Assembly: GCA_963757385.1 (NCBI GenBank)
Contig: CAVWRO010000006.1
Span: forward strand, 498,173-562,172
Direction: 5' to 3'
Source: an uncultured Acidobacteriaceae bacterium
GTDB taxonomy: Bacteria; Acidobacteriota; Terriglobia; Terriglobales; Acidobacteriaceae
DNA length: 64,000 bases
Both the position numbers and the translations under genes were made by a program. A model generated the notes under the pieces. It was not told the DNA's origin and did not search any database. It saw only the letters and a program-made list of their open reading frames with translations. Below, piece after piece: positions 1 to 64,000 of this stretch (position 1 is the stretch's first letter; the number at the start of each line of letters is the position of its first letter).

Positions 1-2
1 CC

Positions 3-2798
3 CTTTACGCCACTGATGGTTCAAACTACAGACAAGTTCCGATCGGAGTCGTTCTTCCGCGGGATAACGATGATGTCATCGCCGCTGTGGCGACCGCGCG
101 AGAATATGGAGCGCCAATTCTCTGTCGCGGCGGAGGAACATCGCTGGCGGGACAATGCTGCAACGCCGCCGTGGTACTCGATTTCTCCAAGTACATGGCA
201 GGCATCATTGAGGTTGATCCGCAGCGGAAGTTGGCGCGTGTACAACCCGGAGTAATTCTCGATCACCTTCGCAACGCAGCAGAAAAACATCATCTGACTT
301 TCGGTCCTGATCCCGCCACACACAGCCGGTGCACATTAGGCGGCATGATCGGCAACAACTCCTGCGGCGTTCATTCCGTGATGGCAGGGAAGACGGACGA
401 CAACATTGAACAGCTTGAGATCCTCACGTATGACGGCTTACGGATGAGAGTCGGTGCCAATACCGAGGCAGAGATTTCAGCTTTCATCAGTGGCGGCAGG
501 AGGCAAGGCGAAATTTACACAGAGCTAAAGCGGCTGCGAGACAGCTATGGTGATCTGGTTCGCCAACGCTATCCCGATATTCCGCGAAGGGTGTCTGGAT
601 ACAACCTCAATTATATTTTGCCGGAAAACGGATTTCACGTCGCGCGGGCTTTGGTTGGCTCGGAAGGTACGTGCGTAACGGTCCTCGAAGCTAACTGCAG
701 GTTGGTTGAGAGCCCTCCAGAGCGGGTATTGCTGGTCATTGCCTATCCGGACATATATCAGTGCGCCGATCACGTTCCGGAAATAATGGCGCACAAGCCA
801 ATCGGCCTGGAAGGCATAGATAACCTTCTCGTCGAATACACCCGGCGCAAGAGAATTAATTCGGAAGGTCTAGATTTGCTCCCGCAAGGAGGGGGCTGGC
901 TGCTGGCCGAATTCGGCGGGGAGACGGTTGCAGCGGCCGAAGCGCAATGCGCACGATTAGTCGCGGCGTTGCAACGAAGCGCGAATCCGCCCAATATGCG
1001 ACTTCTTACTGATAAGAAGCAAGCGAAATATGTGTGGGAAGTGCGGGAATCGAGCCTGGGAGCGACTTCCCACGTTCCGGGCGAGCCGCTCACCTGGGAG
1101 GGTTGGGAAGATTCCGCGGTGGCTCCAGAAAAGTTGGGAAACTATCTTCGCGGATTGCGAAAATTACTCGACTCTTACGGATACCGTGCCGTCTTGTACG
1201 GACATTTTGGTCACGGGTGCGTGCACGCAAGAATCAGCTTTGATCTTCAGACTGCGGAAGGCATCGCAAAATATCGCAAGTTCGTTGAAGAGGCTGCCGA
1301 CCTGGTAGTGAGCTACGGTGGATCGCTTTCCGGCGAACATGGCGACGGTCAATCTCGCGCGGAGTTGTTGCCAAAAATGTTTGGGCCGGAATTGGTGCAG
1401 GCTTTCCGAGAGTTCAAGGCGATTTGGGATCCGGATTGGAAGATGAACCCAGGAAAAGTTATCGAGCCATACAGCCTAGACGAGAACCTGCGACTGGGTG
1501 CCGGATACTCTCCGTGGGAACCGCAAACCCATTTTCAATTTCCCGAAGATCACGGAAGCCTCTCCCGTGCGTCGCTGCGATGCGTCGGAGTAGGGAAGTG
1601 CAGGAACTACGAAGGCGGAGTGATGTGTCCCAGCTTCCGCGTTACTCGCGAGGAGGAACATTCGACCCGGGGGCGCGCGCACCTGCTTTGGGAAATGACG
1701 AAGCGAGATGTGATCAAAGATGGATGGCGGGATTCGCACGTCAAGGACTCTCTCGATTTGTGTTTATCTTGTAAGGGATGCAAGAGTGATTGTCCGGTTG
1801 GCGTGGACGTGGCGACATATAAGGCTGAGTTTCTTTCACATTATTACGAGAATCGGATTAAGCCGATAAGTGCGTACGCGTTTGGAAATATTGATATCTG
1901 GGCGCGATGGGCATCGCGCACGCCATGGCTGGCTAACTTGCCAACGCAATTACCGGGGTTGCGTGGCCTCGCCAAGTTGATTGTGGGCATGCCGCAACAA
2001 CGCTCTATCCCGGCATTTGCGAATGAGACCTTTCGCAAGTGGTTCGAGCGTCGCGAGCGGAAGAATCCTCACGGCGACCCGGTAGTCCTTTGGCCTGATA
2101 CGTTCAACAATTATTTTCATCCGGAAACCGATAAGGCCGCCGTGAACATTCTCGAGCATGGCGGATTTCGAGTGCAGCTGCCGAAAGATATTTTGTGTTG
2201 CGGCCGCCCGCTGTATGACTTTGGAATGCTGGACCGTGCAAAACGGCTCTTGGTCAGGGTATTGGCGGTGTTATCCGAGGAAATAAGTGTCGGCATTCCG
2301 GTGGTCGTTCTGGAGCCGAGTTGCGCGGCGGTTTTTCGCGATGAAATGCTGAACCTGTTTCCCCGCGACGAGCGCGCCCAACGGCTTTCAAGACAGGCGT
2401 TCCTGCTGAGCGAATTTTTATGCCTGAAAGCCGATCGTTTTCAATTCCCAGCCGTTAACCGCAAAGCAGTTGTGCATGGCCACTGTCATCACAAATCCAT
2501 CATGAAAATGACGGATGAAGAGGCAGTACTGCGGTCTCTCGGAATTAATTTCGAGACGCCCGCTCCCGGATGCTGCGGGATGGCAGGATCATTCGGCTTC
2601 GAAAAGGAAAAATTCGATATGTCAATCGCGATCGGGGAACTTGAGCTTCTTCCTGCCGTCCGTAAAGCCCCGGATGATTATTTGATTATTGCGGATGGTT
2701 TCAGTTGCCGCGAGCAGATCGCGCAGTGTACGGGACGCAGGACGATGCATTTGGCGGAGGTGATTCAGATGGGATTGATGGTTGAGGAAAAGGAGTAG
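3..2798 (+). CDS. FAD-binding (PCMH-type) dehydrogenase fused to an Fe-S / CCG cysteine-rich domain (GlcD-GlcF-like fusion). The 5' end is truncated by the window edge.
   Basis: The frame is open from base 3 (LYATDGSNYRQVPIGVVLPRDNDDV...) upstream of the listed ATG at 87. GGGTSLAGQ is the FAD-binding motif. The C-terminal half has CxxCxxCxxxCP-like clusters (CLSCKGCKSDCP) and CCG-type repeats (CCGRPL, CCGMAGSFG). Confidence 0.85.
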   Translation, partial: LYATDGSNYRQVPIGVVLPRDNDDVIAAVATAREYGAPILCRGGGTSLAGQCCNAAVVLDFSKYMAGIIEVDPQRKLARVQPGVILDHLRNAAEKHHLTFGPDPATHSRCTLGGMIGNNSCGVHSVMAGKTDDNIEQLEILTYDGLRMRVGANTEAEISAFISGGRRQGEIYTELKRLRDSYGDLVRQRYPDIPRRVSGYNLNYILPENGFHVARALVGSEGTCVTVLEANCRLVESPPERVLLVIAYPDIYQCADHVPEIMAHKPIGLEGIDNLLVEYTRRKRINSEGLDLLPQGGGWLLAEFGGETVAAAEAQCARLVAALQRSANPPNMRLLTDKKQAKYVWEVRESSLGATSHVPGEPLTWEGWEDSAVAPEKLGNYLRGLRKLLDSYGYRAVLYGHFGHGCVHARISFDLQTAEGIAKYRKFVEEAADLVVSYGGSLSGEHGDGQSRAELLPKMFGPELVQAFREFKAIWDPDWKMNPGKVIEPYSLDENLRLGAGYSPWEPQTHFQFPEDHGSLSRASLRCVGVGKCRNYEGGVMCPSFRVTREEEHSTRGRAHLLWEMTKRDVIKDGWRDSHVKDSLDLCLSCKGCKSDCPVGVDVATYKAEFLSHYYENRIKPISAYAFGNIDIWARWASRTPWLANLPTQLPGLRGLAKLIVGMPQQRSIPAFANETFRKWFERRERKNPHGDPVVLWPDTFNNYFHPETDKAAVNILEHGGFRVQLPKDILCCGRPLYDFGMLDRAKRLLVRVLAVLSEEISVGIPVVVLEPSCAAVFRDEMLNLFPRDERAQRLSRQAFLLSEFLCLKADRFQFPAVNRKAVVHGHCHHKSIMKMTDEEAVLRSLGINFETPAPGCCGMAGSFGFEKEKFDMSIAIGELELLPAVRKAPDDYLIIADGFSCREQIAQCTGRRTMHLAEVIQMGLMVEEKE

Positions 2799-2850
2799 AA
2801 GCGATATTGGTCAAGACCAATGGGGCCGGAAGTCGTTTGATCCGATTATC

Positions 2851-2870
2851 GGCGGGGCTAAAGCCCCGCC
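2851..2870. terminator. Perfect 7 bp GC hairpin between convergent genes (candidate bidirectional terminator).
   Basis: The sequence is ggcgggg-ctaaag-ccccgcc followed by ctttc. It lies in the 119 bp gap between the stops at 2798 (+) and 2918 (-). Confidence 0.5.
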
Positions 2871-2917
2871 CTTTCAAGGCAACTTCCTGGCAGCCCCGAT
2901 GCCCTTCGTAACGGAAC

Positions 2918-4093
2918 TCACACGGATCTTCCTGCCGCGGCTCCTGAGGACCAAGCCCACTGGAAGTTGTGCCCGCCCAAGTGGCCGGTCACGTCCACAA
3001 CTTCGCCGACGAAAAACAATCCGGGAAGCTTGTGGCTTTCCATCGTCTTTGCCGATAATTCACCGGTGTCAACCCCACCGGCTGTGACTTCCGCTTTTTG
3101 ATAGCCTTCTGTCCCCGCAGGTACAACAGTCCAGCAGTGAATACGGCGTTCGAGATCTTCCAGTGACTTGTTCGTCCAATCGGCTGTCGAATTCACATTC
3201 AGATCTAGCCATCGTTTCGCAAGGCGCGCGGGAAGAAACTTCTGCAAAGCCGATAGAACGACTGAAGCATTTCTAACGTTGCTTCGGCGAACTTCCGCGG
3301 TCACATCCTGATTCGGCGCGAGGTCAATATGAATCGGTTCACCGTCCTCCCAATACGAAGAGGCCTGCAAGATTGCGGGACCGCTTAATCCGCGGTGGGT
3401 GACTAGCATTGCTTCATTAAATGTCTGACCGGCGCAAGTCACCGTCACATCCGCGGAAATGCCGGCAAGATCGCAGTAATCTTTTTGGTCTTTGATGGTA
3501 AGAACGAGTGGGACCAGCGCCGGTTTCGTAGGTCGAACCTTCAAGCCGAATTTACGGGCCAAGTCGTATCCGAAGGCCGTCGCTCCCATCTTCGGGATGG
3601 AAAGGCCTCCCGTTGCGATGACCAATACCGGCGCGTGAAATTCAGTTTCTCCGGTTCGCACGACAAAACCAGTTTCGTGAATGACCTCCCGAATTTCTGA
3701 GTTCAAAAATATCTTCACTCCTCCTGCATCACACTCACATTGCAGCATGCCGGTGATGTCGCTGGCTGCGCGATCGCAAAAAAGTTGTCCAAGAGTTTTC
3801 TCGTGATACGGTATGGAGTGCTTTTCAACATGAGCGATGAAGTCTGCGGGCGTGTAGCGGGCCAATGCGGATTTTGCGAAGTGCGGATTGCCGGAAATGA
3901 AATTATCAGACGTGCAATGGATATTCGTAAAGTTGCAACGTCCGCCGCCCGAGATTAGGATTTTCTTGCCAATGCGGTCGGCGCGCTCAAGAATTGCAAC
4001 GCGGCGTCCCCGCTTGGCAGCCTCGATCGCGCACATCAAGCCAGCAGCACCGGCGCCGAGAATTAAAGCATCACACTTGTGGAGGATGCTCAT
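2918..4093 (-). CDS. NAD(P)/FAD-dependent oxidoreductase, HI0933/BaiN (YhiN) family flavoprotein.
   Basis: N-terminal dinucleotide fold DALILGAGAAGLMCAIEAAKRGRRVAILE, then GKKILISGGGRCNFTN, which is typical of the HI0933 family. Length is 391 aa. Confidence 0.85.
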   Translation of the reverse strand: MSILHKCDALILGAGAAGLMCAIEAAKRGRRVAILERADRIGKKILISGGGRCNFTNIHCTSDNFISGNPHFAKSALARYTPADFIAHVEKHSIPYHEKTLGQLFCDRAASDITGMLQCECDAGGVKIFLNSEIREVIHETGFVVRTGETEFHAPVLVIATGGLSIPKMGATAFGYDLARKFGLKVRPTKPALVPLVLTIKDQKDYCDLAGISADVTVTCAGQTFNEAMLVTHRGLSGPAILQASSYWEDGEPIHIDLAPNQDVTAEVRRSNVRNASVVLSALQKFLPARLAKRWLDLNVNSTADWTNKSLEDLERRIHCWTVVPAGTEGYQKAEVTAGGVDTGELSAKTMESHKLPGLFFVGEVVDVTGHLGGHNFQWAWSSGAAAGRSV

Positions 4094-4127
4094 CTATCAG
4101 CAAATTGCCCGAAACAAACTTAACGCG

Positions 4128-5111
4128 TTAACGATGGACCGGCACATAAGCGAGGCGATATCTCAGCCGAACCCCTCTGTGCTGATTTCTCGCCGCTTCG
4201 GCCAGTGTCACAGCGAGTTTATGACGCTCGCCATCCAAAGTTTCTGGTTTGAATCCCAACTCGTATCGCCCGTGCAACTGTTGCAATATCTCTTTTAAAC
4301 CCGAAGCGTATGTCTCCGGAGTTACCCGCAAATACTCGCCACCGGTTTCGGTCGCAATATATTTCGCCACCGACCCCTGCTCGCCTAACGACCATATCCT
4401 CGGAGATCGGCGGTCCTTCAGACCATAGGCAACGGCTGACGTCTCCAAAAGGCCGTCAATGAAGTGATCGGCCTCTGACCTTGGCATTGCGCTGTAGTCC
4501 CCATAAAGGAAGATTAGCACCGGTATGGGTTCTGGCACTAACGACCGCGTGGTATCAATAATTAGTTGTAAAGTCTTCTGGAGGGCGAGTTCGCCGGGTC
4601 TTCCATGATTGTGTTGGGAGACCACAGGCGTCAGCACTTGCTGCAAGACGATAGTTGCCTCCTTGATGTCCGACGTTGGCAGCAGATCAAGTTTGGATTG
4701 GCCATCGTCGCACCAATGTGCCACTGCCACTCTGTCTTGCTGATCCACACTGTTCAGAGCCGGTTTGAAAAGATTAGTCTGTCCAGCAAACAGACCCGAT
4801 CCCTCGCCCTCCCAGCCTTGCATGTCGCATTGCACGACGAACCACAGTGCCAGAGGGCGAGTAGAAAATTGCGCCGCACTGTCAAACGTTTTGATCGAAA
4901 CCGGACGACCATTGTCGAAGACTTGAAAGTCAGCGAGCTTCAAAGTCTTGTCTGGAAGGCCATTCTTAAGCGCGACCACAGGCACTAGAACCAAATTTGA
5001 TGCACTGTGGAATATGGTTTCTGGAGATTGAGAAGAACGACCTTCCTGAGCAACCGCAGACCAAAGTGCGAAAAGAACTACTCCAGCGGAAAACGGAGCG
5101 ATCTTGATCAT
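4128..5111 (-). CDS. Secreted VWA-related protein (acidobacterial VWFA-related domain type).
   Basis: It has a signal peptide, then SNLVLVPVVALKNGLPDKTLKLADFQVFDNGRPVSIKTF. This is the characteristic N-terminal strand pattern of the TIGR03436-like family as I recall it. Confidence 0.7.
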   Translation of the reverse strand: MIKIAPFSAGVVLFALWSAVAQEGRSSQSPETIFHSASNLVLVPVVALKNGLPDKTLKLADFQVFDNGRPVSIKTFDSAAQFSTRPLALWFVVQCDMQGWEGEGSGLFAGQTNLFKPALNSVDQQDRVAVAHWCDDGQSKLDLLPTSDIKEATIVLQQVLTPVVSQHNHGRPGELALQKTLQLIIDTTRSLVPEPIPVLIFLYGDYSAMPRSEADHFIDGLLETSAVAYGLKDRRSPRIWSLGEQGSVAKYIATETGGEYLRVTPETYASGLKEILQQLHGRYELGFKPETLDGERHKLAVTLAEAARNQHRGVRLRYRLAYVPVHR

Positions 5112-5175
5112 TTACGGCATGTACGAAATTGAAAGGTAAAGAGTTTCTCTTTTTGTAAACGAAATTGGCCGTTGA

Positions 5176-6456
5176 TCAGGCGTAGATTCCGCGCTGCCGA
5201 ATGGTGTAAGCCACGCGATCAATCGCAAGCATGTAGGCGGCGATCCGGTTGTGGACGTTGTGAGTCTCGGCGTACCGGACTACATCCTCAAATGCGTTTT
5301 TCATGATGTGCTCGAGTTGCTCGTTGACGACAGATTCCTGCCAAAAATATCCCTGACGATCCTGGACCCATTCGAAATAGGAAGTGGTTACTCCACCGGC
5401 GTTGCAAAGAATGTCGGGGATCACAAAGACCTTTTTGTCCGCCAAAATCTCATCCGCCAATGCGGTGGTGGGACCGTTTGCTCCTTCCGCGAGGATTCTG
5501 CACTTCACGCGGTCGGCATTGCGGCTGGTGATCTGATTTTCAGTCGCAGCGGGAATCAGAATTTCGCACTCAGTGAGAAGCAATTCGTCAGGGTCGGCGG
5601 CCTCAGCTTCGGGGAAATCTTTGATGCTTCCATTTTGCTGCCGATACTGCACCAGGGCAGCAACGTCGAGTCCATTCTTGTTGTAGATGCTGCCGTTTAC
5701 TTCGATAACTCCCACGACTTTGTAGCCGGCCTGCGCCATTAAAAAAGCTGCATTGGAGCCGACATTGCCAAATCCCTGGATGATTACGCGGCTCAATTCC
5801 CGCGCGATCCCCAACTTCTTGATCGCTTCCTCGCAAACGACCATGATGCCGCGTCCGGTGGCTTCGCGGCGGCCGCGCGATCCTCCTATGTTCACAGGCT
5901 TGCCGGTCACCACGGCAGTTACAGTCTGCCGCATGTGCATGGAGTACGTATCCATGATCCACGCCATAACTTGCTCGTTGGTATTTATGTCCGGCGCGGG
6001 AACATCTTTTTCCGGGCCGATAAATTCGATAAGCTCGGCGGTGTAGCGGCGAGTCATGCGTTCAAGTTCGCCCATAGACATCTTGTGAGGGTCGCAAATG
6101 ACGCCACCTTTCGCGCCACCGAAGGGGATATTCACCACGGCGCATTTCCAGGTCATCCAACTGGCGAGGGCGCGGACTTCGTCGAGCGTTACGTCCGGGG
6201 AGTAGCGAATCCCGCCCTTACTGGGGCCGCGAGCGATGGAATGTTGCACTCGAAATCCGGTATAGACCTCCAATTTTCCATTGTCGAGAGCGACGGGAAT
6301 GTGGACGATGATTTCGCGGGTTGGATATCGAAGAACCTTCTGCAGGCCCTCGTCGAGATTTAATTTCTGGGCGGCAATGTCGAATCGGGCGGCCTGAGCC
6401 TCCCACGGATTGATTTCCTGCTCGAGGGAAAGGGCTTTCGTTGTTGTGGTCATCAT
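5176..6456 (-). CDS. gdhA: NAD(P)-specific glutamate dehydrogenase (Glu/Leu/Phe/Val dehydrogenase family).
   Basis: Catalytic-lysine box [14 protein letters not shown] and dinucleotide fold [12 protein letters not shown]. Length is 426 aa. Confidence 0.92.
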
Positions 6457-6521
6457 TTCGTGGTGGCAAACTCATCAAGTATAAGCAGGGGCATGGAGCG
6501 TAGCAAGGAGGCGTTCACTTA

Positions 6522-6688
6522 GGAGTGGCTTTGTTTTAGTCTGTGGCGTCATCCCGAGCTTGCGAGGGATCCTGCGCGTAGCGGGTATGCGCCAACCAGA
6601 AGAGCAACTGCACTACACGCGGGATTCTTCGGGACTGAAGTCCCTCAGAATGACGTCAAAGTAGATGATTTTCAAATTGAGCCACTAC
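6522..6688. repeat. MITE-like intergenic repeat, copy 1 (two inverted hairpin units plus imperfect terminal inverted repeats).
   Basis: The left end is ggagtggctttgttttag and the right end is ttcaaattgagccactac. The internal units are ggcgtcatcccgagcttgcgagggatc and cttcgggactgaagtccctcagaatgacgtc. The same modules recur at 17918-18094, 19327-19434 and 54327-54402. Confidence 0.6.
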
Positions 6689-6755
6689 ACATTGGTTGCG
6701 GTGAGGGGTAGGTTGTTGCGCCGATTAGTGAACTTTTTCATCTAACATAAATTGA

Positions 6756-7478
6756 ATGACTCCATTTCAAACTTACACAGCGCGCCTGAACCAGTCTCGC
6801 GCTTTATCGGAATACACCAAGCATCTGGAATTTGAGATGTGGGGAGTGCCGCGTTTTGGGTTCGTCGCCGGGCAATGGATGTCGTTTAAGTACACCAAGG
6901 CAGACGGGGAAGAGATCACCCGCGCGTATTCCATCGCATCTTCTCCCGGCGAAGACAATCGGTTCGCGCTATGCCTGAACCGGGTGCAGGACGGCTTCAT
7001 GTCGAACTTTCTTTGCGACATGAAGGAAGGCGATGAACTGAAGAGCCAGGGGCCATTTGGCGATTTTATTTTGCGGCCTCCGATGCGGGATACGAGTTTT
7101 ATTGCGACGGGAACAGGGATTGCTCCGTTTCGTTCCATGCTGCATTGGCTTCTGGCGGATGAGTCACGTCACCAGGGAAAACATATCTGGCTGATCTTCG
7201 GGAATCGCACCGAGAAAGACATTTACTATCACGATGAGTTCCTGCGTCTGACGCAAGATCACGGAAACTTCCACTACTTGCCAACGCTGAGTCGGGGCGC
7301 GCCGGAATGGCAGGGCCTTCGCGGATACGTCCAGGACCACGTTGCCTCCGTTGCGAAGGAGCGATCCGACATGCACGCCTACATCTGCGGATTAGACAAG
7401 ATGGTCAAGGCCAACCGTGACCTGCTGAAGAGCCTGGGATGGGATCGCAAATCCATTCTGTACGAAAAGTATGACTAG
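6756..7478 (+). CDS. Ferredoxin-NADP(+) reductase-like FAD/NAD(P)-binding oxidoreductase.
   Basis: RAYSIAS (RxYS FAD motif), GTGIAPFRSM (NAD(P)-binding GTGIAP motif) and a C-terminal YEKYD aromatic tail. Length is 240 aa. Confidence 0.85.
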   Translation: MTPFQTYTARLNQSRALSEYTKHLEFEMWGVPRFGFVAGQWMSFKYTKADGEEITRAYSIASSPGEDNRFALCLNRVQDGFMSNFLCDMKEGDELKSQGPFGDFILRPPMRDTSFIATGTGIAPFRSMLHWLLADESRHQGKHIWLIFGNRTEKDIYYHDEFLRLTQDHGNFHYLPTLSRGAPEWQGLRGYVQDHVASVAKERSDMHAYICGLDKMVKANRDLLKSLGWDRKSILYEKYD

Positions 7479-7501
7479 GGCCACATTTACGAGCCTTATG
7501 C

Positions 7502-8797
7502 TCAGGCTGGGGACGGGCTATCTTCTGGCACGACAATCGCCAAATCCGTGCCCGACGCTGGTTCCAGCAGCGGCCAACCTCGGCGCAGAACATGGTCCAA
7601 CCAGGTGCCCGCTGCCTGCGACGTGAGCACGGCGGCCAACACAAGTGTCGTATAAAACTTCGGACTGATAATCCCAGCGTCGAACGCTACGCTGGCTAAC
7701 ACGATACCCGGTCCGCCGCGTGCGTTCGTCGTGATTGCCAGATTGATCAGGTCCAACCCGCGGAAACCTGCTAAGCGGCCTGCCAGCGATACGGAAAGAA
7801 TCTTGGCGACGCAACTTCCGACGATAAAAATGGCCGCCATCCAAAATGAGAAGCCACGAACCAGATCGAGCTTCAATCCCACGATGGCGAAGTACAGCGG
7901 AATGAAAAATGCGAAGGACACCTTTCCTATCGAATCGAGAGCCTCCGAAAAAAGTCTGCGTTTCTTGTGTACGACGGCGAACCCGGCCAGAAAGGCCGCA
8001 AATACCACGCTGACGCCGAGCGCTCCGGCCACTACGCAATATCCGAATAAAACCGCAAGGGCGTAGCCCACGGGAGAGTGCTTCGCGAAAACGTTGAAGC
8101 GCGATTTGTTGATTCGCTTTACGACCCGGGGCAGGATGGTTAGGCCCAGCGCGAAAAACCCAACCGTCGTGAGCAGATGGTACAAGATTCCCCGCTTGTT
8201 CAGCATCGTCTTGCCCGCGAGGGCTGTCGCCACAGCCAGCGCCAGCCAGAGCACAATGTCCTCCAGCACAGCGACGCCGAGCACGAGCCGCGCGAAGCGG
8301 GTATGCAGAATTTTTAGGTCCGCGAATATCTTCGAGACCACTGGGACCGATGTCACCGCCACCCCAACTGCAAGAATAATAATTAGAGAGATGCGATTTC
8401 CATTGGGTCCCGCCAGCGCTGGCCGGACCAGCCACGAGCCCAGTGCTAGCGCGAGCACGAAGGGGATCCCCGTGCCTACTATGGCGAGCCAGCCCACTTG
8501 GCGGCGCTCTTCCCGGGAGAACAGCTCGCGCGTTTCCGCGCCAGATAAGAACATCAGCAACAGCAGGCCAAGCCAGTAAACGAAATTCAATACCGTCGCG
8601 TTGTGCTTGACCGCTTCCCCTAAGCCTGAAGCGACCGGCAATCGGGCGATCAAAGCCGGTCCCAGCACTACGCCAGCCATGATTTCGCCGACGACTTTCG
8701 GCTGCCGCAGCTTCACGAACAAGTAACCAAGCAACTGCGCCAGCCCCACCAGAAGCAATAGTACGAAGAGGATTGAGGTTAAATCGGAATTCGACAA
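7502..8797 (-). CDS. Cation:proton antiporter (Na+/H+ exchanger family, CPA2/Kef-like membrane domain).
   Basis: A 431 aa polytopic membrane protein. The N terminus LLVGLAQLLGYLFVKLRQPKVVGEIMAGVVLGP is the conserved TM1-2 signature of Na_H_exchanger proteins. Confidence 0.85.
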   Translation of the reverse strand: MSNSDLTSILFVLLLLVGLAQLLGYLFVKLRQPKVVGEIMAGVVLGPALIARLPVASGLGEAVKHNATVLNFVYWLGLLLLMFLSGAETRELFSREERRQVGWLAIVGTGIPFVLALALGSWLVRPALAGPNGNRISLIIILAVGVAVTSVPVVSKIFADLKILHTRFARLVLGVAVLEDIVLWLALAVATALAGKTMLNKRGILYHLLTTVGFFALGLTILPRVVKRINKSRFNVFAKHSPVGYALAVLFGYCVVAGALGVSVVFAAFLAGFAVVHKKRRLFSEALDSIGKVSFAFFIPLYFAIVGLKLDLVRGFSFWMAAIFIVGSCVAKILSVSLAGRLAGFRGLDLINLAITTNARGGPGIVLASVAFDAGIISPKFYTTLVLAAVLTSQAAGTWLDHVLRRGWPLLEPASGTDLAIVVPEDSPSPA

Positions 8798-8859
8798 GGG
8801 CGCTCCCGTCGCTTAGGATGCTGTCGGGGCGACAGGGTTTGGCAGCTGTGCCGAGCCTA

Positions 8860-9030
8860 CTGGCAAGTTTTTCCGGGGTTTTGGCCAGGAGCATGTGCCG
8901 CCCATTGCGAAGGGCAGATCCGATATGCATGCCTATATCTGGGGATAAGATGAGATGTCAAGGCGAACCGCGATCTGCTGACGGGCACGGGTGGGATCGC
9001 AAAGCGCTTTTGTATGAAAGGTACGATTAG
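8860..9030 (+). pseudogene. Decayed duplicate of the last ~50 codons of the FNR-like gene at 6756..7478.
   Basis: 8885-9030 aligns by eye with 7331-7478. About three quarters of positions are identical, there are at least three 1 nt indels, and a premature in-frame TAA follows the HAYIWG remnant. Both copies end ...GWDRK(S/A)(I/L)LYE(K/R)YD-stop. Confidence 0.7.
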
Positions 9031-9118
9031 GCGGAGACCGGGTTACCGGCCTTTCGCAAGGTGGAAAGAGCGTGCTAAAAGTGAAATCGTCCGATAGATT
9101 TAGACGGCGCCGAAAAAA

Positions 9119-9520
9119 ATGCAAGGAAAATGGGTCATTCGCTCCGTTGCACTACTCTTGCTTTGGCTCCCACATCAAGTGCATGGACAGGAATATTCAG
9201 TACGTGCTATTGATGCACAAAGCGGGAAAGCCTTGAAAGGAATACCAATTACTCTGCGATATGCCTGTATCCCGATGCGGTCGGGGCAAAAAACGAAGAT
9301 CCGTTGCAAGTATATTCAGAGAAGAACTGGGCCTGACGGCATCGCCCACTTCCCGGAAGCCGGATCTCTGGCTGATATTGACGATATATACTCTTTACCA
9401 ATCAGTTACGGAGCAATGTGCTGCGACATTTCTAAGCCGGCGATTCCCGGCATGGGTACAATCAAATTTAGACGGCGTTGGTTCGGTCAAATGCTTCAGT
9501 GGATTTTCGTCGGGGATTAA
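9119..9520 (+). CDS. Hypothetical secreted protein.
   Basis: Signal peptide VALLLLWLPHQVHG, then VRAIDAQSGKALKGIPITL, which resembles a carboxypeptidase-regulatory-like beta-sandwich start. The local sequence looks AT-richer than its neighbours. Confidence 0.45.
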   Translation: MQGKWVIRSVALLLLWLPHQVHGQEYSVRAIDAQSGKALKGIPITLRYACIPMRSGQKTKIRCKYIQRRTGPDGIAHFPEAGSLADIDDIYSLPISYGAMCCDISKPAIPGMGTIKFRRRWFGQMLQWIFVGD

Positions 9521-9722
9521 ATCCGATCCGTGTGAAACTGGTTTAGTATTCCGGAGGCGTAATCCTCCTTCTTTTTTCGTAACGCTAAACGCCCCAAATC
9601 TGCTACACTATAGATGCGTTTGATCTATCGGTTGACGAGCAGCTTCTTGCAAACCAGCTAGCACTGCCCTTAGTACCTCCGAACCATCAGCGTAAAATAA
9701 CTAAAAAGGATACAAGCAACAA

Positions 9723-9926
9723 ATGGCAGAACAAGGAACAGTAAAGTGGTTTAACGACGCCAAAGGGTACGGCTTCATCAGCCGTCAGAGTGGCGAAGAT
9801 GTATTTGTGCACTTCTCGGCGATTCAGGCAGGCGGCTTCCGCAGTCTGCAAGAAGGCCAGAGTGTGGAGTTCGAGGTCACCAAGGGACCAAAGGGCTGGC
9901 AAGCTGAGAACGTTCGCCCGCTGTAA
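9723..9926 (+). CDS. Cold-shock protein (CspA family, S1-like OB fold).
   Basis: [15 protein letters not shown] (RNP-1) and VFVHFSAI (RNP-2). Length is 67 aa. Confidence 0.95.
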
Positions 9927-9948
9927 AGCGGAAACATCTCAATAACAT

Positions 9949-9984
9949 GCGTGCTCGTAGCTAAAAAGATACGAGCACGCTTCT
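9949..9984 (+). terminator. Rho-independent terminator after the csp gene.
   Basis: A perfect 11 bp stem, gcgtgctcgta / tacgagcacgc, with a 10 nt loop, followed by ttct. It starts 23 nt after the stop. Confidence 0.7.
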
Positions 9985-10068
9985 ACGTGTGGGGCGGATA
10001 CTCGTTCTTGTTCGCGCCACATAAAACAATCTCTCCCCCGCACGAAACGCTTCGACTGGAGCTTCCAC

Positions 10069-10374
10069 ATGCAGGATGATTCGAAGGCCTCGTTTGCGGT
10101 CATTCGTCACAATGTTCGTACATATGAATCGGGCGGCGTCATGGCCGTCATTAAAGGGCGCGTCAACGCCGAAAGCACGCTTGGCCAGTTTGAACGTTCA
10201 CAAGCCTCGGAAGACAGGCACGCTGGGTGGCGATATTTCCTGGAAAAGACTGACCTGAAGGCAGGGATGAATCCCGCGGAAGCTACCAGCCTGCGCCAGA
10301 TGCGGCTCGAAGTCCGCGAATCCGAGGCACAGCAATTATCGGATCAGGTTCCGTTCACCCCGCGGAGCAATTGA
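10069..10374 (+). CDS. Hypothetical protein.
   Basis: Open frame only, with no recognisable motif. The start is uncertain. Confidence 0.35.
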   Translation: MQDDSKASFAVIRHNVRTYESGGVMAVIKGRVNAESTLGQFERSQASEDRHAGWRYFLEKTDLKAGMNPAEATSLRQMRLEVRESEAQQLSDQVPFTPRSN

Positions 10375-10464
10375 TTGGAATGCGGGGCGACTTCGCTCAG
10401 GGCAGGCTCTGTCCGCCGCTCTTGACCTCGCTTCTCACTCCCTACCCGATCCCACATTACACAA

Positions 10465-10815
10465 TCAATAATGCGGACGCCGGGTCTCCCGCAGGATCAT
10501 CGCGTAGTGTTTCCCTCCGAAGCTGAATCCTTCTTCGATCCGTCCAGTAACCGCCAGTTTTGCGTCGCGTCCGGGCAGGCCAAAGTTTTCGCTGAATACC
10601 CAGATGCGGCCAGTACCGTCGTCCAATTGGAATACTCCGGTCCCCATTGCGCCGATTGACGTCACCACGTGCCCGGCGATACTCATTTCCCTGCCCGCAA
10701 ACCGCCCCGGGGCTTGATCAATCCTGGCAATGCTCTCGCGCGAAGGACATCCCGCCATTAAAACAACCGCCATCAGAAGCAGACTTACCGCCAGAACGCG
10801 GATTTGAATTTGCAC
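10465..10815 (-). CDS. Small lipoprotein, possibly OB-fold.
   Basis: Signal peptide with lipobox LMAGC. The mature part is beta-rich (GHVVTSIGAMGTGVFQLDDGTGRIWVF). Confidence 0.6.
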   Translation of the reverse strand: MQIQIRVLAVSLLLMAVVLMAGCPSRESIARIDQAPGRFAGREMSIAGHVVTSIGAMGTGVFQLDDGTGRIWVFSENFGLPGRDAKLAVTGRIEEGFSFGGKHYAMILRETRRPHY

Positions 10816-11083
10816 ACTGGTTCTCCTCGATCAGGATTGACGTCCAGAGATTGACGATACGGATAGACGCAAAGTATTACCAACACGAAGAGGCTCGGAA
10901 AGTTGCATACTACTCACTGTGCAGGTCACCATCATTATCTCTTGAAGTTCACATTCAGGTAACTGACCGTATCCCCTTGACACTTCATACCTGCCAACAT
11001 TCCGCGTTCGGTGTCTAATCTTCTGGGAAGCGCAAGTCTGGCGATCGCTTGCGTTCAATATATGTCTGCGATCAGGAGGTTCT

Positions 11084-13204
11084 ATGCGCGTGTGGCTTCG
11101 TCTTTTTGTGTGCTTATTTCTAGCTCAGGTTGTACTCGCGCAATCGGGTACCCCAGCGGCTTCGGTTCGTCTTCCGGTGAAGCGGGTGATCCTTTACAAA
11201 AATGGCGTGGGATACTTCGAACACTCCGGCGAGGTAAGCGGCAACGAAGACGTCAACATTGACTTCACGACGGCTCAGCTCAATGACGTGCTTAAGTCTC
11301 TCACCGCGCTGGACCTCGGCAAAGGACGAATCACCGGCATCGCCTACAACTCGATTGATCCGATCAACAAGAGGCTGGGAGCGCTGCGGTTGCCGCTCGG
11401 AGAAGACACGACAACGGCCCAATTCCTCGATGCGATACGGGGCGCTCGAATCGAAGTGCACAGCGGCAGTGAGAGCGCCTCAGGCCGGCTACTGAGTGTG
11501 GAGCAAAGAGAATTGGCCGGCAAAGATGATCAGAAAATCACCGTGACTCAGATTTCCTTGGTGAGTGATAGCGGCGAGGTGCGCCAGTTTGATCTCACTC
11601 CGGCGACCAGCATTCGCATAGCAGAAAAAGATTTGAACGACGAGGTGGGACGCTATATGCATCTGGTCGCGTCCACGCGAGATCAGGATGTTCGCCGCCT
11701 CACCATTTCAACCGCTGGCGCCGGAGAACGCGAACTGCTGGTGAGTTATATCAGCGAGGTCCCTATATGGAAGTGCACCTACCGGATCGTGGTTCCTAAA
11801 GATGGAAAGCCGCTGCTGCAAGGATGGGCAATCGTTGACAACACGGTCGGCGAAGATTGGGACAACGTTGAGTTGTCGCTGATCGCAGGGGCTCCTCAGT
11901 CTTTTATACAGAACTTGTCGCAGCCTTATTACGCACGGCGTCCCGAAGTCCCCATGCCGGAGAATGCGATGATCACCCCGCAGACGGAAGAGGCGACGCT
12001 GGAAGGGAGGGCGGCCCTCCAAGCACCTCCTCCCCCTGTGTTCCAGGAAAATGGGCCTCCTGCCCCTGGCGCTCCTCCAATGAACGCGACGGGCGGAATG
12101 ATTGGCGGAGTGCTTTCCGCAACGATGAGTGCGCCGGTTCCCGGCGGGGCCTTTAAGCTGAAACAGGGAATAACTCAGCAGCAGAGATTTGATTTGATGG
12201 CTCAGGCCAACGCCAACACCGCCGAAACCCGCGACCTTGGGGATCTTTTTGAATATCAACTCAAAGATCACGTGACCATTCATAAGAATCAATCGGCGCT
12301 TGTGCCGATCCTTCAGGCGCGTGTTGAGGCAGAAAAAGTGTCGGTGTGGAATCCCAATGAAGGTCATGCTCTTCGCGCTCTGTGGCTGAACAATACCAGC
12401 GGCCTGACGCTCGATGGCGGGAGCTTCAACGTGCTCGACGACGATGCCTTCGCCGGTGAAGGCATCATGGATCCGGTCAAGCCGGACGAAAAGAGATTGC
12501 TCTCTTACGCCGCCGACCTTGGCCTCGTGGTGGACACGAAACAACAGGAACAGAGGCAGAGAGTCACGAAAGTGGTCATCGCTCGCGGTGTTATGACCTA
12601 CATCAGTGAACAGCAGCAAGAAATGGCATACACCATCCGAAACCGGGATACCTCGTCGCGGACGGTCGTGATTGAGCATCCTATTCAAAGCGGGTGGAAG
12701 CTGGACGAAGACATGCACCCGGATGAGAGCACTACTTCCTATCATCGCTTTCGCATGAGCATTGATCCGAAAAAGACTGAAACGCTCGTGGTGAAGGAGC
12801 ACCGCCCGATATCGAGCCGCTACGAGCTGACAAATCTTAATGACGACCAGATTGGATTCTTCCTCGAGCAGAAAATGATCAACCCCGAGGTAGAGAAGGC
12901 TCTGCGGCAGATCATTCGCCAAAAGAACGATGTCGCTGCACTACAAGCCGAAATTGATTCAAGGCAGGCGCAGATCACGAGTATTTCCCAAGATCAGCAG
13001 CGCGTGCGCGAAAATATGAAAGCGCTAAGGGGGAGCGCCGAAGAAAAGACATTAGTAGAACGCTACGCCCGCCAGCTGAATCAGCAGGAAGATCAAATGG
13101 AATCACTGCACAAACAGATTGCCGATTTGCAGCAGAAGCGTGACAACGCGCAGAAAATTCTAAACAATTCAGTACAACAATTGTCATTAGAAGCAAAAAT
13201 ATAA
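11084..13204 (+). CDS. Large secreted DUF4139/DUF4140-like protein (MuiA-type family) with a C-terminal coiled coil.
   Basis: Signal peptide, then VKRVILYKNGVGYFEHSGEV...VNIDFTTAQLNDVLKSL, which is typical of the DUF4140 N-terminal domain. The last ~100 aa are heptad-rich (ALQAEIDSRQAQITSISQDQQRVRENMKAL...). Confidence 0.65.
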   Translation: MRVWLRLFVCLFLAQVVLAQSGTPAASVRLPVKRVILYKNGVGYFEHSGEVSGNEDVNIDFTTAQLNDVLKSLTALDLGKGRITGIAYNSIDPINKRLGALRLPLGEDTTTAQFLDAIRGARIEVHSGSESASGRLLSVEQRELAGKDDQKITVTQISLVSDSGEVRQFDLTPATSIRIAEKDLNDEVGRYMHLVASTRDQDVRRLTISTAGAGERELLVSYISEVPIWKCTYRIVVPKDGKPLLQGWAIVDNTVGEDWDNVELSLIAGAPQSFIQNLSQPYYARRPEVPMPENAMITPQTEEATLEGRAALQAPPPPVFQENGPPAPGAPPMNATGGMIGGVLSATMSAPVPGGAFKLKQGITQQQRFDLMAQANANTAETRDLGDLFEYQLKDHVTIHKNQSALVPILQARVEAEKVSVWNPNEGHALRALWLNNTSGLTLDGGSFNVLDDDAFAGEGIMDPVKPDEKRLLSYAADLGLVVDTKQQEQRQRVTKVVIARGVMTYISEQQQEMAYTIRNRDTSSRTVVIEHPIQSGWKLDEDMHPDESTTSYHRFRMSIDPKKTETLVVKEHRPISSRYELTNLNDDQIGFFLEQKMINPEVEKALRQIIRQKNDVAALQAEIDSRQAQITSISQDQQRVRENMKALRGSAEEKTLVERYARQLNQQEDQMESLHKQIADLQQKRDNAQKILNNSVQQLSLEAKI

Positions 13205-13268
13205 ACGGGGAGGCGACGATATAAACGGGCGGTCGGAGGCTCGCATTAGAATATTGTGGCGATAGTTT

Positions 13269-14144
13269 ATGAAGCGCGGAACAAACTTATTTATGTTGGC
13301 CATGATACTTCTGGTGGCCCTTCCAGGCTGGGCTGTTGGGAAACACGCCATCTCGGGTCTGGTGCTGGAGGTGGATCCTTCGCGTCATTCCATGACCGTG
13401 TCATGCCAGAAGGTTCCTGGCTACATGGACGCGATGGCGATGCCATTCGACGTTCGTGACGCCAAGTTATTAGAAGGAGTAAAGCCGGGTGCAACCATTG
13501 ATTTCACTCTTGTAGAGGATGGAAATTCATCCTACGCGGAGAACATCCGGGTGCGACGGTATCAGAACTTGGAACTGGAGCCGCTGGAAGCGCGTCGCCT
13601 CGCGATTCTGAGCAATCTCGCGAATCCCTCTGCAACAAAGGCGCTGAGCGTGCAACAATCAGTTCCGGACTTCACGCTTACCGACCAGAACCGTAAGGCG
13701 ATTAGCTTTTCGCAACTCAAAGGGCAGGTGGTGGCTCTGAGTTTCGCCTATGTGCGCTGCCCGAATCCCGCATATTGCTTCCGGCTTACCAGCAATCTCG
13801 GCGAACTCAAAAAACGCTTTTCCGGACGCATGGGCCGTGATCTGGTTTTGCTCACGATTATTATTGATCCGGAACACGACCAGCACGATGCCATTGCGAA
13901 TTATGCGAAGATCTGGAACGCCGACCCGCAGACCTGGCATTTTGTGACCGGACCTTTACCGGAAGTACAAAGGGTATCCCGCATGTTCGGAATGGAGTTC
14001 TGGAATGATGACGCCCTGCTCGTGCATTCATTTCACACTGCAATCATTGATCGCCAGGGAAAGCTTTTTGCCAACCTCGAAGGAAACCAGTTTACGTCGC
14101 GGCAACTAGGCGATTTGGTGCAGACAGTGTTGGACCGGCCATAA
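13269..14144 (+). CDS. SCO1/SenC-family thioredoxin-like copper chaperone with an N-terminal CusF-like domain.
   Basis: The N-terminal LVLEVDPSRHSMTVSCQKVPGYMDAMAMPFDV resembles a CusF/copper-binding beta-barrel with a Met motif. The thioredoxin fold carries VRCPNPAYCF in place of the canonical CxxxC. Confidence 0.8.
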   Translation: MKRGTNLFMLAMILLVALPGWAVGKHAISGLVLEVDPSRHSMTVSCQKVPGYMDAMAMPFDVRDAKLLEGVKPGATIDFTLVEDGNSSYAENIRVRRYQNLELEPLEARRLAILSNLANPSATKALSVQQSVPDFTLTDQNRKAISFSQLKGQVVALSFAYVRCPNPAYCFRLTSNLGELKKRFSGRMGRDLVLLTIIIDPEHDQHDAIANYAKIWNADPQTWHFVTGPLPEVQRVSRMFGMEFWNDDALLVHSFHTAIIDRQGKLFANLEGNQFTSRQLGDLVQTVLDRP

Positions 14145-14230
14145 AGCCAGTCGCGACGACAAGACTACGTTTCTCAGGGAAAGTTTAACGATGCGCTTAT
14201 TGATCGAAGTGTACGCGTAGTGAGTCTTGT

Positions 14231-15079
14231 ATGAAATACACTTTGCCGTTCCTCCTGATGTGCGTGGTTTGCGGCGTACTTCTCTTCGGACAAGATAGCC
14301 CGCCATCAAGCAGCCGCGCGGAGTCCTCGGCCGAGACCGCGAATGGTCAGGATGCCAATAAGCCGAAACCGGGAATTACACCCCACCCCCTCGAGGTTCT
14401 CAGCGACACAGGAGGTATCAACTTACATTCGTACTTCAGCCAGATGGCGCAACTAATAAAAGCGGCTTGGTATTTGAACGTTCCCGACATCGCTCGCGCA
14501 CCAGTGAGGAAAAGGGGAAAGGTCGCCGTAGGATTCCGGGTCATGAAAGACGGTAAGATTGAAGATGTGCACTATGTTGAAAGTTCCGGCGACACCTCGC
14601 TAGATCAAGCGGCTTATAACAGTATTACGATCTTAAGCGGAGTCTTACCGCTTCCGAAAGAATTTGCATGTCAATACATCGTTCTTCGGTTTCACTTCCT
14701 CTACAACCCCGACAAAGCCAGCCTTATCGCTCATCCGCCTCAAGAAAATGCGTTACTGCCGTGTGTTACGACTAAGATTCACATGGTCGGGCAGATCGGA
14801 ATAGAAATATCTCCCACTTCAGTCCAACTGGCGACGAACGCGAAGCAACAATTTTCAGCCACTGTGACGGTGGATGCGTCGTCTGCGGTAAGTTGGATCG
14901 TAGCCGGTCCAGGCTGCTCGGCTTCCACATGTGGCACCATCTCAGCGGAAGGGCTTTACTTTGCCCCCGCGAGGATTCCGGATTCCGCCACAATCATGGT
15001 GACAGCGACCATAGCCGACAAGCCCAGCGAAACTGCCTCCGCCAGTGTAAAGATAACTCCTGAGAGCCCTTCGCGTTAG
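14231..15079 (+). CDS. Secreted protein with a TonB C-terminal-like domain followed by an Ig-like (Big_2-type) domain.
   Basis: KRGKVAVGFRVMKDGKIEDVHYVESSGDTSLDQAAYNSI matches the TonB_C pattern. The C terminus IEISPTSVQLATNAKQQFSATV...VSWIV...GTISAEGLYFA is Big_2-like. Confidence 0.65.
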   Translation: MKYTLPFLLMCVVCGVLLFGQDSPPSSSRAESSAETANGQDANKPKPGITPHPLEVLSDTGGINLHSYFSQMAQLIKAAWYLNVPDIARAPVRKRGKVAVGFRVMKDGKIEDVHYVESSGDTSLDQAAYNSITILSGVLPLPKEFACQYIVLRFHFLYNPDKASLIAHPPQENALLPCVTTKIHMVGQIGIEISPTSVQLATNAKQQFSATVTVDASSAVSWIVAGPGCSASTCGTISAEGLYFAPARIPDSATIMVTATIADKPSETASASVKITPESPSR

Positions 15080-15104
15080 CTGAGGAGGGCGACGTCTAAA
15101 ATCC

Positions 15105-16169
15105 CTAAGCCACGCGCTGCTGTTTTTTGAGCATGGCGAAGAATTCCATCACGATTTCCTCGTCCCACAAGCCGGTGCGGGCTTCGATGCGCATGGTTTC
15201 GGCGGCTTGCTCATGGGTCCGGGCCGGCTTGTATGGGCGCGCGGTGCGCAGGGCGTCATACACATCCACTACTTGCAGGACTCGCGGAAGCAGCGGGATT
15301 TCTCCCTTTCGAAGACCATCCGGATAACCGCTTCCGTCGGAGTGCTCGTGATGGTTACGGATAATGGGAAGCACAAGCCGCAAAGACTTCAGAGGCCGGC
15401 AAATTCTTTCCCCAGTTAACGGGTGCTGCTTCATGATCTCCCATTCTTGAGAAGTGAGATCGGATCCCTTTTTCAGAATTTCATCTGGAACGGCAATCTT
15501 TCCCAGATCGTGCAGGTATCCGCCCCTGCGTAGAGCCACAATTGAATCTTGATCGAGCCCCAGATGTCTTCCTAAGTGGGCCGCGTTCTGCGCCAAGCGC
15601 TCACAATGGCCGTCGGTGTAAGTGTCGCGGCTTTCTACGCTCAGGGCCAGCGAGCAAATGACAGACTCGGCAGTCTCCAATTCGTCGGTGAATTCCTTCA
15701 GCTTGAGAAGCGACTTAACCCGGGCAAAAAGTTCTTCGGAATAAACCGGCTTACTTATAAGGTCGTCGGCACCCGCTTCGATCGCTCGCAGCTTATCGTC
15801 ACGATCACCGAGCCCTGTCATCAGCACGAACGGGATCAATCGCGTGGATGGATCTTCTTTCAGTTGCCGGCAAAATTCGTATCCGGACATGCCCGGCATA
15901 ATCACATCCGAAAGAATCAGATCAGGAAGGCACTGTCTGATTTGCTTCAAGGCACTGGCCGCATCGGCGGCGGTGTTTACGTTGTATCCTGCACCAGAGA
16001 GAAGATGAACCATTACCGCCGTAAGTTCGGGATTATCGTCAACCACCAACACCTGAGCCAGGCGACGGTGTGGAATTAATTTACCCATACCATCGTAAGA
16101 CTGGGCGTCGCTTGAAAACGTTGTCCGATGTCTCTTTTGCAGAACTCTCTTTTGCGGAATCATGACCAA
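15105..16169 (-). CDS. Response regulator with an HD-GYP phosphodiesterase output domain (RpfG-like).
   Basis: Receiver VLVVDDNPE...DLILSDVIMPGMSGYEF. HD-GYP motifs HDLGKIAVP and HHEHSDGSGYPDGL. Confidence 0.9.
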   Translation of the reverse strand: MVMIPQKRVLQKRHRTTFSSDAQSYDGMGKLIPHRRLAQVLVVDDNPELTAVMVHLLSGAGYNVNTAADAASALKQIRQCLPDLILSDVIMPGMSGYEFCRQLKEDPSTRLIPFVLMTGLGDRDDKLRAIEAGADDLISKPVYSEELFARVKSLLKLKEFTDELETAESVICSLALSVESRDTYTDGHCERLAQNAAHLGRHLGLDQDSIVALRRGGYLHDLGKIAVPDEILKKGSDLTSQEWEIMKQHPLTGERICRPLKSLRLVLPIIRNHHEHSDGSGYPDGLRKGEIPLLPRVLQVVDVYDALRTARPYKPARTHEQAAETMRIEARTGLWDEEIVMEFFAMLKKQQRVA

Positions 16170-16293
16170 TTCAGGAACTACTATTGTAAAAGATAATGCG
16201 CGTTGGAATGCGGGAACACAATTCCCAAGTAGGTACGCGAAGTCAAAATTGTGTCATCTGCCCTTGTTTCTTCTCCGAAACTGCGTCTAGCTT

Positions 16294-16995
16294 TTGGTTA
16301 TGCGGAATTTCTCAAAAGCACTTTCTCTACTACTGCTGGCTGGTTTTTCGTTCGGCGCCAGTAAACCTCATGTCATCGGCTTTGGTAAGACGATCTCGGC
16401 CAAATGGCGCGTGGGAGCCGATGAAAGCCATTCCATAGAAATAAAGGTTAGGCCCCTTTATATAGATAGCCGGCTGAAAGAGTTTACGCTGGGGCCGCCG
16501 CATGACGTGACTGACCATCTTTTCGTGGTGCAGCGGGCCTTTCGCTTGAATGATGCGTTGCCCGACGATCGAAATGCCGCGCTGAAATGGCAGTGGCATC
16601 GCGGGGGTTGGCTGCTGGTGGATCGGGTTTCCGGTCACGTTTCGCAACTTGCCCTGCCCGAGTTTGATACTTACTATTCGGCATCGAGTTGGTACCGGGA
16701 TTACGTGGCGTATTGCGGCGTATCGGATGACGGAGAAAAACTCTATGCGGTGGTAGCGCAGATTGGCCGACGAAAAGCTATTCTGAAAAAGTCTTTGGGA
16801 TCAACCGCGGCGACTGACGCAGGAAGTAACTCGCCAAAAAACGACTTGCCTGATTCGGAATGTCCCGCGCCCTCGTGGCAGCGTCAACCTGCGCGGGTTA
16901 CATTCGCGCCTAAAGGACAGGCGTTCACGTATTCAATCCGCGGGCATGACGTAGAAGTGGTGACGGTCAATGACAGTGAAGAGGGAACCGAGTAG
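16294..16995 (+). CDS. Hypothetical secreted protein.
   Basis: Signal peptide LSLLLLAGFSFGA. No recognisable motif. The 3' end overlaps the convergent rhomboid gene by 112 nt. Confidence 0.55.
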   Translation: MVMRNFSKALSLLLLAGFSFGASKPHVIGFGKTISAKWRVGADESHSIEIKVRPLYIDSRLKEFTLGPPHDVTDHLFVVQRAFRLNDALPDDRNAALKWQWHRGGWLLVDRVSGHVSQLALPEFDTYYSASSWYRDYVAYCGVSDDGEKLYAVVAQIGRRKAILKKSLGSTAATDAGSNSPKNDLPDSECPAPSWQRQPARVTFAPKGQAFTYSIRGHDVEVVTVNDSEEGTE

Positions 16996-17852
16996 CGGCT
17001 GGCTGACGGCAATGGAGGTGCGCCGCTGTTCGCATGTCTCAAAACATTGAAAAACATAAATAGGATTACTGCGGTTATTACAAAAACCCCCCAATTCCAG
17101 CGGCTGCGTACGTCCGGCGAATCGGTCAGATGCCTCGCCAGGACTGCCCCAAGGATGAGTCCCGTCAACAGTCCTCCAATGTGCGCGGAATTGTCTATGC
17201 CAGCCCCAACGGCCCCGAATAGCAGGTTATAACCTGCGAAAGCCACCAGGCTCCTCATAATGCCGCGCGTGGCTTGTTTAGGAATTGGAAGTTTTCCGAG
17301 ATACAGCGCCGTGATTAGCGCGCCTGCCAATCCAAAGATGGCTCCCGAAGCGCCAGCCCCATACACCATGGGATGCCACCACAGGCTTCCCAAACTCCCG
17401 GCGATACCGCACGCCGTATACGTCAGTACGTATGTCCAGCGATCGAAGATTCGTTCCGCGAGAACGCCAAGATTCCAAAGACACCACATATTCAGGGCGA
17501 TGTGAATAATTCCGATGTGGACATAGTTGGAGGTCAAAAGCCGCCACGGTTGGGGTCCGAGCGAGAGCGGTCCCCAATCCGCGCCCCATTTCAACAATTG
17601 CGTAGAGGTGGGACTCTCGATAGGCACTCCTGCAAGCAACATCATGACGAACACCGCTGTGTTGATTCCGACGAGTATCGTTGTTATGGGCGGATACCCG
17701 CGTGCAGCTGTGCGAGGCTGAGGAGTAGGCGTGGCCGTCGAGCCAGCAGTGGTCATATCAATGGCGTTGGAGCGGCAATCCTGGCAAACGTTGCCACGGC
17801 TGCCGAAAAGCGATGTTCGCAGTTCCCGCCCGCAAGTGATGCAATTTGCCAT
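16884..17852 (-). CDS. Rhomboid-family intramembrane serine protease with an N-terminal zinc ribbon.
   Basis: CITCGREL...CQDCRS zinc ribbon. Rhomboid motifs YVHIGIIHIALNM and GASGAIFGL (catalytic Ser), plus the later AHIGGLLTG (catalytic His). Confidence 0.88.
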   Translation of the reverse strand: MANCITCGRELRTSLFGSRGNVCQDCRSNAIDMTTAGSTATPTPQPRTAARGYPPITTILVGINTAVFVMMLLAGVPIESPTSTQLLKWGADWGPLSLGPQPWRLLTSNYVHIGIIHIALNMWCLWNLGVLAERIFDRWTYVLTYTACGIAGSLGSLWWHPMVYGAGASGAIFGLAGALITALYLGKLPIPKQATRGIMRSLVAFAGYNLLFGAVGAGIDNSAHIGGLLTGLILGAVLARHLTDSPDVRSRWNWGVFVITAVILFMFFNVLRHANSGAPPLPSASRYSVPSSLSLTVTTSTSCPRIEYVNACPLGANVTRAG

Positions 17853-17917
17853 CCTAGAAAGTCAGAGTGCCTAGCCTAACATCCCGCGCAGAGATTGGTT
17901 TGCGAATGCCGCGGAGA

Positions 17918-18094
17918 GTAGTGGCTCAATGTGAACAAATCTTTAAATGACGTCATCCTGAGGAACTTCAGTCCCAAAGGATCTCGCGTGCAGCGTGTTG
18001 GCCTTGCCTTTAGCGCCAATCCGCTCCACGCGAGATCCCTCGCAAGCTCGGGATGACGCCTAATTAAGACAGAAATTTCAAACTGAGGCACTAC
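17918..18094. repeat. MITE-like intergenic repeat, copy 2 (the best-preserved copy).
   Basis: The ends gtagtggctcaatgtgaa and ttcaaactgaggcactac are imperfect inverted repeats. The internal units gacgtcatcctgaggaacttcagtcccaaaggatctcgcgtg and cacgcgagatccctcgcaagctcgggatgacgcc are inverted relative to each other. Confidence 0.65.
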
Positions 18095-18138
18095 GCCGCG
18101 ACGACATAGAGCAGGCTCCACTCCCAGACTAGGCGGTG

Positions 18139-19095
18139 TCACTCTTCAACCATCTCCAGAGAAGACACCTTTTCGACTCTGACTCGCGATTTCACGTTGG
18201 CGCTGGTCACCAACACTACCGATGCGATCACAATGGCGCTCCCGGCAAGGATGTATCCATCAACTTTTTCGTGAAGCACCAGCCATCCCAGAAACACCGC
18301 CACAATTGGATTCACATAGGCATAGGTCGAAACCTTGGAAGTCGAGACATGGTTCAAAAGCCAGATGTAAGCCGTGTACCCAATCCACGATCCGCAGATA
18401 ACGAGATAGAGAACCGCGCTGGTTCCTCGGATAGTCCACACCACGCGCGAGGAATCGCGCAAAACAGCCGCGATCAGAAGACACACTACTCCAGCTGAGA
18501 TCATTTGCCAGGCAGTGGCAGAAAACTGGTCCACTTCAGCCGATTTCCATTTTCTCGCCAGCACCGAACCCAGGGCCCAGCTGAACGCTCCCCCGAGCAA
18601 GCTAAGGGCTGCCCATAGCTGCACACGTCCGAAAGAGCTGGTTGCGGTCAGGTCGGGCCACAACAATACGATCATTCCAACAATGCCTAAACCAAGGCCC
18701 GCTTTGCCGAGCAAGGGCACATGGTGATCGCCGAGCAGCAGCCTATCTAATAAGAGGAACCACAACGGAATAATCGCGACGATCAGCGCGGCAAGCCCCG
18801 ACCCGATATGAGTCTCCGCATAAGCGAGAGTCAGGTTGCCTCCCACGAGCAATAGCACTCCGACGACCGCCATGTGTGCCAGTTCTCCAGGTGAATACGC
18901 AATTTTGCGCCCTCGAATTCCACAGAATGCAAGCATGAAAACGCCTGCGATGAGAAACCGAATGCCACACATTAAGGCCGGAGGAATATGCTCCACAGCC
19001 ACGTCAATGCCGAGATAAGTTGATCCCCAAAAGAAGTAAACCAATGCGAAGGCGAAAATGACACTCCATCGGGATGTGGGGTTAGGCGGAGACAT
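18139..19095 (-). CDS. EamA/DMT-family transporter.
   Basis: 318 aa with ten predicted TM helices in two EamA-like halves. The N terminus FALVYFFWGSTYLGI is typical. Confidence 0.88.
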   Translation of the reverse strand: MSPPNPTSRWSVIFAFALVYFFWGSTYLGIDVAVEHIPPALMCGIRFLIAGVFMLAFCGIRGRKIAYSPGELAHMAVVGVLLLVGGNLTLAYAETHIGSGLAALIVAIIPLWFLLLDRLLLGDHHVPLLGKAGLGLGIVGMIVLLWPDLTATSSFGRVQLWAALSLLGGAFSWALGSVLARKWKSAEVDQFSATAWQMISAGVVCLLIAAVLRDSSRVVWTIRGTSAVLYLVICGSWIGYTAYIWLLNHVSTSKVSTYAYVNPIVAVFLGWLVLHEKVDGYILAGSAIVIASVVLVTSANVKSRVRVEKVSSLEMVEE

Positions 19096-19326
19096 GATAA
19101 GCGGGCTGACTGATAAGAGTGGGCAAGTGCTATCTACGATTCAGAGGAGTACAAGAAAGTTCAGGAAAGACTTCGCTCACGTCAACCGGAGGATGAAGGT
19201 TATCCGATGCGCCCCTCGGAAGCTGTGAAGTGTGAAGAAGACAGCCGACGGACAAACCGTCACTAAATTTCCAATGTTCCTGGATTTTGTATGAACTCCG
19301 CGATGTTCGGTCCAGTTAACGAGTGG

Positions 19327-19434
19327 GTGGTGGCTTAGTTTGATGACGCTGCGCGCGAGATCCCTCGCCCCGCTGGTGAAAACGCGGGACTTCGGGATGA
19401 CGTCATCCAAGAGAAATCCGAATTGAGCCACTAC
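19327..19434. repeat. MITE-like intergenic repeat, copy 3 (single hairpin unit with both terminal repeats).
   Basis: gtggtggcttagtttga ... gcgcgcgagatccctcgccccgctggtgaaaacgcgggacttcgggatgacgtc ... ccgaattgagccactac. Confidence 0.6.
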
Positions 19435-19450
19435 CAACGAGTGTGATCAA

Positions 19451-19479
19451 TTGACGCTATGGGATGCGGTTGTTATCAT
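19451..19479 (+). promoter_or_regulatory. Candidate sigma-70 promoter of the tRNA-fMet gene.
   Basis: TTGACG, 17 nt spacer, TATCAT. The -10 hexamer ends 5 nt before the mature tRNA 5' end. Confidence 0.5.
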
Positions 19480-19484
19480 GAATT

Positions 19485-19561
<77 letters not shown>

Positions 19562-19634
19562 ACGACATCATAGGGTTACAAGCAACGACACTTTCGGTAA
19601 AAAGGGCAAAAAGGGGCGCTTCCGCGTCCCTGTT

Positions 19635-19811
19635 TCATTTTGCTAACTGCAATGCCGGACGAAGTACCATCTGCACGACCTTGCTATTGGCCTCGCGTTT
19701 GGTCTCCATCATGGAATTGCCGTAGACGTTCATGGTGGTCGCAACTTGAGCGTGCCTCATCAGTTTCTGCTGCGCGTCGATTGAAGTGCCCACCGAATCC
19801 AGCCACTGACT
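19635..19811 (-). pseudogene. C-terminal fragment of a tyrosine recombinase (phage-type integrase). The N-terminal approximately 85 percent is missing.
   Basis: The minus-strand frame reads SQWLDSVGTSIDAQQKLMRHAQVATTMNVYGNSMMETKREANSKVVQMVL-stop. LMRH...TTMNVYG corresponds to the LLGHxxxxTTxxYxH box carrying the catalytic Tyr. An in-frame TGA lies immediately upstream, and the RDD gene stop is 15 nt away. Confidence 0.65.
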
Positions 19812-19825
19812 TCAAGCCTCAATTT

Positions 19826-20626
19826 TCACCTCTGAATCGCGACGGACGTTGCGAATAGTATGCCAGACGCGTTAATCAAATATTGTTCATCGCTAAGCTT
19901 TTCCAGCAATTCGTCGGGAAACGGAGAGACTTCGCTCTGCAAATAAGTCGCCAGTTCGCGATAAATTTCTCGCCGCGCGTACGCCGCTAGTTCATTGCGG
20001 CGGCGTAGTGCATCCTGAACCAGGGTTGCGAGTTCCGGCGTGGCGGCTCGGCGAAGCTTCATCGCGGTTGCAGGATAGTCCATGAAGGAGTTGTACTTTT
20101 GCCGCATCCAGAATTCTTCCAGGGGGGCATCCAGTGGTGTCTGGCGTACCACGAGTGTTCCCGCCACGCGGTCGCCGAAGCGCTGCATCAAGGGAGTGAT
20201 CAGTACCGAGAGTCCTCCGGCCAGATACGCAAATGGCAGCGCATCAAAAACGCGCATCAGATTCCGCACCCACGCCTGTTCGATCCGTAGCGGAAAGCCA
20301 TTCTGATCAATCACCCGCAAATGGAAAAGGCGTTTTCCAATCGTCTGCCCGTTCCAGAAGGCCTCCAACAATGCACTATATGCGAAGCCGATCGCAAACT
20401 CCGCGAGTGTAATCACCATGAATCCAAAACCTGGGGCTTTGGAGAAAATCCAGTAGACTAGCAGCCCGACTCCGTTAACCGCGCCCAACACGATAACGCT
20501 ATCGAGCAGCATTGCGTAGAGCCGGGAAGCGGGTCCGGCCAACGGCAAGCGGAATAACACGCCTTCCGGCGTCGCAATGGTGAGTTCAGCCGCCATCGAG
20601 GCGCGGGTTAACTGAGTATCGGTCAT
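19826..20626 (-). CDS. RDD-family membrane protein (last gene of the operon).
   Basis: I place the start at MTDTQLTR, where ATGA overlaps the upstream stop. The listed 337 aa ORF has an Arg/Gly-rich extension that overlaps the upstream gene. RDD-type features are YAMLLDSVIV, GQTIGKRLFHLRVID and GDRVAGTLVV. Confidence 0.8.
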   Translation of the reverse strand: MTDTQLTRASMAAELTIATPEGVLFRLPLAGPASRLYAMLLDSVIVLGAVNGVGLLVYWIFSKAPGFGFMVITLAEFAIGFAYSALLEAFWNGQTIGKRLFHLRVIDQNGFPLRIEQAWVRNLMRVFDALPFAYLAGGLSVLITPLMQRFGDRVAGTLVVRQTPLDAPLEEFWMRQKYNSFMDYPATAMKLRRAATPELATLVQDALRRRNELAAYARREIYRELATYLQSEVSPFPDELLEKLSDEQYLINASGILFATSVAIQR

Positions 20627-21654
20627 CTTTGCTCCCAAGGGACGCTGATGGGCGTTTCCGTGCCGATTTCTCTCCGTCCGGCCATGAGTAGATAGGTCGT
20701 CAGCAGCACGAGTTCCGCCGCGGCGACCGCAACTTTGAACCCATATGGCAGAACGGGCGCGTGATGCTGAGAAAAAAATGCTTCCATAACTCCAGCCCAC
20801 ACCAGCATCATTGCCAGCCCGGCGACCAGGACCAGCCAATCCCGCATTGATTCTCGAACGTTGCGGTCCTCCCGCCGGCGCAAAAGCAGGCGGGCTAAGT
20901 AAAACCCCGCCTGTCCGGCGATTAAGATTGAGGGAATCTCAAAGACGCCGTGTGGCAGCAGCCAAGCTGTCATGAACAGCCCGAAGCCCTGCTGCGTGTA
21001 ATGAACGGCTACGGCCCCGAGCAATACGCCGTTTTCAAATAGGAGGAGGGCGGTTCCGATGCCAAATGTTACGCCGAGCGCAGCTGCGAGTAACGCTACC
21101 TCGATGTTGTGCCTGATCAGTTGTGCCGAGAATGCCGCTTCGGTCTGTGAGGAGGCCATGTGCCGCGACTGTCCTTGCTCTTCTTCATGCACGCGCTGGC
21201 CCGGATTGCGTAAATAATCGGCTGGAAGCAACACATCCACAGAGGCGGGATCGTAATGCACCGCCAGTCCGCCCAAGGCGCAGCCTAACAACGTGATTAG
21301 GACAGCCAGCGCGAAATAGCGCGCCTGCCGCCGGAACGTTTCGGGGAACACCGTGAAGATCCTCAGCCAGCCGCGCGGCTGCCAGATTTCAGAGCGCACT
21401 GGCGGGGCGTAATATAGTTCGGCATAGGCTCGCGCTACGAGCCGCTCGAGATACTGTCGTAGCTCGTGCGCCAATGAACCGTGGGTGACGCGATTCAAAT
21501 CCGCGGCCGTTCGGGCGTAAAGATCTTGCAGTTGTTCGGCCTCGGCTGGATTCAGCCGGCGGTCAGGCCGGCTTTCTAATCCAGCAAGCAGCGATTCGAG
21601 GTCGCGCCAGCGTGGCCGTGCTTGCGCCTGAAATCGTTCGAGATCAAGGATCAC
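20623..21654 (-). CDS. Stage II sporulation protein M-like (DUF95) integral membrane protein.
   Basis: An N-terminal soluble helical segment (RWRDLESLLAGLESRPDRRLNPAEAEQLQDLYARTAADL) is followed by about 5 TM helices. PHGVFEIPSILIAG matches the conserved SpoIIM/DUF95 motif. Confidence 0.75.
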   Translation of the reverse strand: MILDLERFQAQARPRWRDLESLLAGLESRPDRRLNPAEAEQLQDLYARTAADLNRVTHGSLAHELRQYLERLVARAYAELYYAPPVRSEIWQPRGWLRIFTVFPETFRRQARYFALAVLITLLGCALGGLAVHYDPASVDVLLPADYLRNPGQRVHEEEQGQSRHMASSQTEAAFSAQLIRHNIEVALLAAALGVTFGIGTALLLFENGVLLGAVAVHYTQQGFGLFMTAWLLPHGVFEIPSILIAGQAGFYLARLLLRRREDRNVRESMRDWLVLVAGLAMMLVWAGVMEAFFSQHHAPVLPYGFKVAVAAAELVLLTTYLLMAGRREIGTETPISVPWEQR

Positions 21655-23270
21655 AGACGTTGCTCCCGCTTGTTTTCCAAATATCCTTCTACGGCGGTTC
21701 GGAGGAACTTTTCCGCAGGAATATATCGGAGCTGCACATTTAGTTGCCGGAGTTGCCGCGCCAACGCGCCGAGCCGCTGGTTTTCTCGATCACCGGCAAG
21801 CGCCGCGTAAACATCCTGGTCGGTACTCAAAACCTCCTTTGCGGAGAATGCTGGCCGCACATGGGGCGGCAAGATACTCGTCATCAAAACCGCATGTAAG
21901 GAGCGGACCAGGCCAACCCCGCGACGTAACGAGTCCGAAATCGAGCGCTCGGTCAGATTCGCCAGCAATATAAGATACGCACGCCGCCGCAGCCGGACTC
22001 GAATGTCGCTGAACAATGCTTCGTAATCTGCATTGGTTGGCAGAGGCTCCAGATTCAGAAGAGAATCGCGAAATCGGTGGAACTGAGATTGGCCGCTTCC
22101 GGCGCGTAACCAAGACTTCGCTCCATCCGCGTAAGTGACCAATCCAAAATCATCGCCCAGTTCCAGCGCGACGGTCGCGCCCACCAATGCCGTTTCCACG
22201 GCGAGATCCAGCATCCGTCGCGGTGCGCGCGCTGGTAGAGGGTCGCTTTCGGAACCCGTCGGCGGATGCAGGGCAAGCGCGGATGCCCGTGATTGATCCA
22301 CGACAAAATACACTTCCTGCTTTTGCTCCCATTGGGAGAGCCGTGTGACCGGGGCGCCCCGACGTGCCGTGGATTTCCAGGCGATCTCGGAGTAGTTATC
22401 GCCGGGCTGATATTCCCGCAAGCGCTCGAACTCGCGCCCCTGGCCGGCCCACGGCGTCTGCTGAGAGGCAACAAGCATGCGGTAAACCGGGCTGCGCAAA
22501 AGCTCCTGACGCCCAAGCCGCAAATTCGCATCGATCCGCAAAGATTCCGGCAGGTCAAACCATCGTCGCAAACGCCAGATTCGGAAGCGCGACTGCCGCT
22601 CGATGCCAACCCGGGGTCCTTCATACAGGCCACGCCGAAGTAAAAAGATTTCGGCCGTCCACGGCCAGAGTTGAATAGGTCCGACACTGGCGGAGGTTGA
22701 TCCTCCTTCGAGCGACTCCGGCTGCTCGAGTTTCAGCCTCTGAGAGTCGCTTTTTACCCGGAATGCGATTTCGCTATCTTGTGTCGAATGCATTAGCGCT
22801 ACCCGGATGTTATTGCGCAACCAGCGCCGCCCCGAGCCGGCGAGCGCGAATGGAATCTGCATAGTCTGACCCTCACACCCTCGTAGGCCTTTTCCCGGCG
22901 GCAGCAGCACCGGGACACATTCTCCGCGAGCGAACCACAAACTGATCGCGTCATAACACGCCAGCAACACGACCGGGATGGCGATGAGCGCGAACCATAA
23001 CCATCCGCGAGCGAACCAAGGCACGATACACGCCCACACCGCGAGCACTCCTATGATCCACACAAGCGACTCCTGCGGAGTGAAGAGCGATCCCGCTGGC
23101 CGAAGCGCGATTTGCTGCGAAGTCTTGCCACCCAAAAGCGGGTTGCTAGATGCTGGTTCGGCAGTAACAGTGACCCCGGCATTGACAACCACGTCCTGCA
23201 CGCCGCCACCCGCGAAGCTTTCCCTTAGCGCCGTCATAATTTGCCTTGCTTCGATATTGCCGCCCGACAT
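21651..23270 (-). CDS. DUF58 (VWA-like) protein with an N-terminal membrane anchor.
   Basis: YQPGDNYSEIAWKSTARRGAPVTRLSQWEQKQEVYFVVDQS is the DUF58 signature (YxxGDxxxxIdWKatAR). There are two N-terminal TM helices. It sits directly downstream of moxR, as in MoxR-DUF58 pairs. Confidence 0.8.
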   Translation of the reverse strand: MSGGNIEARQIMTALRESFAGGGVQDVVVNAGVTVTAEPASSNPLLGGKTSQQIALRPAGSLFTPQESLVWIIGVLAVWACIVPWFARGWLWFALIAIPVVLLACYDAISLWFARGECVPVLLPPGKGLRGCEGQTMQIPFALAGSGRRWLRNNIRVALMHSTQDSEIAFRVKSDSQRLKLEQPESLEGGSTSASVGPIQLWPWTAEIFLLRRGLYEGPRVGIERQSRFRIWRLRRWFDLPESLRIDANLRLGRQELLRSPVYRMLVASQQTPWAGQGREFERLREYQPGDNYSEIAWKSTARRGAPVTRLSQWEQKQEVYFVVDQSRASALALHPPTGSESDPLPARAPRRMLDLAVETALVGATVALELGDDFGLVTYADGAKSWLRAGSGQSQFHRFRDSLLNLEPLPTNADYEALFSDIRVRLRRRAYLILLANLTERSISDSLRRGVGLVRSLHAVLMTSILPPHVRPAFSAKEVLSTDQDVYAALAGDRENQRLGALARQLRQLNVQLRYIPAEKFLRTAVEGYLENKREQRL

Positions 23271-23286
23271 GCTCTACCAATACGGT

Positions 23287-24315
23287 CTACCGAGGTACCT
23301 CCACCGCTTCCAGCACCGCGTTGATTACCTCGCGAATCTCGACGCCTTCCATCTCGAAATCCGGCCGCAGCAGCATGCGATGCTCCAGTACAGGGGCCGC
23401 CAGCGTCTTTACGTCCTCGGGCGCCACAAAATCGCGCTCCTCGAGAGCTGCGAGCGCGCGCGACGCCGACAATAATGCGAGCGTTGCTCGCGGCCCCGCG
23501 CCAACCCAGACTGCCGGGTGCTGCCGGGTCTGTCGAGCCAGGCTGACGATGTAGCCGCTGATAGCGTCACTGACGCGCACCTGTGCGGTAACGGCTCGCA
23601 GTTGTTCGAGTTCACCGGGTTGCAAAATCGGCACGCGCAGATCCTCGGCCAACCGACGCTCCGGTGAGTCGCCTCGTGCGACCAGCCTGGCGAGTTCGTT
23701 TTCGTCTTCCGCAGCCGGGTAGTCCATGCGGATCTTGACGAGAAAGCGATCCTTCTGAGCCTCCGGAAGCGGATACGTGCCTTGATGCTCGATTGGATTT
23801 TGCGTTGCAAAGACGACGAAGACCGGGGACAGCGCGCAGGTCTCGCGGTCAATCGTCACCTGGCGCTCCTGCATGGCCTCCAGCAGCGCCGATTGCGTCT
23901 TTGCTGGTGCGCGGTTGATTTCGTCCGCCAGTAGGAAATTTGTGAAAATGGGCCCTCGCACGAGCCGGAATTCCTGTGTCCTCAAGTCGAAAACGCTTGT
24001 CCCCGTAACGTCTGCCGGCATCAGGTCGGGCGTGAATTGAATGCGCTGAAAGTCACCTGCGACCGCGCGCGCCAGCGCTTTCACCAGCAATGTTTTCCCC
24101 ACGCCTGGCACACCTTCAATGAGCGCGTGTCCACCGGCAAGTAGCGTCACCAGCGCGAGATCGATCGCTTCGCTTTGGCCGACGATCACGCGGCTCAAGG
24201 CTTCACGAACACGCCGCGCTCCACTGGTAATCATCGCCAAGTACTCTGACGATGGTATTGCCGCTCTCCCAGACTCTGCCTGCGAGTCCGAACCGGGTAC
24301 TAGCTTCTCGTTCAT
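23287..24315 (-). CDS. moxR: MoxR-family AAA+ ATPase.
   Basis: I place the start at MNEKLV (ATG 24315), with GGAGG 9 nt upstream. Walker A is GVPGVGKT and Walker B is FLLADEINRAPAKTQSALLEAMQE. ATQNP and the C-terminal lid are typical of AAA_3. Confidence 0.92.
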   Translation of the reverse strand: MNEKLVPGSDSQAESGRAAIPSSEYLAMITSGARRVREALSRVIVGQSEAIDLALVTLLAGGHALIEGVPGVGKTLLVKALARAVAGDFQRIQFTPDLMPADVTGTSVFDLRTQEFRLVRGPIFTNFLLADEINRAPAKTQSALLEAMQERQVTIDRETCALSPVFVVFATQNPIEHQGTYPLPEAQKDRFLVKIRMDYPAAEDENELARLVARGDSPERRLAEDLRVPILQPGELEQLRAVTAQVRVSDAISGYIVSLARQTRQHPAVWVGAGPRATLALLSASRALAALEERDFVAPEDVKTLAAPVLEHRMLLRPDFEMEGVEIREVINAVLEAVEVPR

Positions 24316-24347
24316 GCGATTTGTGCCTCCAAAGAAATCATTGTTGG

Positions 24348-25580
24348 CTAAAGGCGCAACTTGTCGGACACATCGCGGTCGAGATGAGCCAGTCCCTTCG
24401 CGGATGAGCGTCGTTCGGCTATCAACTGACTTAGTTCCCTGTATCCTTCTACAGGTCGCTGCGCGAGCGCGGTGCGAAGCCGCGCACCCCAGAGTGGGTC
24501 TGTAGAAATGGCCTGCGCATCCTGCGGCCAGCAGTGACGGAACTGTTCCCAGCACTCTGGCACAACGCGTTCTTTCGAGATGCTCCGTTGAAGTAGGAGT
24601 CGCGCGGCCACCCCGGCGACTTCGCCACGACGTACGATCCCCGCACTGGGGTTGTGCGCCGGGAGTCGCACTAGATCGCCACTCATACTCCAAAGCAACA
24701 TCAGCAGAGTCGCCCAGAACAGCAATAGAGCAGTTTGCAGCCGGTATCGCTCCACTAGCCAAAGCACACCTTGATCCTGATGCAACCCGTGCAGCGTTTC
24801 ATCGACCCAGATTACCGGTCGTCCGTCCGCAAGAAAATCTAACAGCACCGGGTTGGGATGCGTCTTGATCGCCTCGTTCAGTAAGAAAGATTCCTGACTC
24901 GCGGCAATGAGTTCGCCATCCCCGGCACGCCGCATTGCCATATAGACACGTGGCGATGTGTCAGCGTTGGCACCGTCTCCCACTCCTCTGCTGTACAGAG
25001 CGGTCCACTGTGGATCTGTCTCCAGCCACGGGGCGGCGGAGGCAAGGAACATCGGTTCGCTCTCTGGGGACATCGCACGGGGATCGGGCGAGATCCAAGG
25101 TGGAGTATCCTGGTGGGCTTTTTTCTCCGGCTCCCATTTATTCGCTACTTCCCAGCCTTGAGACTCGGATTTTAGATCCAAACTAGGCGCGACCAGCACA
25201 ACGCGTCCGCCGCGCGCTAGAAAATCTTCCAGCCGCTTACGAAACTTTGTTCCGGTCTGAATTTTTCCATTGTTGGTTGTCCAATCGTTAGGAGAGTAAC
25301 CCCCGATAAAGAACGCGGTGGTTCTCGACGCGTCCTGATCAGAAAGCGAGTTCTCATCCTGGCCGCGCTTTACTTGCTGCCCTGCGCGCCCATAGGAATC
25401 GAACAACAGGCTGGTGCCGTAAGGGTCCTCGCGTAAACTGGATCCCATGTCGCTCGTTTTCGACTCATTCTGGTGTGCCATCATCAGGAGAATTGCGAAC
25501 ACCGCCGCAAAAATGCCAGCTGCGAGCAGCGGACCTCGCCAGTTGAGCACGATGCTCTTGGCCGGCTTATTGTCAGACAT
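24348..25580 (-). CDS. Membrane-anchored DUF4350-like protein.
   Basis: One N-terminal TM helix and one near residue 290. The assignment rests on its position between DUF4129-like and MoxR genes, which I recall as a conserved neighbourhood. No HMM was run. Confidence 0.55.
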   Translation of the reverse strand: MSDNKPAKSIVLNWRGPLLAAGIFAAVFAILLMMAHQNESKTSDMGSSLREDPYGTSLLFDSYGRAGQQVKRGQDENSLSDQDASRTTAFFIGGYSPNDWTTNNGKIQTGTKFRKRLEDFLARGGRVVLVAPSLDLKSESQGWEVANKWEPEKKAHQDTPPWISPDPRAMSPESEPMFLASAAPWLETDPQWTALYSRGVGDGANADTSPRVYMAMRRAGDGELIAASQESFLLNEAIKTHPNPVLLDFLADGRPVIWVDETLHGLHQDQGVLWLVERYRLQTALLLFWATLLMLLWSMSGDLVRLPAHNPSAGIVRRGEVAGVAARLLLQRSISKERVVPECWEQFRHCWPQDAQAISTDPLWGARLRTALAQRPVEGYRELSQLIAERRSSAKGLAHLDRDVSDKLRL

Positions 25581-27330
25581 GGTTGAGTAACTCCCGTTGA
25601 TCTTGGCGGTACGCAGCCACTGCCTCTGCCGTCAGGATATCGGACCCGTACCAAACGCGATCAAACTGCCGCAGGCTGCGACGCAGTTTCTCTGGAATTT
25701 CTGCCCGCGACTCAATGGCAGCCTGGGGACGCCTCCGCCATCGCCCCGTAAACTGATCGAGATATTCGCGATTCGTGCGATCGCGGCGAAGCATCAGCCA
25801 TTCGCGACGGGCCAATCCTGCAAGCAAAGCGAAATACGCGGCGCGCAGGGCGAGCCGCAGTTCTCCCGCCTCTTCCATCCGTGCTGCCAAGGCAAACCAT
25901 TCGTCCTCGGAACGCACGTTTGCCATGGCACCTTCGCTCAGATCGGGCAGCGGCGCAATTGTCTGCGGGATGGAAAGCGACGCTGTCTCTCTTTTTCGCC
26001 GCAACCAAAGGAGTATCCCTCCAACTGTAAGAGTTAAAATCGCGATTAGCGACAGCCATATTCGAAGGTGTTTCAACTGCCAGGAGCGGCCGTTCCCATC
26101 TCCGAGATTCAACCCGCGGGGCCACAGTTTGCGGAGAAAATCCCAAAACGCATTCCAAACACGCTCTATCCCGCGCTCGATCTTTGTCAGCAGCTTGTCA
26201 AACCAGTTGGGCGGACTCAGCTGTTCGGCGTCGTGCCAGCGGTAAATGGCGCGCCGCGACTCGATGTCCAAAGCTTGGCGCAATTGTTGAATCCGCACCT
26301 GACGCGCCGAATCGGTGAAAGTCCCTACTGCGTTTGGTGCTGGCGGCATCTGCTCTGCGCGCGCGGCCTGGGAAACGCTAGTGAGAATAATTGCAGCCAG
26401 GACTACCAACGCTCCGGTCAGCCTGCTAGGAGCACTGGTCGATGCAATCATCTGAGCCTTCTTCTGTTGCTCGCGTGGCAGGCTCGCCAGCAGCCCGCGC
26501 AAGTCGTCGCCTTCGCGCCTCGATCGCAAATGCTGATAAACAATGACGAAGGAACACTTGACGATGGGATCAAGGGCCAACCATGCGCCCGCGAACAACG
26601 AAAGCCAGAATGCGGAACTTTGGATCAGAGCGTACATTCCCATTTGTGTAGACAGGAGAGTGTTCAGCCCAAAAATGGAGTGTAGAAGCTGCGGAAGAAT
26701 CATCGCTAGGATCAGGCCATTCAGCCACACGGCGATCCAGAAAGGAAAGAGCATCAAGAATAGGAGCACGCTGCCGCCAAACCATTGGCTCGCGATTGCT
26801 AAGCAACCGCCTATGGAGCGTCTTTCAGCGCCTTCCTCTCGCGCTTCAAGACTTGCAAACTGGCATGCACAATAAAACCACGACGCACCCGCAAAGGTTG
26901 GCAGCGCGGCTAACACACCAGCACTCAGGGTGATCTTCCATGCGAGCAGACGCCCCACAGCCGCAGCACGTGCGGTTGTTCCTGCCGGTTCCGATGAGGG
27001 CGTGCCAAACGCTCGCTCGCGGACGCGTTGCATGTAACTGGAGACCATGCTCAGGCGCAGCAGATAGCATGCCGCGAGTAATGCGGCCTCCAGCAGCACA
27101 ATGCCGTTGGATAGCCGTATCTGGCCATTTACTACCCACAGCGGAATAAAACAAAGGACGAGAGGCGCGCTACCTGCGTAATAACGCCACGCCTCTTGCA
27201 CAAACGTTGACCGGAACAGTGCGAATCCGCGTTCCAGCGCTTCGAGCGAGTTCAACCGGTTCCGGTGACGGCGCACGGGTAGCATGCGTGCGCGCAGCGA
27301 AGGGGCGGGAGCCAGTGCGGCTTCACTCAT
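25573..27330 (-). CDS. Polytopic membrane protein with a C-terminal DUF4129-like domain.
   Basis: About 6 N-terminal TM helices, one TM near residue 440, then a cytoplasmic tail (REWLMLRRDRTNREYLDQF...WYGSDILTAEAV) that resembles DUF4129. Confidence 0.6.
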   Translation of the reverse strand: MSEAALAPAPSLRARMLPVRRHRNRLNSLEALERGFALFRSTFVQEAWRYYAGSAPLVLCFIPLWVVNGQIRLSNGIVLLEAALLAACYLLRLSMVSSYMQRVRERAFGTPSSEPAGTTARAAAVGRLLAWKITLSAGVLAALPTFAGASWFYCACQFASLEAREEGAERRSIGGCLAIASQWFGGSVLLFLMLFPFWIAVWLNGLILAMILPQLLHSIFGLNTLLSTQMGMYALIQSSAFWLSLFAGAWLALDPIVKCSFVIVYQHLRSRREGDDLRGLLASLPREQQKKAQMIASTSAPSRLTGALVVLAAIILTSVSQAARAEQMPPAPNAVGTFTDSARQVRIQQLRQALDIESRRAIYRWHDAEQLSPPNWFDKLLTKIERGIERVWNAFWDFLRKLWPRGLNLGDGNGRSWQLKHLRIWLSLIAILTLTVGGILLWLRRKRETASLSIPQTIAPLPDLSEGAMANVRSEDEWFALAARMEEAGELRLALRAAYFALLAGLARREWLMLRRDRTNREYLDQFTGRWRRRPQAAIESRAEIPEKLRRSLRQFDRVWYGSDILTAEAVAAYRQDQRELLNHV

Positions 27331-27694
27331 TGTTTGGCTCGGGGTTTTGCTCGGGCAGCCGGGCAGTGACCCGGCCGAGATTCAAATGGTCCTCTGGCGT
27401 CTCTACTCGCCAGCGCAGCAACGTGAAGAAAAGTGCCATGAGCGAGACGAGGGCGGTAAGTCCAGCAAGAACCTGCCGTAAGCGGTGCCCCATGGACAGC
27501 TTTGGTGCGGGCGGACTCGCCATCCGGCGCAAACACGGCGGGCAGGCGAGCTTGCCCTCTTCGTCCGTTACGCATTCACGACAGAATGTTCCTCCGCAAT
27601 GTGGACACCGCGCTGCCGCTTCCCGTAGCGGATGAAACAGGCAGCGAGCATCGCGCAAACTTCTCGTGGGAGAGACTGGCCGGTCAGAAGCCAT
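27323..27694 (-). CDS. B-box-type zinc-finger protein with a C-terminal TM helix.
   Basis: CLFHPLREAAARCPHCGGTFCRECVTDEEGKLACPPCL (C-x2-H-x7-C-x2-C-x4-C-x2-C ... C-x2-C), then the TM helix VLAGLTALVSLMALFFTLL. Confidence 0.55.
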   Translation of the reverse strand: MASDRPVSPTRSLRDARCLFHPLREAAARCPHCGGTFCRECVTDEEGKLACPPCLRRMASPPAPKLSMGHRLRQVLAGLTALVSLMALFFTLLRWRVETPEDHLNLGRVTARLPEQNPEPNNE

Positions 27695-28214
27695 TTATTT
27701 GTGAGGCATCCGCCATAGAAGAGACCGCAGACATTGCTTCGGATTTCGTTGCGACGGAAGCCTCAGCCGGTTGCAGGACCACGTCGCGCGAGGCGCGAAC
27801 CGCCGCGTCAATTGCTTCAAGAACCTTGCCGGCGCGACGTGTCCGCTTCACCAACGGCAGGTCAACGATCACACCGGTGGCGCGCACCCGCGAATCGGCC
27901 GTCGGCCCGAGTGCCAGCTCCAGCGCCACCCATGCGAGAGCGATGCCAGTGAAGATCGCGCCGGCGGTAGAGTTCGCCCATCTCCACAGGGAAGCGCCCA
28001 GAACTGCGAGCAAAACCGCGGGGATAACCAGGCGGTACCGCCACAAACGGCTGGGCCAGACCACAATGTATTCCAAGTCGCGCAAATAAAATCGTCGGTA
28101 CTCGACCGCGTACATCATGCGCTTCGCGGCAAGCAAACAGTCCGGACTGAGATACCACTTCGTCCCACCGGTGATGCTACTAACCCGCGATATTTTGTGG
28201 AAAGCACTTTTCAA
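27684..28214 (-). CDS. Hypothetical membrane protein (two TM helices).
   Basis: The open frame is tightly packed with its neighbours (11 nt overlap downstream, directly abutting upstream). TM helices LVIPAVLLAVLGASLW and AIFTGIALAWVALELAL. No known motif. Confidence 0.5.
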   Translation of the reverse strand: MKSAFHKISRVSSITGGTKWYLSPDCLLAAKRMMYAVEYRRFYLRDLEYIVVWPSRLWRYRLVIPAVLLAVLGASLWRWANSTAGAIFTGIALAWVALELALGPTADSRVRATGVIVDLPLVKRTRRAGKVLEAIDAAVRASRDVVLQPAEASVATKSEAMSAVSSMADASQINGF

Positions 28215-28868
28215 TCAATGCCTCCCCGCCGCCCAACGTGTGATGAACGGGATGGCGATCAATAACGGGAGCCAAATGAACCCCGCATAGGCCATCCAAA
28301 AACGCCACCCAGACCGCGGAATCAAATAGGAACGCGGAGCCTTCCTATATTTCACGTGCAAAAAAATCACGCCCGGGAGGGCGACTACAATCACCGGCCA
28401 CACGAGAATCCAACCCCATCCGACGGTCAACGCAATGGAATCATAGAGTACATCGCGATACCGCCATTCCGCCTTACCAGCCTTCACACCCGAATCGGCA
28501 CGCCCGCGCTCGAAGCATGTAGGGCAAACGTGTTCCGCTCCCAACTGCAAGTCACAGAGCGCGCACACGAATCGTCCGCACCGTTGGCAGCAAGCCTGAA
28601 ACGCCTTGTCTGGATGGAAGAAGCAGGTCGCCTGTTCTGAAAGCGCCGGCACCGCACTGCTATTCTGGCGAACAATCGGCCATACGTGGAGCTGTAGCCG
28701 TTTCTGGCAGTGGGGACAACTTTGCCATTGCGAATCAGCCGGTATGTCCACAAAACAGTGAGGACAGGATACGGACCTAAGTCCAATAGGGAATGACATC
28801 GGGTCATCGTTTGCCGAAGAGCCCGTCGAGCCTACCCCGGCAGCGAATGGATTGATACTAAGGTTCAC
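28215..28868 (-). CDS. Zinc-ribbon plus B-box zinc-finger membrane protein.
   Basis: CPHCFVDIPADSQWQSCPHCQ (zinc ribbon), then CFFHPDKAFQACCQRCGRFVCALCDLQLGAEHVCPTCF (B-box-like), then three TM helices. Confidence 0.6.
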   Translation of the reverse strand: MNLSINPFAAGVGSTGSSANDDPMSFPIGLRSVSCPHCFVDIPADSQWQSCPHCQKRLQLHVWPIVRQNSSAVPALSEQATCFFHPDKAFQACCQRCGRFVCALCDLQLGAEHVCPTCFERGRADSGVKAGKAEWRYRDVLYDSIALTVGWGWILVWPVIVVALPGVIFLHVKYRKAPRSYLIPRSGWRFWMAYAGFIWLPLLIAIPFITRWAAGRH

Positions 28869-29470
28869 CCCAAGCTCCGTTTGTAGATCACCCGCGTGTC
28901 ACAAACCCGATCGTGCAATGCCCGCTTCTCGTCATCAAACCCAACCATGATGTACCCGATAGCCAGAATGATGCCGCTGATGAGATACATGAAATAACGG
29001 CCGACAGAGACGCCCCATCCAAGCGACTCTCCATCGCTTCGAACCACCTTGAGCCCTAATGCCATTTTCCCCAGCGTCGCTCCCTGATAACGCAGCAACA
29101 CCGCCTCGTAAGCAATAGCAATCACAAAGGAAAGGACATAAAAATTCAGGCGAACGCCCATATGAGCGGATCGCATCACGCTGGGCATGAATTGCGCTCC
29201 GAACATGCCAAAAAACAGCCAGGCAATGAGAGCTTTGGCGACGCCAAGAGTAATTCCATCAATCAACCGTGCGACGACGCGAATCCAAAATCCAGCGTAA
29301 TGCCATTTAGAAGTTACGGCAGCGCCGCCCGCCATCACTCGGCTTAGATATGCGGACTTGCAATCCGCGCATACCCAGTTCCCTGCGATATGCACCAGGT
29401 CAGACTGACCAAGTGCCCGGCCGCATTGGGAACATGCTAAGACCGTCTGGACTGAAGCTTCCTGGCTCAT
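28865..29470 (-). CDS. RDD-family membrane protein with an N-terminal zinc ribbon (paralog 1).
   Basis: CSQCGRALGQSDLVHIAGNWVCADCK. RDD-type features are FWIRVVARLIDG, GATLGKMALGLKVV and DDEKRALHDRVCDTRVI. Confidence 0.8.
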   Translation of the reverse strand: MSQEASVQTVLACSQCGRALGQSDLVHIAGNWVCADCKSAYLSRVMAGGAAVTSKWHYAGFWIRVVARLIDGITLGVAKALIAWLFFGMFGAQFMPSVMRSAHMGVRLNFYVLSFVIAIAYEAVLLRYQGATLGKMALGLKVVRSDGESLGWGVSVGRYFMYLISGIILAIGYIMVGFDDEKRALHDRVCDTRVIYKRSLG

Positions 29471-29511
29471 TGGATATTCCCTGTTGCACTGAAAGGATTG
29501 ATACTAAGGCC

Positions 29512-30162
29512 TCACGCTACGCTCGGTTTGTATATGACTCTCGTGTCACAAACCCGATCGTGCAGCGCCCGCTTCTCGTCGTCCACGCCCACCATAATTG
29601 AAGTAACTAGCATCAGGATGGAATTTAAATAGGGAATGCCGCTGGTGACAACATTCCACATGAAGAAGCGCCCAAAGCATACTCCCCAACTCAAGCTGCG
29701 CCCATCCGGCCGAGTGACCTGCAGCCCGCAGGCCATCTTTCCAAGAGTTGCACTACGATACTTCAGCATCAGAATCTCGTAGCAGCCTGCCGCTAGGAAA
29801 AAAAATACAAAGAAAAGAAGGCCGAAGGCTGCAAATGCCGGGCTGGCTGCGCTAGGCGGGTTGCCCGCTTGACGCGTCGCGCGTATCACATTCGGTAGCA
29901 TCACAGCGACGAAGATCGCAAAAGGTACCGTGAAAATAAGGCCATCAATCATTCGCGCGCCGAAACGGATCCAGAATCCGCCGTAACGCCAGCCGAGTGG
30001 CGATGCCCCAGCGGCTCCGCTCGCCATAACCCGGCTCAGAAAGGCCGGCTTGCAATCAGCACACACCCAGCTCCCGGCGATATGCACCAAGTCAGACTGA
30101 GCGATTGCCCGACCGCATTGGGAACAAGCCAGAATCGTTTGAGCCGGATCTTCTTGACTCAC
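29512..30162 (-). CDS. RDD-family membrane protein with an N-terminal zinc ribbon (paralog 2, first gene of the operon).
   Basis: I place the start at GTG 30162, with GAGGAGG 8 nt upstream. This gives VSQEDPAQTILACSQCG..., colinear with paralog 1. The listed ATG at 30264 adds 34 unrelated residues and lies inside the left end of the IS. Confidence 0.75.
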   Translation of the reverse strand: MSQEDPAQTILACSQCGRAIAQSDLVHIAGSWVCADCKPAFLSRVMASGAAGASPLGWRYGGFWIRFGARMIDGLIFTVPFAIFVAVMLPNVIRATRQAGNPPSAASPAFAAFGLLFFVFFFLAAGCYEILMLKYRSATLGKMACGLQVTRPDGRSLSWGVCFGRFFMWNVVTSGIPYLNSILMLVTSIMVGVDDEKRALHDRVCDTRVIYKPSVA

Positions 30163-30239
30163 TGGGCTATCCTCCTCGTGCAAAAGTCGCACAAAGCGTA
30201 CCGCAAGCGGCTTCCAGCGGCAAGTACTACTATTTAGCC

Positions 30240-31628
30240 TGTAGATGCTCCAAGATAATGTCACCCCCTAACTGCAACGAGACTTTGTCACCCTATGAGG
30301 ATGGTGACGATGAGTCAGAAAGAGTTGCAACGCGTGAAAGTGATTGAGAATGCGGTGGGCGGGAGGCTGAGCGTACGCGAAGCTGCCCGCCTGCTGCAAC
30401 TGAGTGAACGGCAGGTACAGCGGCTCAAGCGGCGCTATGAGCCCGATTCCATCGCGTGGGTGCACCACGGCAATCGTGGACGCCCTATGCCTTGGGCTTT
30501 TTCACTTCCCCAGAAGCGGTTGATTTTGACCTTGGCTCGCGGCAAGTATGCCGGCTTCAACGATTCTCATCTCGCGGAAAAACTTCGTGTCGAGGAGAAC
30601 CTCACCGTCAGCCGCGAGACCGTGCGCCGCATTTTACGAGGTGCAAAACTTGCCTCTCCGCAGAAACGCCGCGCCCGTAAATATCGCTCGCGCCGCGCAC
30701 CCCGCCCGCGTTTCGGCATGATGGTGCTCACCGACGCCAGCCGTCACGACTGGCTCGAAGGCCGCGGTCCGCATCTCACTCTTGTCGGTTTTCAAGACGA
30801 TGCCACCAGCCAGATTCTCTCCGCCCACTTCCAACTCGAAGCCGAAAATACCGTTGGATATCTTCGCGCCCTGTACGCCATGATCTCCGTCCACGGCGTG
30901 CCCCTCAGCCTCTATCGTGATCGTCACTGCATCTTTCAGCGCAACGATTCCCACTGGACCGTCGCCGAAGAACTCGCCGGAAAACAATCTTCCACCCAGC
31001 TTGGGCGCGCCCTCGAGGAGCTCGGCATCACCCAGATCCCCGCCTACTCGCCCGAAGCCAAAGGCCGCATTGAGCGCGCCTGGCGCACCTTGCAGGACCG
31101 CCTGGTCAGCGAACTTCGCCTCGCCCATGCCATTACTTTGCAAGAGGCCAACGCCGTGCTGGCCCGTTTCTGCGACGACTACAATCGACGCTTCGCACGT
31201 CCGGCCGCCGAATCCGCTCGCGACTTTCGCGCTCTGCCGCGCCGCTTCGATCTCGCCCGCTGCCTTAGCCTGCGCTATGACCGCGTCGTCGGCCCCGATC
31301 ACGTCGTCGTCTTGGGCGCGCATTCCATCGCCCTACCATCCTTGCCCGCCCAGCGCGGATACTCGGGCGAAACCGTCGAACTCTCGCATCAGTTGGACGG
31401 CACCCTGCGTACCTACCGCGGAGATCACTTACTGATGACCCACCCCTTGCCGCTGCAAGAATACGGCCATCGCAACCCTGCTCCGCGACTCACGCTGCGG
31501 AAACCCAAAACCCAGATGCCCCGCATCTACAACCTGGGAGGCCGCCCCGCTTTGGCGGCAGTTACTTAATCGTTAAGGGGTGACATAATCTCGTCGCAGT
31601 TAATACGACATTTTCTCGTTGCAACAAC
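30240..31628 (+). mobile_element. Complete insertion sequence (1389 bp), rve-type DDE transposase, IS1202/ISNCY-like, flanked by a 17 bp direct repeat.
   Basis: The direct repeat agtactactatttagcc occurs at 30223-30239 and 31629-31645. The imperfect terminal inverted repeats include taactgcaacgagactttgtcaccc (30269-30293) against the reverse complement of 31578-31602 (22 of 25 match). The outermost 22 nt match at about 15 of 22. Confidence 0.8.
30310..31569 (+). CDS. IS transposase (N-terminal HTH plus integrase-core DDE domain).
   Basis: MSQKELQRVKVIENAVGGRLSVREAARLLQLSERQVQRLKRRY (HTH), LTDASRHDWLEG (first catalytic D region), YRDRHCIF (second D region) and SPEAKGRIERAWRTLQDRLVSELRL (catalytic E region). 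In-frame ATGs at 30295 and 30301 are alternative starts. Confidence 0.85.
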   Translation: MSQKELQRVKVIENAVGGRLSVREAARLLQLSERQVQRLKRRYEPDSIAWVHHGNRGRPMPWAFSLPQKRLILTLARGKYAGFNDSHLAEKLRVEENLTVSRETVRRILRGAKLASPQKRRARKYRSRRAPRPRFGMMVLTDASRHDWLEGRGPHLTLVGFQDDATSQILSAHFQLEAENTVGYLRALYAMISVHGVPLSLYRDRHCIFQRNDSHWTVAEELAGKQSSTQLGRALEELGITQIPAYSPEAKGRIERAWRTLQDRLVSELRLAHAITLQEANAVLARFCDDYNRRFARPAAESARDFRALPRRFDLARCLSLRYDRVVGPDHVVVLGAHSIALPSLPAQRGYSGETVELSHQLDGTLRTYRGDHLLMTHPLPLQEYGHRNPAPRLTLRKPKTQMPRIYNLGGRPALAAVT

Positions 31629-31811
31629 AGTACTACTATTTAGCCGAAAGGATTAACCCTCCGGGGTGACGTCAGAACTGCTCAAACGAGGTTCCAATGA
31701 CTGCTTCACCGGAGCCTGGCGACTTCGCGGTAACGACGAGACACTTCTTCGGGGAAGTCCTCCGGTATGACAAGGTCCTGGAGGGGCGTTCAGACGCAAT
31801 CCAATGAGCTC

Positions 31812-33599
31812 TTAGCGGCGCCTGTGACCGCGGGCTCCGCGGCCAATGTTAAAGGCAGTGTTAACCAGGCCGACGTGAGTGAATGCTTGCGGGAAATTGC
31901 CTAGCAGCCGTTTGGCGTCGGGATCGTATTCCTCTGAGAGCAGTCCCACGTCGTTGCGAATATCGAGCAGGCGTTCGAATATTTTGACTGCCTCTTCCTG
32001 GCGTCCCTGGAGGATATAATTGTCGGCCAGCCAGTATGTACAGGCCAAAAACTTGGCCTCTCCGTGAGGCAAACCGTCCACGTCCGGGTCCATGGTGTAG
32101 CGAGCAACAAAGCCATTGTCCATAAGATGGTCTTCAATGGCTTTAACCGTGCCGAGAACGCGCGGATCGGTTGCGGGAAGAAATCCCACCAACGGCATCA
32201 TGAGAAGGCTGGCATCGAGGTGTTTCGATCCGTAATACTGCACGAAAGAATTCAGGCCGGAGTCAAATCCCTGATCGCAAACCTGTTTGTGAATCTTGTC
32301 TCGAAGCGTTGTCCATTTTCCGATATCTCCGGAGAACCAGCCGTTCTCCACTGAGCGTATCGCGCGATCTACGGCCACCCACGCCATCATTTTGGAGTGG
32401 ACAAAATGCCGGCGCGGGCCGCGCACCTCCCAAATGCCATCGTCGGGCCGCTCCCATCCCTTCTCCAGAAATTCAATGAGCGCCTGTGCAACGTCCTCGC
32501 CTTCATCCTCGGGCGGCGGTTCCAAACCAGCCTCGCGGAATTGATAAAGAGTGTTGGCAACTTCTCCGAAAATATCCAATTGAAATTGCGTGGAGGCTGC
32601 GTTGCCGACGCGAACCGGAACCGAGTTCTCGTATCCCGTCAGCCAGGGCAGTTCAAGTTCCGTAAGCCTGCGCTCGCCGCGAAGGCCATAGACAATGTTG
32701 AGTTCCGACGGACTGCCAGCGACCGCTCGCAAAAGCCACTCGCGCCACTCCTGGGCTTCTTCGTGATATCCGGCATCGAGCAGGGAATGCAGAGTGAGCG
32801 TCGCGTCACGTACCCAGCAAAAACGGTAGTCCCAGTTGCGCACACCGCCCAAGGCTTCGGGCAACGACGTGGTTGGCGCGGCAGCTATTCCTCCGGTAGG
32901 GAGAAATGTCAGCGCTTTTAACGTAATCAGAGAGCGCAGCACGGCCTCGCGCCATTCGCCTTTGTACGAGCAGCGATCGGACCACTCCCGCCACCAGTCT
33001 TCCGTCTCTTGGATCGCATCTTCCACATTCAGGGTTGAAGGCTCATCGCGATGCGAGGGATACCATGTGAGATCGAACGGAACTTTTTGTCCCTTGCTTA
33101 CCGTGAACGTCGCAACAGTCTTGAGGTTTTCGCCTCGCAGCGGAATATCCGTGCGCAGGCCAAGCATATCCGGTCCGGCGATTGCGGAAATCCCCCGACC
33201 GGTTTTTCGTACCCACGGAACTATTGACCCGTAATCGAATCGAATTACCAGATCCAAGTTCATGACCACTTGTCCGCGGGTGCCGACCACCATGCGCAGT
33301 AAATCGGGCGACTCATTGCGAGGCGACATGCAATCAATGAGCGTCACCGAACCGTTTTCGGTCTCGAATTCGGTCTCGAGGATGAGCGTGCATTCCCGAT
33401 AACGGCGGCGAATTCCTTTAATCGGCTCGGCAGGGGAGATAGACCAGTGTCCGTTGTCGGCAGTTCCAAGCAGCGCGGCAAAACATGCACCGGAATCGAA
33501 GTGCGGCAAACATAGCCAGTCAATCGAACCCTGCTTCGAAACCAGGGCTGCCGTGTGACAGTCCCCGATCATGGCGTAGTCTTCTATGGGGATGGACAA
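31812..33599 (-). CDS. Glycoside hydrolase family 15 protein (glucoamylase/trehalase-like).
   Basis: IEDYAMIGDCHTAALVSKQGSIDWLCLPHFDSGACFAALLG is the typical GH15 N terminus, and WDYRFCWVRDA is the catalytic region. Length is 595 aa. Confidence 0.9.
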   Translation of the reverse strand: MSIPIEDYAMIGDCHTAALVSKQGSIDWLCLPHFDSGACFAALLGTADNGHWSISPAEPIKGIRRRYRECTLILETEFETENGSVTLIDCMSPRNESPDLLRMVVGTRGQVVMNLDLVIRFDYGSIVPWVRKTGRGISAIAGPDMLGLRTDIPLRGENLKTVATFTVSKGQKVPFDLTWYPSHRDEPSTLNVEDAIQETEDWWREWSDRCSYKGEWREAVLRSLITLKALTFLPTGGIAAAPTTSLPEALGGVRNWDYRFCWVRDATLTLHSLLDAGYHEEAQEWREWLLRAVAGSPSELNIVYGLRGERRLTELELPWLTGYENSVPVRVGNAASTQFQLDIFGEVANTLYQFREAGLEPPPEDEGEDVAQALIEFLEKGWERPDDGIWEVRGPRRHFVHSKMMAWVAVDRAIRSVENGWFSGDIGKWTTLRDKIHKQVCDQGFDSGLNSFVQYYGSKHLDASLLMMPLVGFLPATDPRVLGTVKAIEDHLMDNGFVARYTMDPDVDGLPHGEAKFLACTYWLADNYILQGRQEEAVKIFERLLDIRNDVGLLSEEYDPDAKRLLGNFPQAFTHVGLVNTAFNIGRGARGHRRR

Positions 33600-33673
33600 C
33601 GTGTGCTCCAGGCACGGTGAATTGACAAACTGGTATTAGATCATGCAACTGGCTGACTGCGAATTGGCCGTAG

Positions 33674-34951
33674 TTAGAACGCGAGCTGAACCCGGCTCAT
33701 CAAAACGTCTTCGCTGTGAAGAGGGATTAGGTTGGCTGTTGCCATCTCAAATCGGGTGTGCTCATAGTATGCCAACAGCTTTGCGTAGCGATTCAAATAC
33801 CAGGTCAGACCAATGGTCCGTTCCGCCGCTTGTTGGGCCGCCGTCTTTGGGTTGGCAAATAAGGGGAATGCGTTTCGATCCACGTTGAGGCGACTGTATC
33901 GAGCGGCGATTTCCAAGGCCCCGAGATGGCTGAAGCCTTTGGTGGGATCGAAACCATGCCGCGGACGGATTCCGTCATATCCATTCCTTTCTCCCGTAAG
34001 CACGACAGATCCCGCAACTTGCCAAGCCTCATTTTTCAGTCTGCGCGTATTTGCCTTGTTGAGGACATCCTGCGAAGAGATTACGTACTCGCTCAAGATC
34101 CCCATCGGGCCAAAGTAGTAATAGGCTTGCGGCGAAATCCTGTTGTGCTGGCCGTTGGCGAGTGCGCTGGAGGAATACTTGAAGAAGGTGCTTAGTCCCA
34201 CCGTCTTAAGGCCGGAGATGGTACCGTGTTGGTCTCCTTCGGAGCCTCCGACTCCGATGCCAAGCTGCTGCAAAGCCTTCACGCCGGTGGTCGCGAAGGG
34301 ACGAGCAAAAATACGGGCGGCCAGTTCGTTGTCGTGCAGCCACTGAAAGTTGCCGTTCGACCCATCATTCGATCCGTCAAAATACCCGGCCGCATATGTG
34401 ATTGTTTGCGACCCGATAGAACCGCCCACTTGCGCACCCATATAGCGGATTGGGATGAGGTCGGAAGCCAGCGACCGTTCGGGGAATGTTAGCTCCCGGT
34501 CCGATCTCAACACCTCGAGTCCGATTGGTTCCTTGAACTTTCCTACGCGCAACTTGGCAAACGGAACGGATTTAAGCTCCAGGTAAGCCTCCTGAATCTG
34601 GGGGTTATTTTGTCCAAAGTCGGGCATGAAACGAAAGTCCACGGCATTAAACACTGTGCCTTCGAACAGGGGTCGAATTTTTCGGAAGAAAAATGTGTCC
34701 AGTTGTTCACCATTTACATTGCTGGAGAAGTACCGGTCATCAGCTTGGATGTATCCATGTACTCGAAGTTCATATGCTTTATCTGAAGTTGAAAACAATA
34801 GGCCCTCCGAACCAAACGACACTGGATGATTGGTGTCAGTGGTAGAACCTGAGGCTCCCGCAGGGCCTTGATTTGCCTCCGGAGGCGACTGGGCCTGCAT
34901 CGTTAAAGTCGAAAGAATGAGAATGATTCCCAACGAAGAAATGTTGCGCAT
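33674..34951 (-). CDS. Outer-membrane porin, OprO/OprP (phosphate-selective porin) family-like.
   Basis: Signal peptide, the alternating beta-strand pattern YELRVHGYIQADDRYF, and a C-terminal aromatic residue (QLAF). It sits 74 nt upstream of the GH15 gene on the same strand. Confidence 0.65.
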   Translation of the reverse strand: MRNISSLGIILILSTLTMQAQSPPEANQGPAGASGSTTDTNHPVSFGSEGLLFSTSDKAYELRVHGYIQADDRYFSSNVNGEQLDTFFFRKIRPLFEGTVFNAVDFRFMPDFGQNNPQIQEAYLELKSVPFAKLRVGKFKEPIGLEVLRSDRELTFPERSLASDLIPIRYMGAQVGGSIGSQTITYAAGYFDGSNDGSNGNFQWLHDNELAARIFARPFATTGVKALQQLGIGVGGSEGDQHGTISGLKTVGLSTFFKYSSSALANGQHNRISPQAYYYFGPMGILSEYVISSQDVLNKANTRRLKNEAWQVAGSVVLTGERNGYDGIRPRHGFDPTKGFSHLGALEIAARYSRLNVDRNAFPLFANPKTAAQQAAERTIGLTWYLNRYAKLLAYYEHTRFEMATANLIPLHSEDVLMSRVQLAF

Positions 34952-35045
34952 ACGCTTTCCCCTGATATCTAAATTTGTGGTGCCTTTTCGCTCAACAAAA
35001 AGCTGGATTCGGCCTCTCTCTTACGTTTCATGGAGTTAACTACAC

Positions 35046-35070
35046 AATGTCTATCATATAAATAGACATT
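35046..35070. promoter_or_regulatory. Perfect palindrome (candidate operator) upstream of the porin gene.
   Basis: aatgtctat-catataa-atagacatt has 9 bp arms and a 7 bp AT spacer. It lies 95-119 nt upstream of the porin ATG, inside an AT-rich 486 bp intergenic region. Confidence 0.3.
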
Positions 35071-35437
35071 ATAGCAATTGTTTGGCCATTCGAACTCAGG
35101 GGAGTGCGGTAACAAGGCTTTTAAGTTCTACTGGTTGGGTGGCATAGCGTTCTTCCAAGAGGGAAGGAGTGTAGCTTTTTGCAGATTTCGGGAGAAATAT
35201 TGCTGTCAGGGGTGCGATAGATTCGCCGGGGTAAGCGTTTGCTCGAATGACAAAGAGGAAAAGTACGCCACGAAAAGAGGCTCAAGGTCCCTGTTCAAGC
35301 GAAACTTCAAGAAGCTGCTCCAAGAGACTGGTGGTACCTCAGGCAGCAATTGTGTCCGGGGTTCGGTTGTCGTAGGTTATCTTGGTCCTCGACTCTAGTC
35401 CTGGCGTTGCAGCCCGGACGCAATCCCCTAGGAGAAA

Positions 35438-35686
35438 ATGATGAAGAAAAGAATGAAAATAATGAGCATCATGACGGTGGCTGCGGTCATGTTGGCGTTG
35501 ACTCCAACTTCGCCGGCTGCCGAAAGGCATCCCGAGATTCACCAAGCCATCGAAGCATTGCGCAGTGCGAGGTCGCACCTGCAGCAGGCCGCCCATGATT
35601 TTGGTGGGCATAGAGCAGATGCGCTTCGGGCGACTGATGAGGCAATCCATCAGCTGGAAATTTGCCTGAAGTATGACAAGGATTGA
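35438..35686 (+). CDS. Small secreted helical protein (hypothetical).
   Basis: AGGAGAAA precedes the ATG. Signal peptide IMSIMTVAAVMLALTPTSPAA. The mature ~55 aa is helical (HPEIHQAIEALRSARSHLQQAAHDFGGHRADALRATDEAIHQL). Confidence 0.55.
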   Translation: MMKKRMKIMSIMTVAAVMLALTPTSPAAERHPEIHQAIEALRSARSHLQQAAHDFGGHRADALRATDEAIHQLEICLKYDKD

Positions 35687-35706
35687 CGATCACCGATTTG
35701 GCAGAT

Positions 35707-35737
35707 CCCAGGTCTCGCAACTGCGGCGAGACCTGGG
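35707..35737. terminator. 12 bp perfect hairpin between convergent genes (candidate bidirectional terminator).
   Basis: cccaggtctcgc-aactgcg-gcgagacctggg, between the small ORF stop (35686) and the ppc stop (35787). Confidence 0.65.
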
Positions 35738-35786
35738 GAACCCACAGTCTGACCGTTTTAGGCGATGAAGGATGCGAACCTCGATT

Positions 35787-38591
35787 TCATCCCGTGTTAT
35801 GCAGTCCGGCAGCGATGCCATTGATGGTTGCAGCCAGAGCGTAATTCAATTCGTCCGAGTTTGCGCCGGTGCGTTTTCTTCTCAGCAGGTCAACTTGAAT
35901 CAGACTGATCGGATCCACATAAGGATTGCGCAGCCTGATTGATCGCGACAACACGGCGTTATTTTCCAGAATTTGCTGTTCGCCCGTGAGGGAGAGGATC
36001 ACGCGCCGTGTGCGATCAAATTCCTCCACCAGCATTTGCCAAACCCGGTCTCTGAGAGTCGCGTCCTCAACCAGGCCGGCGTACATTTTCGCGATCGTCA
36101 GATCGGCTTTTGCCATGGCTAGTTCGACGTTTCGGATGAGGTCTGAAAAAAGTGGAAAATCTCGCATCATGTCGAGTAGTAACTGTCTTTGCGCGGACCC
36201 TCTTGAGGCGAAACGCTCGAGCGCATACCCGACTCCGAACCAGGCGGGAAGGGCGTGACGGCTTTGCATCCAGCCAAAGACCCATGGAATAGCGCGCAAG
36301 TCTTCCAATCGCCGATTGTGCGAACGCCGTGGCGGCCGCGAGCCGATTCGAGCATGTTCGAGTTCGTTTACTGGCGTGGCCTGTTCGAAATACACCAGCA
36401 CGTCGGGATTTTCGGCGATGCATTTGCGGTAAAAGCCGTAAGCATCTTCGGACATCTCGTCCATCGCCTGGTTCCATTTTTCGTCGCTGCCGGCTTTCGG
36501 CCCCTTCGGGCGTGTTAGCGCCTCAAGGCATGCCGCAATCATGATTTCGAGATTCCATTCCGCAAGTACAGGGTCAGCATATTTCCAGTTGAGCACTTCG
36601 CCCTGTTCGGTCACTCGAATTTCCCCGGAGAAGTCTCCTGCGGGCTGCGCCACAATTGCCGCATGGGTGGGACCTCCTCCGCGACCAACGGTGCCGCCGC
36701 GCCCGTGAAACAGCCGGAGCTTGACTCCATATTCCCGAGCGACTCGATGAAGTGCGCGATGTGCTTTGTAAAGCTCCCAAATACTTGTCAACATGCCGCC
36801 GTCTTTGTTGGAATCGGAGTAGCCAAGCATGATTTCCTGCCACCGACCCCAGGAGTCGAGCAAGGCTTTGTACTTGGGCGTACTCCAGACGCGAGACATA
36901 ATTTCCGGCGAAGTGCGCAATGATTCGATCGATTCGAACAAAGGAACCGGCATGAGTCCGGGGTCGTTGCCTTCGGCAGCCAGGCGAACTCCGCCTTCAT
37001 CGGCGAGTTGGAGAACGGCAAGAATGTCTTCCGAGGATTCGACTCCGCTAATGACGTAGTTACGAATTGCGCCCGCCGGATAAGCCTTTTTCATTTCCGT
37101 GATATTAGTGAAAGTCGCCACCACGTCGGCACCCTCGAAAGGATCGGTGTCGGATGAACGTGGAGCCAACGCACGTGCGTGCATTCTGGCATGCTGACGA
37201 ATGTCGAGCGTGGAGAGCTGAAATCCGAAAGTACGAATTTTCCGGAGCAGCGGATCAAAGACTAATTCGGCGAGCCTGTGACCGCAGTTCGCGCGCAAAC
37301 TGTCACGCATAAGAACCACGTCACGCTCGAACTCCACCACACTCGAATAGGCGTGGTTCGTGCCCTCGCCGTGGGTGTCGGTTAATCGAATAATTATGAA
37401 ATTCATGAATCGGCGATATAGTTCCGTCTCTGAAATGCGAGCCAGACGCGAGTGTTCGTCCCCAAATTTAGCGCTGTAATCGGAGAGCCGGGAGCGAAAT
37501 TCAGCGGAGACCGAAACTTGGCGTGATGAAGAACTGGTCCGATCAATCGCACGCTGTACTTCGGAAATATAGTGGGTGAGGATCGCATTGCGAGATCTCT
37601 GAAGAGCCTCGCGAGTGGAGTCATTTGTGACAAAGGGATTGCCATCGCGGTCGCCGCCAATCCATGAGCCAAAAGAAAGAACGGCCGGTATCTCTTCTTC
37701 GGCAAATTCCACTCCGTAAATCTCGCGAAAAGATTCGACGATTTCCGAATAGACGCGCGGGAGGGCGTCGAAAATTGAGAGAGGATAGTAATCCAGGCCC
37801 ATGCGAATTTCGTCTGAAACGAGAGGCTTTTCGACCCGAACCTCATCGGTCTGCCACAGGCTGGTAATTTCAGAAAGAACCAGATTTTCGCTGGACTTCG
37901 CCTCGGCTTGCGAAAGCGGCAGGTGATCCAGAGTTTCGAGGTACTGTGAGATCCTGCGGCGCTTGAATAAAACAGTTCGCCGCGCAACTTCAGTGGGATG
38001 CGCCGTAAAAACCGGAACCACTTTCACTTCTCTCAATGAAGCCATCGCAGCGTTCGCGGTCAGCCCGGACTCTCGCATTCGCAGCAATGTTCCACGAAAG
38101 GAACCGGGAAGGGAGGGCTGATCTGTATGTAATTTGGCGGCACGGCGACGCCTTTTGCGGTGATTCGTCTCCGCGAGATTGGTTAACTCAAAGTAAATGG
38201 CAAACGCCTTAGTTACCAGGTAGGCATCACCAATTTCCAACTGCTTCACCACGTTTCTGGCTTCTGCCATTTGCGGACTATCGAACTTCGCTCCGATCTC
38301 CTGCACGGCCAACTGTTCCCGGTACGAAATGAGAAGGCGCCGTAATTGTTCCACCACTTCGAAGAGTTGACGACCCGCCTGCTCAACAACAACCTTGCCA
38401 AGCAAAATCCCGAGCGAACGAACATCCCGGCGTAAAGGCGCCTCTTTAAGCGAATCCGCCGTAGCCGCGGTTAGTTCGGCTAAGCGACTACACTGATCGT
38501 CCGCGCCCCAAAGGGATCCCTCTGTCATAGGTGGAATCAATAGTAATTCATTGCCACTGTGATTCTCCAAGCGGTCTTTCGACCGGGACAA
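35787..38591 (-). CDS. ppc: Phosphoenolpyruvate carboxylase.
   Basis: 934 aa with VFTAHPTE, GYSDSNKDGG, FHGRGGTVGRGGGP and the C-terminal TINGIAAGLHNTG. Confidence 0.95.
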   Translation of the reverse strand: MSRSKDRLENHSGNELLLIPPMTEGSLWGADDQCSRLAELTAATADSLKEAPLRRDVRSLGILLGKVVVEQAGRQLFEVVEQLRRLLISYREQLAVQEIGAKFDSPQMAEARNVVKQLEIGDAYLVTKAFAIYFELTNLAETNHRKRRRRAAKLHTDQPSLPGSFRGTLLRMRESGLTANAAMASLREVKVVPVFTAHPTEVARRTVLFKRRRISQYLETLDHLPLSQAEAKSSENLVLSEITSLWQTDEVRVEKPLVSDEIRMGLDYYPLSIFDALPRVYSEIVESFREIYGVEFAEEEIPAVLSFGSWIGGDRDGNPFVTNDSTREALQRSRNAILTHYISEVQRAIDRTSSSSRQVSVSAEFRSRLSDYSAKFGDEHSRLARISETELYRRFMNFIIIRLTDTHGEGTNHAYSSVVEFERDVVLMRDSLRANCGHRLAELVFDPLLRKIRTFGFQLSTLDIRQHARMHARALAPRSSDTDPFEGADVVATFTNITEMKKAYPAGAIRNYVISGVESSEDILAVLQLADEGGVRLAAEGNDPGLMPVPLFESIESLRTSPEIMSRVWSTPKYKALLDSWGRWQEIMLGYSDSNKDGGMLTSIWELYKAHRALHRVAREYGVKLRLFHGRGGTVGRGGGPTHAAIVAQPAGDFSGEIRVTEQGEVLNWKYADPVLAEWNLEIMIAACLEALTRPKGPKAGSDEKWNQAMDEMSEDAYGFYRKCIAENPDVLVYFEQATPVNELEHARIGSRPPRRSHNRRLEDLRAIPWVFGWMQSRHALPAWFGVGYALERFASRGSAQRQLLLDMMRDFPLFSDLIRNVELAMAKADLTIAKMYAGLVEDATLRDRVWQMLVEEFDRTRRVILSLTGEQQILENNAVLSRSIRLRNPYVDPISLIQVDLLRRKRTGANSDELNYALAATINGIAAGLHNTG

Positions 38592-38786
38592 GTTGAACCA
38601 ATCAACCGCGAAACACGAAGTTACACGAAGAAGGCCGTCAAAATTGGCCTTCGTGATCCCACCGTATCGTTAGTGGTTAATTGGTTTTACTGCTGCCGCA
38701 GCAAACTGACACCATCACCCTTGCGCCGGATCGAGGGAAGAGAAACACAATTGACCTCTCTATATCTTTCGGACTACGATTGCTGC

Positions 38787-39467
38787 ATGTTACGCAACAT
38801 AATGTTCGGGATATTGATTGCCGCTTCCACCTCGATGTTTGCAGCAGACCCGGGTGCGATGTTTTATGGCAACGATGTGCTGCGCAATGGGGCCGAGATC
38901 GCCAATGCGTCCGCGATCTTCTCCGGCGATCTGTTGGAGACGCGGGCTGATTCGGTGGCCAACCTGAAGGCGTTGGGAACCAACGTGATTATTCTTCCCA
39001 TTTCGCTGGTGGAGTTTCAGGGGCAAAGCCTGTCTGTGGAACACGGCAGCGTGAGTGTGGCCACGTCGCACGGGATCAGCGTTCGTGCCGGCTGCATGAT
39101 GATCGTGCCGGCATCGAGCGCGTGGACCCAATTCCAAGTGACCGACGTGAATGGAACGGTTCAAGTTGCGGCCACGAAAAATGATGTCAGGTTGGAGACA
39201 GTGAACGATTCGGGATCTGCGAAAGAATTGCCAGCATCGCTGTCGAGCAGCAACCTGCGCGAGGGCGAACAAACTTCGCGCGAGGACTCGGCGGGTTGCA
39301 AGAGCGACAAACGCAAGCGGGATGCAGGAGGAGGCGCGACTCCGGCTGGATCGGGTGGCGTATTGAGTTCGGATTACACCAAGTACGTTGCCCTTGGCGC
39401 TATCGGTGGGCTCGGCGTCTGGCTCGCGCTCGACAACGACGATCCACCCAGCCCCTGGAAACCTTGA
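38787..39467 (+). CDS. Hypothetical secreted protein.
   Basis: I use the internal start MLRNIMFGILIAASTSMFAADPG, which gives a signal peptide. The listed start at 38559 overlaps ppc and encodes non-protein-like sequence. The body is beta-rich with a Gly-rich C-terminal TM-like tail. Confidence 0.55.
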   Translation: MLRNIMFGILIAASTSMFAADPGAMFYGNDVLRNGAEIANASAIFSGDLLETRADSVANLKALGTNVIILPISLVEFQGQSLSVEHGSVSVATSHGISVRAGCMMIVPASSAWTQFQVTDVNGTVQVAATKNDVRLETVNDSGSAKELPASLSSSNLREGEQTSREDSAGCKSDKRKRDAGGGATPAGSGGVLSSDYTKYVALGAIGGLGVWLALDNDDPPSPWKP

Positions 39468-39578
39468 TTTGTGGCGTTCGAGAACGTGGAGATTAACAGT
39501 TCCGTTTAGGATCTTGCGCGGAGCGGCTCGATGTTCATCGTCATAGACGAGATGGCGGACGGAATCGAGAGTGCAGGT

Positions 39579-39634
39579 GATGCGCGCGAGTCCCTCACTC
39601 GGCTGGTGAGAGCGCCGAGTTTCGGGATGACGCC
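39579..39634. repeat. Single hairpin unit of the MITE-like repeat family.
   Basis: gatgcgcgcgagtccctcactcggctggtgagagcgccgagtttcgggatgacgcc is colinear with the unit at 19344-19405. Confidence 0.45.
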
Positions 39635-39763
39635 TCTGAAAGAAAACAATCTAACTCATTTGCTGTTCGTTGATATTTAACCCAGATCAATTTTCCAATC
39701 AATATTCTCCTTGCTTGATTGGAGAGGCATTGGTTCATTCCTTCCTGTAGAGTATAAATTCAA

Positions 39764-40918
39764 TTGTCTGGAGGTATTTTCTTGCAGCATGGCAATGGCA
39801 ACAGCGATGGTGCGGGCATTGACCGTCATCTTCACGATCCCATCGAAGACAAACTTATCCCGCTAGAGCCGTTGGATCTCAACCGCATTCGGTCCATTGA
39901 CGATCTCGTGCGCGCGATGGGCAATACCGCTTTCACCGGACGACAGATTGGCGAAGCTGCCGACGTTCTCGAAGCGATGGCCCGCGACAAGGACTGTTTT
40001 GTCGTGATGACACTTGCAGGCGCAATGACAGTTGCGAAACAGGGTCTAATTATCTCTGAGCTGATTGATCGCGGCATCGTGAATGCCATTGTTTCGACCG
40101 GGGCGCTTATGGCCCACGGGCTTGTCGAGGCGACCGGACGCTCGCATTTCCGCTACAACCCGGAGGTGCCCGACACTGAGCTTTACGAACAAGGCTATAA
40201 CCGTGTTTACGATACGCTGGAGCCGGAGCAGAATCTGGACGATGTTGAAGAAGTAATGTCCGAGATATTGGAAGGTTGGGATCACAACGAGGTGGTTTGC
40301 TCTTATAAGCTGAATCATGCAATCGGAGAGCATCTGGCGAAGCGGTCTAAAGATCAGCGGGGGATTCTCCGCTCGGCATATGAAAAAGGCGTGCCGGTTT
40401 TCGTACCTGCATTCACTGACTCTGAACTCGGTTTGGACGTGGCGCTAAACAACCGCCTGCGCGAATCCACTGGACGACATAAACTGCGATTTGATCCGTT
40501 TGAAGATCTGGAACATTTCGCCGCGACATTGCTGCGCCAGACTCGGTTAGGAATTTTTACCATTGGCGGAGGAGTTCCGCGAAACTGGTCCCAGCAGTTC
40601 GGGCCGTTCCTGGAATTGCGTCATCGCCGCCTCGGCGAAAAATTGCCGTTGAAGCGATATCACTATGGAGTGCGGATTTGTCCCGAACCAGTTTATTGGG
40701 GAGGGTTGTCGGGAAGTCCGTACAGCGAGGCAATTTCGTGGGGCAAATTTGTACCTCCCGCCGAAGGCGGCAAGTTCGGAGAGGTTTTCGTGGATGCGAC
40801 CGTAGGGATGCCGTTGATTGTTGCGGCGGTTCTGGAGAGACTGGGGAAACCGAAGGTTTCAACTTCGCAAGCCACGGAAAAAAAGAAGGCCGGGCAAAAA
40901 TCTTCGGCCCGAAGATAG
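39764..40918 (+). CDS. Deoxyhypusine synthase-like protein.
   Basis: TLAGAMTVAKQGLIISELIDRGIVNAIVSTGALMAHG and FTIGGGVPRNW match the DS family. The start is non-ATG (TTG at 39764, or in-frame TTG at 39782 preceded by GGAGG). Confidence 0.85.
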   Translation: MSGGIFLQHGNGNSDGAGIDRHLHDPIEDKLIPLEPLDLNRIRSIDDLVRAMGNTAFTGRQIGEAADVLEAMARDKDCFVVMTLAGAMTVAKQGLIISELIDRGIVNAIVSTGALMAHGLVEATGRSHFRYNPEVPDTELYEQGYNRVYDTLEPEQNLDDVEEVMSEILEGWDHNEVVCSYKLNHAIGEHLAKRSKDQRGILRSAYEKGVPVFVPAFTDSELGLDVALNNRLRESTGRHKLRFDPFEDLEHFAATLLRQTRLGIFTIGGGVPRNWSQQFGPFLELRHRRLGEKLPLKRYHYGVRICPEPVYWGGLSGSPYSEAISWGKFVPPAEGGKFGEVFVDATVGMPLIVAAVLERLGKPKVSTSQATEKKKAGQKSSARR

Positions 40919-41041
40919 CTGGAATAGTTGGAGCGCTGGACGTAACAGAGTATGGTCCGGCGGTTCGGCGGGTTCCGCGTTCTGGAAGCGCCTCCGTTAT
41001 AATCTTCGTTCGCTTTGAATCTTCCATTCTAAAGGCACAAC

Positions 41042-42892
41042 TTGCTCGATTTCTTAGGCGAATTACAGCGTACTCATATGTGCGGGGAACTGCGCGCTTC
41101 CGATGCCGGAAAAAAAGCCGTGCTTATGGGATGGGTCAACCGGCGCCGCGATCTCGGCAACCTCCTGTTTATTGATTTACGTGACCGCAGCGGTATTACA
41201 CAGGTTGTCGCTAACAAAGAATTGAATGTTGCCGTCCATGAGAAAGCGGAGACTTTGAAAAATGAGTACGTCGTTGCCGTGATTGGCAATGTCAAACGAC
41301 GCGATCCCAATACGGTGAACAAGAACATTCCCACCGGCGAGGTTGAGCTGGTTGCGGACGAACTGCGGATACTTAACGAATCGAAGCAGCCGCCATTTCT
41401 TCCAGGCGACAGTGTTTTGCCGAACGAAGAAATGCGGTTGAAGTATCGCTACATTGACTTGCGCCGCGATGCCATGCAGCGCAATATCGAGCTGCGTCAC
41501 AAGGTTTCGATTGCGATTCGCGAGTATCTTTCAGCGCACGGATTTTTTGAAATTGAAACCCCATTCATGACGCGATCAACACCGGAGGGTGCCCGGGATT
41601 ATTTGGTTCCCAGCCGGGTGCAACCGGGATCGTTCTATGCGCTGCCGCAATCGCCGCAGTTGTTTAAACAAATTTTGATGATTTCCGGTTTTGACCGGTA
41701 TTTTCAAATTGTTCGCTGCTTTCGCGACGAAGATTTGCGGGCTGACCGCCAGCCTGAATTCACCCAGATTGATTTGGAAATGTCCTACCCGCAGCCCGAG
41801 CGAGTATGGGAGGTTGTCGAGGGTTTTCTGACTGCCGCATTCGCGGCTGCCGGGCATGAAATAAAAGCGCCATTTCCCCGGATGAGTTATGACGAAGCCA
41901 TGCGTCTTTATGGCAATGACAAGCCTGATATGCGTCTGCCCGCGATGACCGATGTGCGGAAAGCGTTTAGTTCAGAGGAGTGGGAGTCCTTTAGCGCCCG
42001 TTTCAAACCGCGGGAAGGATTTCCTGTTCAGCTAATCCGCATACCAAAGGCAGGGGAAATCTCTGGAACAGAAAGACGCACGATTGGTGAGTACGGCGCA
42101 TACGCGTACGCCCAGAGTCAACTTGTCATGACCTTAATGACGGATCCTAAACGCTTTGTGAAGGATTATCCTGTTTCAACCGATAGCCTATTGAAACTCG
42201 CCCATGTTGAGGAGGGAGATTTATGGGTGTTGGCGGTCTGCAATAACGCGATCGAGAGTCTACGGAGCTTCCTCGGAAGGTGCGGATTCCTGCGTTCGGA
42301 CCTGGCGCAGAAATATGCTGGGAAGCATGGCGCATTTGTGAAGACGGGCGATCCGGCGAAAGACTTCAGATTTCTATGGGTCACAGACTTTCCCATGTTC
42401 GAATGGGATCGTGACAGCAAACGCTGGAACGCGGCTCACCATCCGTTCACATCGCCTCACGATCACGATATGGCGAAGCTCGACGGTGGTTTTGAATCCG
42501 TGACCGATCCAAAATCTCAGCTCGGCAAGATACGCGCGTTGGCTTACGATGTTGTCCTCAATGGGACGGAGCTTGGGTCTGGTTCGATCAGGATTCATCG
42601 GCAGGACATTCAAAGCAAGATTTTCCACGCGCTCGGCATGACGGACGAAGAAGCCCGCTCGCGCTTCGGCTTTTTTCTCGAAGCTTTGGAGTATGGCACC
42701 CCTCCCCATGGCGGGATCGCGTTAGGGCTCGATCGCATCGTGATGATTCTCGCCGGAGCCGACAGTTTGCGCGAGGTGATTCCTTTCCCGAAGACGGCCC
42801 GAGCGGTGGACTTGATGGTGGATGCCCCGACACCGGTGAGTGAGGCTCAGTTGAAGGAGTTGGGGATCGCTGTGCGCACGAAGAAAGAATGA
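41042..42892 (+). CDS. aspS: Aspartate--tRNA ligase (bacterial type).
   Basis: GWVNRRRDLGNLLFIDLRDRSG (OB domain), class II motifs FRDEDLRADRQPEFTQID and GGIALGLDR. 616 aa with a TTG start. Confidence 0.95.
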   Translation: MLDFLGELQRTHMCGELRASDAGKKAVLMGWVNRRRDLGNLLFIDLRDRSGITQVVANKELNVAVHEKAETLKNEYVVAVIGNVKRRDPNTVNKNIPTGEVELVADELRILNESKQPPFLPGDSVLPNEEMRLKYRYIDLRRDAMQRNIELRHKVSIAIREYLSAHGFFEIETPFMTRSTPEGARDYLVPSRVQPGSFYALPQSPQLFKQILMISGFDRYFQIVRCFRDEDLRADRQPEFTQIDLEMSYPQPERVWEVVEGFLTAAFAAAGHEIKAPFPRMSYDEAMRLYGNDKPDMRLPAMTDVRKAFSSEEWESFSARFKPREGFPVQLIRIPKAGEISGTERRTIGEYGAYAYAQSQLVMTLMTDPKRFVKDYPVSTDSLLKLAHVEEGDLWVLAVCNNAIESLRSFLGRCGFLRSDLAQKYAGKHGAFVKTGDPAKDFRFLWVTDFPMFEWDRDSKRWNAAHHPFTSPHDHDMAKLDGGFESVTDPKSQLGKIRALAYDVVLNGTELGSGSIRIHRQDIQSKIFHALGMTDEEARSRFGFFLEALEYGTPPHGGIALGLDRIVMILAGADSLREVIPFPKTARAVDLMVDAPTPVSEAQLKELGIAVRTKKE

Positions 42893-42936
42893 ATCGAGCC
42901 TGTGTTCTGATTGGAGTCGCGCTAGTTGCGGAAAAG

Positions 42937-42993
42937 CAGATTCCTCGCTTCCCTTATCCAGGGCTTGCCGATTGATAGGCTCGGAATGACAAG
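42937..42993. repeat. Diverged hairpin unit related to the MITE-like family.
   Basis: cagattcctcgc...ggctcggaatgacaag has the same outer words (GAT(T/C)CCTCGC ... GCTCGG(A/G)ATGAC) as the other copies. Confidence 0.35.
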
Positions 42994-43029
42994 GGTCGTT
43001 TATTTGTAACGATAATCGCAGGATTCGCG

Positions 43030-44424
43030 CTACAACTCGTACTTCTTCATTAAATGTCGAAATGACCGATAGGAAATCTTCAGCAGATCGGCGGCGCGAG
43101 TTTGGACTCCGTTGGATTGGGATAACGCCGTGAGCAACAGCGAGCGCTCAACGTCGGCGACGTATTTTTCCATTTCGAGGCCTTCGGGCAAGGTGGATCC
43201 GTTGCCCGCTTGGAACGCGCCGTTCGCCCCGACTCCGGCGACAGCGGCTTTGGCTTTGGAACGCTCTACGGGGAGTTCCACGTGCAGTTCTTCCCCGGTT
43301 TCGAGTGCCACGGCGCGTTCAATCGTATTTTCAAGTTGGCGAACATTGCCGGGCCAGTCATATCCGCACAGAGATTCGAGCGATTCTCCATGTACACGTA
43401 AAATATTTCGGCCCGCCGCAGGCGCATACTTTTTCAAGAAATGATTAACCAGCAGCGGCACATCTTCGCGGCGCTGGCGGAGCGGCGGCACGGAGATTGG
43501 AATGACACTAAGCCGATAATACAGGTCCTCCCGAAACGTATTTTCGGCGACCTGCTTATCGAGGTCGCGGTTGGTGGCGGCGATCACGCGTACGTCAATC
43601 GCGATCTCAGAGGTTCCGCCGACGGGGCGTACGCAACGCTCCTGGAGAACGCGAAGCAGCTTGACCTGCATGGTCAGGCTCATTTCGCTGATCTCATCGA
43701 GAAAAATAGTGCCTTGGGTTGCAACTTCGAAGAGGCCGCGCTTGTTCTGGTTGGCTCCGGTGAATGCTCCCTTTACATATCCAAATAGCTCACTTTCCAG
43801 GAGCGTTTCAGGAAATGCTCCGCAATTAATTGAGACAAATGGCTCGGTGGCGCGGGGAGAGCAGACGTGAACTGCGCGGGCGACAAGTTCCTTTCCGGTT
43901 CCACTCTCGCCATAGATCAGAACGGTGCTCTGTGTAGAAGCCACGGTGCGAATGGTTTGCTTCAGCTGTTCCATCGCCACGCTGACACCGATAATGTTTT
44001 CCAGCGAATTGCGGGTGGCGGCGTCGCGCTTAAAAGCAAAGTTTTGCCGGCTGAGAGCCATTTTTTCCAAAGCACGGTTAATCGCAAGCTTGATTTCGTC
44101 CACAAGCCCAGGCGACTTGCGTATGTAGTCGGTTGCACCACCTGCCTTGACAGCCTCTACGGCAGCCCCATAGTCATCCACAGCGGTGATCAGGATTACT
44201 GCCGACTCCGGAGAGACCTGGTGCGCATGGCGCAGGACCTCGATGCCATCCGTGTTCGGCATCTTGATGTCGGTAACGACGACGTCATATAGGGCGCCAT
44301 TGAGCTTTCTTTTAGCTTCGTCGCCAGATTTTACGGTTTCGACTTTGTGGCCATCGCGACGCAGGGCGATGTCGAGCATTTCGCAGATGGAGCGCTCGTC
44401 GTCACAAACTAGAATGTTACCCAT
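43030..44424 (-). CDS. pilR: Sigma-54-dependent response regulator (NtrC family), PilR-like by context.
   Basis: Receiver domain (ILVCDDE...DVVVTDIKMP), AAA+ sigma-54 activator motifs GESGTGKE and GAFTGA, and a C-terminal Fis-type HTH. It is adjacent to pilS and pilBTC. Confidence 0.85.
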   Translation of the reverse strand: MGNILVCDDERSICEMLDIALRRDGHKVETVKSGDEAKRKLNGALYDVVVTDIKMPNTDGIEVLRHAHQVSPESAVILITAVDDYGAAVEAVKAGGATDYIRKSPGLVDEIKLAINRALEKMALSRQNFAFKRDAATRNSLENIIGVSVAMEQLKQTIRTVASTQSTVLIYGESGTGKELVARAVHVCSPRATEPFVSINCGAFPETLLESELFGYVKGAFTGANQNKRGLFEVATQGTIFLDEISEMSLTMQVKLLRVLQERCVRPVGGTSEIAIDVRVIAATNRDLDKQVAENTFREDLYYRLSVIPISVPPLRQRREDVPLLVNHFLKKYAPAAGRNILRVHGESLESLCGYDWPGNVRQLENTIERAVALETGEELHVELPVERSKAKAAVAGVGANGAFQAGNGSTLPEGLEMEKYVADVERSLLLTALSQSNGVQTRAADLLKISYRSFRHLMKKYEL

Positions 44425-46126
44425 GCGCGCCTCCTGCGGATGCCGTGGCCACGCTTACATTTTCGAGACTCGAGGCGCGATTAGATTTATTGAGAGTTTT
44501 CTGACTGGAGATTGGAATCTCGCCAGCGACTACGCTACGCAACCGAAGAACAAAAACGCAGCCCTCGCCGGGCTTTGATCGTGCCCAGACTTTCCCTTCA
44601 TGCGCTTGCACAATCTGGTAAACGATAGCCAGACCCAACCCGGTCCCGCCTTCGAATTGCGATTGGAACGGCTCAAACACTTTTTCGGTCAACTGTGGGC
44701 TCATCCCGGGGCCGGTATCCGCGAAATTCAGTTGCCAATCGTTGCCAACTTTCTCAATTGAGACGGTTAATGTCCCACTGGTTTGCATCGCGCGCACGGC
44801 GTTCTGACAGAAATTCCAAAATACTTGTTTGAGCTTGTCGCCGTCAGCAAGGACAAAGGCTTTATCCGTACAATAGCGGCGCTCAATGCGAATCTTTACG
44901 TTGTCTGCAATGAAGCGGTGTTCAAGCAGAGTTAATGTGTCTTCCAATAACGGCAGCAGATCAACTTGCGCGAAGCGGTACTGCTTGCCCCGGGAATAGG
45001 CCAGGAAGTCGGTGATAATGTCGTTCAAACGTTCAGATTCTCTGGTGACGATCTCCAGCAATTGCCGGTGATCGTCTTTTAAGTCAGGAATGCCAGAGAG
45101 CATGTACACCGATCCGGCAATTGAAGTAAGAGGATTGCGGATTTCGTGAGCTATCGCAGAGGCTAGTCTTCCGACCGCAGCCAAACGGTCCTGCAAACGC
45201 ACTTCACGCTCGAGGCGCCTGATCTCGGTGAGATCATCGAATGTGTAAACGTACCCCAACGTTCCCTTATCAGGGACGGTCAGGGGGGAAACCATGATCC
45301 TGAAAGTCTTGCGAAAGCTATTGGGTACGACCAGACGAACTTCGCCGTGTGCACTGTCGGAATCAAGTTGCGGCAAAGAATCCAGAAAGATATCGCTGAC
45401 CGGCTGATTGAGCAGTTCGTTTTCTTCGCGTTCCAATAGTTTTTGAGCGGCTATGTTCACCAGCGTGATGTGCCCATCCAAGCCGGTCGTGATGAGGCCG
45501 CAACTGGTGGCCTGAATGATGTTTTCATGCAGCGCTTGTAGACTTCGAAGCTCACCGCTGGTGTGCTTTAGCTTTACATCAACCTGGCGAAGTTTAGCCG
45601 CCAGAAGGCTTGCAAGATAAGCAATAGCGAGGTAGGCAAAGAAGTTGACAAGAATGATCGCTTGCAGAGCCCGCAGGTCCGGATGGCTTGTCGAATAGGA
45701 TTGAATAACCCCGTAATAACTCATCTCCAGCATGGTGCCGTAGAGAATGAAGGCGAGTGACGCAGTTATGTAAGTCCACCATCGGGGCAATAGGACGCTG
45801 GCAACGATGACTACGAGAGGATAAAGAAAGTTAAGCGAGCTATCTTCCCCCCCAGTTGCATAAACGACCATGGAAACCAATGCCAGGTCGGTGAGCACTT
45901 GGAGAATGGATTGAATGCGATGCTCTCGCCAGAAAGATAACAGGAGAAGATAAAAAACTGAGATCGCGTACCAGAGAAGGATCGTATTGACGAATAATCG
46001 CAGCGGAAGCGGATTGGGAGTGAGCCGTGCAATGGCCAGCTCAATTCCCAGCAGGAAGGTCAGAATTATGATGCGAACCTTGACCAGCCAGGCCAGCCAC
46101 AGCCGTTCATCAAACATGGATTGCAT
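44417..46126 (-). CDS. pilS: Sensor histidine kinase, PilS-like (multi-TM N terminus, PAS, HisKA, HATPase_c).
   Basis: Six N-terminal TM helices. The H-box is AIAHEIRNPLTSI, the N-box is FCQNAVRAM, and the G-boxes are DTGPGM and GGTGLGLAIV. It overlaps pilR by 8 nt. Confidence 0.8.
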   Translation of the reverse strand: MQSMFDERLWLAWLVKVRIIILTFLLGIELAIARLTPNPLPLRLFVNTILLWYAISVFYLLLLSFWREHRIQSILQVLTDLALVSMVVYATGGEDSSLNFLYPLVVIVASVLLPRWWTYITASLAFILYGTMLEMSYYGVIQSYSTSHPDLRALQAIILVNFFAYLAIAYLASLLAAKLRQVDVKLKHTSGELRSLQALHENIIQATSCGLITTGLDGHITLVNIAAQKLLEREENELLNQPVSDIFLDSLPQLDSDSAHGEVRLVVPNSFRKTFRIMVSPLTVPDKGTLGYVYTFDDLTEIRRLEREVRLQDRLAAVGRLASAIAHEIRNPLTSIAGSVYMLSGIPDLKDDHRQLLEIVTRESERLNDIITDFLAYSRGKQYRFAQVDLLPLLEDTLTLLEHRFIADNVKIRIERRYCTDKAFVLADGDKLKQVFWNFCQNAVRAMQTSGTLTVSIEKVGNDWQLNFADTGPGMSPQLTEKVFEPFQSQFEGGTGLGLAIVYQIVQAHEGKVWARSKPGEGCVFVLRLRSVVAGEIPISSQKTLNKSNRASSLENVSVATASAGGAHG

Positions 46127-46207
46127 CGTGACTTAATCCCGTGCCTTTTTCCCGGAGGAGGCGGATGCGCACAGAAGGCAGCCAGCGTTGGGAAGATTTG
46201 GTTTTAG

Positions 46208-46245
46208 AAAGAGGCGGCACCCATAAAGATGAATGCCACCTCTTT
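46208..46245. terminator. Hairpin after pilC (terminator-like).
   Basis: aaagaggcggca / tgccacctcttt is a 12 bp stem with one mismatch, flanked by A and T runs. It lies 16 nt downstream of the pilC stop. Confidence 0.45.
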
Positions 46246-46260
46246 TTCGAATTCAGATGG

Positions 46261-47469
46261 CTATCCAGCCAACTTTCCGATCATCGCAAACAATGGCATG
46301 TACAGAGAGATAACAATGCCTCCGACTACCACGCCGAGGACGCCGATAATGACCGGCTCAAGCATGGCCATCATGTCCTTGGTCGCGTTGTCTACTTCTT
46401 CCTCGTAGAAGTCGGCAATCTTCTGCAACATTGCGTCCATGGCGCCGGTGGCTTCACCGACTCCGATCATCTGGGTAACCATGTTGGGGAATACTCCGGA
46501 TTCGCGCAGTGGATCAACGATGGTGCGGCCTTCTTCGATGGCCTTACGAACGCGCATCAAGGCTTCTTCCAGAACTGCATTTCCCGATGTTCTGGCTGTA
46601 ATGCCCAAGCCCTCAAGAATCGGCACGCCTGAGGTGATGAGAGTTCCCAGAGTACGGGTAAATCGGGCAACCGCAATTTTGCGAAGCAAAATTCCAAGCA
46701 CCGGCAGTTTCAATAGCGCGAAATCGAAGTAGTAGCGTCCCTTCGGATGCTTTCGTATCTGCTTTACGCCGATCACAAGGCCAACTACACCCATAATGAA
46801 GAACCACCAGAACTGGCCGACAAAAGCGCTGAGGCCCATTACGATTCGGGTGGGCAGCGGCAGGGCGACTCCCAATCCTATAAAAAGATTGGAGAAGATT
46901 GGCACGACCCACTTGAGAAGTGCTCCTACGATCAAACCAGCCAAAGTGACTACGGCCACCGGGTATATCAGGGCTGACTTGACCGCTGCTTTTAATTTGA
47001 CCGCTTTTTCAACGTAGAGTGCCAATCTCTGAAGAATGATGTCCAAAATACCGCCGGTTTCTCCGGCCTCAATCATGTTGGTGGTGAGATCATCAAAAAC
47101 TTTCGGATAGCCGCGCATCGCATTGGCCAGCGTTGCGCCGCCTTCCACTGTGGTGCGGACGCCAGTAAGTGTCTTCTGGAACGCCATGTTTTCCTGATTG
47201 GCCGCCAATATTTCGAGGCACTGTACCAGCGGCAATCCGGCATCAATCATTACCGAAAATTGACGGAAGAAAACGGCTATCTCTTTGACCTTCACTTTGC
47301 CCGAGCCGAAAGTCGGGAGCGCGAATTCCTTCCCCTTCTCTCGAATAGATCCTGCGGTGATTTGCTCGCGACGCAATTGGGCGGTGAGCATTTGCTTGTT
47401 TGAGGCGGTTCGCTCCCCGGTAACTTTTTGGCCCGATTCGTTCTTTCCCGAAAATGTGAAAACTGGCAT
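46261..47469 (-). CDS. pilC: Type IV pilus platform protein PilC (GspF family).
   Basis: 402 aa with two T2SSF repeats, a TFRQFSVMIDAGLPL-like motif and GEATGAMDAMLQKIADFYE. Confidence 0.92.
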   Translation of the reverse strand: MPVFTFSGKNESGQKVTGERTASNKQMLTAQLRREQITAGSIREKGKEFALPTFGSGKVKVKEIAVFFRQFSVMIDAGLPLVQCLEILAANQENMAFQKTLTGVRTTVEGGATLANAMRGYPKVFDDLTTNMIEAGETGGILDIILQRLALYVEKAVKLKAAVKSALIYPVAVVTLAGLIVGALLKWVVPIFSNLFIGLGVALPLPTRIVMGLSAFVGQFWWFFIMGVVGLVIGVKQIRKHPKGRYYFDFALLKLPVLGILLRKIAVARFTRTLGTLITSGVPILEGLGITARTSGNAVLEEALMRVRKAIEEGRTIVDPLRESGVFPNMVTQMIGVGEATGAMDAMLQKIADFYEEEVDNATKDMMAMLEPVIIGVLGVVVGGIVISLYMPLFAMIGKLAG

Positions 47470-47500
47470 ATAAGCCTCTCCTGACTGCTGGGGGTCTATT

Positions 47501-47525
47501 AAAAGGCGTCGCTTGCACGCCTTTT
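47501..47525 (-). terminator. Rho-independent terminator-like hairpin between pilT and pilC.
   Basis: aaaaggcgt-cgcttgc-acgcctttt has a 9 bp stem flanked by T/A runs on both strands. Confidence 0.6.
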
Positions 47526-47600
47526 ACTAAATTGAGTGAATCTTCTGCTCGTCATCTCTATATCCACATGTCTATATCCACATCGCAACGATTCACCTAA

Positions 47601-48755
47601 CTACCGCTTCGTGGGTGCCGCACCTTTTGCCAGCGGTGCGGGTTGATTTCGATTCAGTCCGGCGCCGCGATTAATCATTTCCTGTAGTTCATCTGGCATG
47701 CTGGAGCGAGCCATCGCAACATCGAGCGTGATCTGCTTTTGCAAAAACAAAGTGGCCAGTGATTGGTTGAACGTCTGCATGCCAAATTTGTCCTGGCCCG
47801 ACTGCATGGCCGAATAGATCTGGTGGACCTTGTCCTCGCGAATCAAGTTTCGAATAGCTGCATTAGGAACGAGAATCTCCATGCACATCGCCCGTCCCTT
47901 GCCGTCCGCCTTGGCCAGAAGGCTTTGACACATGATTCCTTCGAGTACCAGCGACAATTGAGCTCGAATCTGCGGCTGTTGGTGGGCGGGAAAGACGTCA
48001 ATAATTCTGTTGATTGTCGAAATCGCTGAATTAGTGTGCAGAGTGCCGAAAGTTAAGTGGCCGGTTTCGGCGATGCGCAGAGCTGATTCAATAGTCTCAA
48101 GGTCGCGCATTTCTCCGATCAGTACGACATCGGGATCTTCACGGAGAGCAGCGCGGAGGGCATCCGTGAAGCTCTTCGTGTCCGCATGCAATTCGCGCTG
48201 ATTAACCACGCAGTTCTTGTTCATGTGCACAAACTCAATCGGATCCTCAATGGTTAGAATGTGCTCATGCCGCTCGGTGTTGATCTTGTCAATCATGGCC
48301 GCTAAGGTGGTGGACTTTCCCGATCCAGTCGGGCCTGTAACCAGCACAAGTCCTCTGGGCTTTTCGCACATCTTGGTAACCACGGGTGGCAGTCCGAGCT
48401 GATTAAAAGATTTGATCTCGAATGGAATGAGACGAAAGACGGCGGACGTTGCGCCACGCTGGTTGAAGGTGTTTGCGCGGAACCGGGCAAGACCCTTCAA
48501 TCCGAAAGAAAAATCCAACTCGAAGCTTTCTTCGAAGCGATGTTTCTGCGCATCCGTCATCACACTGTAGGCAAGTTGCTTGGTTTCCGCCGGCGTCATT
48601 TGTGGAAGGTCGAGCGGGACCAGATGCCCGTGCACGCGAATTTGCGGCGGCGAATTGGTTGTAATGTGGAGATCGCTACCTCCCATCTCCAACATTCTTT
48701 TCAACAGATCGCTTAATGCCAAACCCATGGCTTTGTCCCTTTCTTCTTTTTGCAA
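47601..48755 (-). CDS. pilT: Type IV pilus retraction ATPase PilT.
   Basis: GSDLHIT, Walker A GPTGSGKST, Asp/His boxes, TGHLTFGTLHT and AIRNLIRE. Length is 384 aa. Confidence 0.95.
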   Translation of the reverse strand: MQKEERDKAMGLALSDLLKRMLEMGGSDLHITTNSPPQIRVHGHLVPLDLPQMTPAETKQLAYSVMTDAQKHRFEESFELDFSFGLKGLARFRANTFNQRGATSAVFRLIPFEIKSFNQLGLPPVVTKMCEKPRGLVLVTGPTGSGKSTTLAAMIDKINTERHEHILTIEDPIEFVHMNKNCVVNQRELHADTKSFTDALRAALREDPDVVLIGEMRDLETIESALRIAETGHLTFGTLHTNSAISTINRIIDVFPAHQQPQIRAQLSLVLEGIMCQSLLAKADGKGRAMCMEILVPNAAIRNLIREDKVHQIYSAMQSGQDKFGMQTFNQSLATLFLQKQITLDVAMARSSMPDELQEMINRGAGLNRNQPAPLAKGAAPTKR

Positions 48756-48761
48756 AAAACC

Positions 48762-50477
48762 TTAATGGATAGTTTCGCGTGCCACTTCTTCCAGCGTGGT
48801 CATGCCGGCCGCTACTTTGATCAATCCGCTGCGCCGCAAGGTAATCATGCCGCGTTCGATAGCTTTCTTCTTGAGTTCAACGGCGGAAGCGCCCACTAAA
48901 ACCAGTTCTCTGATCTCATCATCCACTTCCATGACTTCGTAAAGACCGGTACGGCCTTTGTATCCAGTGTTGTTGCACACACCGCATCCCTTGCCTTTTT
49001 GAATTTTTGTGGTCTTAGCTTCTTCAGGGCCATAACCTTCTTCGAGCAGGGTTTGATACGGGACCTCCACTATCTCTGCGCACTCCTTGCAAATTCGCCG
49101 CACCAACCGCTGAGCGCAGATGAGGTGTACGGAAGTTGCGACCAGGAAAGGCTCAATACCCATATTCATGAGCCGGGTAATGGTTTCCGGAGCGCCGTTG
49201 GTATGCAGAGTGGAGAGAACAAGGTGGCCTGTGAGGGCGGCCTTAATGGCAATTTCAGCAGTCTCAAAGTCTCGGATTTCGCCGACGAGAATAATATTTG
49301 GATCCTGCCGCAGGAAGGCGCGCAGTGCCGCCGCAAAATTCAATCCGATCTGTTCTTTCATCTGGACCTGATTCACCCCGCCTAACTGGAACTCGACGGG
49401 ATCTTCGGCGGTCATGATGTTGGTGTCAGGTTGATTCAGGCGAGCGATTGAAGAATATAGGGTGTTGGTTTTGCCTGATCCGGTCGGTCCCGTGACCAGA
49501 ACCATTCCGTACGGCTTGAGAATTGCTTTCTCAAACTTGACGAGGGACTCAGCTTCGAACCCCAGCTTGGTCATGTCCAGGCGCAGGTTTTCTTTGTCGA
49601 GCAACCGGAGCACGATTTTTTCGCCCCAGAGAGTCGGAAGGGTGCTAACACGGAAATCGAGCTGCTTCTTGCGGCCGCCAATTGCCATTTTCAGCATGAT
49701 GCGTCCGTCTTGAGGCAAACGCTTTTCGCTGATGTCAAGCTTCGCCATGATTTTCAGGCGCGAAGTGATGGCATCCTTCAGCTTGAGAGGCGGCGACATA
49801 ATGCTTTGCAGAACGCCGTCTATACGGAAGCGCACGCGGAACTCTTTTTCGTAGGGCTCCATGTGTATATCGCTGGCGCCCCGCTTGACGGCATCGGTCA
49901 AAACGAGGTTCACCAATTTGACGATGGGAGCTTCATCGGCCGCCTTTTCCAGATCGGCCAGGCCAAGTTCCGCTTCTTCTGCCTGCAACTCGACGTCGGC
50001 TTCGTCCATATCCGTCATGGACTGCATTACTTGTTCGAGATCTTCTTCTTTGCTGTTTCCGTAGGCCTTCTCGATTCCTTCCAGAATCGAGCTTTCAGAC
50101 GCGACCACGGGTTCGATATTGAAGCCGGTCATGAACTTGATGTCGTCCATGGCGAAGACGTTTGTTGGATCCACCATGGCGATCGTCAGCGACGCTCCGA
50201 CTCGGCTCAATGGCAGGATCTGGTAACGTTTCGCGGTTTCGAACGGAATCAGTTTTACGACGGAAGGATCAATTTCAAAATACGAAAGATTGATTGCGGG
50301 AACGCCATATTGCCTGGAGAGGAAATTTGTTACATCCTCGTCAGTCAGGAAGCCGAGTTTCACCAAAGCAGAGCCCAGGCGAGTGTTCGTCTCCTTCTGC
50401 GCTTTCGTTGCCTGCTGCAACTGCTCTGGAGTTATGACCTTCTCTTTGACAAGAAGATCACCCAGCCGTTGTGACAT
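48762..50477 (-). CDS. pilB: Type IV pilus assembly ATPase PilB (GspE family).
   Basis: An N-terminal T2SSE_N domain, Walker A GPTGSGKTNT, TGHLVLSTLHTN and a tetracysteine motif (CKEC...CGVC). Length is 571 aa. Confidence 0.95.
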   Translation of the reverse strand: MSQRLGDLLVKEKVITPEQLQQATKAQKETNTRLGSALVKLGFLTDEDVTNFLSRQYGVPAINLSYFEIDPSVVKLIPFETAKRYQILPLSRVGASLTIAMVDPTNVFAMDDIKFMTGFNIEPVVASESSILEGIEKAYGNSKEEDLEQVMQSMTDMDEADVELQAEEAELGLADLEKAADEAPIVKLVNLVLTDAVKRGASDIHMEPYEKEFRVRFRIDGVLQSIMSPPLKLKDAITSRLKIMAKLDISEKRLPQDGRIMLKMAIGGRKKQLDFRVSTLPTLWGEKIVLRLLDKENLRLDMTKLGFEAESLVKFEKAILKPYGMVLVTGPTGSGKTNTLYSSIARLNQPDTNIMTAEDPVEFQLGGVNQVQMKEQIGLNFAAALRAFLRQDPNIILVGEIRDFETAEIAIKAALTGHLVLSTLHTNGAPETITRLMNMGIEPFLVATSVHLICAQRLVRRICKECAEIVEVPYQTLLEEGYGPEEAKTTKIQKGKGCGVCNNTGYKGRTGLYEVMEVDDEIRELVLVGASAVELKKKAIERGMITLRRSGLIKVAAGMTTLEEVARETIH

Positions 50478-50843
50478 ATGTCAATCTCTCCTAACCAGGT
50501 GGCGGAAAAGTGCTGCCAAGGTTGTGGTTGCTCGATCAATCCGCAACTTTCATGGGGAGGAAAGGCGGCTTACTTCGGTGACACAAATTGTCACAGCAGA
50601 AGCGTTACTTCACCAGTAACTTTGGTACTTGTACCGATTGCGTACAGGCCGGATGTGACGGATTGTCAGCGTAATGGGCCGCAAATGCGCGATTGGACGA
50701 CAAAGTACGTTCGTCCGGACATGCACGTCGGTAACAACTAAGGATGAACTACTGACCGGGAATTAGCTGCAATCGGGGCAATGCGGTGAATTCGGCCCGG
50801 CGAAATTGCTTTACACTATTTCAAAAACCTATCGGAAGTGTGA

Positions 50844-51644
50844 TTGAAACTTTCTCACAAAGAAAAACAACTGCGAGCTTTTTACCGCACCTTGCACCGG
50901 GCGTGGGGACGGCAGCACTGGTGGCCTGCCCGCACGCGATTTGAAGTAATTGTCGGAGCATACCTCACGCAGAACACGTCGTGGACAAATGTTGAGATCG
51001 CTTTGCGCCGGTTGCGCGCGGCGCGAGTTCTGACGCTCAACGGAATCCGCATAACGCCCTTGCAGGAACTCGAGGCATTGATCCGATCGTCGGGATACTT
51101 TCGCCAGAAGGCAGCCCGGCTGAAAACGTTCGTGGCGTTTGTAGATGATCGCTATGGCGGTTCTCTGACTCGGATGTTTTCTCAGCCGACGGAAAAGCTT
51201 CGTAAGGAATTGTTAGAACTAAACGGGGTTGGACCGGAAACTGCGGATTCGATACTTCTCTATGCAGGGCAGCATCCGGTGTTTGTTGTGGATGCGTATA
51301 CTCGCAGAATTCTCGAGCGTCATGAGATTGCTGCCGCTAATGCGCCATACGAAGAAATCCGTTTCCTCTTTGAGCATTCGCTAATTGCTTCGAAGACGGT
51401 GCCGTCTCCGCCGAGTTCGGGTACGGAGAAGTCGGAGCTCGCACATTCTCCCTCTGCCATGAGTTCGGCGAAGCGCTCATCGGTGACCCAGGTTTATAAC
51501 GACATGCACGGATTGATAGTGAGTGTGGGTAAACAATACTGTCTGAAATCGCGGGCGGTTTGCGAAGAGTGTCCATTGAGGGTTTTCTTGCCAGTGCGCC
51601 TCAATCGAATGGTCAATGGATGCTCCTGTAAAAGCTTAGCGTGA
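50844..51644 (+). CDS. Endonuclease III-related HhH-GPD superfamily protein.
   Basis: LELNGVGPETADSILLYA (helix-hairpin-helix), VDAYTRRI and the C-terminal Cys cluster CLKSRAVCEECP. It carries a Ser-rich insertion and has a TTG start. Confidence 0.75.
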   Translation: MKLSHKEKQLRAFYRTLHRAWGRQHWWPARTRFEVIVGAYLTQNTSWTNVEIALRRLRAARVLTLNGIRITPLQELEALIRSSGYFRQKAARLKTFVAFVDDRYGGSLTRMFSQPTEKLRKELLELNGVGPETADSILLYAGQHPVFVVDAYTRRILERHEIAAANAPYEEIRFLFEHSLIASKTVPSPPSSGTEKSELAHSPSAMSSAKRSSVTQVYNDMHGLIVSVGKQYCLKSRAVCEECPLRVFLPVRLNRMVNGCSCKSLA

Positions 51645-51722
51645 TTTTGCTACGAAAATAATCCGTGCAACTTGGAGGTTTCCACGGGGTTCTTCCTGTT
51701 ATGTTTAGGTTGAGGCGCGGAC

Positions 51723-52133
51723 TTGAAAGACATACGAATTCTATTAGCCGATGACAATGAATTTGTGAGGCGCGCAATTTGTAGCGTGCTTCAAATGGAC
51801 GCGGATTTCAGAATTGTTTGTGAAGTTGGCGATGGTCTTGAGGCCATTGAGAAGTCAAAAGAATTGCAGCCGGATGTTGTCCTGCTGGATATCAGCATGC
51901 CGCAAATTGGAGGGTTTGAAGCGGCGCGTCAAATTCTAACTGTGGCACCGCAAACTGAAATTGTTCTGCTGACGGAACACGCCGTCGCCGAGATGGCTCG
52001 AGCCGCACTCGATCTCGGCATAAGGGGATACGTAATCAAATCTGATGCTGCGCAAGAATTAGGTGTCGCGATCCGAACAGTGATTCGGCAAGAAAAGTAC
52101 GTCAGCCCAGGGTTAGCGGTTCAACGAAAATAG
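51723..52133 (+). CDS. Stand-alone response-regulator receiver domain (NarL/FixJ-type receiver without an HTH).
   Basis: ILLADDNEFVR...DVVLLDISMPQIGG...GYVIKS. It ends after 136 aa with no output domain. TTG start. Confidence 0.8.
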   Translation: MKDIRILLADDNEFVRRAICSVLQMDADFRIVCEVGDGLEAIEKSKELQPDVVLLDISMPQIGGFEAARQILTVAPQTEIVLLTEHAVAEMARAALDLGIRGYVIKSDAAQELGVAIRTVIRQEKYVSPGLAVQRK

Positions 52134-52155
52134 ACAGGGTTGAGCCTCCGGCCAG

Positions 52156-53784
52156 CTAGGCAGTCACGGTTTGGTACTCTTCGTACGCGCCTTTGAAATC
52201 CGTGATGTGATGGTCGGTTTCGAAATGCCAAATTCGGGTTGCGACTTCATCAATCAAATCGTGATCGTGGGTCACCAGGAAAACCGTTCCCTGATAGCGT
52301 TGCAACGCAATGTTGAGCGCGTTAATTGACTCCAAATCCAAGTGATTGGTAGGCTCGTCGAATACCAGAAGGTTCGGTTTCTGCAACATCAGTTTGCAGA
52401 ACAATAGCCGGGCTGCCTCTCCGCCCGAAAGAACCGTGGTTGACTTGGTAGCTTCCTCTTTGGCAAACAGCATCTGTCCTAATAATCCGCGAAGCTCTTC
52501 GTTCGACGCGGACGGGTCCCATTGACCGAGCCACTCAAGCACCGTCGTGCCATTTTCGATTAATGTCCGATGATCTTGCGCGAAATATCCAATTGCGGCT
52601 TCATGACCCCAAATCACTTTGCCGCTGTCTAAAAAGGGGCCATCATAGCCGCTGGTTTTGCGCAACTCTGCCTCAGGCGTTGTCGGTGAGTTTGCCAGCA
52701 GCGCGTTTACCAAAGTTGTCTTGCCCGCACCGTTGCGACCCATCAACGCGATCTTTTCGCCGCGAGTTATGCTCGCGGTGAAGCTCGAGATAACCTCATG
52801 ATCACCATAAGACTTTGTTAAGCGCTCAACCTCAAGAATGTGTTTACCAGAAGGACGTTTCGGCTCGAATTTAATGAACGGGCGCTGGATGTTCGACCTG
52901 GCCAATTCCGTGACTTGCAGGCGTTCTACTTCCTTGCGACGCGATTGCACCTGACTGGACCGGGTTCCGGCGGAAAAGCGCGCAATGAATTCGTTCAGCT
53001 GAGATATTTTCTTTTCGCGTTGAGCATTCTGGGATTCGATCTGCGAGCGCACTTGAGTTTTCGCAACAACCATGTCGTCGTACGAACCGGTATAAGTAAT
53101 GATGGTTTCGTAATCAATATCGGCAATGTGCGTGCAAATACTGTTCAGGAAGTGGCGATCGTGGGAAATCGCAATCAGCACGCCGTCATATTGATTCAAG
53201 AAACCTTGCAGCCAGTGAATTGAATCCAAGTCGAGATTATTGGTGGGTTCGTCGAGTAAAAGCGCCTGCGGATGTCCGAACAAAGCCTGGGCCAGCAGCA
53301 CACGGACTTTTTGCCCGCCTTGCAGTTCGCTCATTGAGCGGCTATGCAGTTCGTCTGGAATGTCGAGGCCTTGCAGCAATATCGCGGCGTCGGTCTCGGC
53401 GGTGTAGCCGTCCTCTTCTCCAACGATGCCTTCGAGTTCGCCGAGTTTCATTCCGTCTTCGTCGGTGATTTCGGACTTCTCGTAAATCTTGTTTCGCTCC
53501 TGCATGGCAGACCAGAGGCGTTTGTTGCCCATGATCACGGTGTCGCTCACGGTGTATGCGTCGAAGGCAAACTGATCCTGGCTCAAAACTCCAAGCTTGC
53601 GCGGGCGCACAACGGTGCCTTTTTGCGGCTCCATTTCTCCGCTTAGAATTTTCATGAGCGTGGATTTCCCGGCTCCATTTGGACCGGTTAATCCATAACG
53701 CCTGCCATCCGTGAAGGCAGTGGAGACATCGTCGAACAGTACTTTGGCGCCGTAGCGCATTGAAACATTGCTGACTGAAAGCAT
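52156..53784 (-). CDS. ABC-F family ATPase (two ABC cassettes, no TM domain).
   Basis: Two Walker A motifs (GPNGAGKST, GRNGAGKTT), two LSGG signatures (LQGGQK, LSGGEA) and an inter-domain linker. Length is 542 aa. Confidence 0.92.
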   Translation of the reverse strand: MLSVSNVSMRYGAKVLFDDVSTAFTDGRRYGLTGPNGAGKSTLMKILSGEMEPQKGTVVRPRKLGVLSQDQFAFDAYTVSDTVIMGNKRLWSAMQERNKIYEKSEITDEDGMKLGELEGIVGEEDGYTAETDAAILLQGLDIPDELHSRSMSELQGGQKVRVLLAQALFGHPQALLLDEPTNNLDLDSIHWLQGFLNQYDGVLIAISHDRHFLNSICTHIADIDYETIITYTGSYDDMVVAKTQVRSQIESQNAQREKKISQLNEFIARFSAGTRSSQVQSRRKEVERLQVTELARSNIQRPFIKFEPKRPSGKHILEVERLTKSYGDHEVISSFTASITRGEKIALMGRNGAGKTTLVNALLANSPTTPEAELRKTSGYDGPFLDSGKVIWGHEAAIGYFAQDHRTLIENGTTVLEWLGQWDPSASNEELRGLLGQMLFAKEEATKSTTVLSGGEAARLLFCKLMLQKPNLLVFDEPTNHLDLESINALNIALQRYQGTVFLVTHDHDLIDEVATRIWHFETDHHITDFKGAYEEYQTVTA

Positions 53785-53949
53785 GGTTTTTCTTGTGAGA
53801 CTGCGGGGAATTTCCGCCCGGTTCGAGGTAAAGACGGTGCGCAGCTAGTGTCTTTAGAATATCACGGTTGGCGTGACGAGTACCTCGGAACGGAGTGAAC
53901 AAATCAATCCGCCGCCTCAGTGGGGCTCGGCAAAGGCAACAGCTGCCCT

Positions 53950-54231
53950 CTATTCAGACCCGTTCTCGGGCGCAATATCTTCCGGACGGCGATACTCTTC
54001 GTGGGTATGGACGGGCCGCTCGGGGTGGTTCGCGGCGTCTTCGACGCCGTCAACAATCCCCGCCTCCAAAGCCTGATCTTCTTCGACTAACTCATCAACG
54101 CTGAGATCGCTGGCATCCTCGGTGTCGGAGAGGCCTTGTGTGTCGCCAGATTGTCCGGCGCTCGCTGAGCCAACCTGGCCGGGATTTTTTCCGAGTTCAC
54201 CGAGACGCGCTTCGTTGTTTCGCCTTGCCAT
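53950..54231 (-). CDS. Small acidic hypothetical protein.
   Basis: GGAGG lies 6 nt upstream of the ATG. The 93 aa are highly acidic (DTEDASDLSVDELVEEDQALEAGIVDGVEDA). Confidence 0.5.
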   Translation of the reverse strand: MARRNNEARLGELGKNPGQVGSASAGQSGDTQGLSDTEDASDLSVDELVEEDQALEAGIVDGVEDAANHPERPVHTHEEYRRPEDIAPENGSE

Positions 54232-54326
54232 AAGTCCTCCGTTAAGAAGTTATGCTGGGGATTGGATGCGGATTTCGGGTTACCGGTTCGTGCGTAGGCA
54301 CCTTCGCCTCGTGTTTAATGCATATC

Positions 54327-54402
54327 CGCTACGCGCGAGATCCTTCGCAAGCTCAGGATGACGTCACAGATTAAAGGAGTGATTAGAGACTGAGCCACCA
54401 AT
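54327..54402. repeat. MITE-like repeat, copy 4 (one unit plus right terminal repeat).
   Basis: cgctacgcgcgagatccttcgcaagctcaggatgacgtca ... agagactgagccaccaat. A further diverged unit (cttcgctacggtcgggatgac) lies at about 54464-54500. Confidence 0.5.
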
Positions 54403-54512
54403 AGACACGTAGCGACAGCCGCCCTCGCTATTGGGCTGAGCTGAAGATCAATAACAGCAAAAGCAGGTCTCTCCGCTTCACTTCGCTACGGTCGGGATGA
54501 CATATTTATCGG

Positions 54513-57107
54513 TTAGGCAGCCGTTTGCAACTCGTCCAACAAGTCCGCCCTAAGTTCTTTTTGCTGGTCCGAAGAGAGCTTTTTGCCGGCGGAGGTTAAG
54601 TAGAAAACGTCAATCGCCATTTGGCCTTCGGTGTCAATCAAGGCAATTTCTATGTTGCAGTGGTGATAGGAAAAACGGGAGCTGATTTTGTACAACAATC
54701 CCAAACGGTCCTGCGCGATTATCTGGACTAAGGTGCTGGTGGCAGAACTCTGATCGTCAAACTCGATGGCAGTATCCACTTTTATTTTTGGAGTGTTCTT
54801 CTCGGAACGGAGACGGTCTCTCAATAGCTTCTCCAGATCCGCTTCGCCCGCTACCACATCGCTGACGCTTCGCTGAAATCGCTCCCACTCCGGCATGTTC
54901 AATTCCAGCGTCCGGAAGCGGTCGGTAAAAAAGAATGTATCCACGACGATGCCGGCCTTGTTCGAAAACGCGTCGGCTTTTACGATATTCATTCCCCATG
55001 CCGCCAGGGTTCCGGCGATGGTTGCGAACAAGAAGGGACGATCGGTGGTCACCAAAGTCAGTTCGTACCAATGGCGTCCCCGCTTAAGATCGAGCTTGAC
55101 CTGTTGCTGCACCAATTGTTCCGACATTTCGAAGTGGTGCAGCACTTCTTCCGCGGGATACGTACGCAAATAACGTTTGGGGAGTCCTTCAAGAAACGCC
55201 TTTACGCTCTTACCTGCCACCGGAGCCAAGCTCTGCAATCGCGAGACGCTTTCATCATCTGAATCGGGATTGAGCCGCTGGTCGGCATGGCGGTTCAAGA
55301 AGTTTGAAGTGGCCATGTAGAGTTGCCAGACGTTCTCTGCCTTCCAGGGCGTCAGGGCTTCGGGATTCACCGCCTTGATATCGGCATAGGTGAGCAGGCA
55401 AAGCATTTTCAGGCGCTCGGGAGTGCCAACTTTTTCCGCGAATACACGGATGGTTTCGGGGTCAAAGATATCTCGACGCAAAGTTGCGGACATATCCAAA
55501 TGATTGCCGATCAAAAATAAGACGGTCTCACGGTCCTGTGAATCGAAGTCGAGCCTGCCCATGGAGTCTCTGGCGATCTCCATACTGGCCTGAACATGGC
55601 TTGCTCCGGGCACGCCCTTTCCCACATCGTGCAGCAGCAGAGTAAGGTAGAGCAATTCTGGGCGCTCGAGTTCCTGAAGAATCTTGCCGTACCGCTGGTC
55701 CCACTCTGACTGTGACTGGGCGGCCCGGTGCAGGCTCTCAATCGCGAGGAATGAATGTTCATCAACAGTGAACCGGTGGTAGAAATCCCGGACGACTAGG
55801 GAGTCAATCAGCTTCAATTCCGGCAACAGCAAAGTGAGCAATCGCAGCGAATGCATGGCGCGCAACGCGTCTGCCGCAAATGGCTCGATAAGGATGACCT
55901 GAAGATATCTCCACAGTTCGGCACCTTGCGGCGGAGTTGCAGCCATTGAAGGCAAAACCTGTTCAATGCGGTATTCCGTCGTAGTGCTGAGCTTCAGGCC
56001 GTGGTGCGCCATGAAGTCAAACATGCGCAGCAAAAGTTCTGGATCCTGAACGGCGGAGGGCTGCTGCAAATAAATCAAGCCATCCACTACGGAAAAATCG
56101 GCGTTTGAGACTCGCGAACGCCAGCTTTGAAAGTGTTTGTACAGCGAGGATCGCGCGGCGGGAATCTCTTCCAGCAACTGCATTGAGGCGCGATTGAGGG
56201 CGCGGGCATGGCGAAAATAAATTCGCATCCAATCCGCGGCACCCATCTCCTGGTCATCCGAGAAACCGATCTTGCGGGCGGCGGCTTCGTCCTGCGCTTC
56301 CCAGAGCAACAAGTTGTCGTCGCGGCCCTGGCGAAAATGAAGGAAGCAGCGCACCGCAATCAGAAACTCTAGCGCAGGCTCAAACTGCTTGCGCGCCGAA
56401 ACCGGTAACAGCGTTTTCGGATCAGGCCAGTCACGCAGCTTGTCCATGGATGAAATCAGCGCCAGCCACGAGGCTACGTTGTAGTCTCGCAGGCCGCCGG
56501 GAGTCTCTTTGACGTTGGGCTCGAGATGGAAAACCGTGCCACCGTATTTTCCGTGGCGAGATCGAGTAATTTCCGCCAAACGCTGCACAATAGGCTGCAT
56601 TTCCCGCATGATCAGCTTGGGGATAAGCTTGTCATGAAGCAGGGCGAACAATTCCTGATCCCCTGCCAGGTAACGGCAATCCAGGAGCGAGATCGTGAAC
56701 TCGACGTTCTCGGGATCAAATTGATCGCACTCCGCCATGGTGCGGGTAGCGGGGCTTAGTTTCATCCGCAGGTCCCATAGTTCCTGCGAAAATCGGCGAA
56801 TGCGATCTCGAAATTCTTCTTCGATGCGGCGATCAGCATGAAGAAAAAGAACGTCAACGTCGGAGTGAGGGAAGAGCCACCGCCGGCCAAATCCGCCGAC
56901 GGCAACGAGGGCAAGATTCTTAGGACCTGCCTCGTCCGGAGAAATTATTTCTTTCCAAAGCCTTAGCAGCACATGTTCGACGAGATTTGTGCGCTGCGCG
57001 ATTGCGGCGCGACCGTCGCCGCTCGCGGTGAACTCCTGGCGTATACGACCGGATTCTTCGGTGTAAAGATCCCGTAGTTCGCTGCTCAAGGACGATGCCG
57101 CGCTCAT
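54513..57107 (-). CDS. glnD: [Protein-PII] uridylyltransferase / uridylyl-removing enzyme.
   Basis: Nucleotidyltransferase region [22 protein letters not shown], an HD domain (LLHDVGKG) and two C-terminal ACT domains. I place the start at MSAASSLS (57107), preceded by GGAG. The listed ORF begins 34 codons earlier. Confidence 0.9.
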
Positions 57108-57348
57108 GGCCGTTGCTCCGGGATAGTTATGTCGCGAATTGGGTGTCCGACTCTTAAATCTTTCGATAGAGGAAACTTGACGCAAAGGCACAAGCGAACC
57201 AACAGCCAATCTATCTGCACGCAGCAGGACGCGGAAATCGAAACTATTTATAGGACGTATCAGGAATTGTTATTGGAAAGGTATGAATCTGTGCGGTAAA
57301 GGCGGATTTTGGCGGATAATCCGAGCGAAGAATCCACGAACCCGAATA

Positions 57349-57687
57349 TTACAGCGCGCCCTCGCCGCGTTGATCGTTGCGAATGCGGATCGCTTCGTCA
57401 ACGCGAGAGAGAAAAATCTTACCGTCGCCAATCTTGCCACTCTGCGCGGTGCTGATGATGGACTGAGTGACTTTGTCCACCATGTCGTCGGCGAGCACCA
57501 TTTCAATTTTGATTTTGGGAATTAAATCCACGGTGTATTCGCGCCCGCGATAGACCTCAGTATGTCCCTTCTGGCGTCCATGGCCGCGCACTTCGGTGAC
57601 AGTCATCCCTTCAACACCAATTTCGTGCAAAGCGTTCTTGACCGGTTCCAGCTTGGAAGTTTGGATGATTGCTTCGACCTTGGTCAT
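57349..57687 (-). CDS. glnB: Nitrogen regulatory protein P-II.
   Basis: 112 aa. The T-loop is GRQKGHTEVYRGREY and includes the uridylylation-site Tyr. The C terminus has TGKIGDGKIF-like sequence. Confidence 0.95.
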   Translation of the reverse strand: MTKVEAIIQTSKLEPVKNALHEIGVEGMTVTEVRGHGRQKGHTEVYRGREYTVDLIPKIKIEMVLADDMVDKVTQSIISTAQSGKIGDGKIFLSRVDEAIRIRNDQRGEGAL

Positions 57688-57715
57688 TCAGTTTGATCCT
57701 TCCTCACGGTGGACG

Positions 57716-58123
57716 CTAGTTGCGTCTTCCCGCAACTTCCAAGCGAACCTCCGCGGCTTTCAATTCTTCTTCGGCTCGGGTGAAGTCATCCTCACTCTTC
57801 CCATTTTTCAGATGCTCTTCGGCGCGCTGCTTTTGATTCTGGGCGCGGTTGACGTCAATATCTTCGGGACGTTCCGCGGCCTCAGCAAGAACTGTAACTT
57901 TGTCGGGAAGGACCTCGGCAAATCCCCACACAACGGCGTACCGGTGAGTCTGGCCGCCGTTGCGATAGCTGAGTTCGCCGGCGGAGAGTTCGGTGATTAG
58001 GGGTGCGTGCCCTGGCAAGATGCCCAGATAGCCGCCTTTGCCGGGGATCTGCATCTCCTCGGCATCATCGCGCACGATCATCTTTTCCGGCGTTACGATC
58101 TCGAGATGAAAAGTGTTTGGCAT
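57716..58123 (-). CDS. atpC: F1 ATP synthase epsilon subunit.
   Basis: 135 aa. LEIVTPEK, GILPGHAPLIT and its position after atpD. Confidence 0.92.
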   Translation of the reverse strand: MPNTFHLEIVTPEKMIVRDDAEEMQIPGKGGYLGILPGHAPLITELSAGELSYRNGGQTHRYAVVWGFAEVLPDKVTVLAEAAERPEDIDVNRAQNQKQRAEEHLKNGKSEDDFTRAEEELKAAEVRLEVAGRRN

Positions 58124-58130
58124 AAACAGC

Positions 58131-59732
<1,602 letters not shown>

Positions 59733-59736
59733 TTCC

Positions 59737-60780
59737 TCACGATGCTGCCGCCCCGCTCACAATCTCGATAATTTCTTTCGTGATCTTTGCCTGACGGGCC
59801 CGGTTCATTGCCAGCGTAAGCGAATCAATCATGTCGGTGGCGTTGTTGCTGGCCGCATCCATCGCGGTCATTCTGGCGGCATGTTCGGCCGCAACGGATT
59901 CCATCAGGCCGCGGAAAATTTCAATCTTCACGTACTTTGGCAGTAATGACCGGAACAGCTGTTCGCGAGGCTGCTCATAAATGTAATCCACCGGGGCGGT
60001 TGCGAATTTTTCGGCGGCGGCGTCAATATCCCGCGTGTCCTTGGGGCGAAGTCCTACACCGGTACCCTTGGCGGCTTCTATGGCGCGCTGCTTTTCTTCG
60101 AGCGACATGCCTTCGGCCTGGCTGATTTCTTCGATCCCCACCTGCTCGATGGGCAATATTTTTTGGACTACCAACCGCTGCGCGATCACCGATTTGAATT
60201 CGTTGTAAACGATATATACCGAGTCAACCAATTCATTGCTGTAACGGTCCACAACGCGATCCGCGATTTCAGAGACCATTGAATACTCAAGCTTGTTCAG
60301 CACACCGATGTGTTCGCCAATAAGCGCGATCCCGGCGCCTTCTTTAGAACCAGCGGTCCTCGGCTCTGCAACTGGATAGCGGCGCTTTAGAAAGTCACGG
60401 CCTTTACGTCCAATGGCTTCTATCTCGACGTTCTTATCTTTTTTGGAATCAAGGAACCGCATCGCGGCCTTCAAAATATTTGTGTTGAACGCGCCGGCTA
60501 ACCCCTTGTCGCCCGTCACGACAATGAAGAGAACGTTGTTTTCTGGACGCTGCGCCAGCAAGGGATGACGCAACTCTCCGGTCTGCGGGTCGTAGAGCTC
60601 CACACGCGAAACCAGAGATTTCAGGACATTCGTGAGCATTTGCGCATAGGGACGTGCCGCCAAAGCCCGCTCCTGCGCACGGCGCAACTTGGCGGCTGAC
60701 ACCATTTTCATAGCGCGAGTGATCTGCCGCGTGTTTATCACGCTGCGAATGCGGCGTCGAATATCGAGAATGTTAGCCAT
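59737..60780 (-). CDS. atpG: F1 ATP synthase gamma subunit (unusually long, 347 aa).
   Basis: N terminus IRRRIRSVINTRQITRAMKMVSAAKLRRAQ and C terminus RQAKITKEIIEIVSGAAA. Confidence 0.92.
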   Translation of the reverse strand: MANILDIRRRIRSVINTRQITRAMKMVSAAKLRRAQERALAARPYAQMLTNVLKSLVSRVELYDPQTGELRHPLLAQRPENNVLFIVVTGDKGLAGAFNTNILKAAMRFLDSKKDKNVEIEAIGRKGRDFLKRRYPVAEPRTAGSKEGAGIALIGEHIGVLNKLEYSMVSEIADRVVDRYSNELVDSVYIVYNEFKSVIAQRLVVQKILPIEQVGIEEISQAEGMSLEEKQRAIEAAKGTGVGLRPKDTRDIDAAAEKFATAPVDYIYEQPREQLFRSLLPKYVKIEIFRGLMESVAAEHAARMTAMDAASNNATDMIDSLTLAMNRARQAKITKEIIEIVSGAAAS

Positions 60781-60832
60781 TGAAAACCAGCTATCAGCCG
60801 TCAGTTCTGCAGTCTTCAGCTAAATCACAAAA

Positions 60833-62604
<1,772 letters not shown>

Positions 62605-62619
<15 letters not shown>

Positions 62620-63147
62620 GATTCTTTCCCGAATCTTCGTCAACTGGCCGTCCACCGACCCGTCATAGATTGTGCTTCCGATTCGCACAATGACACCGCC
62701 GATCAGAGATTCTTCGCGCGAGTACTGGGCCCGCACATTCTTGCCGGTTAACTTTGAGACTTGGGATTCGAGGATGATTCTCTCGGCTCCATCCAAATCT
62801 CTCGCGCTCGTGATCTCAGCTTCAACAAAACCCATGCGCTGGCTCAATTCCTGCTCGAATTGTTTCGCGATGTCTCCAAGAAAATTAATGCGGCGATGAT
62901 CAATCAGCACTGCCACGAAATTCCGCACTTCAACAGAAATTCCTTCGCGAGAAACGATCGCATCCAGCACGGCGCGTTTCTGGTCGGCGGTAATGGACGG
63001 AGTCTCCCAAACTTCCCGTAATTCCTTGCTGTTGCTCACCGACTCGCTCAACGATTGCACTTCCCGCAGAGTGCGCTGGGGATCGAGTTTGCGGTCGAAG
63101 ACTACATCGGCGAGAGCGCGGGCATAGGTATGTGTGACGGAAGCCAT
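62605..63147 (-). CDS. atpH: F1 ATP synthase delta (OSCP) subunit.
   Basis: 180 aa. YARALADV at the N terminus, IGGVIVRIGSTIYDGSV near the C terminus, and its position between atpF and atpA. Confidence 0.88.
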
Positions 63148-63150
63148 GGC

Positions 63151-63753
63151 TCAGTTTTGTCCCCGTCCCGGTCCGGCTTCTGGATCGGAAAGATGCTGCG
63201 CGAAGCCGCGTATCAAATCCTGGTCAGTCTGGGCGTCCACATGAATCTGCTTGCGCGCGAGCGAAACCGCCAAGTCTGCCGCGTATGCCGTAAGGTCGCG
63301 ACGGGCTGTCCTGGCCGCGGCGGCGATTTCCTGTTCCGCCGACTGCACGATTCTTCTGGCGTCATCGACTGCGGCCGCTTTGATCCGTGCTTCTTCGTCC
63401 GCGGCTTCCTTCTCTCCGGCGCTTCGCATTTCCTGAATTTCGGTCCCTAAGCGTGAGAGGCGGGTTTCAATATCCGCTAGACGGTGGTTGGCTTCTTCAC
63501 TGGTTTTGCGGGCCTCAGCCATCGCGTGCTGAATGGAAGCAGTGCGGTTCTGGAACATCGCTGGCAAGTGTTTCCTGGACGCCCAAATGATCGCGCCCGC
63601 GATCACCGCGAAATTAATTAGGGTTCCCAACCATGTTGCTTGTTCCAATGAGAGACGCGTGCGGTCAGCAATTTTTTGGGCATCACCTATCCAAAGCAAC
63701 AGGCCGAACACAGCTGCTACGAGCGTAATTTGAAGTGTCGTTCGGCTTCGCAT
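63151..63753 (-). CDS. atpF: Fo ATP synthase subunit b.
   Basis: An N-terminal TM segment followed by a long Ala/Glu/Arg-rich helix (EARKTSEEANHRLADIETRL...). Assigned partly by position. Confidence 0.8.
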   Translation of the reverse strand: MRSRTTLQITLVAAVFGLLLWIGDAQKIADRTRLSLEQATWLGTLINFAVIAGAIIWASRKHLPAMFQNRTASIQHAMAEARKTSEEANHRLADIETRLSRLGTEIQEMRSAGEKEAADEEARIKAAAVDDARRIVQSAEQEIAAAARTARRDLTAYAADLAVSLARKQIHVDAQTDQDLIRGFAQHLSDPEAGPGRGQN

Positions 63754-64000
63754 TATCGGGCACCTGCGGGAGCTTCAGGATTCGCCGAATGCAGGATGGC
63801 GCGAATAATCTCTATAGCTAGCCTTCCGCTCTCAGACTGCAAGGTCTCCTGCGCAGCGATTTTATCTTTCTCTATTGCGGAGCGCGCTTCATATATTTGC
63901 GCCTGGGCTTTGGTTTGAGTCTCGGCGACGATTGTCGCTCGCGCTTGGGCGGCCTGTTGGCGACGGCCTTCCTGAGCCCTGAAGATTGCCATTCGTGCGT
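63753..64000 (-). CDS. Fo ATP synthase subunit b' (second b-type subunit). The 5' end lies beyond the window.
   Basis: The charged helical C-terminal sequence (QARATIVAETQTKAQAQIYEARSAIEKDKIAAQETL) is typical of b subunits. Its stop overlaps the atpF start, and the frame stays open to the window edge. Confidence 0.6.
   Translation of the reverse strand, partial: ARMAIFRAQEGRRQQAAQARATIVAETQTKAQAQIYEARSAIEKDKIAAQETLQSESGRLAIEIIRAILHSANPEAPAGAR

Follow-up and report, generated by a model that had tools for sequence, protein, structure and literature searches.

A decayed copy of a flavin reductase gene end beyond a single antiporter gene in an acidobacterial chromosome

A short part of the chromosome of an uncultured soil bacterium of the Acidobacteriaceae holds the same gene end twice, on either side of a single gene, and the question is which event left the second copy behind. 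The window, i.e., the whole stretch of DNA that was analyzed, comprises 64,000 nucleotides (GenBank assembly GCA_963757385.1, contig CAVWRO010000006.1). Its plus strand carries an intact gene for a 240-aa FNR-like flavin reductase (6756–7478), whose product matches PF00970 (FAD_binding_6, 52.8 bits) and PF00175 (NAD_binding_1, 100.1 bits) above both cut-offs; a search of NCBIfam reached no equivalog. Orthologs of FNR with 73–92% amino acid identity are found in 12 genomes of the genus and family. A 23-nt spacer (7479–7501, read off the sequence) separates the FNR stop codon from that of a convergent antiporter gene on the minus strand (7502–8797). Beyond the 5′ region of the antiporter gene, the 3′ end of FNR recurs as a decayed copy, the relic (8850–9030, plus strand). 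A sequence-only reading of the locus had noticed this layout and proposed that a single cargo gene was gained, either by a Campbell-type single crossover or with an element carrying a replacement gene end.

Local alignment of 7200–7500 with 8798–9060 pairs 7331–7479 with 8885–9031 at 77–78% identity with five single-base gaps. The alignment score of 130 compares with 17.6 ± 2.2 (maximum 29) in 300 shuffles, so the recurrence of the FNR end in the same orientation is highly significant, and an independent repeat search recovers the same pair, broken in two by the indels. Weaker similarity had been traced back to about 8860, which was slightly conservative: in a multiple alignment with the FNR genes of relatives, the copy reaches left, ungapped, to about 8850, corresponding to FNR 7296. 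The repeat thus consists of 7296–7478 (plus strand), which encodes the last ~60 FNR codons and the stop, and 8850–9030. The left junction of the relic is sharp, with the antiporter 5′ region set against FNR position ~541, and is identical in the window’s genome (G000) and in the second species that carries a relic (G010). On the right, similarity in the window’s genome ends at the FNR stop codon plus 1–2 nt, as had been read from the sequence, and beyond it the sequences after the relic and after the FNR stop resemble each other at chance level. In G010, the 12 nt that follow the relic match the FNR–antiporter spacer of the window at 11 of 12 positions, collinear and in register.

The second copy, which corresponds to FNR codons ~181–240, is readable only across three frames (AEPTGKFFRGFGQEHVPPIAKGRSDMHAYIWG followed by a stop, VKANRDLL, and GWDRKALLYERYD followed by a stop). 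The 1-nt indels and the premature TAA that had been noticed in it are borne out by the five gaps and by the stop at 8946–8948 (plus strand), where FNR has a Leu codon. Positions 8790–9130 recur without a single difference (100% identity) in two further contigs, L210 from an ENA metagenome and L211 from another run in Logan. Hence, the relic is no assembly artefact and is the same in two other assemblies of the species. One other species of this Terriglobales genus has an orthologous relic, which is seen in G010 and three more of its assemblies. The Jukes–Cantor (JC) distance between the two relics (0.34) matches the distance at 4-fold sites between the two species (0.35–0.40), and the relic therefore evolves neutrally. 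In sum, 8850–9030 duplicates the last ~60 FNR codons, has no function and decays neutrally. Second FNR sequence upstream of codon ~180 was found neither in the 41 genomes searched nor in the eight lineages with this gene order at the locus, and no relative has a longer second FNR copy. Neither of the outcomes that the sequence-only reading had named as fatal to it, a lack of significant similarity or a relic that belongs to a second paralog in relatives, has thus come about.

The antiporter is the sole gene between the copies, as had been stated before. It encodes 431 aa from a TTG start, and the protein matches PF00999 (Na_H_Exchanger) over residues 22–405 with 158.5 bits (cut-off 26.2; E 2.9e-46). 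Against TIGR00932 of NCBIfam it scores 129 bits, which is under the 238-bit subfamily cut-off. It is thus a predicted CPA2-type cation/proton antiporter with an Na_H_Exchanger domain over the whole protein. Its 5′ region (8798–8849, minus strand), which travels with the gene, holds GGGAG (reverse complement of 8804–8808), a −10-like GCATCCTAAG (reverse complement of 8812–8821) and a −35-like CAAACCC (reverse complement of 8835–8841). The motif CAAAC(C/T)-N16-18-GCATC(C/T)(T/A)A recurs upstream of antiporter orthologs in more than 10 unrelated genomic contexts and might represent the promoter.

On the other side of the relic, outside the repeat, lies a filler (9031–9569, plus strand) that is specific to the species and has no DNA match in 11 other genomes of the genus. 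It contains an ORF for 133 aa (9119–9520, plus strand; GC3 0.47) with a signal-peptide-like N-terminus, which has no Pfam or NCBIfam match and no paralog in the genome, and a terminator-like hairpin (9553–9568, plus strand). The conserved right flank follows (9570–9926, plus strand), made up of promoter, leader and gene of a cold-shock protein (Csp; 9723–9926, plus strand, PF00313 match). This flank is 90–94% identical in all lineages, including the antiporter-less G003, in which an unrelated 670 nt stand between FNR and the Csp leader. A match to the cspA thermoregulator (9614–9981, E 3.9e-11, below the gathering score) is the sole Rfam match in 6300–10000. The spot upstream of the antiporter promoter is hypervariable, and its content differs lineage by lineage.

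The order FNR–antiporter–Csp is common to eight lineages, six of which lack the relic, among them both outgroup lineages, which form the sister clade. The spacer between FNR and the antiporter varies from 19 to 35 nt in the clade of six species and measures 7–9 nt in the two outgroup lineages. In a maximum likelihood (ML) tree the two relics fall together as one clade (97/92 support), so that they have a single origin. The relic derives from FNR of its own subclade (74–79% identity vs. 67–70% to more distant congeners), and in the tree it groups with the functional FNR ends of the six-species clade (88/82), although other placements are not rejected (p-AU 0.22–0.32). This placement points to a relic younger than the split from the sister clade, where the antiporter likewise occupies the FNR site. 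A tree of the 17-kb rpoBC region has the topology (G003,(G000,((G008,G010),(G006,G004)))), in which the window’s genome is basal and the other relic carrier is nested. A sister relationship of the two carriers, which would allow one late gain, is rejected by this tree (p-AU 4e-7) and also disfavored by the local tree of FNR and antiporter (p-AU 0.086). The relic thus predates the six-species radiation and, as it is missing in most descendants of that ancestor, was lost at least 2–3 times. No remnant was detected in the relic-less G006, G004, L176, L173 and L174; what had looked by eye like a pattern in the last two proved no better than shuffled sequence. In G008, a 27-nt match to the relic is reached by 2–3 of 1000 shuffles. 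Measured against the depth of the relic split, and thereby of the radiation, the relic is 1.48 times as old (95% interval 1.11–2.10), and the antiporters of the two clades with the gene next to FNR have diverged by 1.5–2.2 times that depth. These ranges overlap, which is no proof of a common arrival.

Did the intact FNR end come from outside? Compared with the antiporter-less G003, FNR is most similar over its last 180 nt (86% identity vs. 71–79% elsewhere). Moreover, third-position divergence from G003 and L173 is 0.52–0.61 in this part vs. 0.64–1.04, which makes it the least diverged quarter of the gene. On this identity profile, a foreign origin of the intact end is rejected. The layout described in the sequence-only reading holds, but the intact end shows no sign of being a foreign replacement. 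Between the two antiporter-bearing clades, third-position divergence is 0.82 in FNR 1–360 vs. 0.55 in FNR 361–720 plus the antiporter (P = 0.002, raw), a contrast that loses significance when normalized by the distance within clades (P = 0.086). The lower divergence is a weak hint that this segment may have been shared between the clades at a later time.

The antiporter itself also has orthologs elsewhere. At the FNR site, in five species, identity is 93–94%; in G001 and G009, where the gene stands at other positions, it is 81%. Three other sites are occupied in G001, G009 and one metagenome lineage. In G001 and G009 the antiporter is a precise 1.4-kb insertion, and the two sites are uninterrupted in 8 and 4 other genomes of the genus, respectively. 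In G003, FNR and Csp are present with no antiporter between them, i.e., the locus shows a presence/absence difference of a single gene. Neither the ORFs and Pfam matches across 4128–13204 nor the gene tables of the eight lineages with the arrangement contain a recombinase. The unit shows neither terminal inverted repeats nor a conserved 3′ end, and at the three other sites it has no FNR-like end and no att-like repeats. FNR-like sequence was likewise not found near antiporter orthologs at other loci, and none of the 46 loci obtained in a metagenome search with the antiporter protein (30–87% identity) adjoins FNR. The antiporter thus behaves as a bare promoter-plus-ORF unit that is mobile without a recombinase. 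Of the earlier proposal that a single cargo gene was gained without a recombinase, both the single-gene difference and the lack of a recombinase stand; the overlap in age does not tie the relic to the arrival of the antiporter. A foreign composition of the gene finds no signal in GC3 (0.69 vs. 0.62–0.66 in the neighbors). Two general rules were considered and dropped: a relic of the neighboring gene does not accompany the antiporter at 16 other loci, where no neighbor-gene end is duplicated, and the antiporter abuts a convergent gene within 35 nt at only ~13 of 33 loci.

We tentatively favor the relic as the scar of an insertion-duplication of the single-crossover (Campbell) type, a reading to which we give nearly, though not quite, an even chance. 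Donor DNA would have carried the 3′ end of FNR joined to the antiporter unit, and one homologous crossover with the chromosomal FNR 3′ end would have inserted it; equivalently, the antiporter unit might have entered with a duplication of ~180–190 nt of its target. The copy contiguous with the FNR body would have stayed under selection. The second copy would have decayed because it has no 5′ part, gathering frameshifts and a stop, and would later have been deleted in most descendant lineages. On this view, a single event would have produced the duplication and introduced the antiporter to the six-species clade. Such scars are known from E. coli, in which single crossovers of circularized fragments left duplications of gene ends of 109–950 bp on either side of the insert in 56 of 60 recombinants (PMC3240628). 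At the FNR locus, the first copy runs on from the body of the gene, the second begins abruptly on the far side of the antiporter unit, and in neither species is the relic followed by a remnant of a second antiporter; these observations argue for insertion-duplication. Against it, the predicted empty site, with FNR directly before the sequence at 9031 and beyond, occurs in no genome searched; the sequence-only reading had named this arrangement as one to look for in relatives, and 9031–9569 is unique to the species. Also against it, the relic is missing from six of the eight FNR–antiporter–Csp lineages, nothing marks the intact FNR end as foreign, the ML tree puts the relic with the six-species clade’s own FNR ends (88/82), and the 16 other antiporter loci have no duplicated neighbor-gene end. 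Furthermore, FNR and the antiporter must already have been neighbors in the donor of a single crossover, which therefore cannot explain the first arrival of the antiporter here.

The main rival, which we regard as unlikely but worth serious weighing, is a later tandem duplication. A 1.55-kb unit of FNR 3′ end, spacer, antiporter and promoter would have been doubled on the stem of the six-species clade, and an illegitimate deletion would then have taken out the second antiporter, so that only the second FNR end was left. Bacteria frequently form tandem duplications, and the antiporter at the FNR site is more widespread (eight lineages) than the relic (two). The grouping of the relic with the clade’s own FNR ends and the 11 of 12 spacer-like nucleotides in G010 also speak for this rival. 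However, similarity to the antiporter 3′ end is absent after the relic in both species: when the 200 nt after the relic in G000 and G010 were compared with the region after the FNR stop in five genomes, the scores were at chance level (reached by 99–147 of 500 shuffles). Two events are required, and the deletion must begin no more than ~15 nt from the FNR stop. Homologous recombination usually removes tandem duplications precisely and without trace, and no lineage was seen with two tandem antiporter copies. Another candidate source of the relic is a complete second FNR paralog that once stood in tandem and had its 5′ two-thirds replaced when the antiporter was inserted. The geometry and the higher identity to the subclade’s own FNR are compatible with such a paralog. 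Yet we consider it hardly credible, given that FNR sequence of a second copy upstream of codon ~180 is missing throughout the genomes and lineages searched, that both species share the left boundary, which adjoins the antiporter 5′ region, and that an extra duplication of the full gene would be required.

Two alternatives remain. A double-strand break just upstream of the antiporter promoter might have been filled with ~180 nt templated from the FNR 3′ end, separately from the arrival of the antiporter. The spot is indeed hypervariable, and compared with G006 and G004 the extra sequence of the relic genomes begins a few bases past the shared antiporter 5′ region. Such a patch would nevertheless end at the stop codon and lie in direct orientation by coincidence, no flanking microhomology is recognizable after so much decay, and nothing comparable exists at the 16 other antiporter loci, which makes this origin improbable. 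Very improbable in our view is the remnant of an integrative element that targeted the FNR 3′ end, supplied a new end in the manner of e14 and phage 21 at icd, and later lost its integrase and remaining parts by deletion. The icd system has the same layout, in which the intact gene runs into the insert and a C-terminal pseudogene lies beyond it, and a similar length scale, ~60 codons here (PMC13626634). On the other hand, 4128–13204 and the eight lineages contain no integrase or recombinase, the functional FNR end is the most G003-like part of the gene and therefore not foreign, and the same antiporter unit stands at three other sites with neither an FNR-like end nor att-like repeats.

Several known systems resemble the locus. 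In the insertion-duplications at lacZ ends after E. coli conjugation (PMC3240628), a direct repeat of a gene 3′ end flanks the insert, one copy completes the gene while the other lacks the 5′ part, and no dedicated recombinase is needed; the ~180-nt repeat here lies inside the experimental range. Unlike in those crosses, the event at the FNR locus is ancient, the relic having accumulated ~0.17–0.2 neutral substitutions per site, and the cargo, instead of a plasmid marker, is a chromosomal gene for an antiporter, which may have come together with the duplication. In E. coli K-12, e14 (and phage 21) supplies icd with a replacement 3′ end and leaves the C-terminal pseudogene icdC (Hill et al., 1989, as cited in PMC13626634). 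Intact gene, insert and a direct C-terminal fragment of a few tens of codons are arranged as at the FNR locus, which differs in having no integrase or phage genes, a single-gene cargo and a functional end that is not detectably foreign. The FNR relic is also far more decayed than icdC (77% identity, frameshifts, stop). Homology-facilitated illegitimate recombination (HFIR) during natural transformation or conjugation similarly gains foreign DNA by one-sided homology and without the recombinase of a mobile element. However, its typical outcome is not a duplication but the loss of a stretch of recipient DNA about as long as the insert (PMC3240628), whereas the FNR locus shows a duplication. Pseudogenes left by collapsed tandem duplications share the truncated, decaying copy of a neighboring gene in direct orientation within 1.5 kb, but the rest of a duplicated unit, i.e., a second antiporter, is not detectable at this locus.

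The FNR relic is thus an ordinary kind of scar, and the nomadic antiporter is a mildly interesting side result. The relic is a dated footprint of a rearrangement at the FNR end before the six-species radiation. It also shows that some lineages of soil acidobacteria can keep ~180 nt of non-functional DNA over ~0.2 neutral substitutions per site, while others delete it. Recombinase-free, homology-assisted gene gain has so far been characterized mainly in laboratory crosses. If the relic is the scar of such an event, it would be a natural case. More useful for genome evolution is the antiporter as a single-gene unit with precise insertions at different sites in congeners and no hallmark of a mobile element. 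One could even imagine a bare mobile gene of ~1.4 kb that hops in Terriglobales chromosomes by a host-driven, target-duplicating mechanism, with the FNR relic as a footprint of ~180 nt and a short duplicate in G001 as another; we consider this distinctly unlikely. The duplicate in question is a possible 9-nt copy of the end of the neighboring gene at the G001 site.

The FNR-like flavin reductase gene (6756-7478, plus strand; PF00970 and PF00175) lies between a glutamate dehydrogenase gene (GDH; 5176-6456, minus strand) and a convergent CPA2-type antiporter gene (7502-8797, minus strand; PF00999, E 2.9e-46), beyond which follow a small plus-strand ORF without relatives (9119-9520) and a cold-shock protein gene (Csp; 9723-9926, plus strand). 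In a local alignment, 7331-7479 at the end of the FNR-like gene recurs at 8885-9031 with 77-78% identity and five one-base gaps, at a score of 130 compared with 17.6±2.2 (maximum 29) for shuffles, and a repeat search of the sequence recovers the same pair. The same-orientation duplication of this gene end beyond the antiporter, proposed in the sequence-only reading, is thus borne out. The second copy (the relic) needs three reading frames and carries a TAA at 8946-8948, which agrees with the premature stop and 1-nt indels described earlier. Both copies terminate in ...LYE(K/R)YD and a stop codon and, as had also been claimed, similarity ceases exactly there in the window's genome. The leftward extension of the repeat is real as well, with a slightly wider edge than the ~8860 first suggested: a multiple alignment with relatives' FNR genes carries the relic ungapped to ~8850, corresponding to FNR position 7296. 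Since 8790-9130 is identical in one ENA metagenome contig and in one Logan contig from another run, the relic is no assembly artefact.

We compared the locus with genomes of 11 other species in the genus and with lineages added by look-up of near-identical antiporter proteins. Four of the 11 species (G006, G004, G008 and G010) share the order FNR, convergent antiporter, Csp, and the look-ups add three further species-level lineages (L176, L173 and L174/175). In G003, FNR and Csp are separated by an unrelated 670 nt with a minus-strand ORF and without the antiporter; the remaining species have FNR in other surroundings. Only two of the species compared, the window's and G010, carry the relic, and four independent assemblies of the latter have it in identical form. 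In both carriers it begins directly after the conserved 5′ region of the antiporter (...GGGTTTGGCAGCTGT|GCCGAGCC...). The predicted empty site, with FNR followed directly by the sequence from 9031 onward, was not found because 9031-9569, including the small ORF, has no DNA match in the 11 other genomes of the genus.

What lies between the antiporter promoter and the Csp leader changes greatly from lineage to lineage: this hypervariable spot holds the relic and a 133-aa ORF in the window, the relic and a 70-aa ORF in G010, a small membrane ORF in G008, an acetyltransferase and a 154-aa ORF in L176, and 65-100 nt in G006, G004, L173 and L174. The 133-aa ORF is species-specific and secreted-looking, with a GC3 of 0.47 and its own terminator-like hairpin (within 9031-9569). 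Within the small ORF of G008 (L024), 236-261 nt beyond the antiporter −35 box, 27 nt match the end of FNR (AAGGG--TTGAATCTGATCGCAAATCC). The score of this match is attained by only 2-3 of 1000 shuffles; the stretch is non-collinear with the relic but may be all that is left of it in this lineage. On the right, an Rfam match of cspA-thermoregulator-like kind covers the Csp leader and gene (9614-9981; E 3.9e-11; at 50.5 bits it falls short of the gathering score, 78) and accounts for the strongly conserved block that starts at ~9570 in all lineages.

The two relics form one clade in a maximum-likelihood tree of FNR 3′ ends (support 97/92) and hence have a single origin. An alignment of the 17-kb rpoBC region yields (G003,(G000,((G008,G010),(G006,G004)))), where G000 is the window's genome, with starred support at the inner nodes, and the local FNR plus antiporter tree likewise pairs G010 with G008. 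A clade of G000 and G010 is rejected on the rpoBC alignment (p-AU 4e-7). By this topology, the last common ancestor of the two carriers is the ancestor of the whole six-species clade (the species of this tree except G003, together with L176). G008, G006/G004 and L176 must each have lost the relic after that ancestor. The Jukes-Cantor (JC) distance between the relics (0.34) is close to what the species themselves show at 4-fold sites (0.35-0.40); hence, the relics have evolved neutrally since the species split. To date the relic, we counted change at codon positions one and two alone, at which the functional gene is almost constant. Relative to the depth of the split between the two relics, the relic's path is 1.48 times as long (bootstrap 95% interval 1.11-2.10; P(≤1.05)=0.011), and the relic thus predates the radiation. 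Antiporter divergence between the six-species clade and the sister pair L173/L174 is 1.5-2.2 times the within-clade distance. The age of the relic overlaps that of the antiporter at this site, an overlap that does not tie the two to one event. In the maximum-likelihood tree, the relic groups with the functional ends of the six-species clade and not outside both clades (88/82); alternative placements are not rejected (p-AU 0.22-0.32).

The sequence-only reading had regarded the intact end as a possible replacement gene end. We find no foreign sign: between antiporter-bearing genomes and antiporter-less G003, identity peaks in the last 180 nt of FNR (86% versus 71-79% elsewhere). Third-position divergence between the clades is 0.82 in FNR 1-360 versus 0.55 when FNR 361-720 and the antiporter are taken together (difference 0.28, P=0.002), a contrast that is not significant once normalised by within-clade distance (P=0.086) and hints at most at sharing of the 3′ half of FNR and the antiporter by the clades once they had split.

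We tentatively prefer, at slightly short of even chances, an insertion-duplication of the single-crossover type as the origin of the relic. A circular molecule with an FNR 3′ end and the antiporter would recombine with the chromosomal FNR end, and the single crossover would leave the observed layout; insertion in one step with a long duplication of the target would give an identical picture. Our preference rests on the following: one event suffices, both limits of the relic, its start exactly at the border of the antiporter unit and its end at the gene's stop, are explained, the age estimate is compatible, and a second antiporter copy leaves no trace in the sequence after the relic. Against it, the relic is absent in six of the eight lineages, sister clade included, its placement in the tree suggests that it arose later than the split of the clades, and a donor with FNR and antiporter already adjacent is required. 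These weaknesses would be accounted for by a tandem duplication of a 1.55-kb unit with subsequent deletion of the second antiporter copy, to which an 11/12-nt in-register match in G010 also points. This match is the extent of its positive trace and two events are needed, and we consider it unlikely. A break-repair patch appears improbable. A decayed e14-like element is very improbable, given that there is no integrase and that the functional FNR end is not foreign, and a truncated second FNR paralogue, of which no longer copy occurs in the 41 genomes searched or in the eight lineages at this locus, is the least probable of all.

Among the closest known systems are laboratory single-crossover insertion-duplications, which the relic locus fits in form and perhaps in history; in E. 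coli crosses, 56 of 60 recombinants carried a gene end duplicated over 109-950 bp by such events (PMC3240628). Also among the closest is icd/e14/icdC in E. coli K-12 (PMC13626634), but the relic locus shows neither of two features that define it, a recombinase and a foreign gene end. In itself the relic is an ordinary kind of scar.

More interesting is the bare antiporter gene, which is precisely inserted at different sites in congeners. Its composition is unremarkable (GC3 0.69 versus 0.62-0.66 in neighbouring genes). Orthologues with 81% amino acid identity lie at other sites in G001 and G009, G008 has a second, frameshifted copy elsewhere, and no FNR-like sequence lies near any of these three. 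In G001 (L061, C3:~702478-703882), a clean 1405-nt insertion of 82 nt 5′ region, ORF and ~24 nt separates two genes with just 2 nt between them in the window's genome; eight other genus genomes have this site without an interruption. On the promoter side of the insertion stand the 9 nt that end the neighbouring gene (GTGCTGTAA), and a similar end (GTCATTTAA) stands on the opposite side; only 6/9 bases match, and the pair is possibly a short target duplication. The G009 site (L062, C1:~321127-322601) is uninterrupted in four other genus genomes. In a metagenome lineage (L112:~4920-6300), the antiporter adjoins fabD at a site empty in most genus genomes (G010, G004, G006, G001, G002 and G007, the last with a somewhat longer gap; window-genome equivalent G000:C11:~96640-96740, L209) and rearranged in G011, G003 and G009. 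A different ~870-nt insert occupies it in G008 (C53:131530-132409) and G005 (C9:29865-30737), and it may be an insertion hot spot.

Within the genus or close to it, orthologues occupy four distinct chromosomal sites. At each, promoter and ORF form a precise insertion of ~1.4 kb between two genes that adjoin one another in the window's genome. At 46 metagenome loci with 30-87% identical antiporters, there are at least 14 different downstream neighbours, FNR at none. The travelling unit comprises a promoter-like motif, RBS, ORF and at most ~25 nt past the stop. The motif, CAAAC(C/T)-N16-18-GCATC(C/T)(T/A)A, is conserved ~15-25 nt before the start codon in unrelated contexts (window 8798-8849; L061, L062, L112, L115, L118, L119, L122, L134 and L150) and is a putative promoter of ECF-sigma type, which it resembles. 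The unit has no terminal repeats, the copies examined have no recombinase gene nearby, and a duplicated neighbour-gene end is found at 0 of 16 other antiporter loci. These insertions support the earlier idea of a single-gene gain without a recombinase, though not any particular mechanism.

Some copies look broken. The second G008 antiporter (L060, G008:C22:250984-252153) and that of L176 (4652-5945) are each split over two frames, as are both antiporter (4885-6179) and FNR (6189-6910) in L173; these may be pseudogenes or assembly errors. Elsewhere in the window, ~19600-31000 lacks a DNA match in the five closest genomes (query 11000-30999). Copies of a MITE-like dispersed repeat lie between FNR and GDH (6522-6688) and at 17911-18100; the latter copy has dozens of partial matches in each of the five closest genomes, among them the equivalent FNR-GDH spacer of G008 and G010.

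Follow-up and report, generated by a model that had tools for sequence, protein, structure and literature searches.

MoxR-proper (MRP) operons, such as the Bat aerotolerance operon of Bacteroides, encode a MoxR AAA_3 ATPase followed directly by a DUF58 protein, and their products are membrane- or envelope-associated. MRP/Bat-type operons also carry BatA/BatB-type VWA and TPR partners. The operon described here lies in a 64,000-nucleotide window (the whole stretch of DNA analysed) from an uncultured Acidobacteriaceae bacterium. It likewise has a MoxR AAA_3 gene with a DUF58 gene directly after it, but it lacks BatA/BatB-type VWA or TPR proteins, and its partner set is entirely different. Prokaryotic B-box/RING-like binuclear treble-clef fingers were reportedly proposed by Burroughs, Iyer and Aravind in 2011 as peptide-binding partners of membrane-associated proteins, and the contexts they described are said to involve membrane peptidases. 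The products g3 and g5 (Table 1) similarly have small cross-brace zinc fingers on the cytoplasmic side, held by a membrane tether; in contrast to those contexts, no peptidase domain was detected in the operon, and the g3 and g5 Pfam scores fall below gathering thresholds.

The mycobacterial cluster Rv3689-Rv3695 (the MoxR2 region; MAB_0386c-0392c in M. chelonae/abscessus) has the same core side by side, namely RDD, SpoIIM-like, DUF58, MoxR and DUF4350 genes, together with further membrane proteins, and its genes shift expression together (PMC8191103). Like the operon here, it is without assigned function. The first-pass annotation was right in taking the core for a conserved neighbourhood of this kind. 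Published descriptions of the mycobacterial cluster, which were compared in place of sequences, do not report zinc-ribbon/B-box genes. Its SpoIIM-like gene Rv3694c is on the opposite strand, and it is annotated as an ordinary chromosomal locus.

The combination of DUF4350, MoxR and vWA was discussed by Makarova, Galperin and Koonin (2015), who also noted that SpoIIM homologues adjoin vWA and COG0714 genes in bacteria (PMC5898192). The archaeal arCOG01314 system and our operon share a DUF4350 protein with a large outside domain, a COG0714/MoxR ATPase and a vWA-type partner. S-layer/Ig-like components (arCOG02884 and others) belong to the archaeal system but not to this operon, which in turn has RDD, DUF4129 and zinc-finger genes that the archaeal system lacks. 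RavA-ViaA, NorQ-NorD and CbbQ-CbbO each combine a MoxR AAA+ hexamer with a vWA adaptor to remodel a particular target complex (PMC3893208, PMC13036017); these pairs are our working analogy for the mechanism proposed below. Their clients are known soluble or respiratory enzymes, whereas the presumed clients here would be nine co-encoded membrane proteins. The adaptor here is DUF58, whereas the characterised pairs use a canonical MIDAS-bearing vWA domain.

Gene content and predicted products

The operon comprises eleven minus-strand ORFs (19826-30162), and the coordinates and junctions proposed at first pass were reproduced: overlaps of 4, 11, 8, 8, 4 and 4 nt and gaps of 41, 0, 32 and 16 nt. 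They encode one AAA+ ATPase and ten membrane proteins, and form one transcription unit that begins with a conserved leader of 77 nt and ends at the final gene's stop codon. This unit is the Acidobacteriota (Terriglobia) form of a widespread RDD / SpoIIM-like / DUF58 / MoxR / DUF4350 / DUF4129 module. Beyond this module it has genes for zinc-ribbon RDD proteins (one or two), for two B-box/RING-like zinc-finger proteins tethered to the membrane (g3 and g5) and for g4, a small membrane protein with a hairpin.

Table 1. Features of the operon and its surroundings (TM, transmembrane)
Feature	Position (nt)	Strand	Basis
g1, zinc-ribbon + RDD, paralogue type 1	29512..30162	-	Pfam RDD 1e-24
g2, zinc-ribbon + RDD, paralogue type 2	28865..29470	-	Pfam RDD 1e-26
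g3, cytoplasmic zinc ribbon + B-box-like finger, then C-terminal TM hairpin	28215..28868	-	invariant Cys/His ligands
g4, TM hairpin between two cytoplasmic segments, no known family	27684..28214	-	conservation
g5, membrane-tethered B-box/RING-like binuclear zinc finger, one TM segment	27323..27694	-	near-invariant motif
g6, all-helical polytopic membrane protein, DUF4129-like C-terminal domain	25573..27330	-	Pfam DUF4129 6e-5
g7, DUF4350 protein	24348..25580	-	Pfam DUF4350 3e-11
g8, MoxR-type AAA+ ATPase, sole soluble product	23287..24315	-	AAA_3 4e-63, AAA_lid_2 1.5e-22
g9, DUF58 (vWA-like), TM-hairpin anchor at residues 69-111	21651..23270	-	Pfam DUF58 3e-15
g10, SpoIIM-like polytopic membrane protein	20623..21654	-	Pfam SpoIIM 4e-37
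g11, RDD membrane protein, 3 TM	19826..20626	-	Pfam RDD 5e-19
Conserved 77-nt leader with candidate promoter	30163..30239	-	recurrence in relatives
Block common to relatives (promoter region + eleven genes)	19811..30239	-	blastn, junction alignments
ISNCY-family insertion sequence	30240..31628	+	NF033594, direct repeat, subterminal inverted repeats
Initiator tRNA-Met (CAT)	19485..19561	+	ARAGORN; Rfam tRNA 65 bits
Tyrosine integrase 3′ remnant, about 170 nt, last ~50 codons	19635..19811	-	homology to L075 integrase

Pfam searches supported the three RDD assignments and those to SpoIIM, DUF58, MoxR (AAA_3) and DUF4350. The DUF4129 assignment of g6 is borderline, at 23.4 bits against a gathering score of 24.8, although many close orthologues carry a precomputed PF13559 match. 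Zinc-finger matches of g3 and g5 in this operon are below threshold but recur across orthologues: zf-B_box in 14 of 26 for g3 (best 1e-4), and ANCHR-like_BBOX in 26 and Prok-RING_4 in 21 of 27 for g5, all sub-threshold. The motif of g5, C-x2-H-x8-C-x2-C-x4-C-x2-C-x9-C-x2-C, is nearly invariant, and its finger is homologous to that of g3 (hhalign 95.9%). The third of the presumed zinc-finger or membrane proteins, g4, matches no Pfam or NCBIfam family; it is kept in 49 orthologues and was recovered at distant loci by HMM (1e-9 and 1e-21). At the head of the operon, g1 starts with GTG, preceded by a GGAGGA ribosome-binding site and aligned with the ATG start of orthologues, in which its CxxC...CxxCK motif is invariant.

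The MoxR Walker A (GVPGVGKT) and Walker B (LLADEINR) motifs are invariant or nearly so over 61 orthologues, which we counted in favour of a predicted active ATPase. The conserved motifs of g9 are REYQPGD...WK.TAR and VVDQSRAS, the latter giving an imperfect MIDAS-like motif (DQSRAS instead of DxSxS). Orthologues of g10 also have a precomputed PF28475 (DUF8413) match, and in g11 35% of the alignment columns are invariant over 54 orthologues.

A simple 19-residue hydropathy scan, used here in place of a dedicated predictor, gave TM segments in all products except MoxR, bearing out the earlier statement that all others are membrane-anchored. Together with Lys/Arg counts it placed most soluble domains in the cytoplasm: the Lys/Arg-rich C-terminal domain of g6, the large C-terminal body of g9, an N-terminal domain of ~113 aa in g10 and a conserved C-terminal tail of ~120 aa in g11. 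Only the DUF4350 domain is predicted outside, g7 having a signal anchor followed by an extracytoplasmic domain of ~245 aa, then a TM segment and a tail of ~110 aa in the cytoplasm. AlphaFold models were unusable (pLDDT 51 for g6, 48 for g3); the low-confidence AF2 model of g6 is all-alpha.

With ten of the eleven products in the membrane, the operon might be thought to be dedicated to secretion or to the export of a surface polymer, in line with the proposal for the archaeal neighbourhood of DUF4350, MoxR and vWA; a secretion system was predicted for arCOG01314 operons because of GldG-like similarity (Makarova et al., 2015; PMC5898192). The predominance of predicted cytoplasmic domains, with a single sizeable periplasmic one, makes this very improbable, as do the missing S-layer/Ig-like partners and the absence, in or beside the operon, of an outer-membrane component, secretin, signal-peptide cargo, glycosyltransferase or ABC ATPase.

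Our best guess, by domain analogy with other MoxR-vWA pairs, would instead be an inner-membrane complex for assembly or remodelling, driven by MoxR/DUF58 and equipped with B-box-like adaptors tethered to the membrane. The cytoplasmic MoxR hexamer would dock on the DUF58 protein, at the vWA-like body that this protein anchors to the membrane, and the hexamer's use of ATP would drive assembly, remodelling or gating of a complex of the co-encoded inner-membrane proteins. The hexamer would act through the cytoplasmic parts of these proteins: the tails of the DUF4129-like and DUF4350 proteins, the N-terminal domain of the SpoIIM-like protein and the C-terminal tail of the RDD protein. The zinc fingers are all predicted to lie on the cytoplasmic side and could be peptide- or protein-binding adaptors or regulators, and the DUF4350 domain, as the sole large extracytoplasmic part, may tie the complex to the envelope. 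The initial suggestion of an AAA+-driven envelope machine is plausible. The literature searched gave no experiment on any module member. In M. chelonae the core genes are regulated together (PMC8191103), Rv3694c and Rv3695 were found to co-purify with a protein of the divisome (PMC8093794), and DUF4350, MoxR and vWA in combination have been predicted to form a complex for membrane remodelling or secretion (PMC5898192).

Conservation of the unit in Acidobacteriota

Among 64 uncultured, species-level Acidobacteriota genomes, the order g1(/g2)-g3...g11 is kept in every sufficiently long locus. It is the same in two distant clades (L070 and L071), where g7 is only 27-34% identical and g3-g6 were recovered by HMM with E-values of 1e-9 to 1e-41. 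Searches found 689 homologues of g3 (none of them annotated), 739 of g6 and 746 of g7, so the families are co-extensive. All parts, zinc-finger genes included, are conserved across soil Acidobacteria, and in the Terriglobia lineage and more distant clades the module is always a 10- or 11-gene unit. The zinc-finger/membrane genes had been taken for three extras; judging from this distribution, both they and the zinc-ribbon RDD head belong to the ancestral make-up of the unit. Nor is that head a local duplication, as had been supposed. The g1 and g2 genes are 50-69% identical, g2 forms a separate old clade in the head-RDD tree, and one or the other is differentially lost elsewhere; they are ancient paralogues.

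The GC content of the operon exceeds that of its flanks in 46 of 48 relatives and is hence intrinsic; we rejected it as a sign of acquisition.

Relocation and the surroundings of the operon

Homology to every related genome ends at the limits of the common block in Table 1 (blastn of the window against L008, L009, L014, L001, L064 and L006). The operon occupies a different chromosomal place in almost every species, and operon pairs that are 91-94.5% identical have no flank homology. The control was EamA-dn2-dn3-dn4 synteny, which persists in 57 of 80 loci (63-86% amino acid identity), none of them with the operon. tRNA genes lie within 1 kb of operon ends in 10 cases against 0.82 expected (~12-fold, P = 2e-8). 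No fixed termini, target duplications or att repeats were found at block ends, where breakpoints are nested, and no recombinase within the unit. These comparisons show that relocation or transfer involves the unit as one discrete block, often adjoining tRNA genes.

The lack of shared flanks between near-identical operons was unexpected, ordinary backbone synteny being well kept.

Upstream, the IS had been read as the border of an island. Its transposase (30295-31569) scores 345 bits for NF033594 against a cutoff of 250, and a perfect 17-nt direct repeat (30223-30239 and 31629-31645) marks its target-site duplication. The arrangement is repeated in the independent assembly L073, and at the very same junction L014 has a truncated copy of this IS end. 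The IS is a recent simple insertion and marks no island border. It lies just above the promoter region, on the upstream side of the likely -35 box at a distance of 17 nt, and its 17-bp target duplication left that region intact. The candidate -35 (TTGCCG, 30223-30218) and -10 (TACGCT, 30200-30195) are separated by a 17-nt spacer, and TTGnnG-17-TAnnCT also occurs in relatives from two other operon sub-lineages. The conserved 17-mer at 30223-30239, in UP-element position, is fixed in position in 13 loci. A consensus promoter scan did not call this candidate, which matches 7 of 12 positions only.

Downstream, the tRNA-integrase relic noted at first pass is real. The tRNA has initiator features (C1:A72 mismatch, GGG/CCC anticodon stem). 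The integrase remnant, whose translation includes WLDSVGTSIDAQQKLMRHAQVATTMNVYG, has no Pfam match alone; it aligns with residues 389-437 of the 439-aa L075 integrase (63% identity, E = 3e-23), which itself matches Phage_integrase (1e-18). In L075 the same tRNA is followed by this full integrase and ICE genes (ArdC, ParB, TraG/VirB4-like), so the initiator tRNA in this lineage is an integration site for a conjugative element. In this genome the operon occupies a variable region beside that tRNA and is joined directly to the final ~170 nt of an ICE integrase gene, which is cut exactly at the end of the conserved block.

That exact abutment, and the intact element at the same tRNA in L075, invite a refined form of the acquired-island reading, in which the operon came as cargo of an integrative/conjugative element that entered at the initiator tRNA and has since decayed. 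Backbone synteny also halts at the tRNA, with the operon there in 0 of 80 EamA-anchored relatives, an integrase fragment adjoins the operon head in L027 too, and tRNA adjacency is enriched family-wide. We nevertheless regard this origin as unlikely. No further fragment of an ICE gene lies in the window, the operon is missing from the visible 9 kb of the L075 ICE, and an att repeat of the tRNA 3′ end was not found. The GC difference is intrinsic to the operon and the IS a later, simple insertion. Among 150 flanking ORFs of other operon loci, the 25 commonest families include no integrase or transposase, and no family occurs in more than four ORFs.

The same accessory, mobile behaviour (no flank synteny, tRNA adjacency) would suit a membrane-associated anti-phage or conflict system of MoxR-vWA type with zinc-finger proteins as sensors. 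Several predicted conflict systems are driven by MoxR-vWA pairs (PMC7159879), g8 has a secondary match to bpMoxR (1e-12), and one operon locus adjoins restriction-modification genes and transposases. However, AAA_3 fits g8 far better than bpMoxR, PADLOC gives only generic P-loop noise, and no effector (nuclease, protease, toxin or pore-forming domain) is recognisable in the operon. The flank census gave ordinary metabolic and transport genes and no defence genes, and the same core in mycobacteria is annotated as an ordinary chromosomal cluster (PMC8191103). A defence role is distinctly improbable.

Of the original reading as acquired DNA, what stands, though on grounds other than those first given, is that this site is not the operon's native one and that the operon family relocates as a unit; the operon is not foreign DNA, being a lineage-typical Acidobacteriota operon. 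The best explanation overall, to which we give about an even chance, is that the operon is a conserved Terriglobia unit that relocates as a block and would work by a MoxR/DUF58 membrane-complex mechanism.

Gene content of the operon

The operon consists of eleven minus-strand open reading frames (g1 to g11 in order of transcription), whose boundaries agree with those of the first-pass annotation and which are joined by overlaps of 4–11 nt or gaps of 0–41 nt. Start codons match those of orthologues; the GTG at 30162 aligns with the ATG of relatives and has a GGAGGA ribosome-binding site ahead of it. Most of the family assignments first proposed were recovered with Pfam, namely RDD (g1, g2 and g11), SpoIIM (g10), DUF58 (g9), AAA_3 with its lid (g8) and DUF4350 (g7), but DUF4129 in g6 fell 1.4 bits under its gathering score, g3 and g5 gave sub-threshold zinc-finger matches, and g4 gave none. 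PF13559 is precomputed for about half of the g6 orthologues at 72–83% identity. With DUF4129 taken at its slightly sub-threshold score, the six families RDD, SpoIIM, DUF58, MoxR, DUF4350 and DUF4129 are contiguous in the operon.

The MoxR protein g8 scores 211.5 bits for AAA_3 (gathering score 27) and 79.6 bits for AAA_lid_2 (gathering score 22.7), and its Walker A (GVPGVGKT) and Walker B (LLADEINR) motifs are invariant or nearly so among 61 orthologues. The DUF58 gene lies directly downstream, starting 16 nt past the moxR stop; its product reaches 56.3 bits (gathering score 23.4) and has the conserved motif VVDQSRAS (DxSxxS), compared with DxSxS in the canonical MIDAS. A hydropathy scan found transmembrane segments in every product except MoxR, in agreement with the earlier view that all the others are membrane-anchored. 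An NCBIfam scan of g1, g3 to g7 and g9 to g11 returned only a far-below-cutoff SpoIIM match.

The fingers of g3 and g5 are homologous (hhalign 95.9%, E = 6e-9), and an eight-ligand pattern with cross-brace spacing, C-x2-H-x7/8-C-x2-C-x4-C-x2-C-...-C-x2-C, is almost invariant in their orthologues, distant ones included. zf-B_box (PF00643) matches 14 of 26 g3 orthologues below the gathering score, with best E-values of 1e-4 for g3 and 8e-5 for g5 orthologues; among the latter, ANCHR-like_BBOX matches 26 of 27 and Prok-RING_4 21 of 27, all below gathering scores, as are all matches of the window proteins. Because these matches are consistent across orthologues and uniformly sub-threshold, we describe g3 and g5 from their sequences as B-box/RING-like binuclear fingers and claim no Pfam membership. 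AlphaFold2 models built on shallow alignments were unusable (pLDDT 50.7 for g6, 48.5 for g3), too poor for a fold search, and no PDB sequence was matched significantly by a g3 or g6 profile. In g4, for which no library gave a family match, a small beta-rich domain seems to be split by the transmembrane hairpin: its two halves would be the N-terminal segment (WYLS.DCLLAAK...RRFYLRDL) and the stretch that follows the hairpin.

Ahead of g1 lies a candidate promoter, TTGCCG-17-TACGCT, which relatives in two further sub-lineages of the operon keep in the form TTGnnG-17-TAnnCT. It was too weak to be called in a scan for consensus promoters and terminators, which gave chance-level counts.

Coordinates of features in the window and in loci of relatives (L handles)
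Feature	Sequence	Position	Remark
tRNA gene	window	19485-19561	initiator tRNA-Met; also near the operon
Integrase relic	window	19635-19811	58 residues
Operon g1 to g11	window	30162-19826	minus strand
Block shared with relatives	window	19811-30239	
g4	window	27684-28214	minus strand
Candidate promoter	window	30223-30195	TTGCCG-17-TACGCT
Insertion sequence (IS)	window	30240-31628	ISNCY family
GH15 gene	window	31812-33599	upstream of the IS
IS remnant	L014	5859-5976	matches window 30240-30358
Upstream element, about 230 bp	L009	5740-5969	non-coding
Head protein with non-RDD domain	L070	5297-6253	zinc ribbons kept
Insert at initiator tRNA	L075	749-9559	apparently an intact ICE
Divergent operon copies, one MAG	L050, L053		DATMKS010000011, DATMKS010000084
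tRNA gene near operon	L008, L014, L020, L021, L045, L047, L048, L055, L063, L067		

Distribution and age of the arrangement

We found 746 homologues of the DUF4350 protein g7, of which the best 120 are all at least 70% identical and the named ones all come from Terriglobales; the families of g3 (689) and g6 (739) are of similar size. A scan of species-representative genomes yielded 64 loci, nearly all labelled uncultured Acidobacteriota. Every locus long enough keeps, by tblastn, the order and orientation g1(/g2)-g3-g4-g5-g6-g7-g8-g9-g10-g11, most with ten genes and a single head RDD, and g3, g4 and g5 are clearly under purifying selection. Exact-protein look-ups with MoxR and with a 100% DUF4350 match found nothing, and tblastn with DUF4350 found no match among plasmids.

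Two more distant loci, L071 and L070, whose g7 proteins are about 34% and about 27% identical respectively, were reached through 50%-cluster representatives and have the same layout. Profile HMMs built from Terriglobia orthologues identified counterparts of g3, g4, g5 and g6 in both (E 1e-9 to 1e-72). The first-pass annotation had taken the zinc-finger and membrane genes as extras of this version of the operon; they stand in the same order in all sufficiently long loci, and since the distant pair keeps the layout with recognizable counterparts, sequence comparison marks g3 to g5 as ancestral components of the system. The head RDD pair, likewise read as a duplication particular to this version, is an ancient paralogue pair: the head-protein tree has two old clades, 50–69% identical within a locus, and each two-head locus holds one of each type, while single-head loci retain either type. 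Relatives share the ten- or eleven-gene order but not its chromosomal site, which is not syntenic, and we found no characterised role for the arrangement in the literature.

The head protein of L070 keeps its N-terminal zinc ribbons but joins them to a polytopic membrane domain of another, non-RDD type, so the ribbon appears to be the constant part of this protein. In one MAG, labelled Verrucomicrobiia, the same bin holds two divergent operon copies (L050 and L053), each with a 93–94% identical counterpart in a separate MAG from Acidobacteriota; possible reasons are contamination of the bin and the presence of two operon lineages in a single genome.

Chromosomal site and movement of the operon

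The backbone genes on the EamA side of the tRNA (EamA-dn2-dn3-dn4) keep their order in 57 of 80 metagenomic relatives at 63–86% identity, yet the operon and the gene of glycoside hydrolase family 15 (GH15) are missing beside EamA in all 80 loci anchored on it. None of the genes flanking the operon in the window is found near it in related loci. Twelve operon pairs with 91–94.5% nucleotide identity over about 9.7 kb have no flanking gene family in common, and any one flank family is shared by at most 5 of about 45 loci, with sides mixed. L055 and L067 do share flank genes and a tRNA-Gly; the position and orientation of the operon differ between them.

For six of the twelve pairs, blastn gave a single block of homology that starts about 80–170 nt, and in some comparisons up to about 250 nt, upstream of the first gene and ends about 6–115 nt past the last stop codon. 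The same window block was obtained in five or six independent comparisons; its two limits coincide exactly with the truncated integrase and the first IS base. What survives is exactly the transcription unit. A defined mobile element with fixed ends was considered and rejected, because the breakpoints are nested, variable and lineage-specific and have no terminal repeats or target duplications; no att repeat was found, and the tail has no second copy of the 17-mer described below.

tRNA genes are concentrated at the operon ends: 10 lie within 1 kb in 46 loci against 0.82 expected (P = 2e-8, about 12-fold), while the outer flanks are at expectation (4 observed, 3.6 expected). All but one of the ten stand at the head, most in the orientation of the operon, and the ten comprise eight types, three being tRNA-Gly. 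No integrase accompanies the tRNAs in these loci. Decay of integrative elements that leaves only the selected operon behind would fit most of these observations, and we offer it as a proposal.

The bracketing of the operon by a tRNA with an integrase relic and by an IS had been read as the signature of acquired DNA. The relic covers only the last 50 or so codons of an integrase and alone has no Pfam match, but it matches the full integrase of L075, the closest backbone relative (EamA 86% identical), to whose last 49 residues it is 63% identical (E = 3e-23). In L075 the same tRNA is followed by this 439-aa Phage_integrase protein (1e-18) and by ArdC-N, ParB-like and TraG/VirB4-like ATPase genes; because such a gene set is typical of integrative conjugative elements (ICEs), the insert is apparently an intact ICE integrated at the initiator tRNA. 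The window contains no other ICE fragments that we could find, and no second copy of the tRNA 3′ end that could serve as att at up to 3 mismatches; the longest exact repeat of this region, 12 nt at 48.9 kb, is no longer than chance would give.

The GC content of the operon, 4 points above its flanks in the window, was considered as a mark of foreign DNA and rejected: operon GC exceeds flank GC in 46 of 48 relatives (mean +3.2 points), and the bump is therefore intrinsic to the operon. In a census of 150 ORFs beside the operon in other genomes (170 Pfam families), the 25 commonest families included none of integrases or transposases, and each family was confined to at most 4 of the ORFs. GC is also raised in the GH15 gene, at about 0.59. 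In no relative does this gene adjoin EamA or the operon, which means that the variable region reaches past the operon.

The transposase of the IS belongs to the ISNCY family, scoring 344.7 bits for NF033594 (NCBIfam cutoff 250). Further features of the IS are a perfect 17-nt direct repeat and the subterminal inverted repeats I1, I2 and I7. It lies within an intergenic region, and its 17-bp target duplication leaves the candidate promoter intact. An independent assembly found by g3 look-up, L073, has the same layout and IS spacing, so the insertion is no assembly artefact. The block begins with the duplicated 17-mer, GGCTARATAGTAGTACT, which is conserved there in 13 loci; the operon tail has no second copy of the 17-mer or of the IS-end motif. 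In L014, from a different species, the same ISNCY left end is present as a truncated copy that takes in roughly the first 30 transposase codons and meets the operon at the identical junction base. This points to a preference of the IS for the conserved 17-mer as target or, alternatively, to an old insertion.

A conserved non-coding element of about 230 bp, with a strong 10-bp hairpin, ends at that base in six relatives (L009, L019, L006, L064, L015 and L027) and is absent from the window. Since the L014 IS end and this element both stop there, the left edge of the 17-mer is a recurrent junction. The element occurs only directly upstream of the operon, and a dispersed MITE was rejected on that ground; a structured RNA is unsupported, since compensatory pairs number only 3 and the covariation term is unfavourable. 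Rfam, run on the operon and on this upstream element, matched only the tRNA and gave no match for the element.

Of the claim of acquired DNA, then, one part stands: the operon is not native to its site in the window, as the EamA-anchored loci show. Several lines argue against a simple acquired island, namely the intrinsic GC bump, the missing att repeat, the census of flanking ORFs and the nature of the IS, an intergenic insertion with its own target duplication.

Relation to named systems and proposed function

In composition the operon matches the M. chelonae/Mtb gene list of the Rv3689-95-type neighbourhood. It also has the DUF4350, MoxR and vWA parts of the archaeal arCOG01314 system but not its S-layer/Ig-like membrane proteins; no archaeal-type S-layer/Ig-like (arCOG02884 and others) or DUF1616-type match was found in the eleven products. 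Bat-type MoxR operons have BatA/BatB VWA and TPR proteins downstream of DUF58, whereas this one lacks them and has no VWA or TPR match in Pfam. The vWA-MoxR ternary conflict systems combine bpMoxR and vWA with a beta-propeller and an effector, a set that the operon does not have: g8 scores 47.6 bits for bpMoxR against 211.5 for AAA_3, Pfam finds no beta-propeller or effector domain, and PADLOC matched no system. The operon is a new extended variant of a known uncharacterised MoxR/DUF58 membrane module. Both its architecture and its relocation pattern are new and have good support; its function and the mechanism we infer.

We found no experimental work on this module in the literature. DUF4350, MoxR and vWA proteins have been predicted to form a secretion or membrane-remodelling complex, and SpoIIM homologues are noted beside vWA and COG0714 genes (Makarova et al., 2015; PMC5898192). 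Mycobacterial data concern the Rv3689-95-type neighbourhood: M. chelonae orthologues of Rv3689–Rv3695 change expression together (PMC8191103), and Rv3694c and Rv3695 were co-purified with Rv0954, a divisome protein (PMC8093794).

Predicted topology places the DUF58 body, the DUF4129 and DUF4350 tails, the SpoIIM N-terminal domain, the RDD C-terminal tail and all zinc fingers in the cytoplasm, where MoxR could reach them, and leaves only the DUF4350 domain, of about 245 aa, outside. By analogy with characterised MoxR-vWA pairs, the products may constitute an ATP-driven machine that assembles or remodels a complex of the co-encoded inner-membrane proteins, the zinc fingers acting as adaptors of that complex. 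It is unlikely that the operon is a self-contained, horizontally mobile MoxR/vWA membrane machine whose fingers sense or recruit cytoplasmic ligands and which relocates beside tRNAs by an unknown route without encoding a recombinase. Were that so, MoxR/vWA-powered systems would include a class not recognised before, and relocation would deliver exactly one transcription unit between soil Acidobacteria, preferentially near tRNA genes.

To our knowledge, few prokaryotic gene neighbourhoods without known function are as widespread as MoxR-DUF58 modules. The rigid ten- or eleven-gene form defined here indicates that two B-box-like fingers, a hairpin protein and a zinc-ribbon head belong to the system. 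For the assembly or remodelling machine, these partners and the predicted topology narrow the ATPase's site of action to the cytoplasmic face of an inner-membrane complex, and the defined partner set offers concrete targets for pull-downs and structure modelling. Movement through genomes as a bare transcription unit is the distinctive property of this operon family, and a clean example of an operon as the unit of transfer or rearrangement: flanks are unrelated even between copies 94% identical, tRNA genes cluster at the ends, and two independent ISNCY insertions occupy one and the same base. This behaviour suggests an accessory, niche-dependent role in abundant uncultured soil Acidobacteria.
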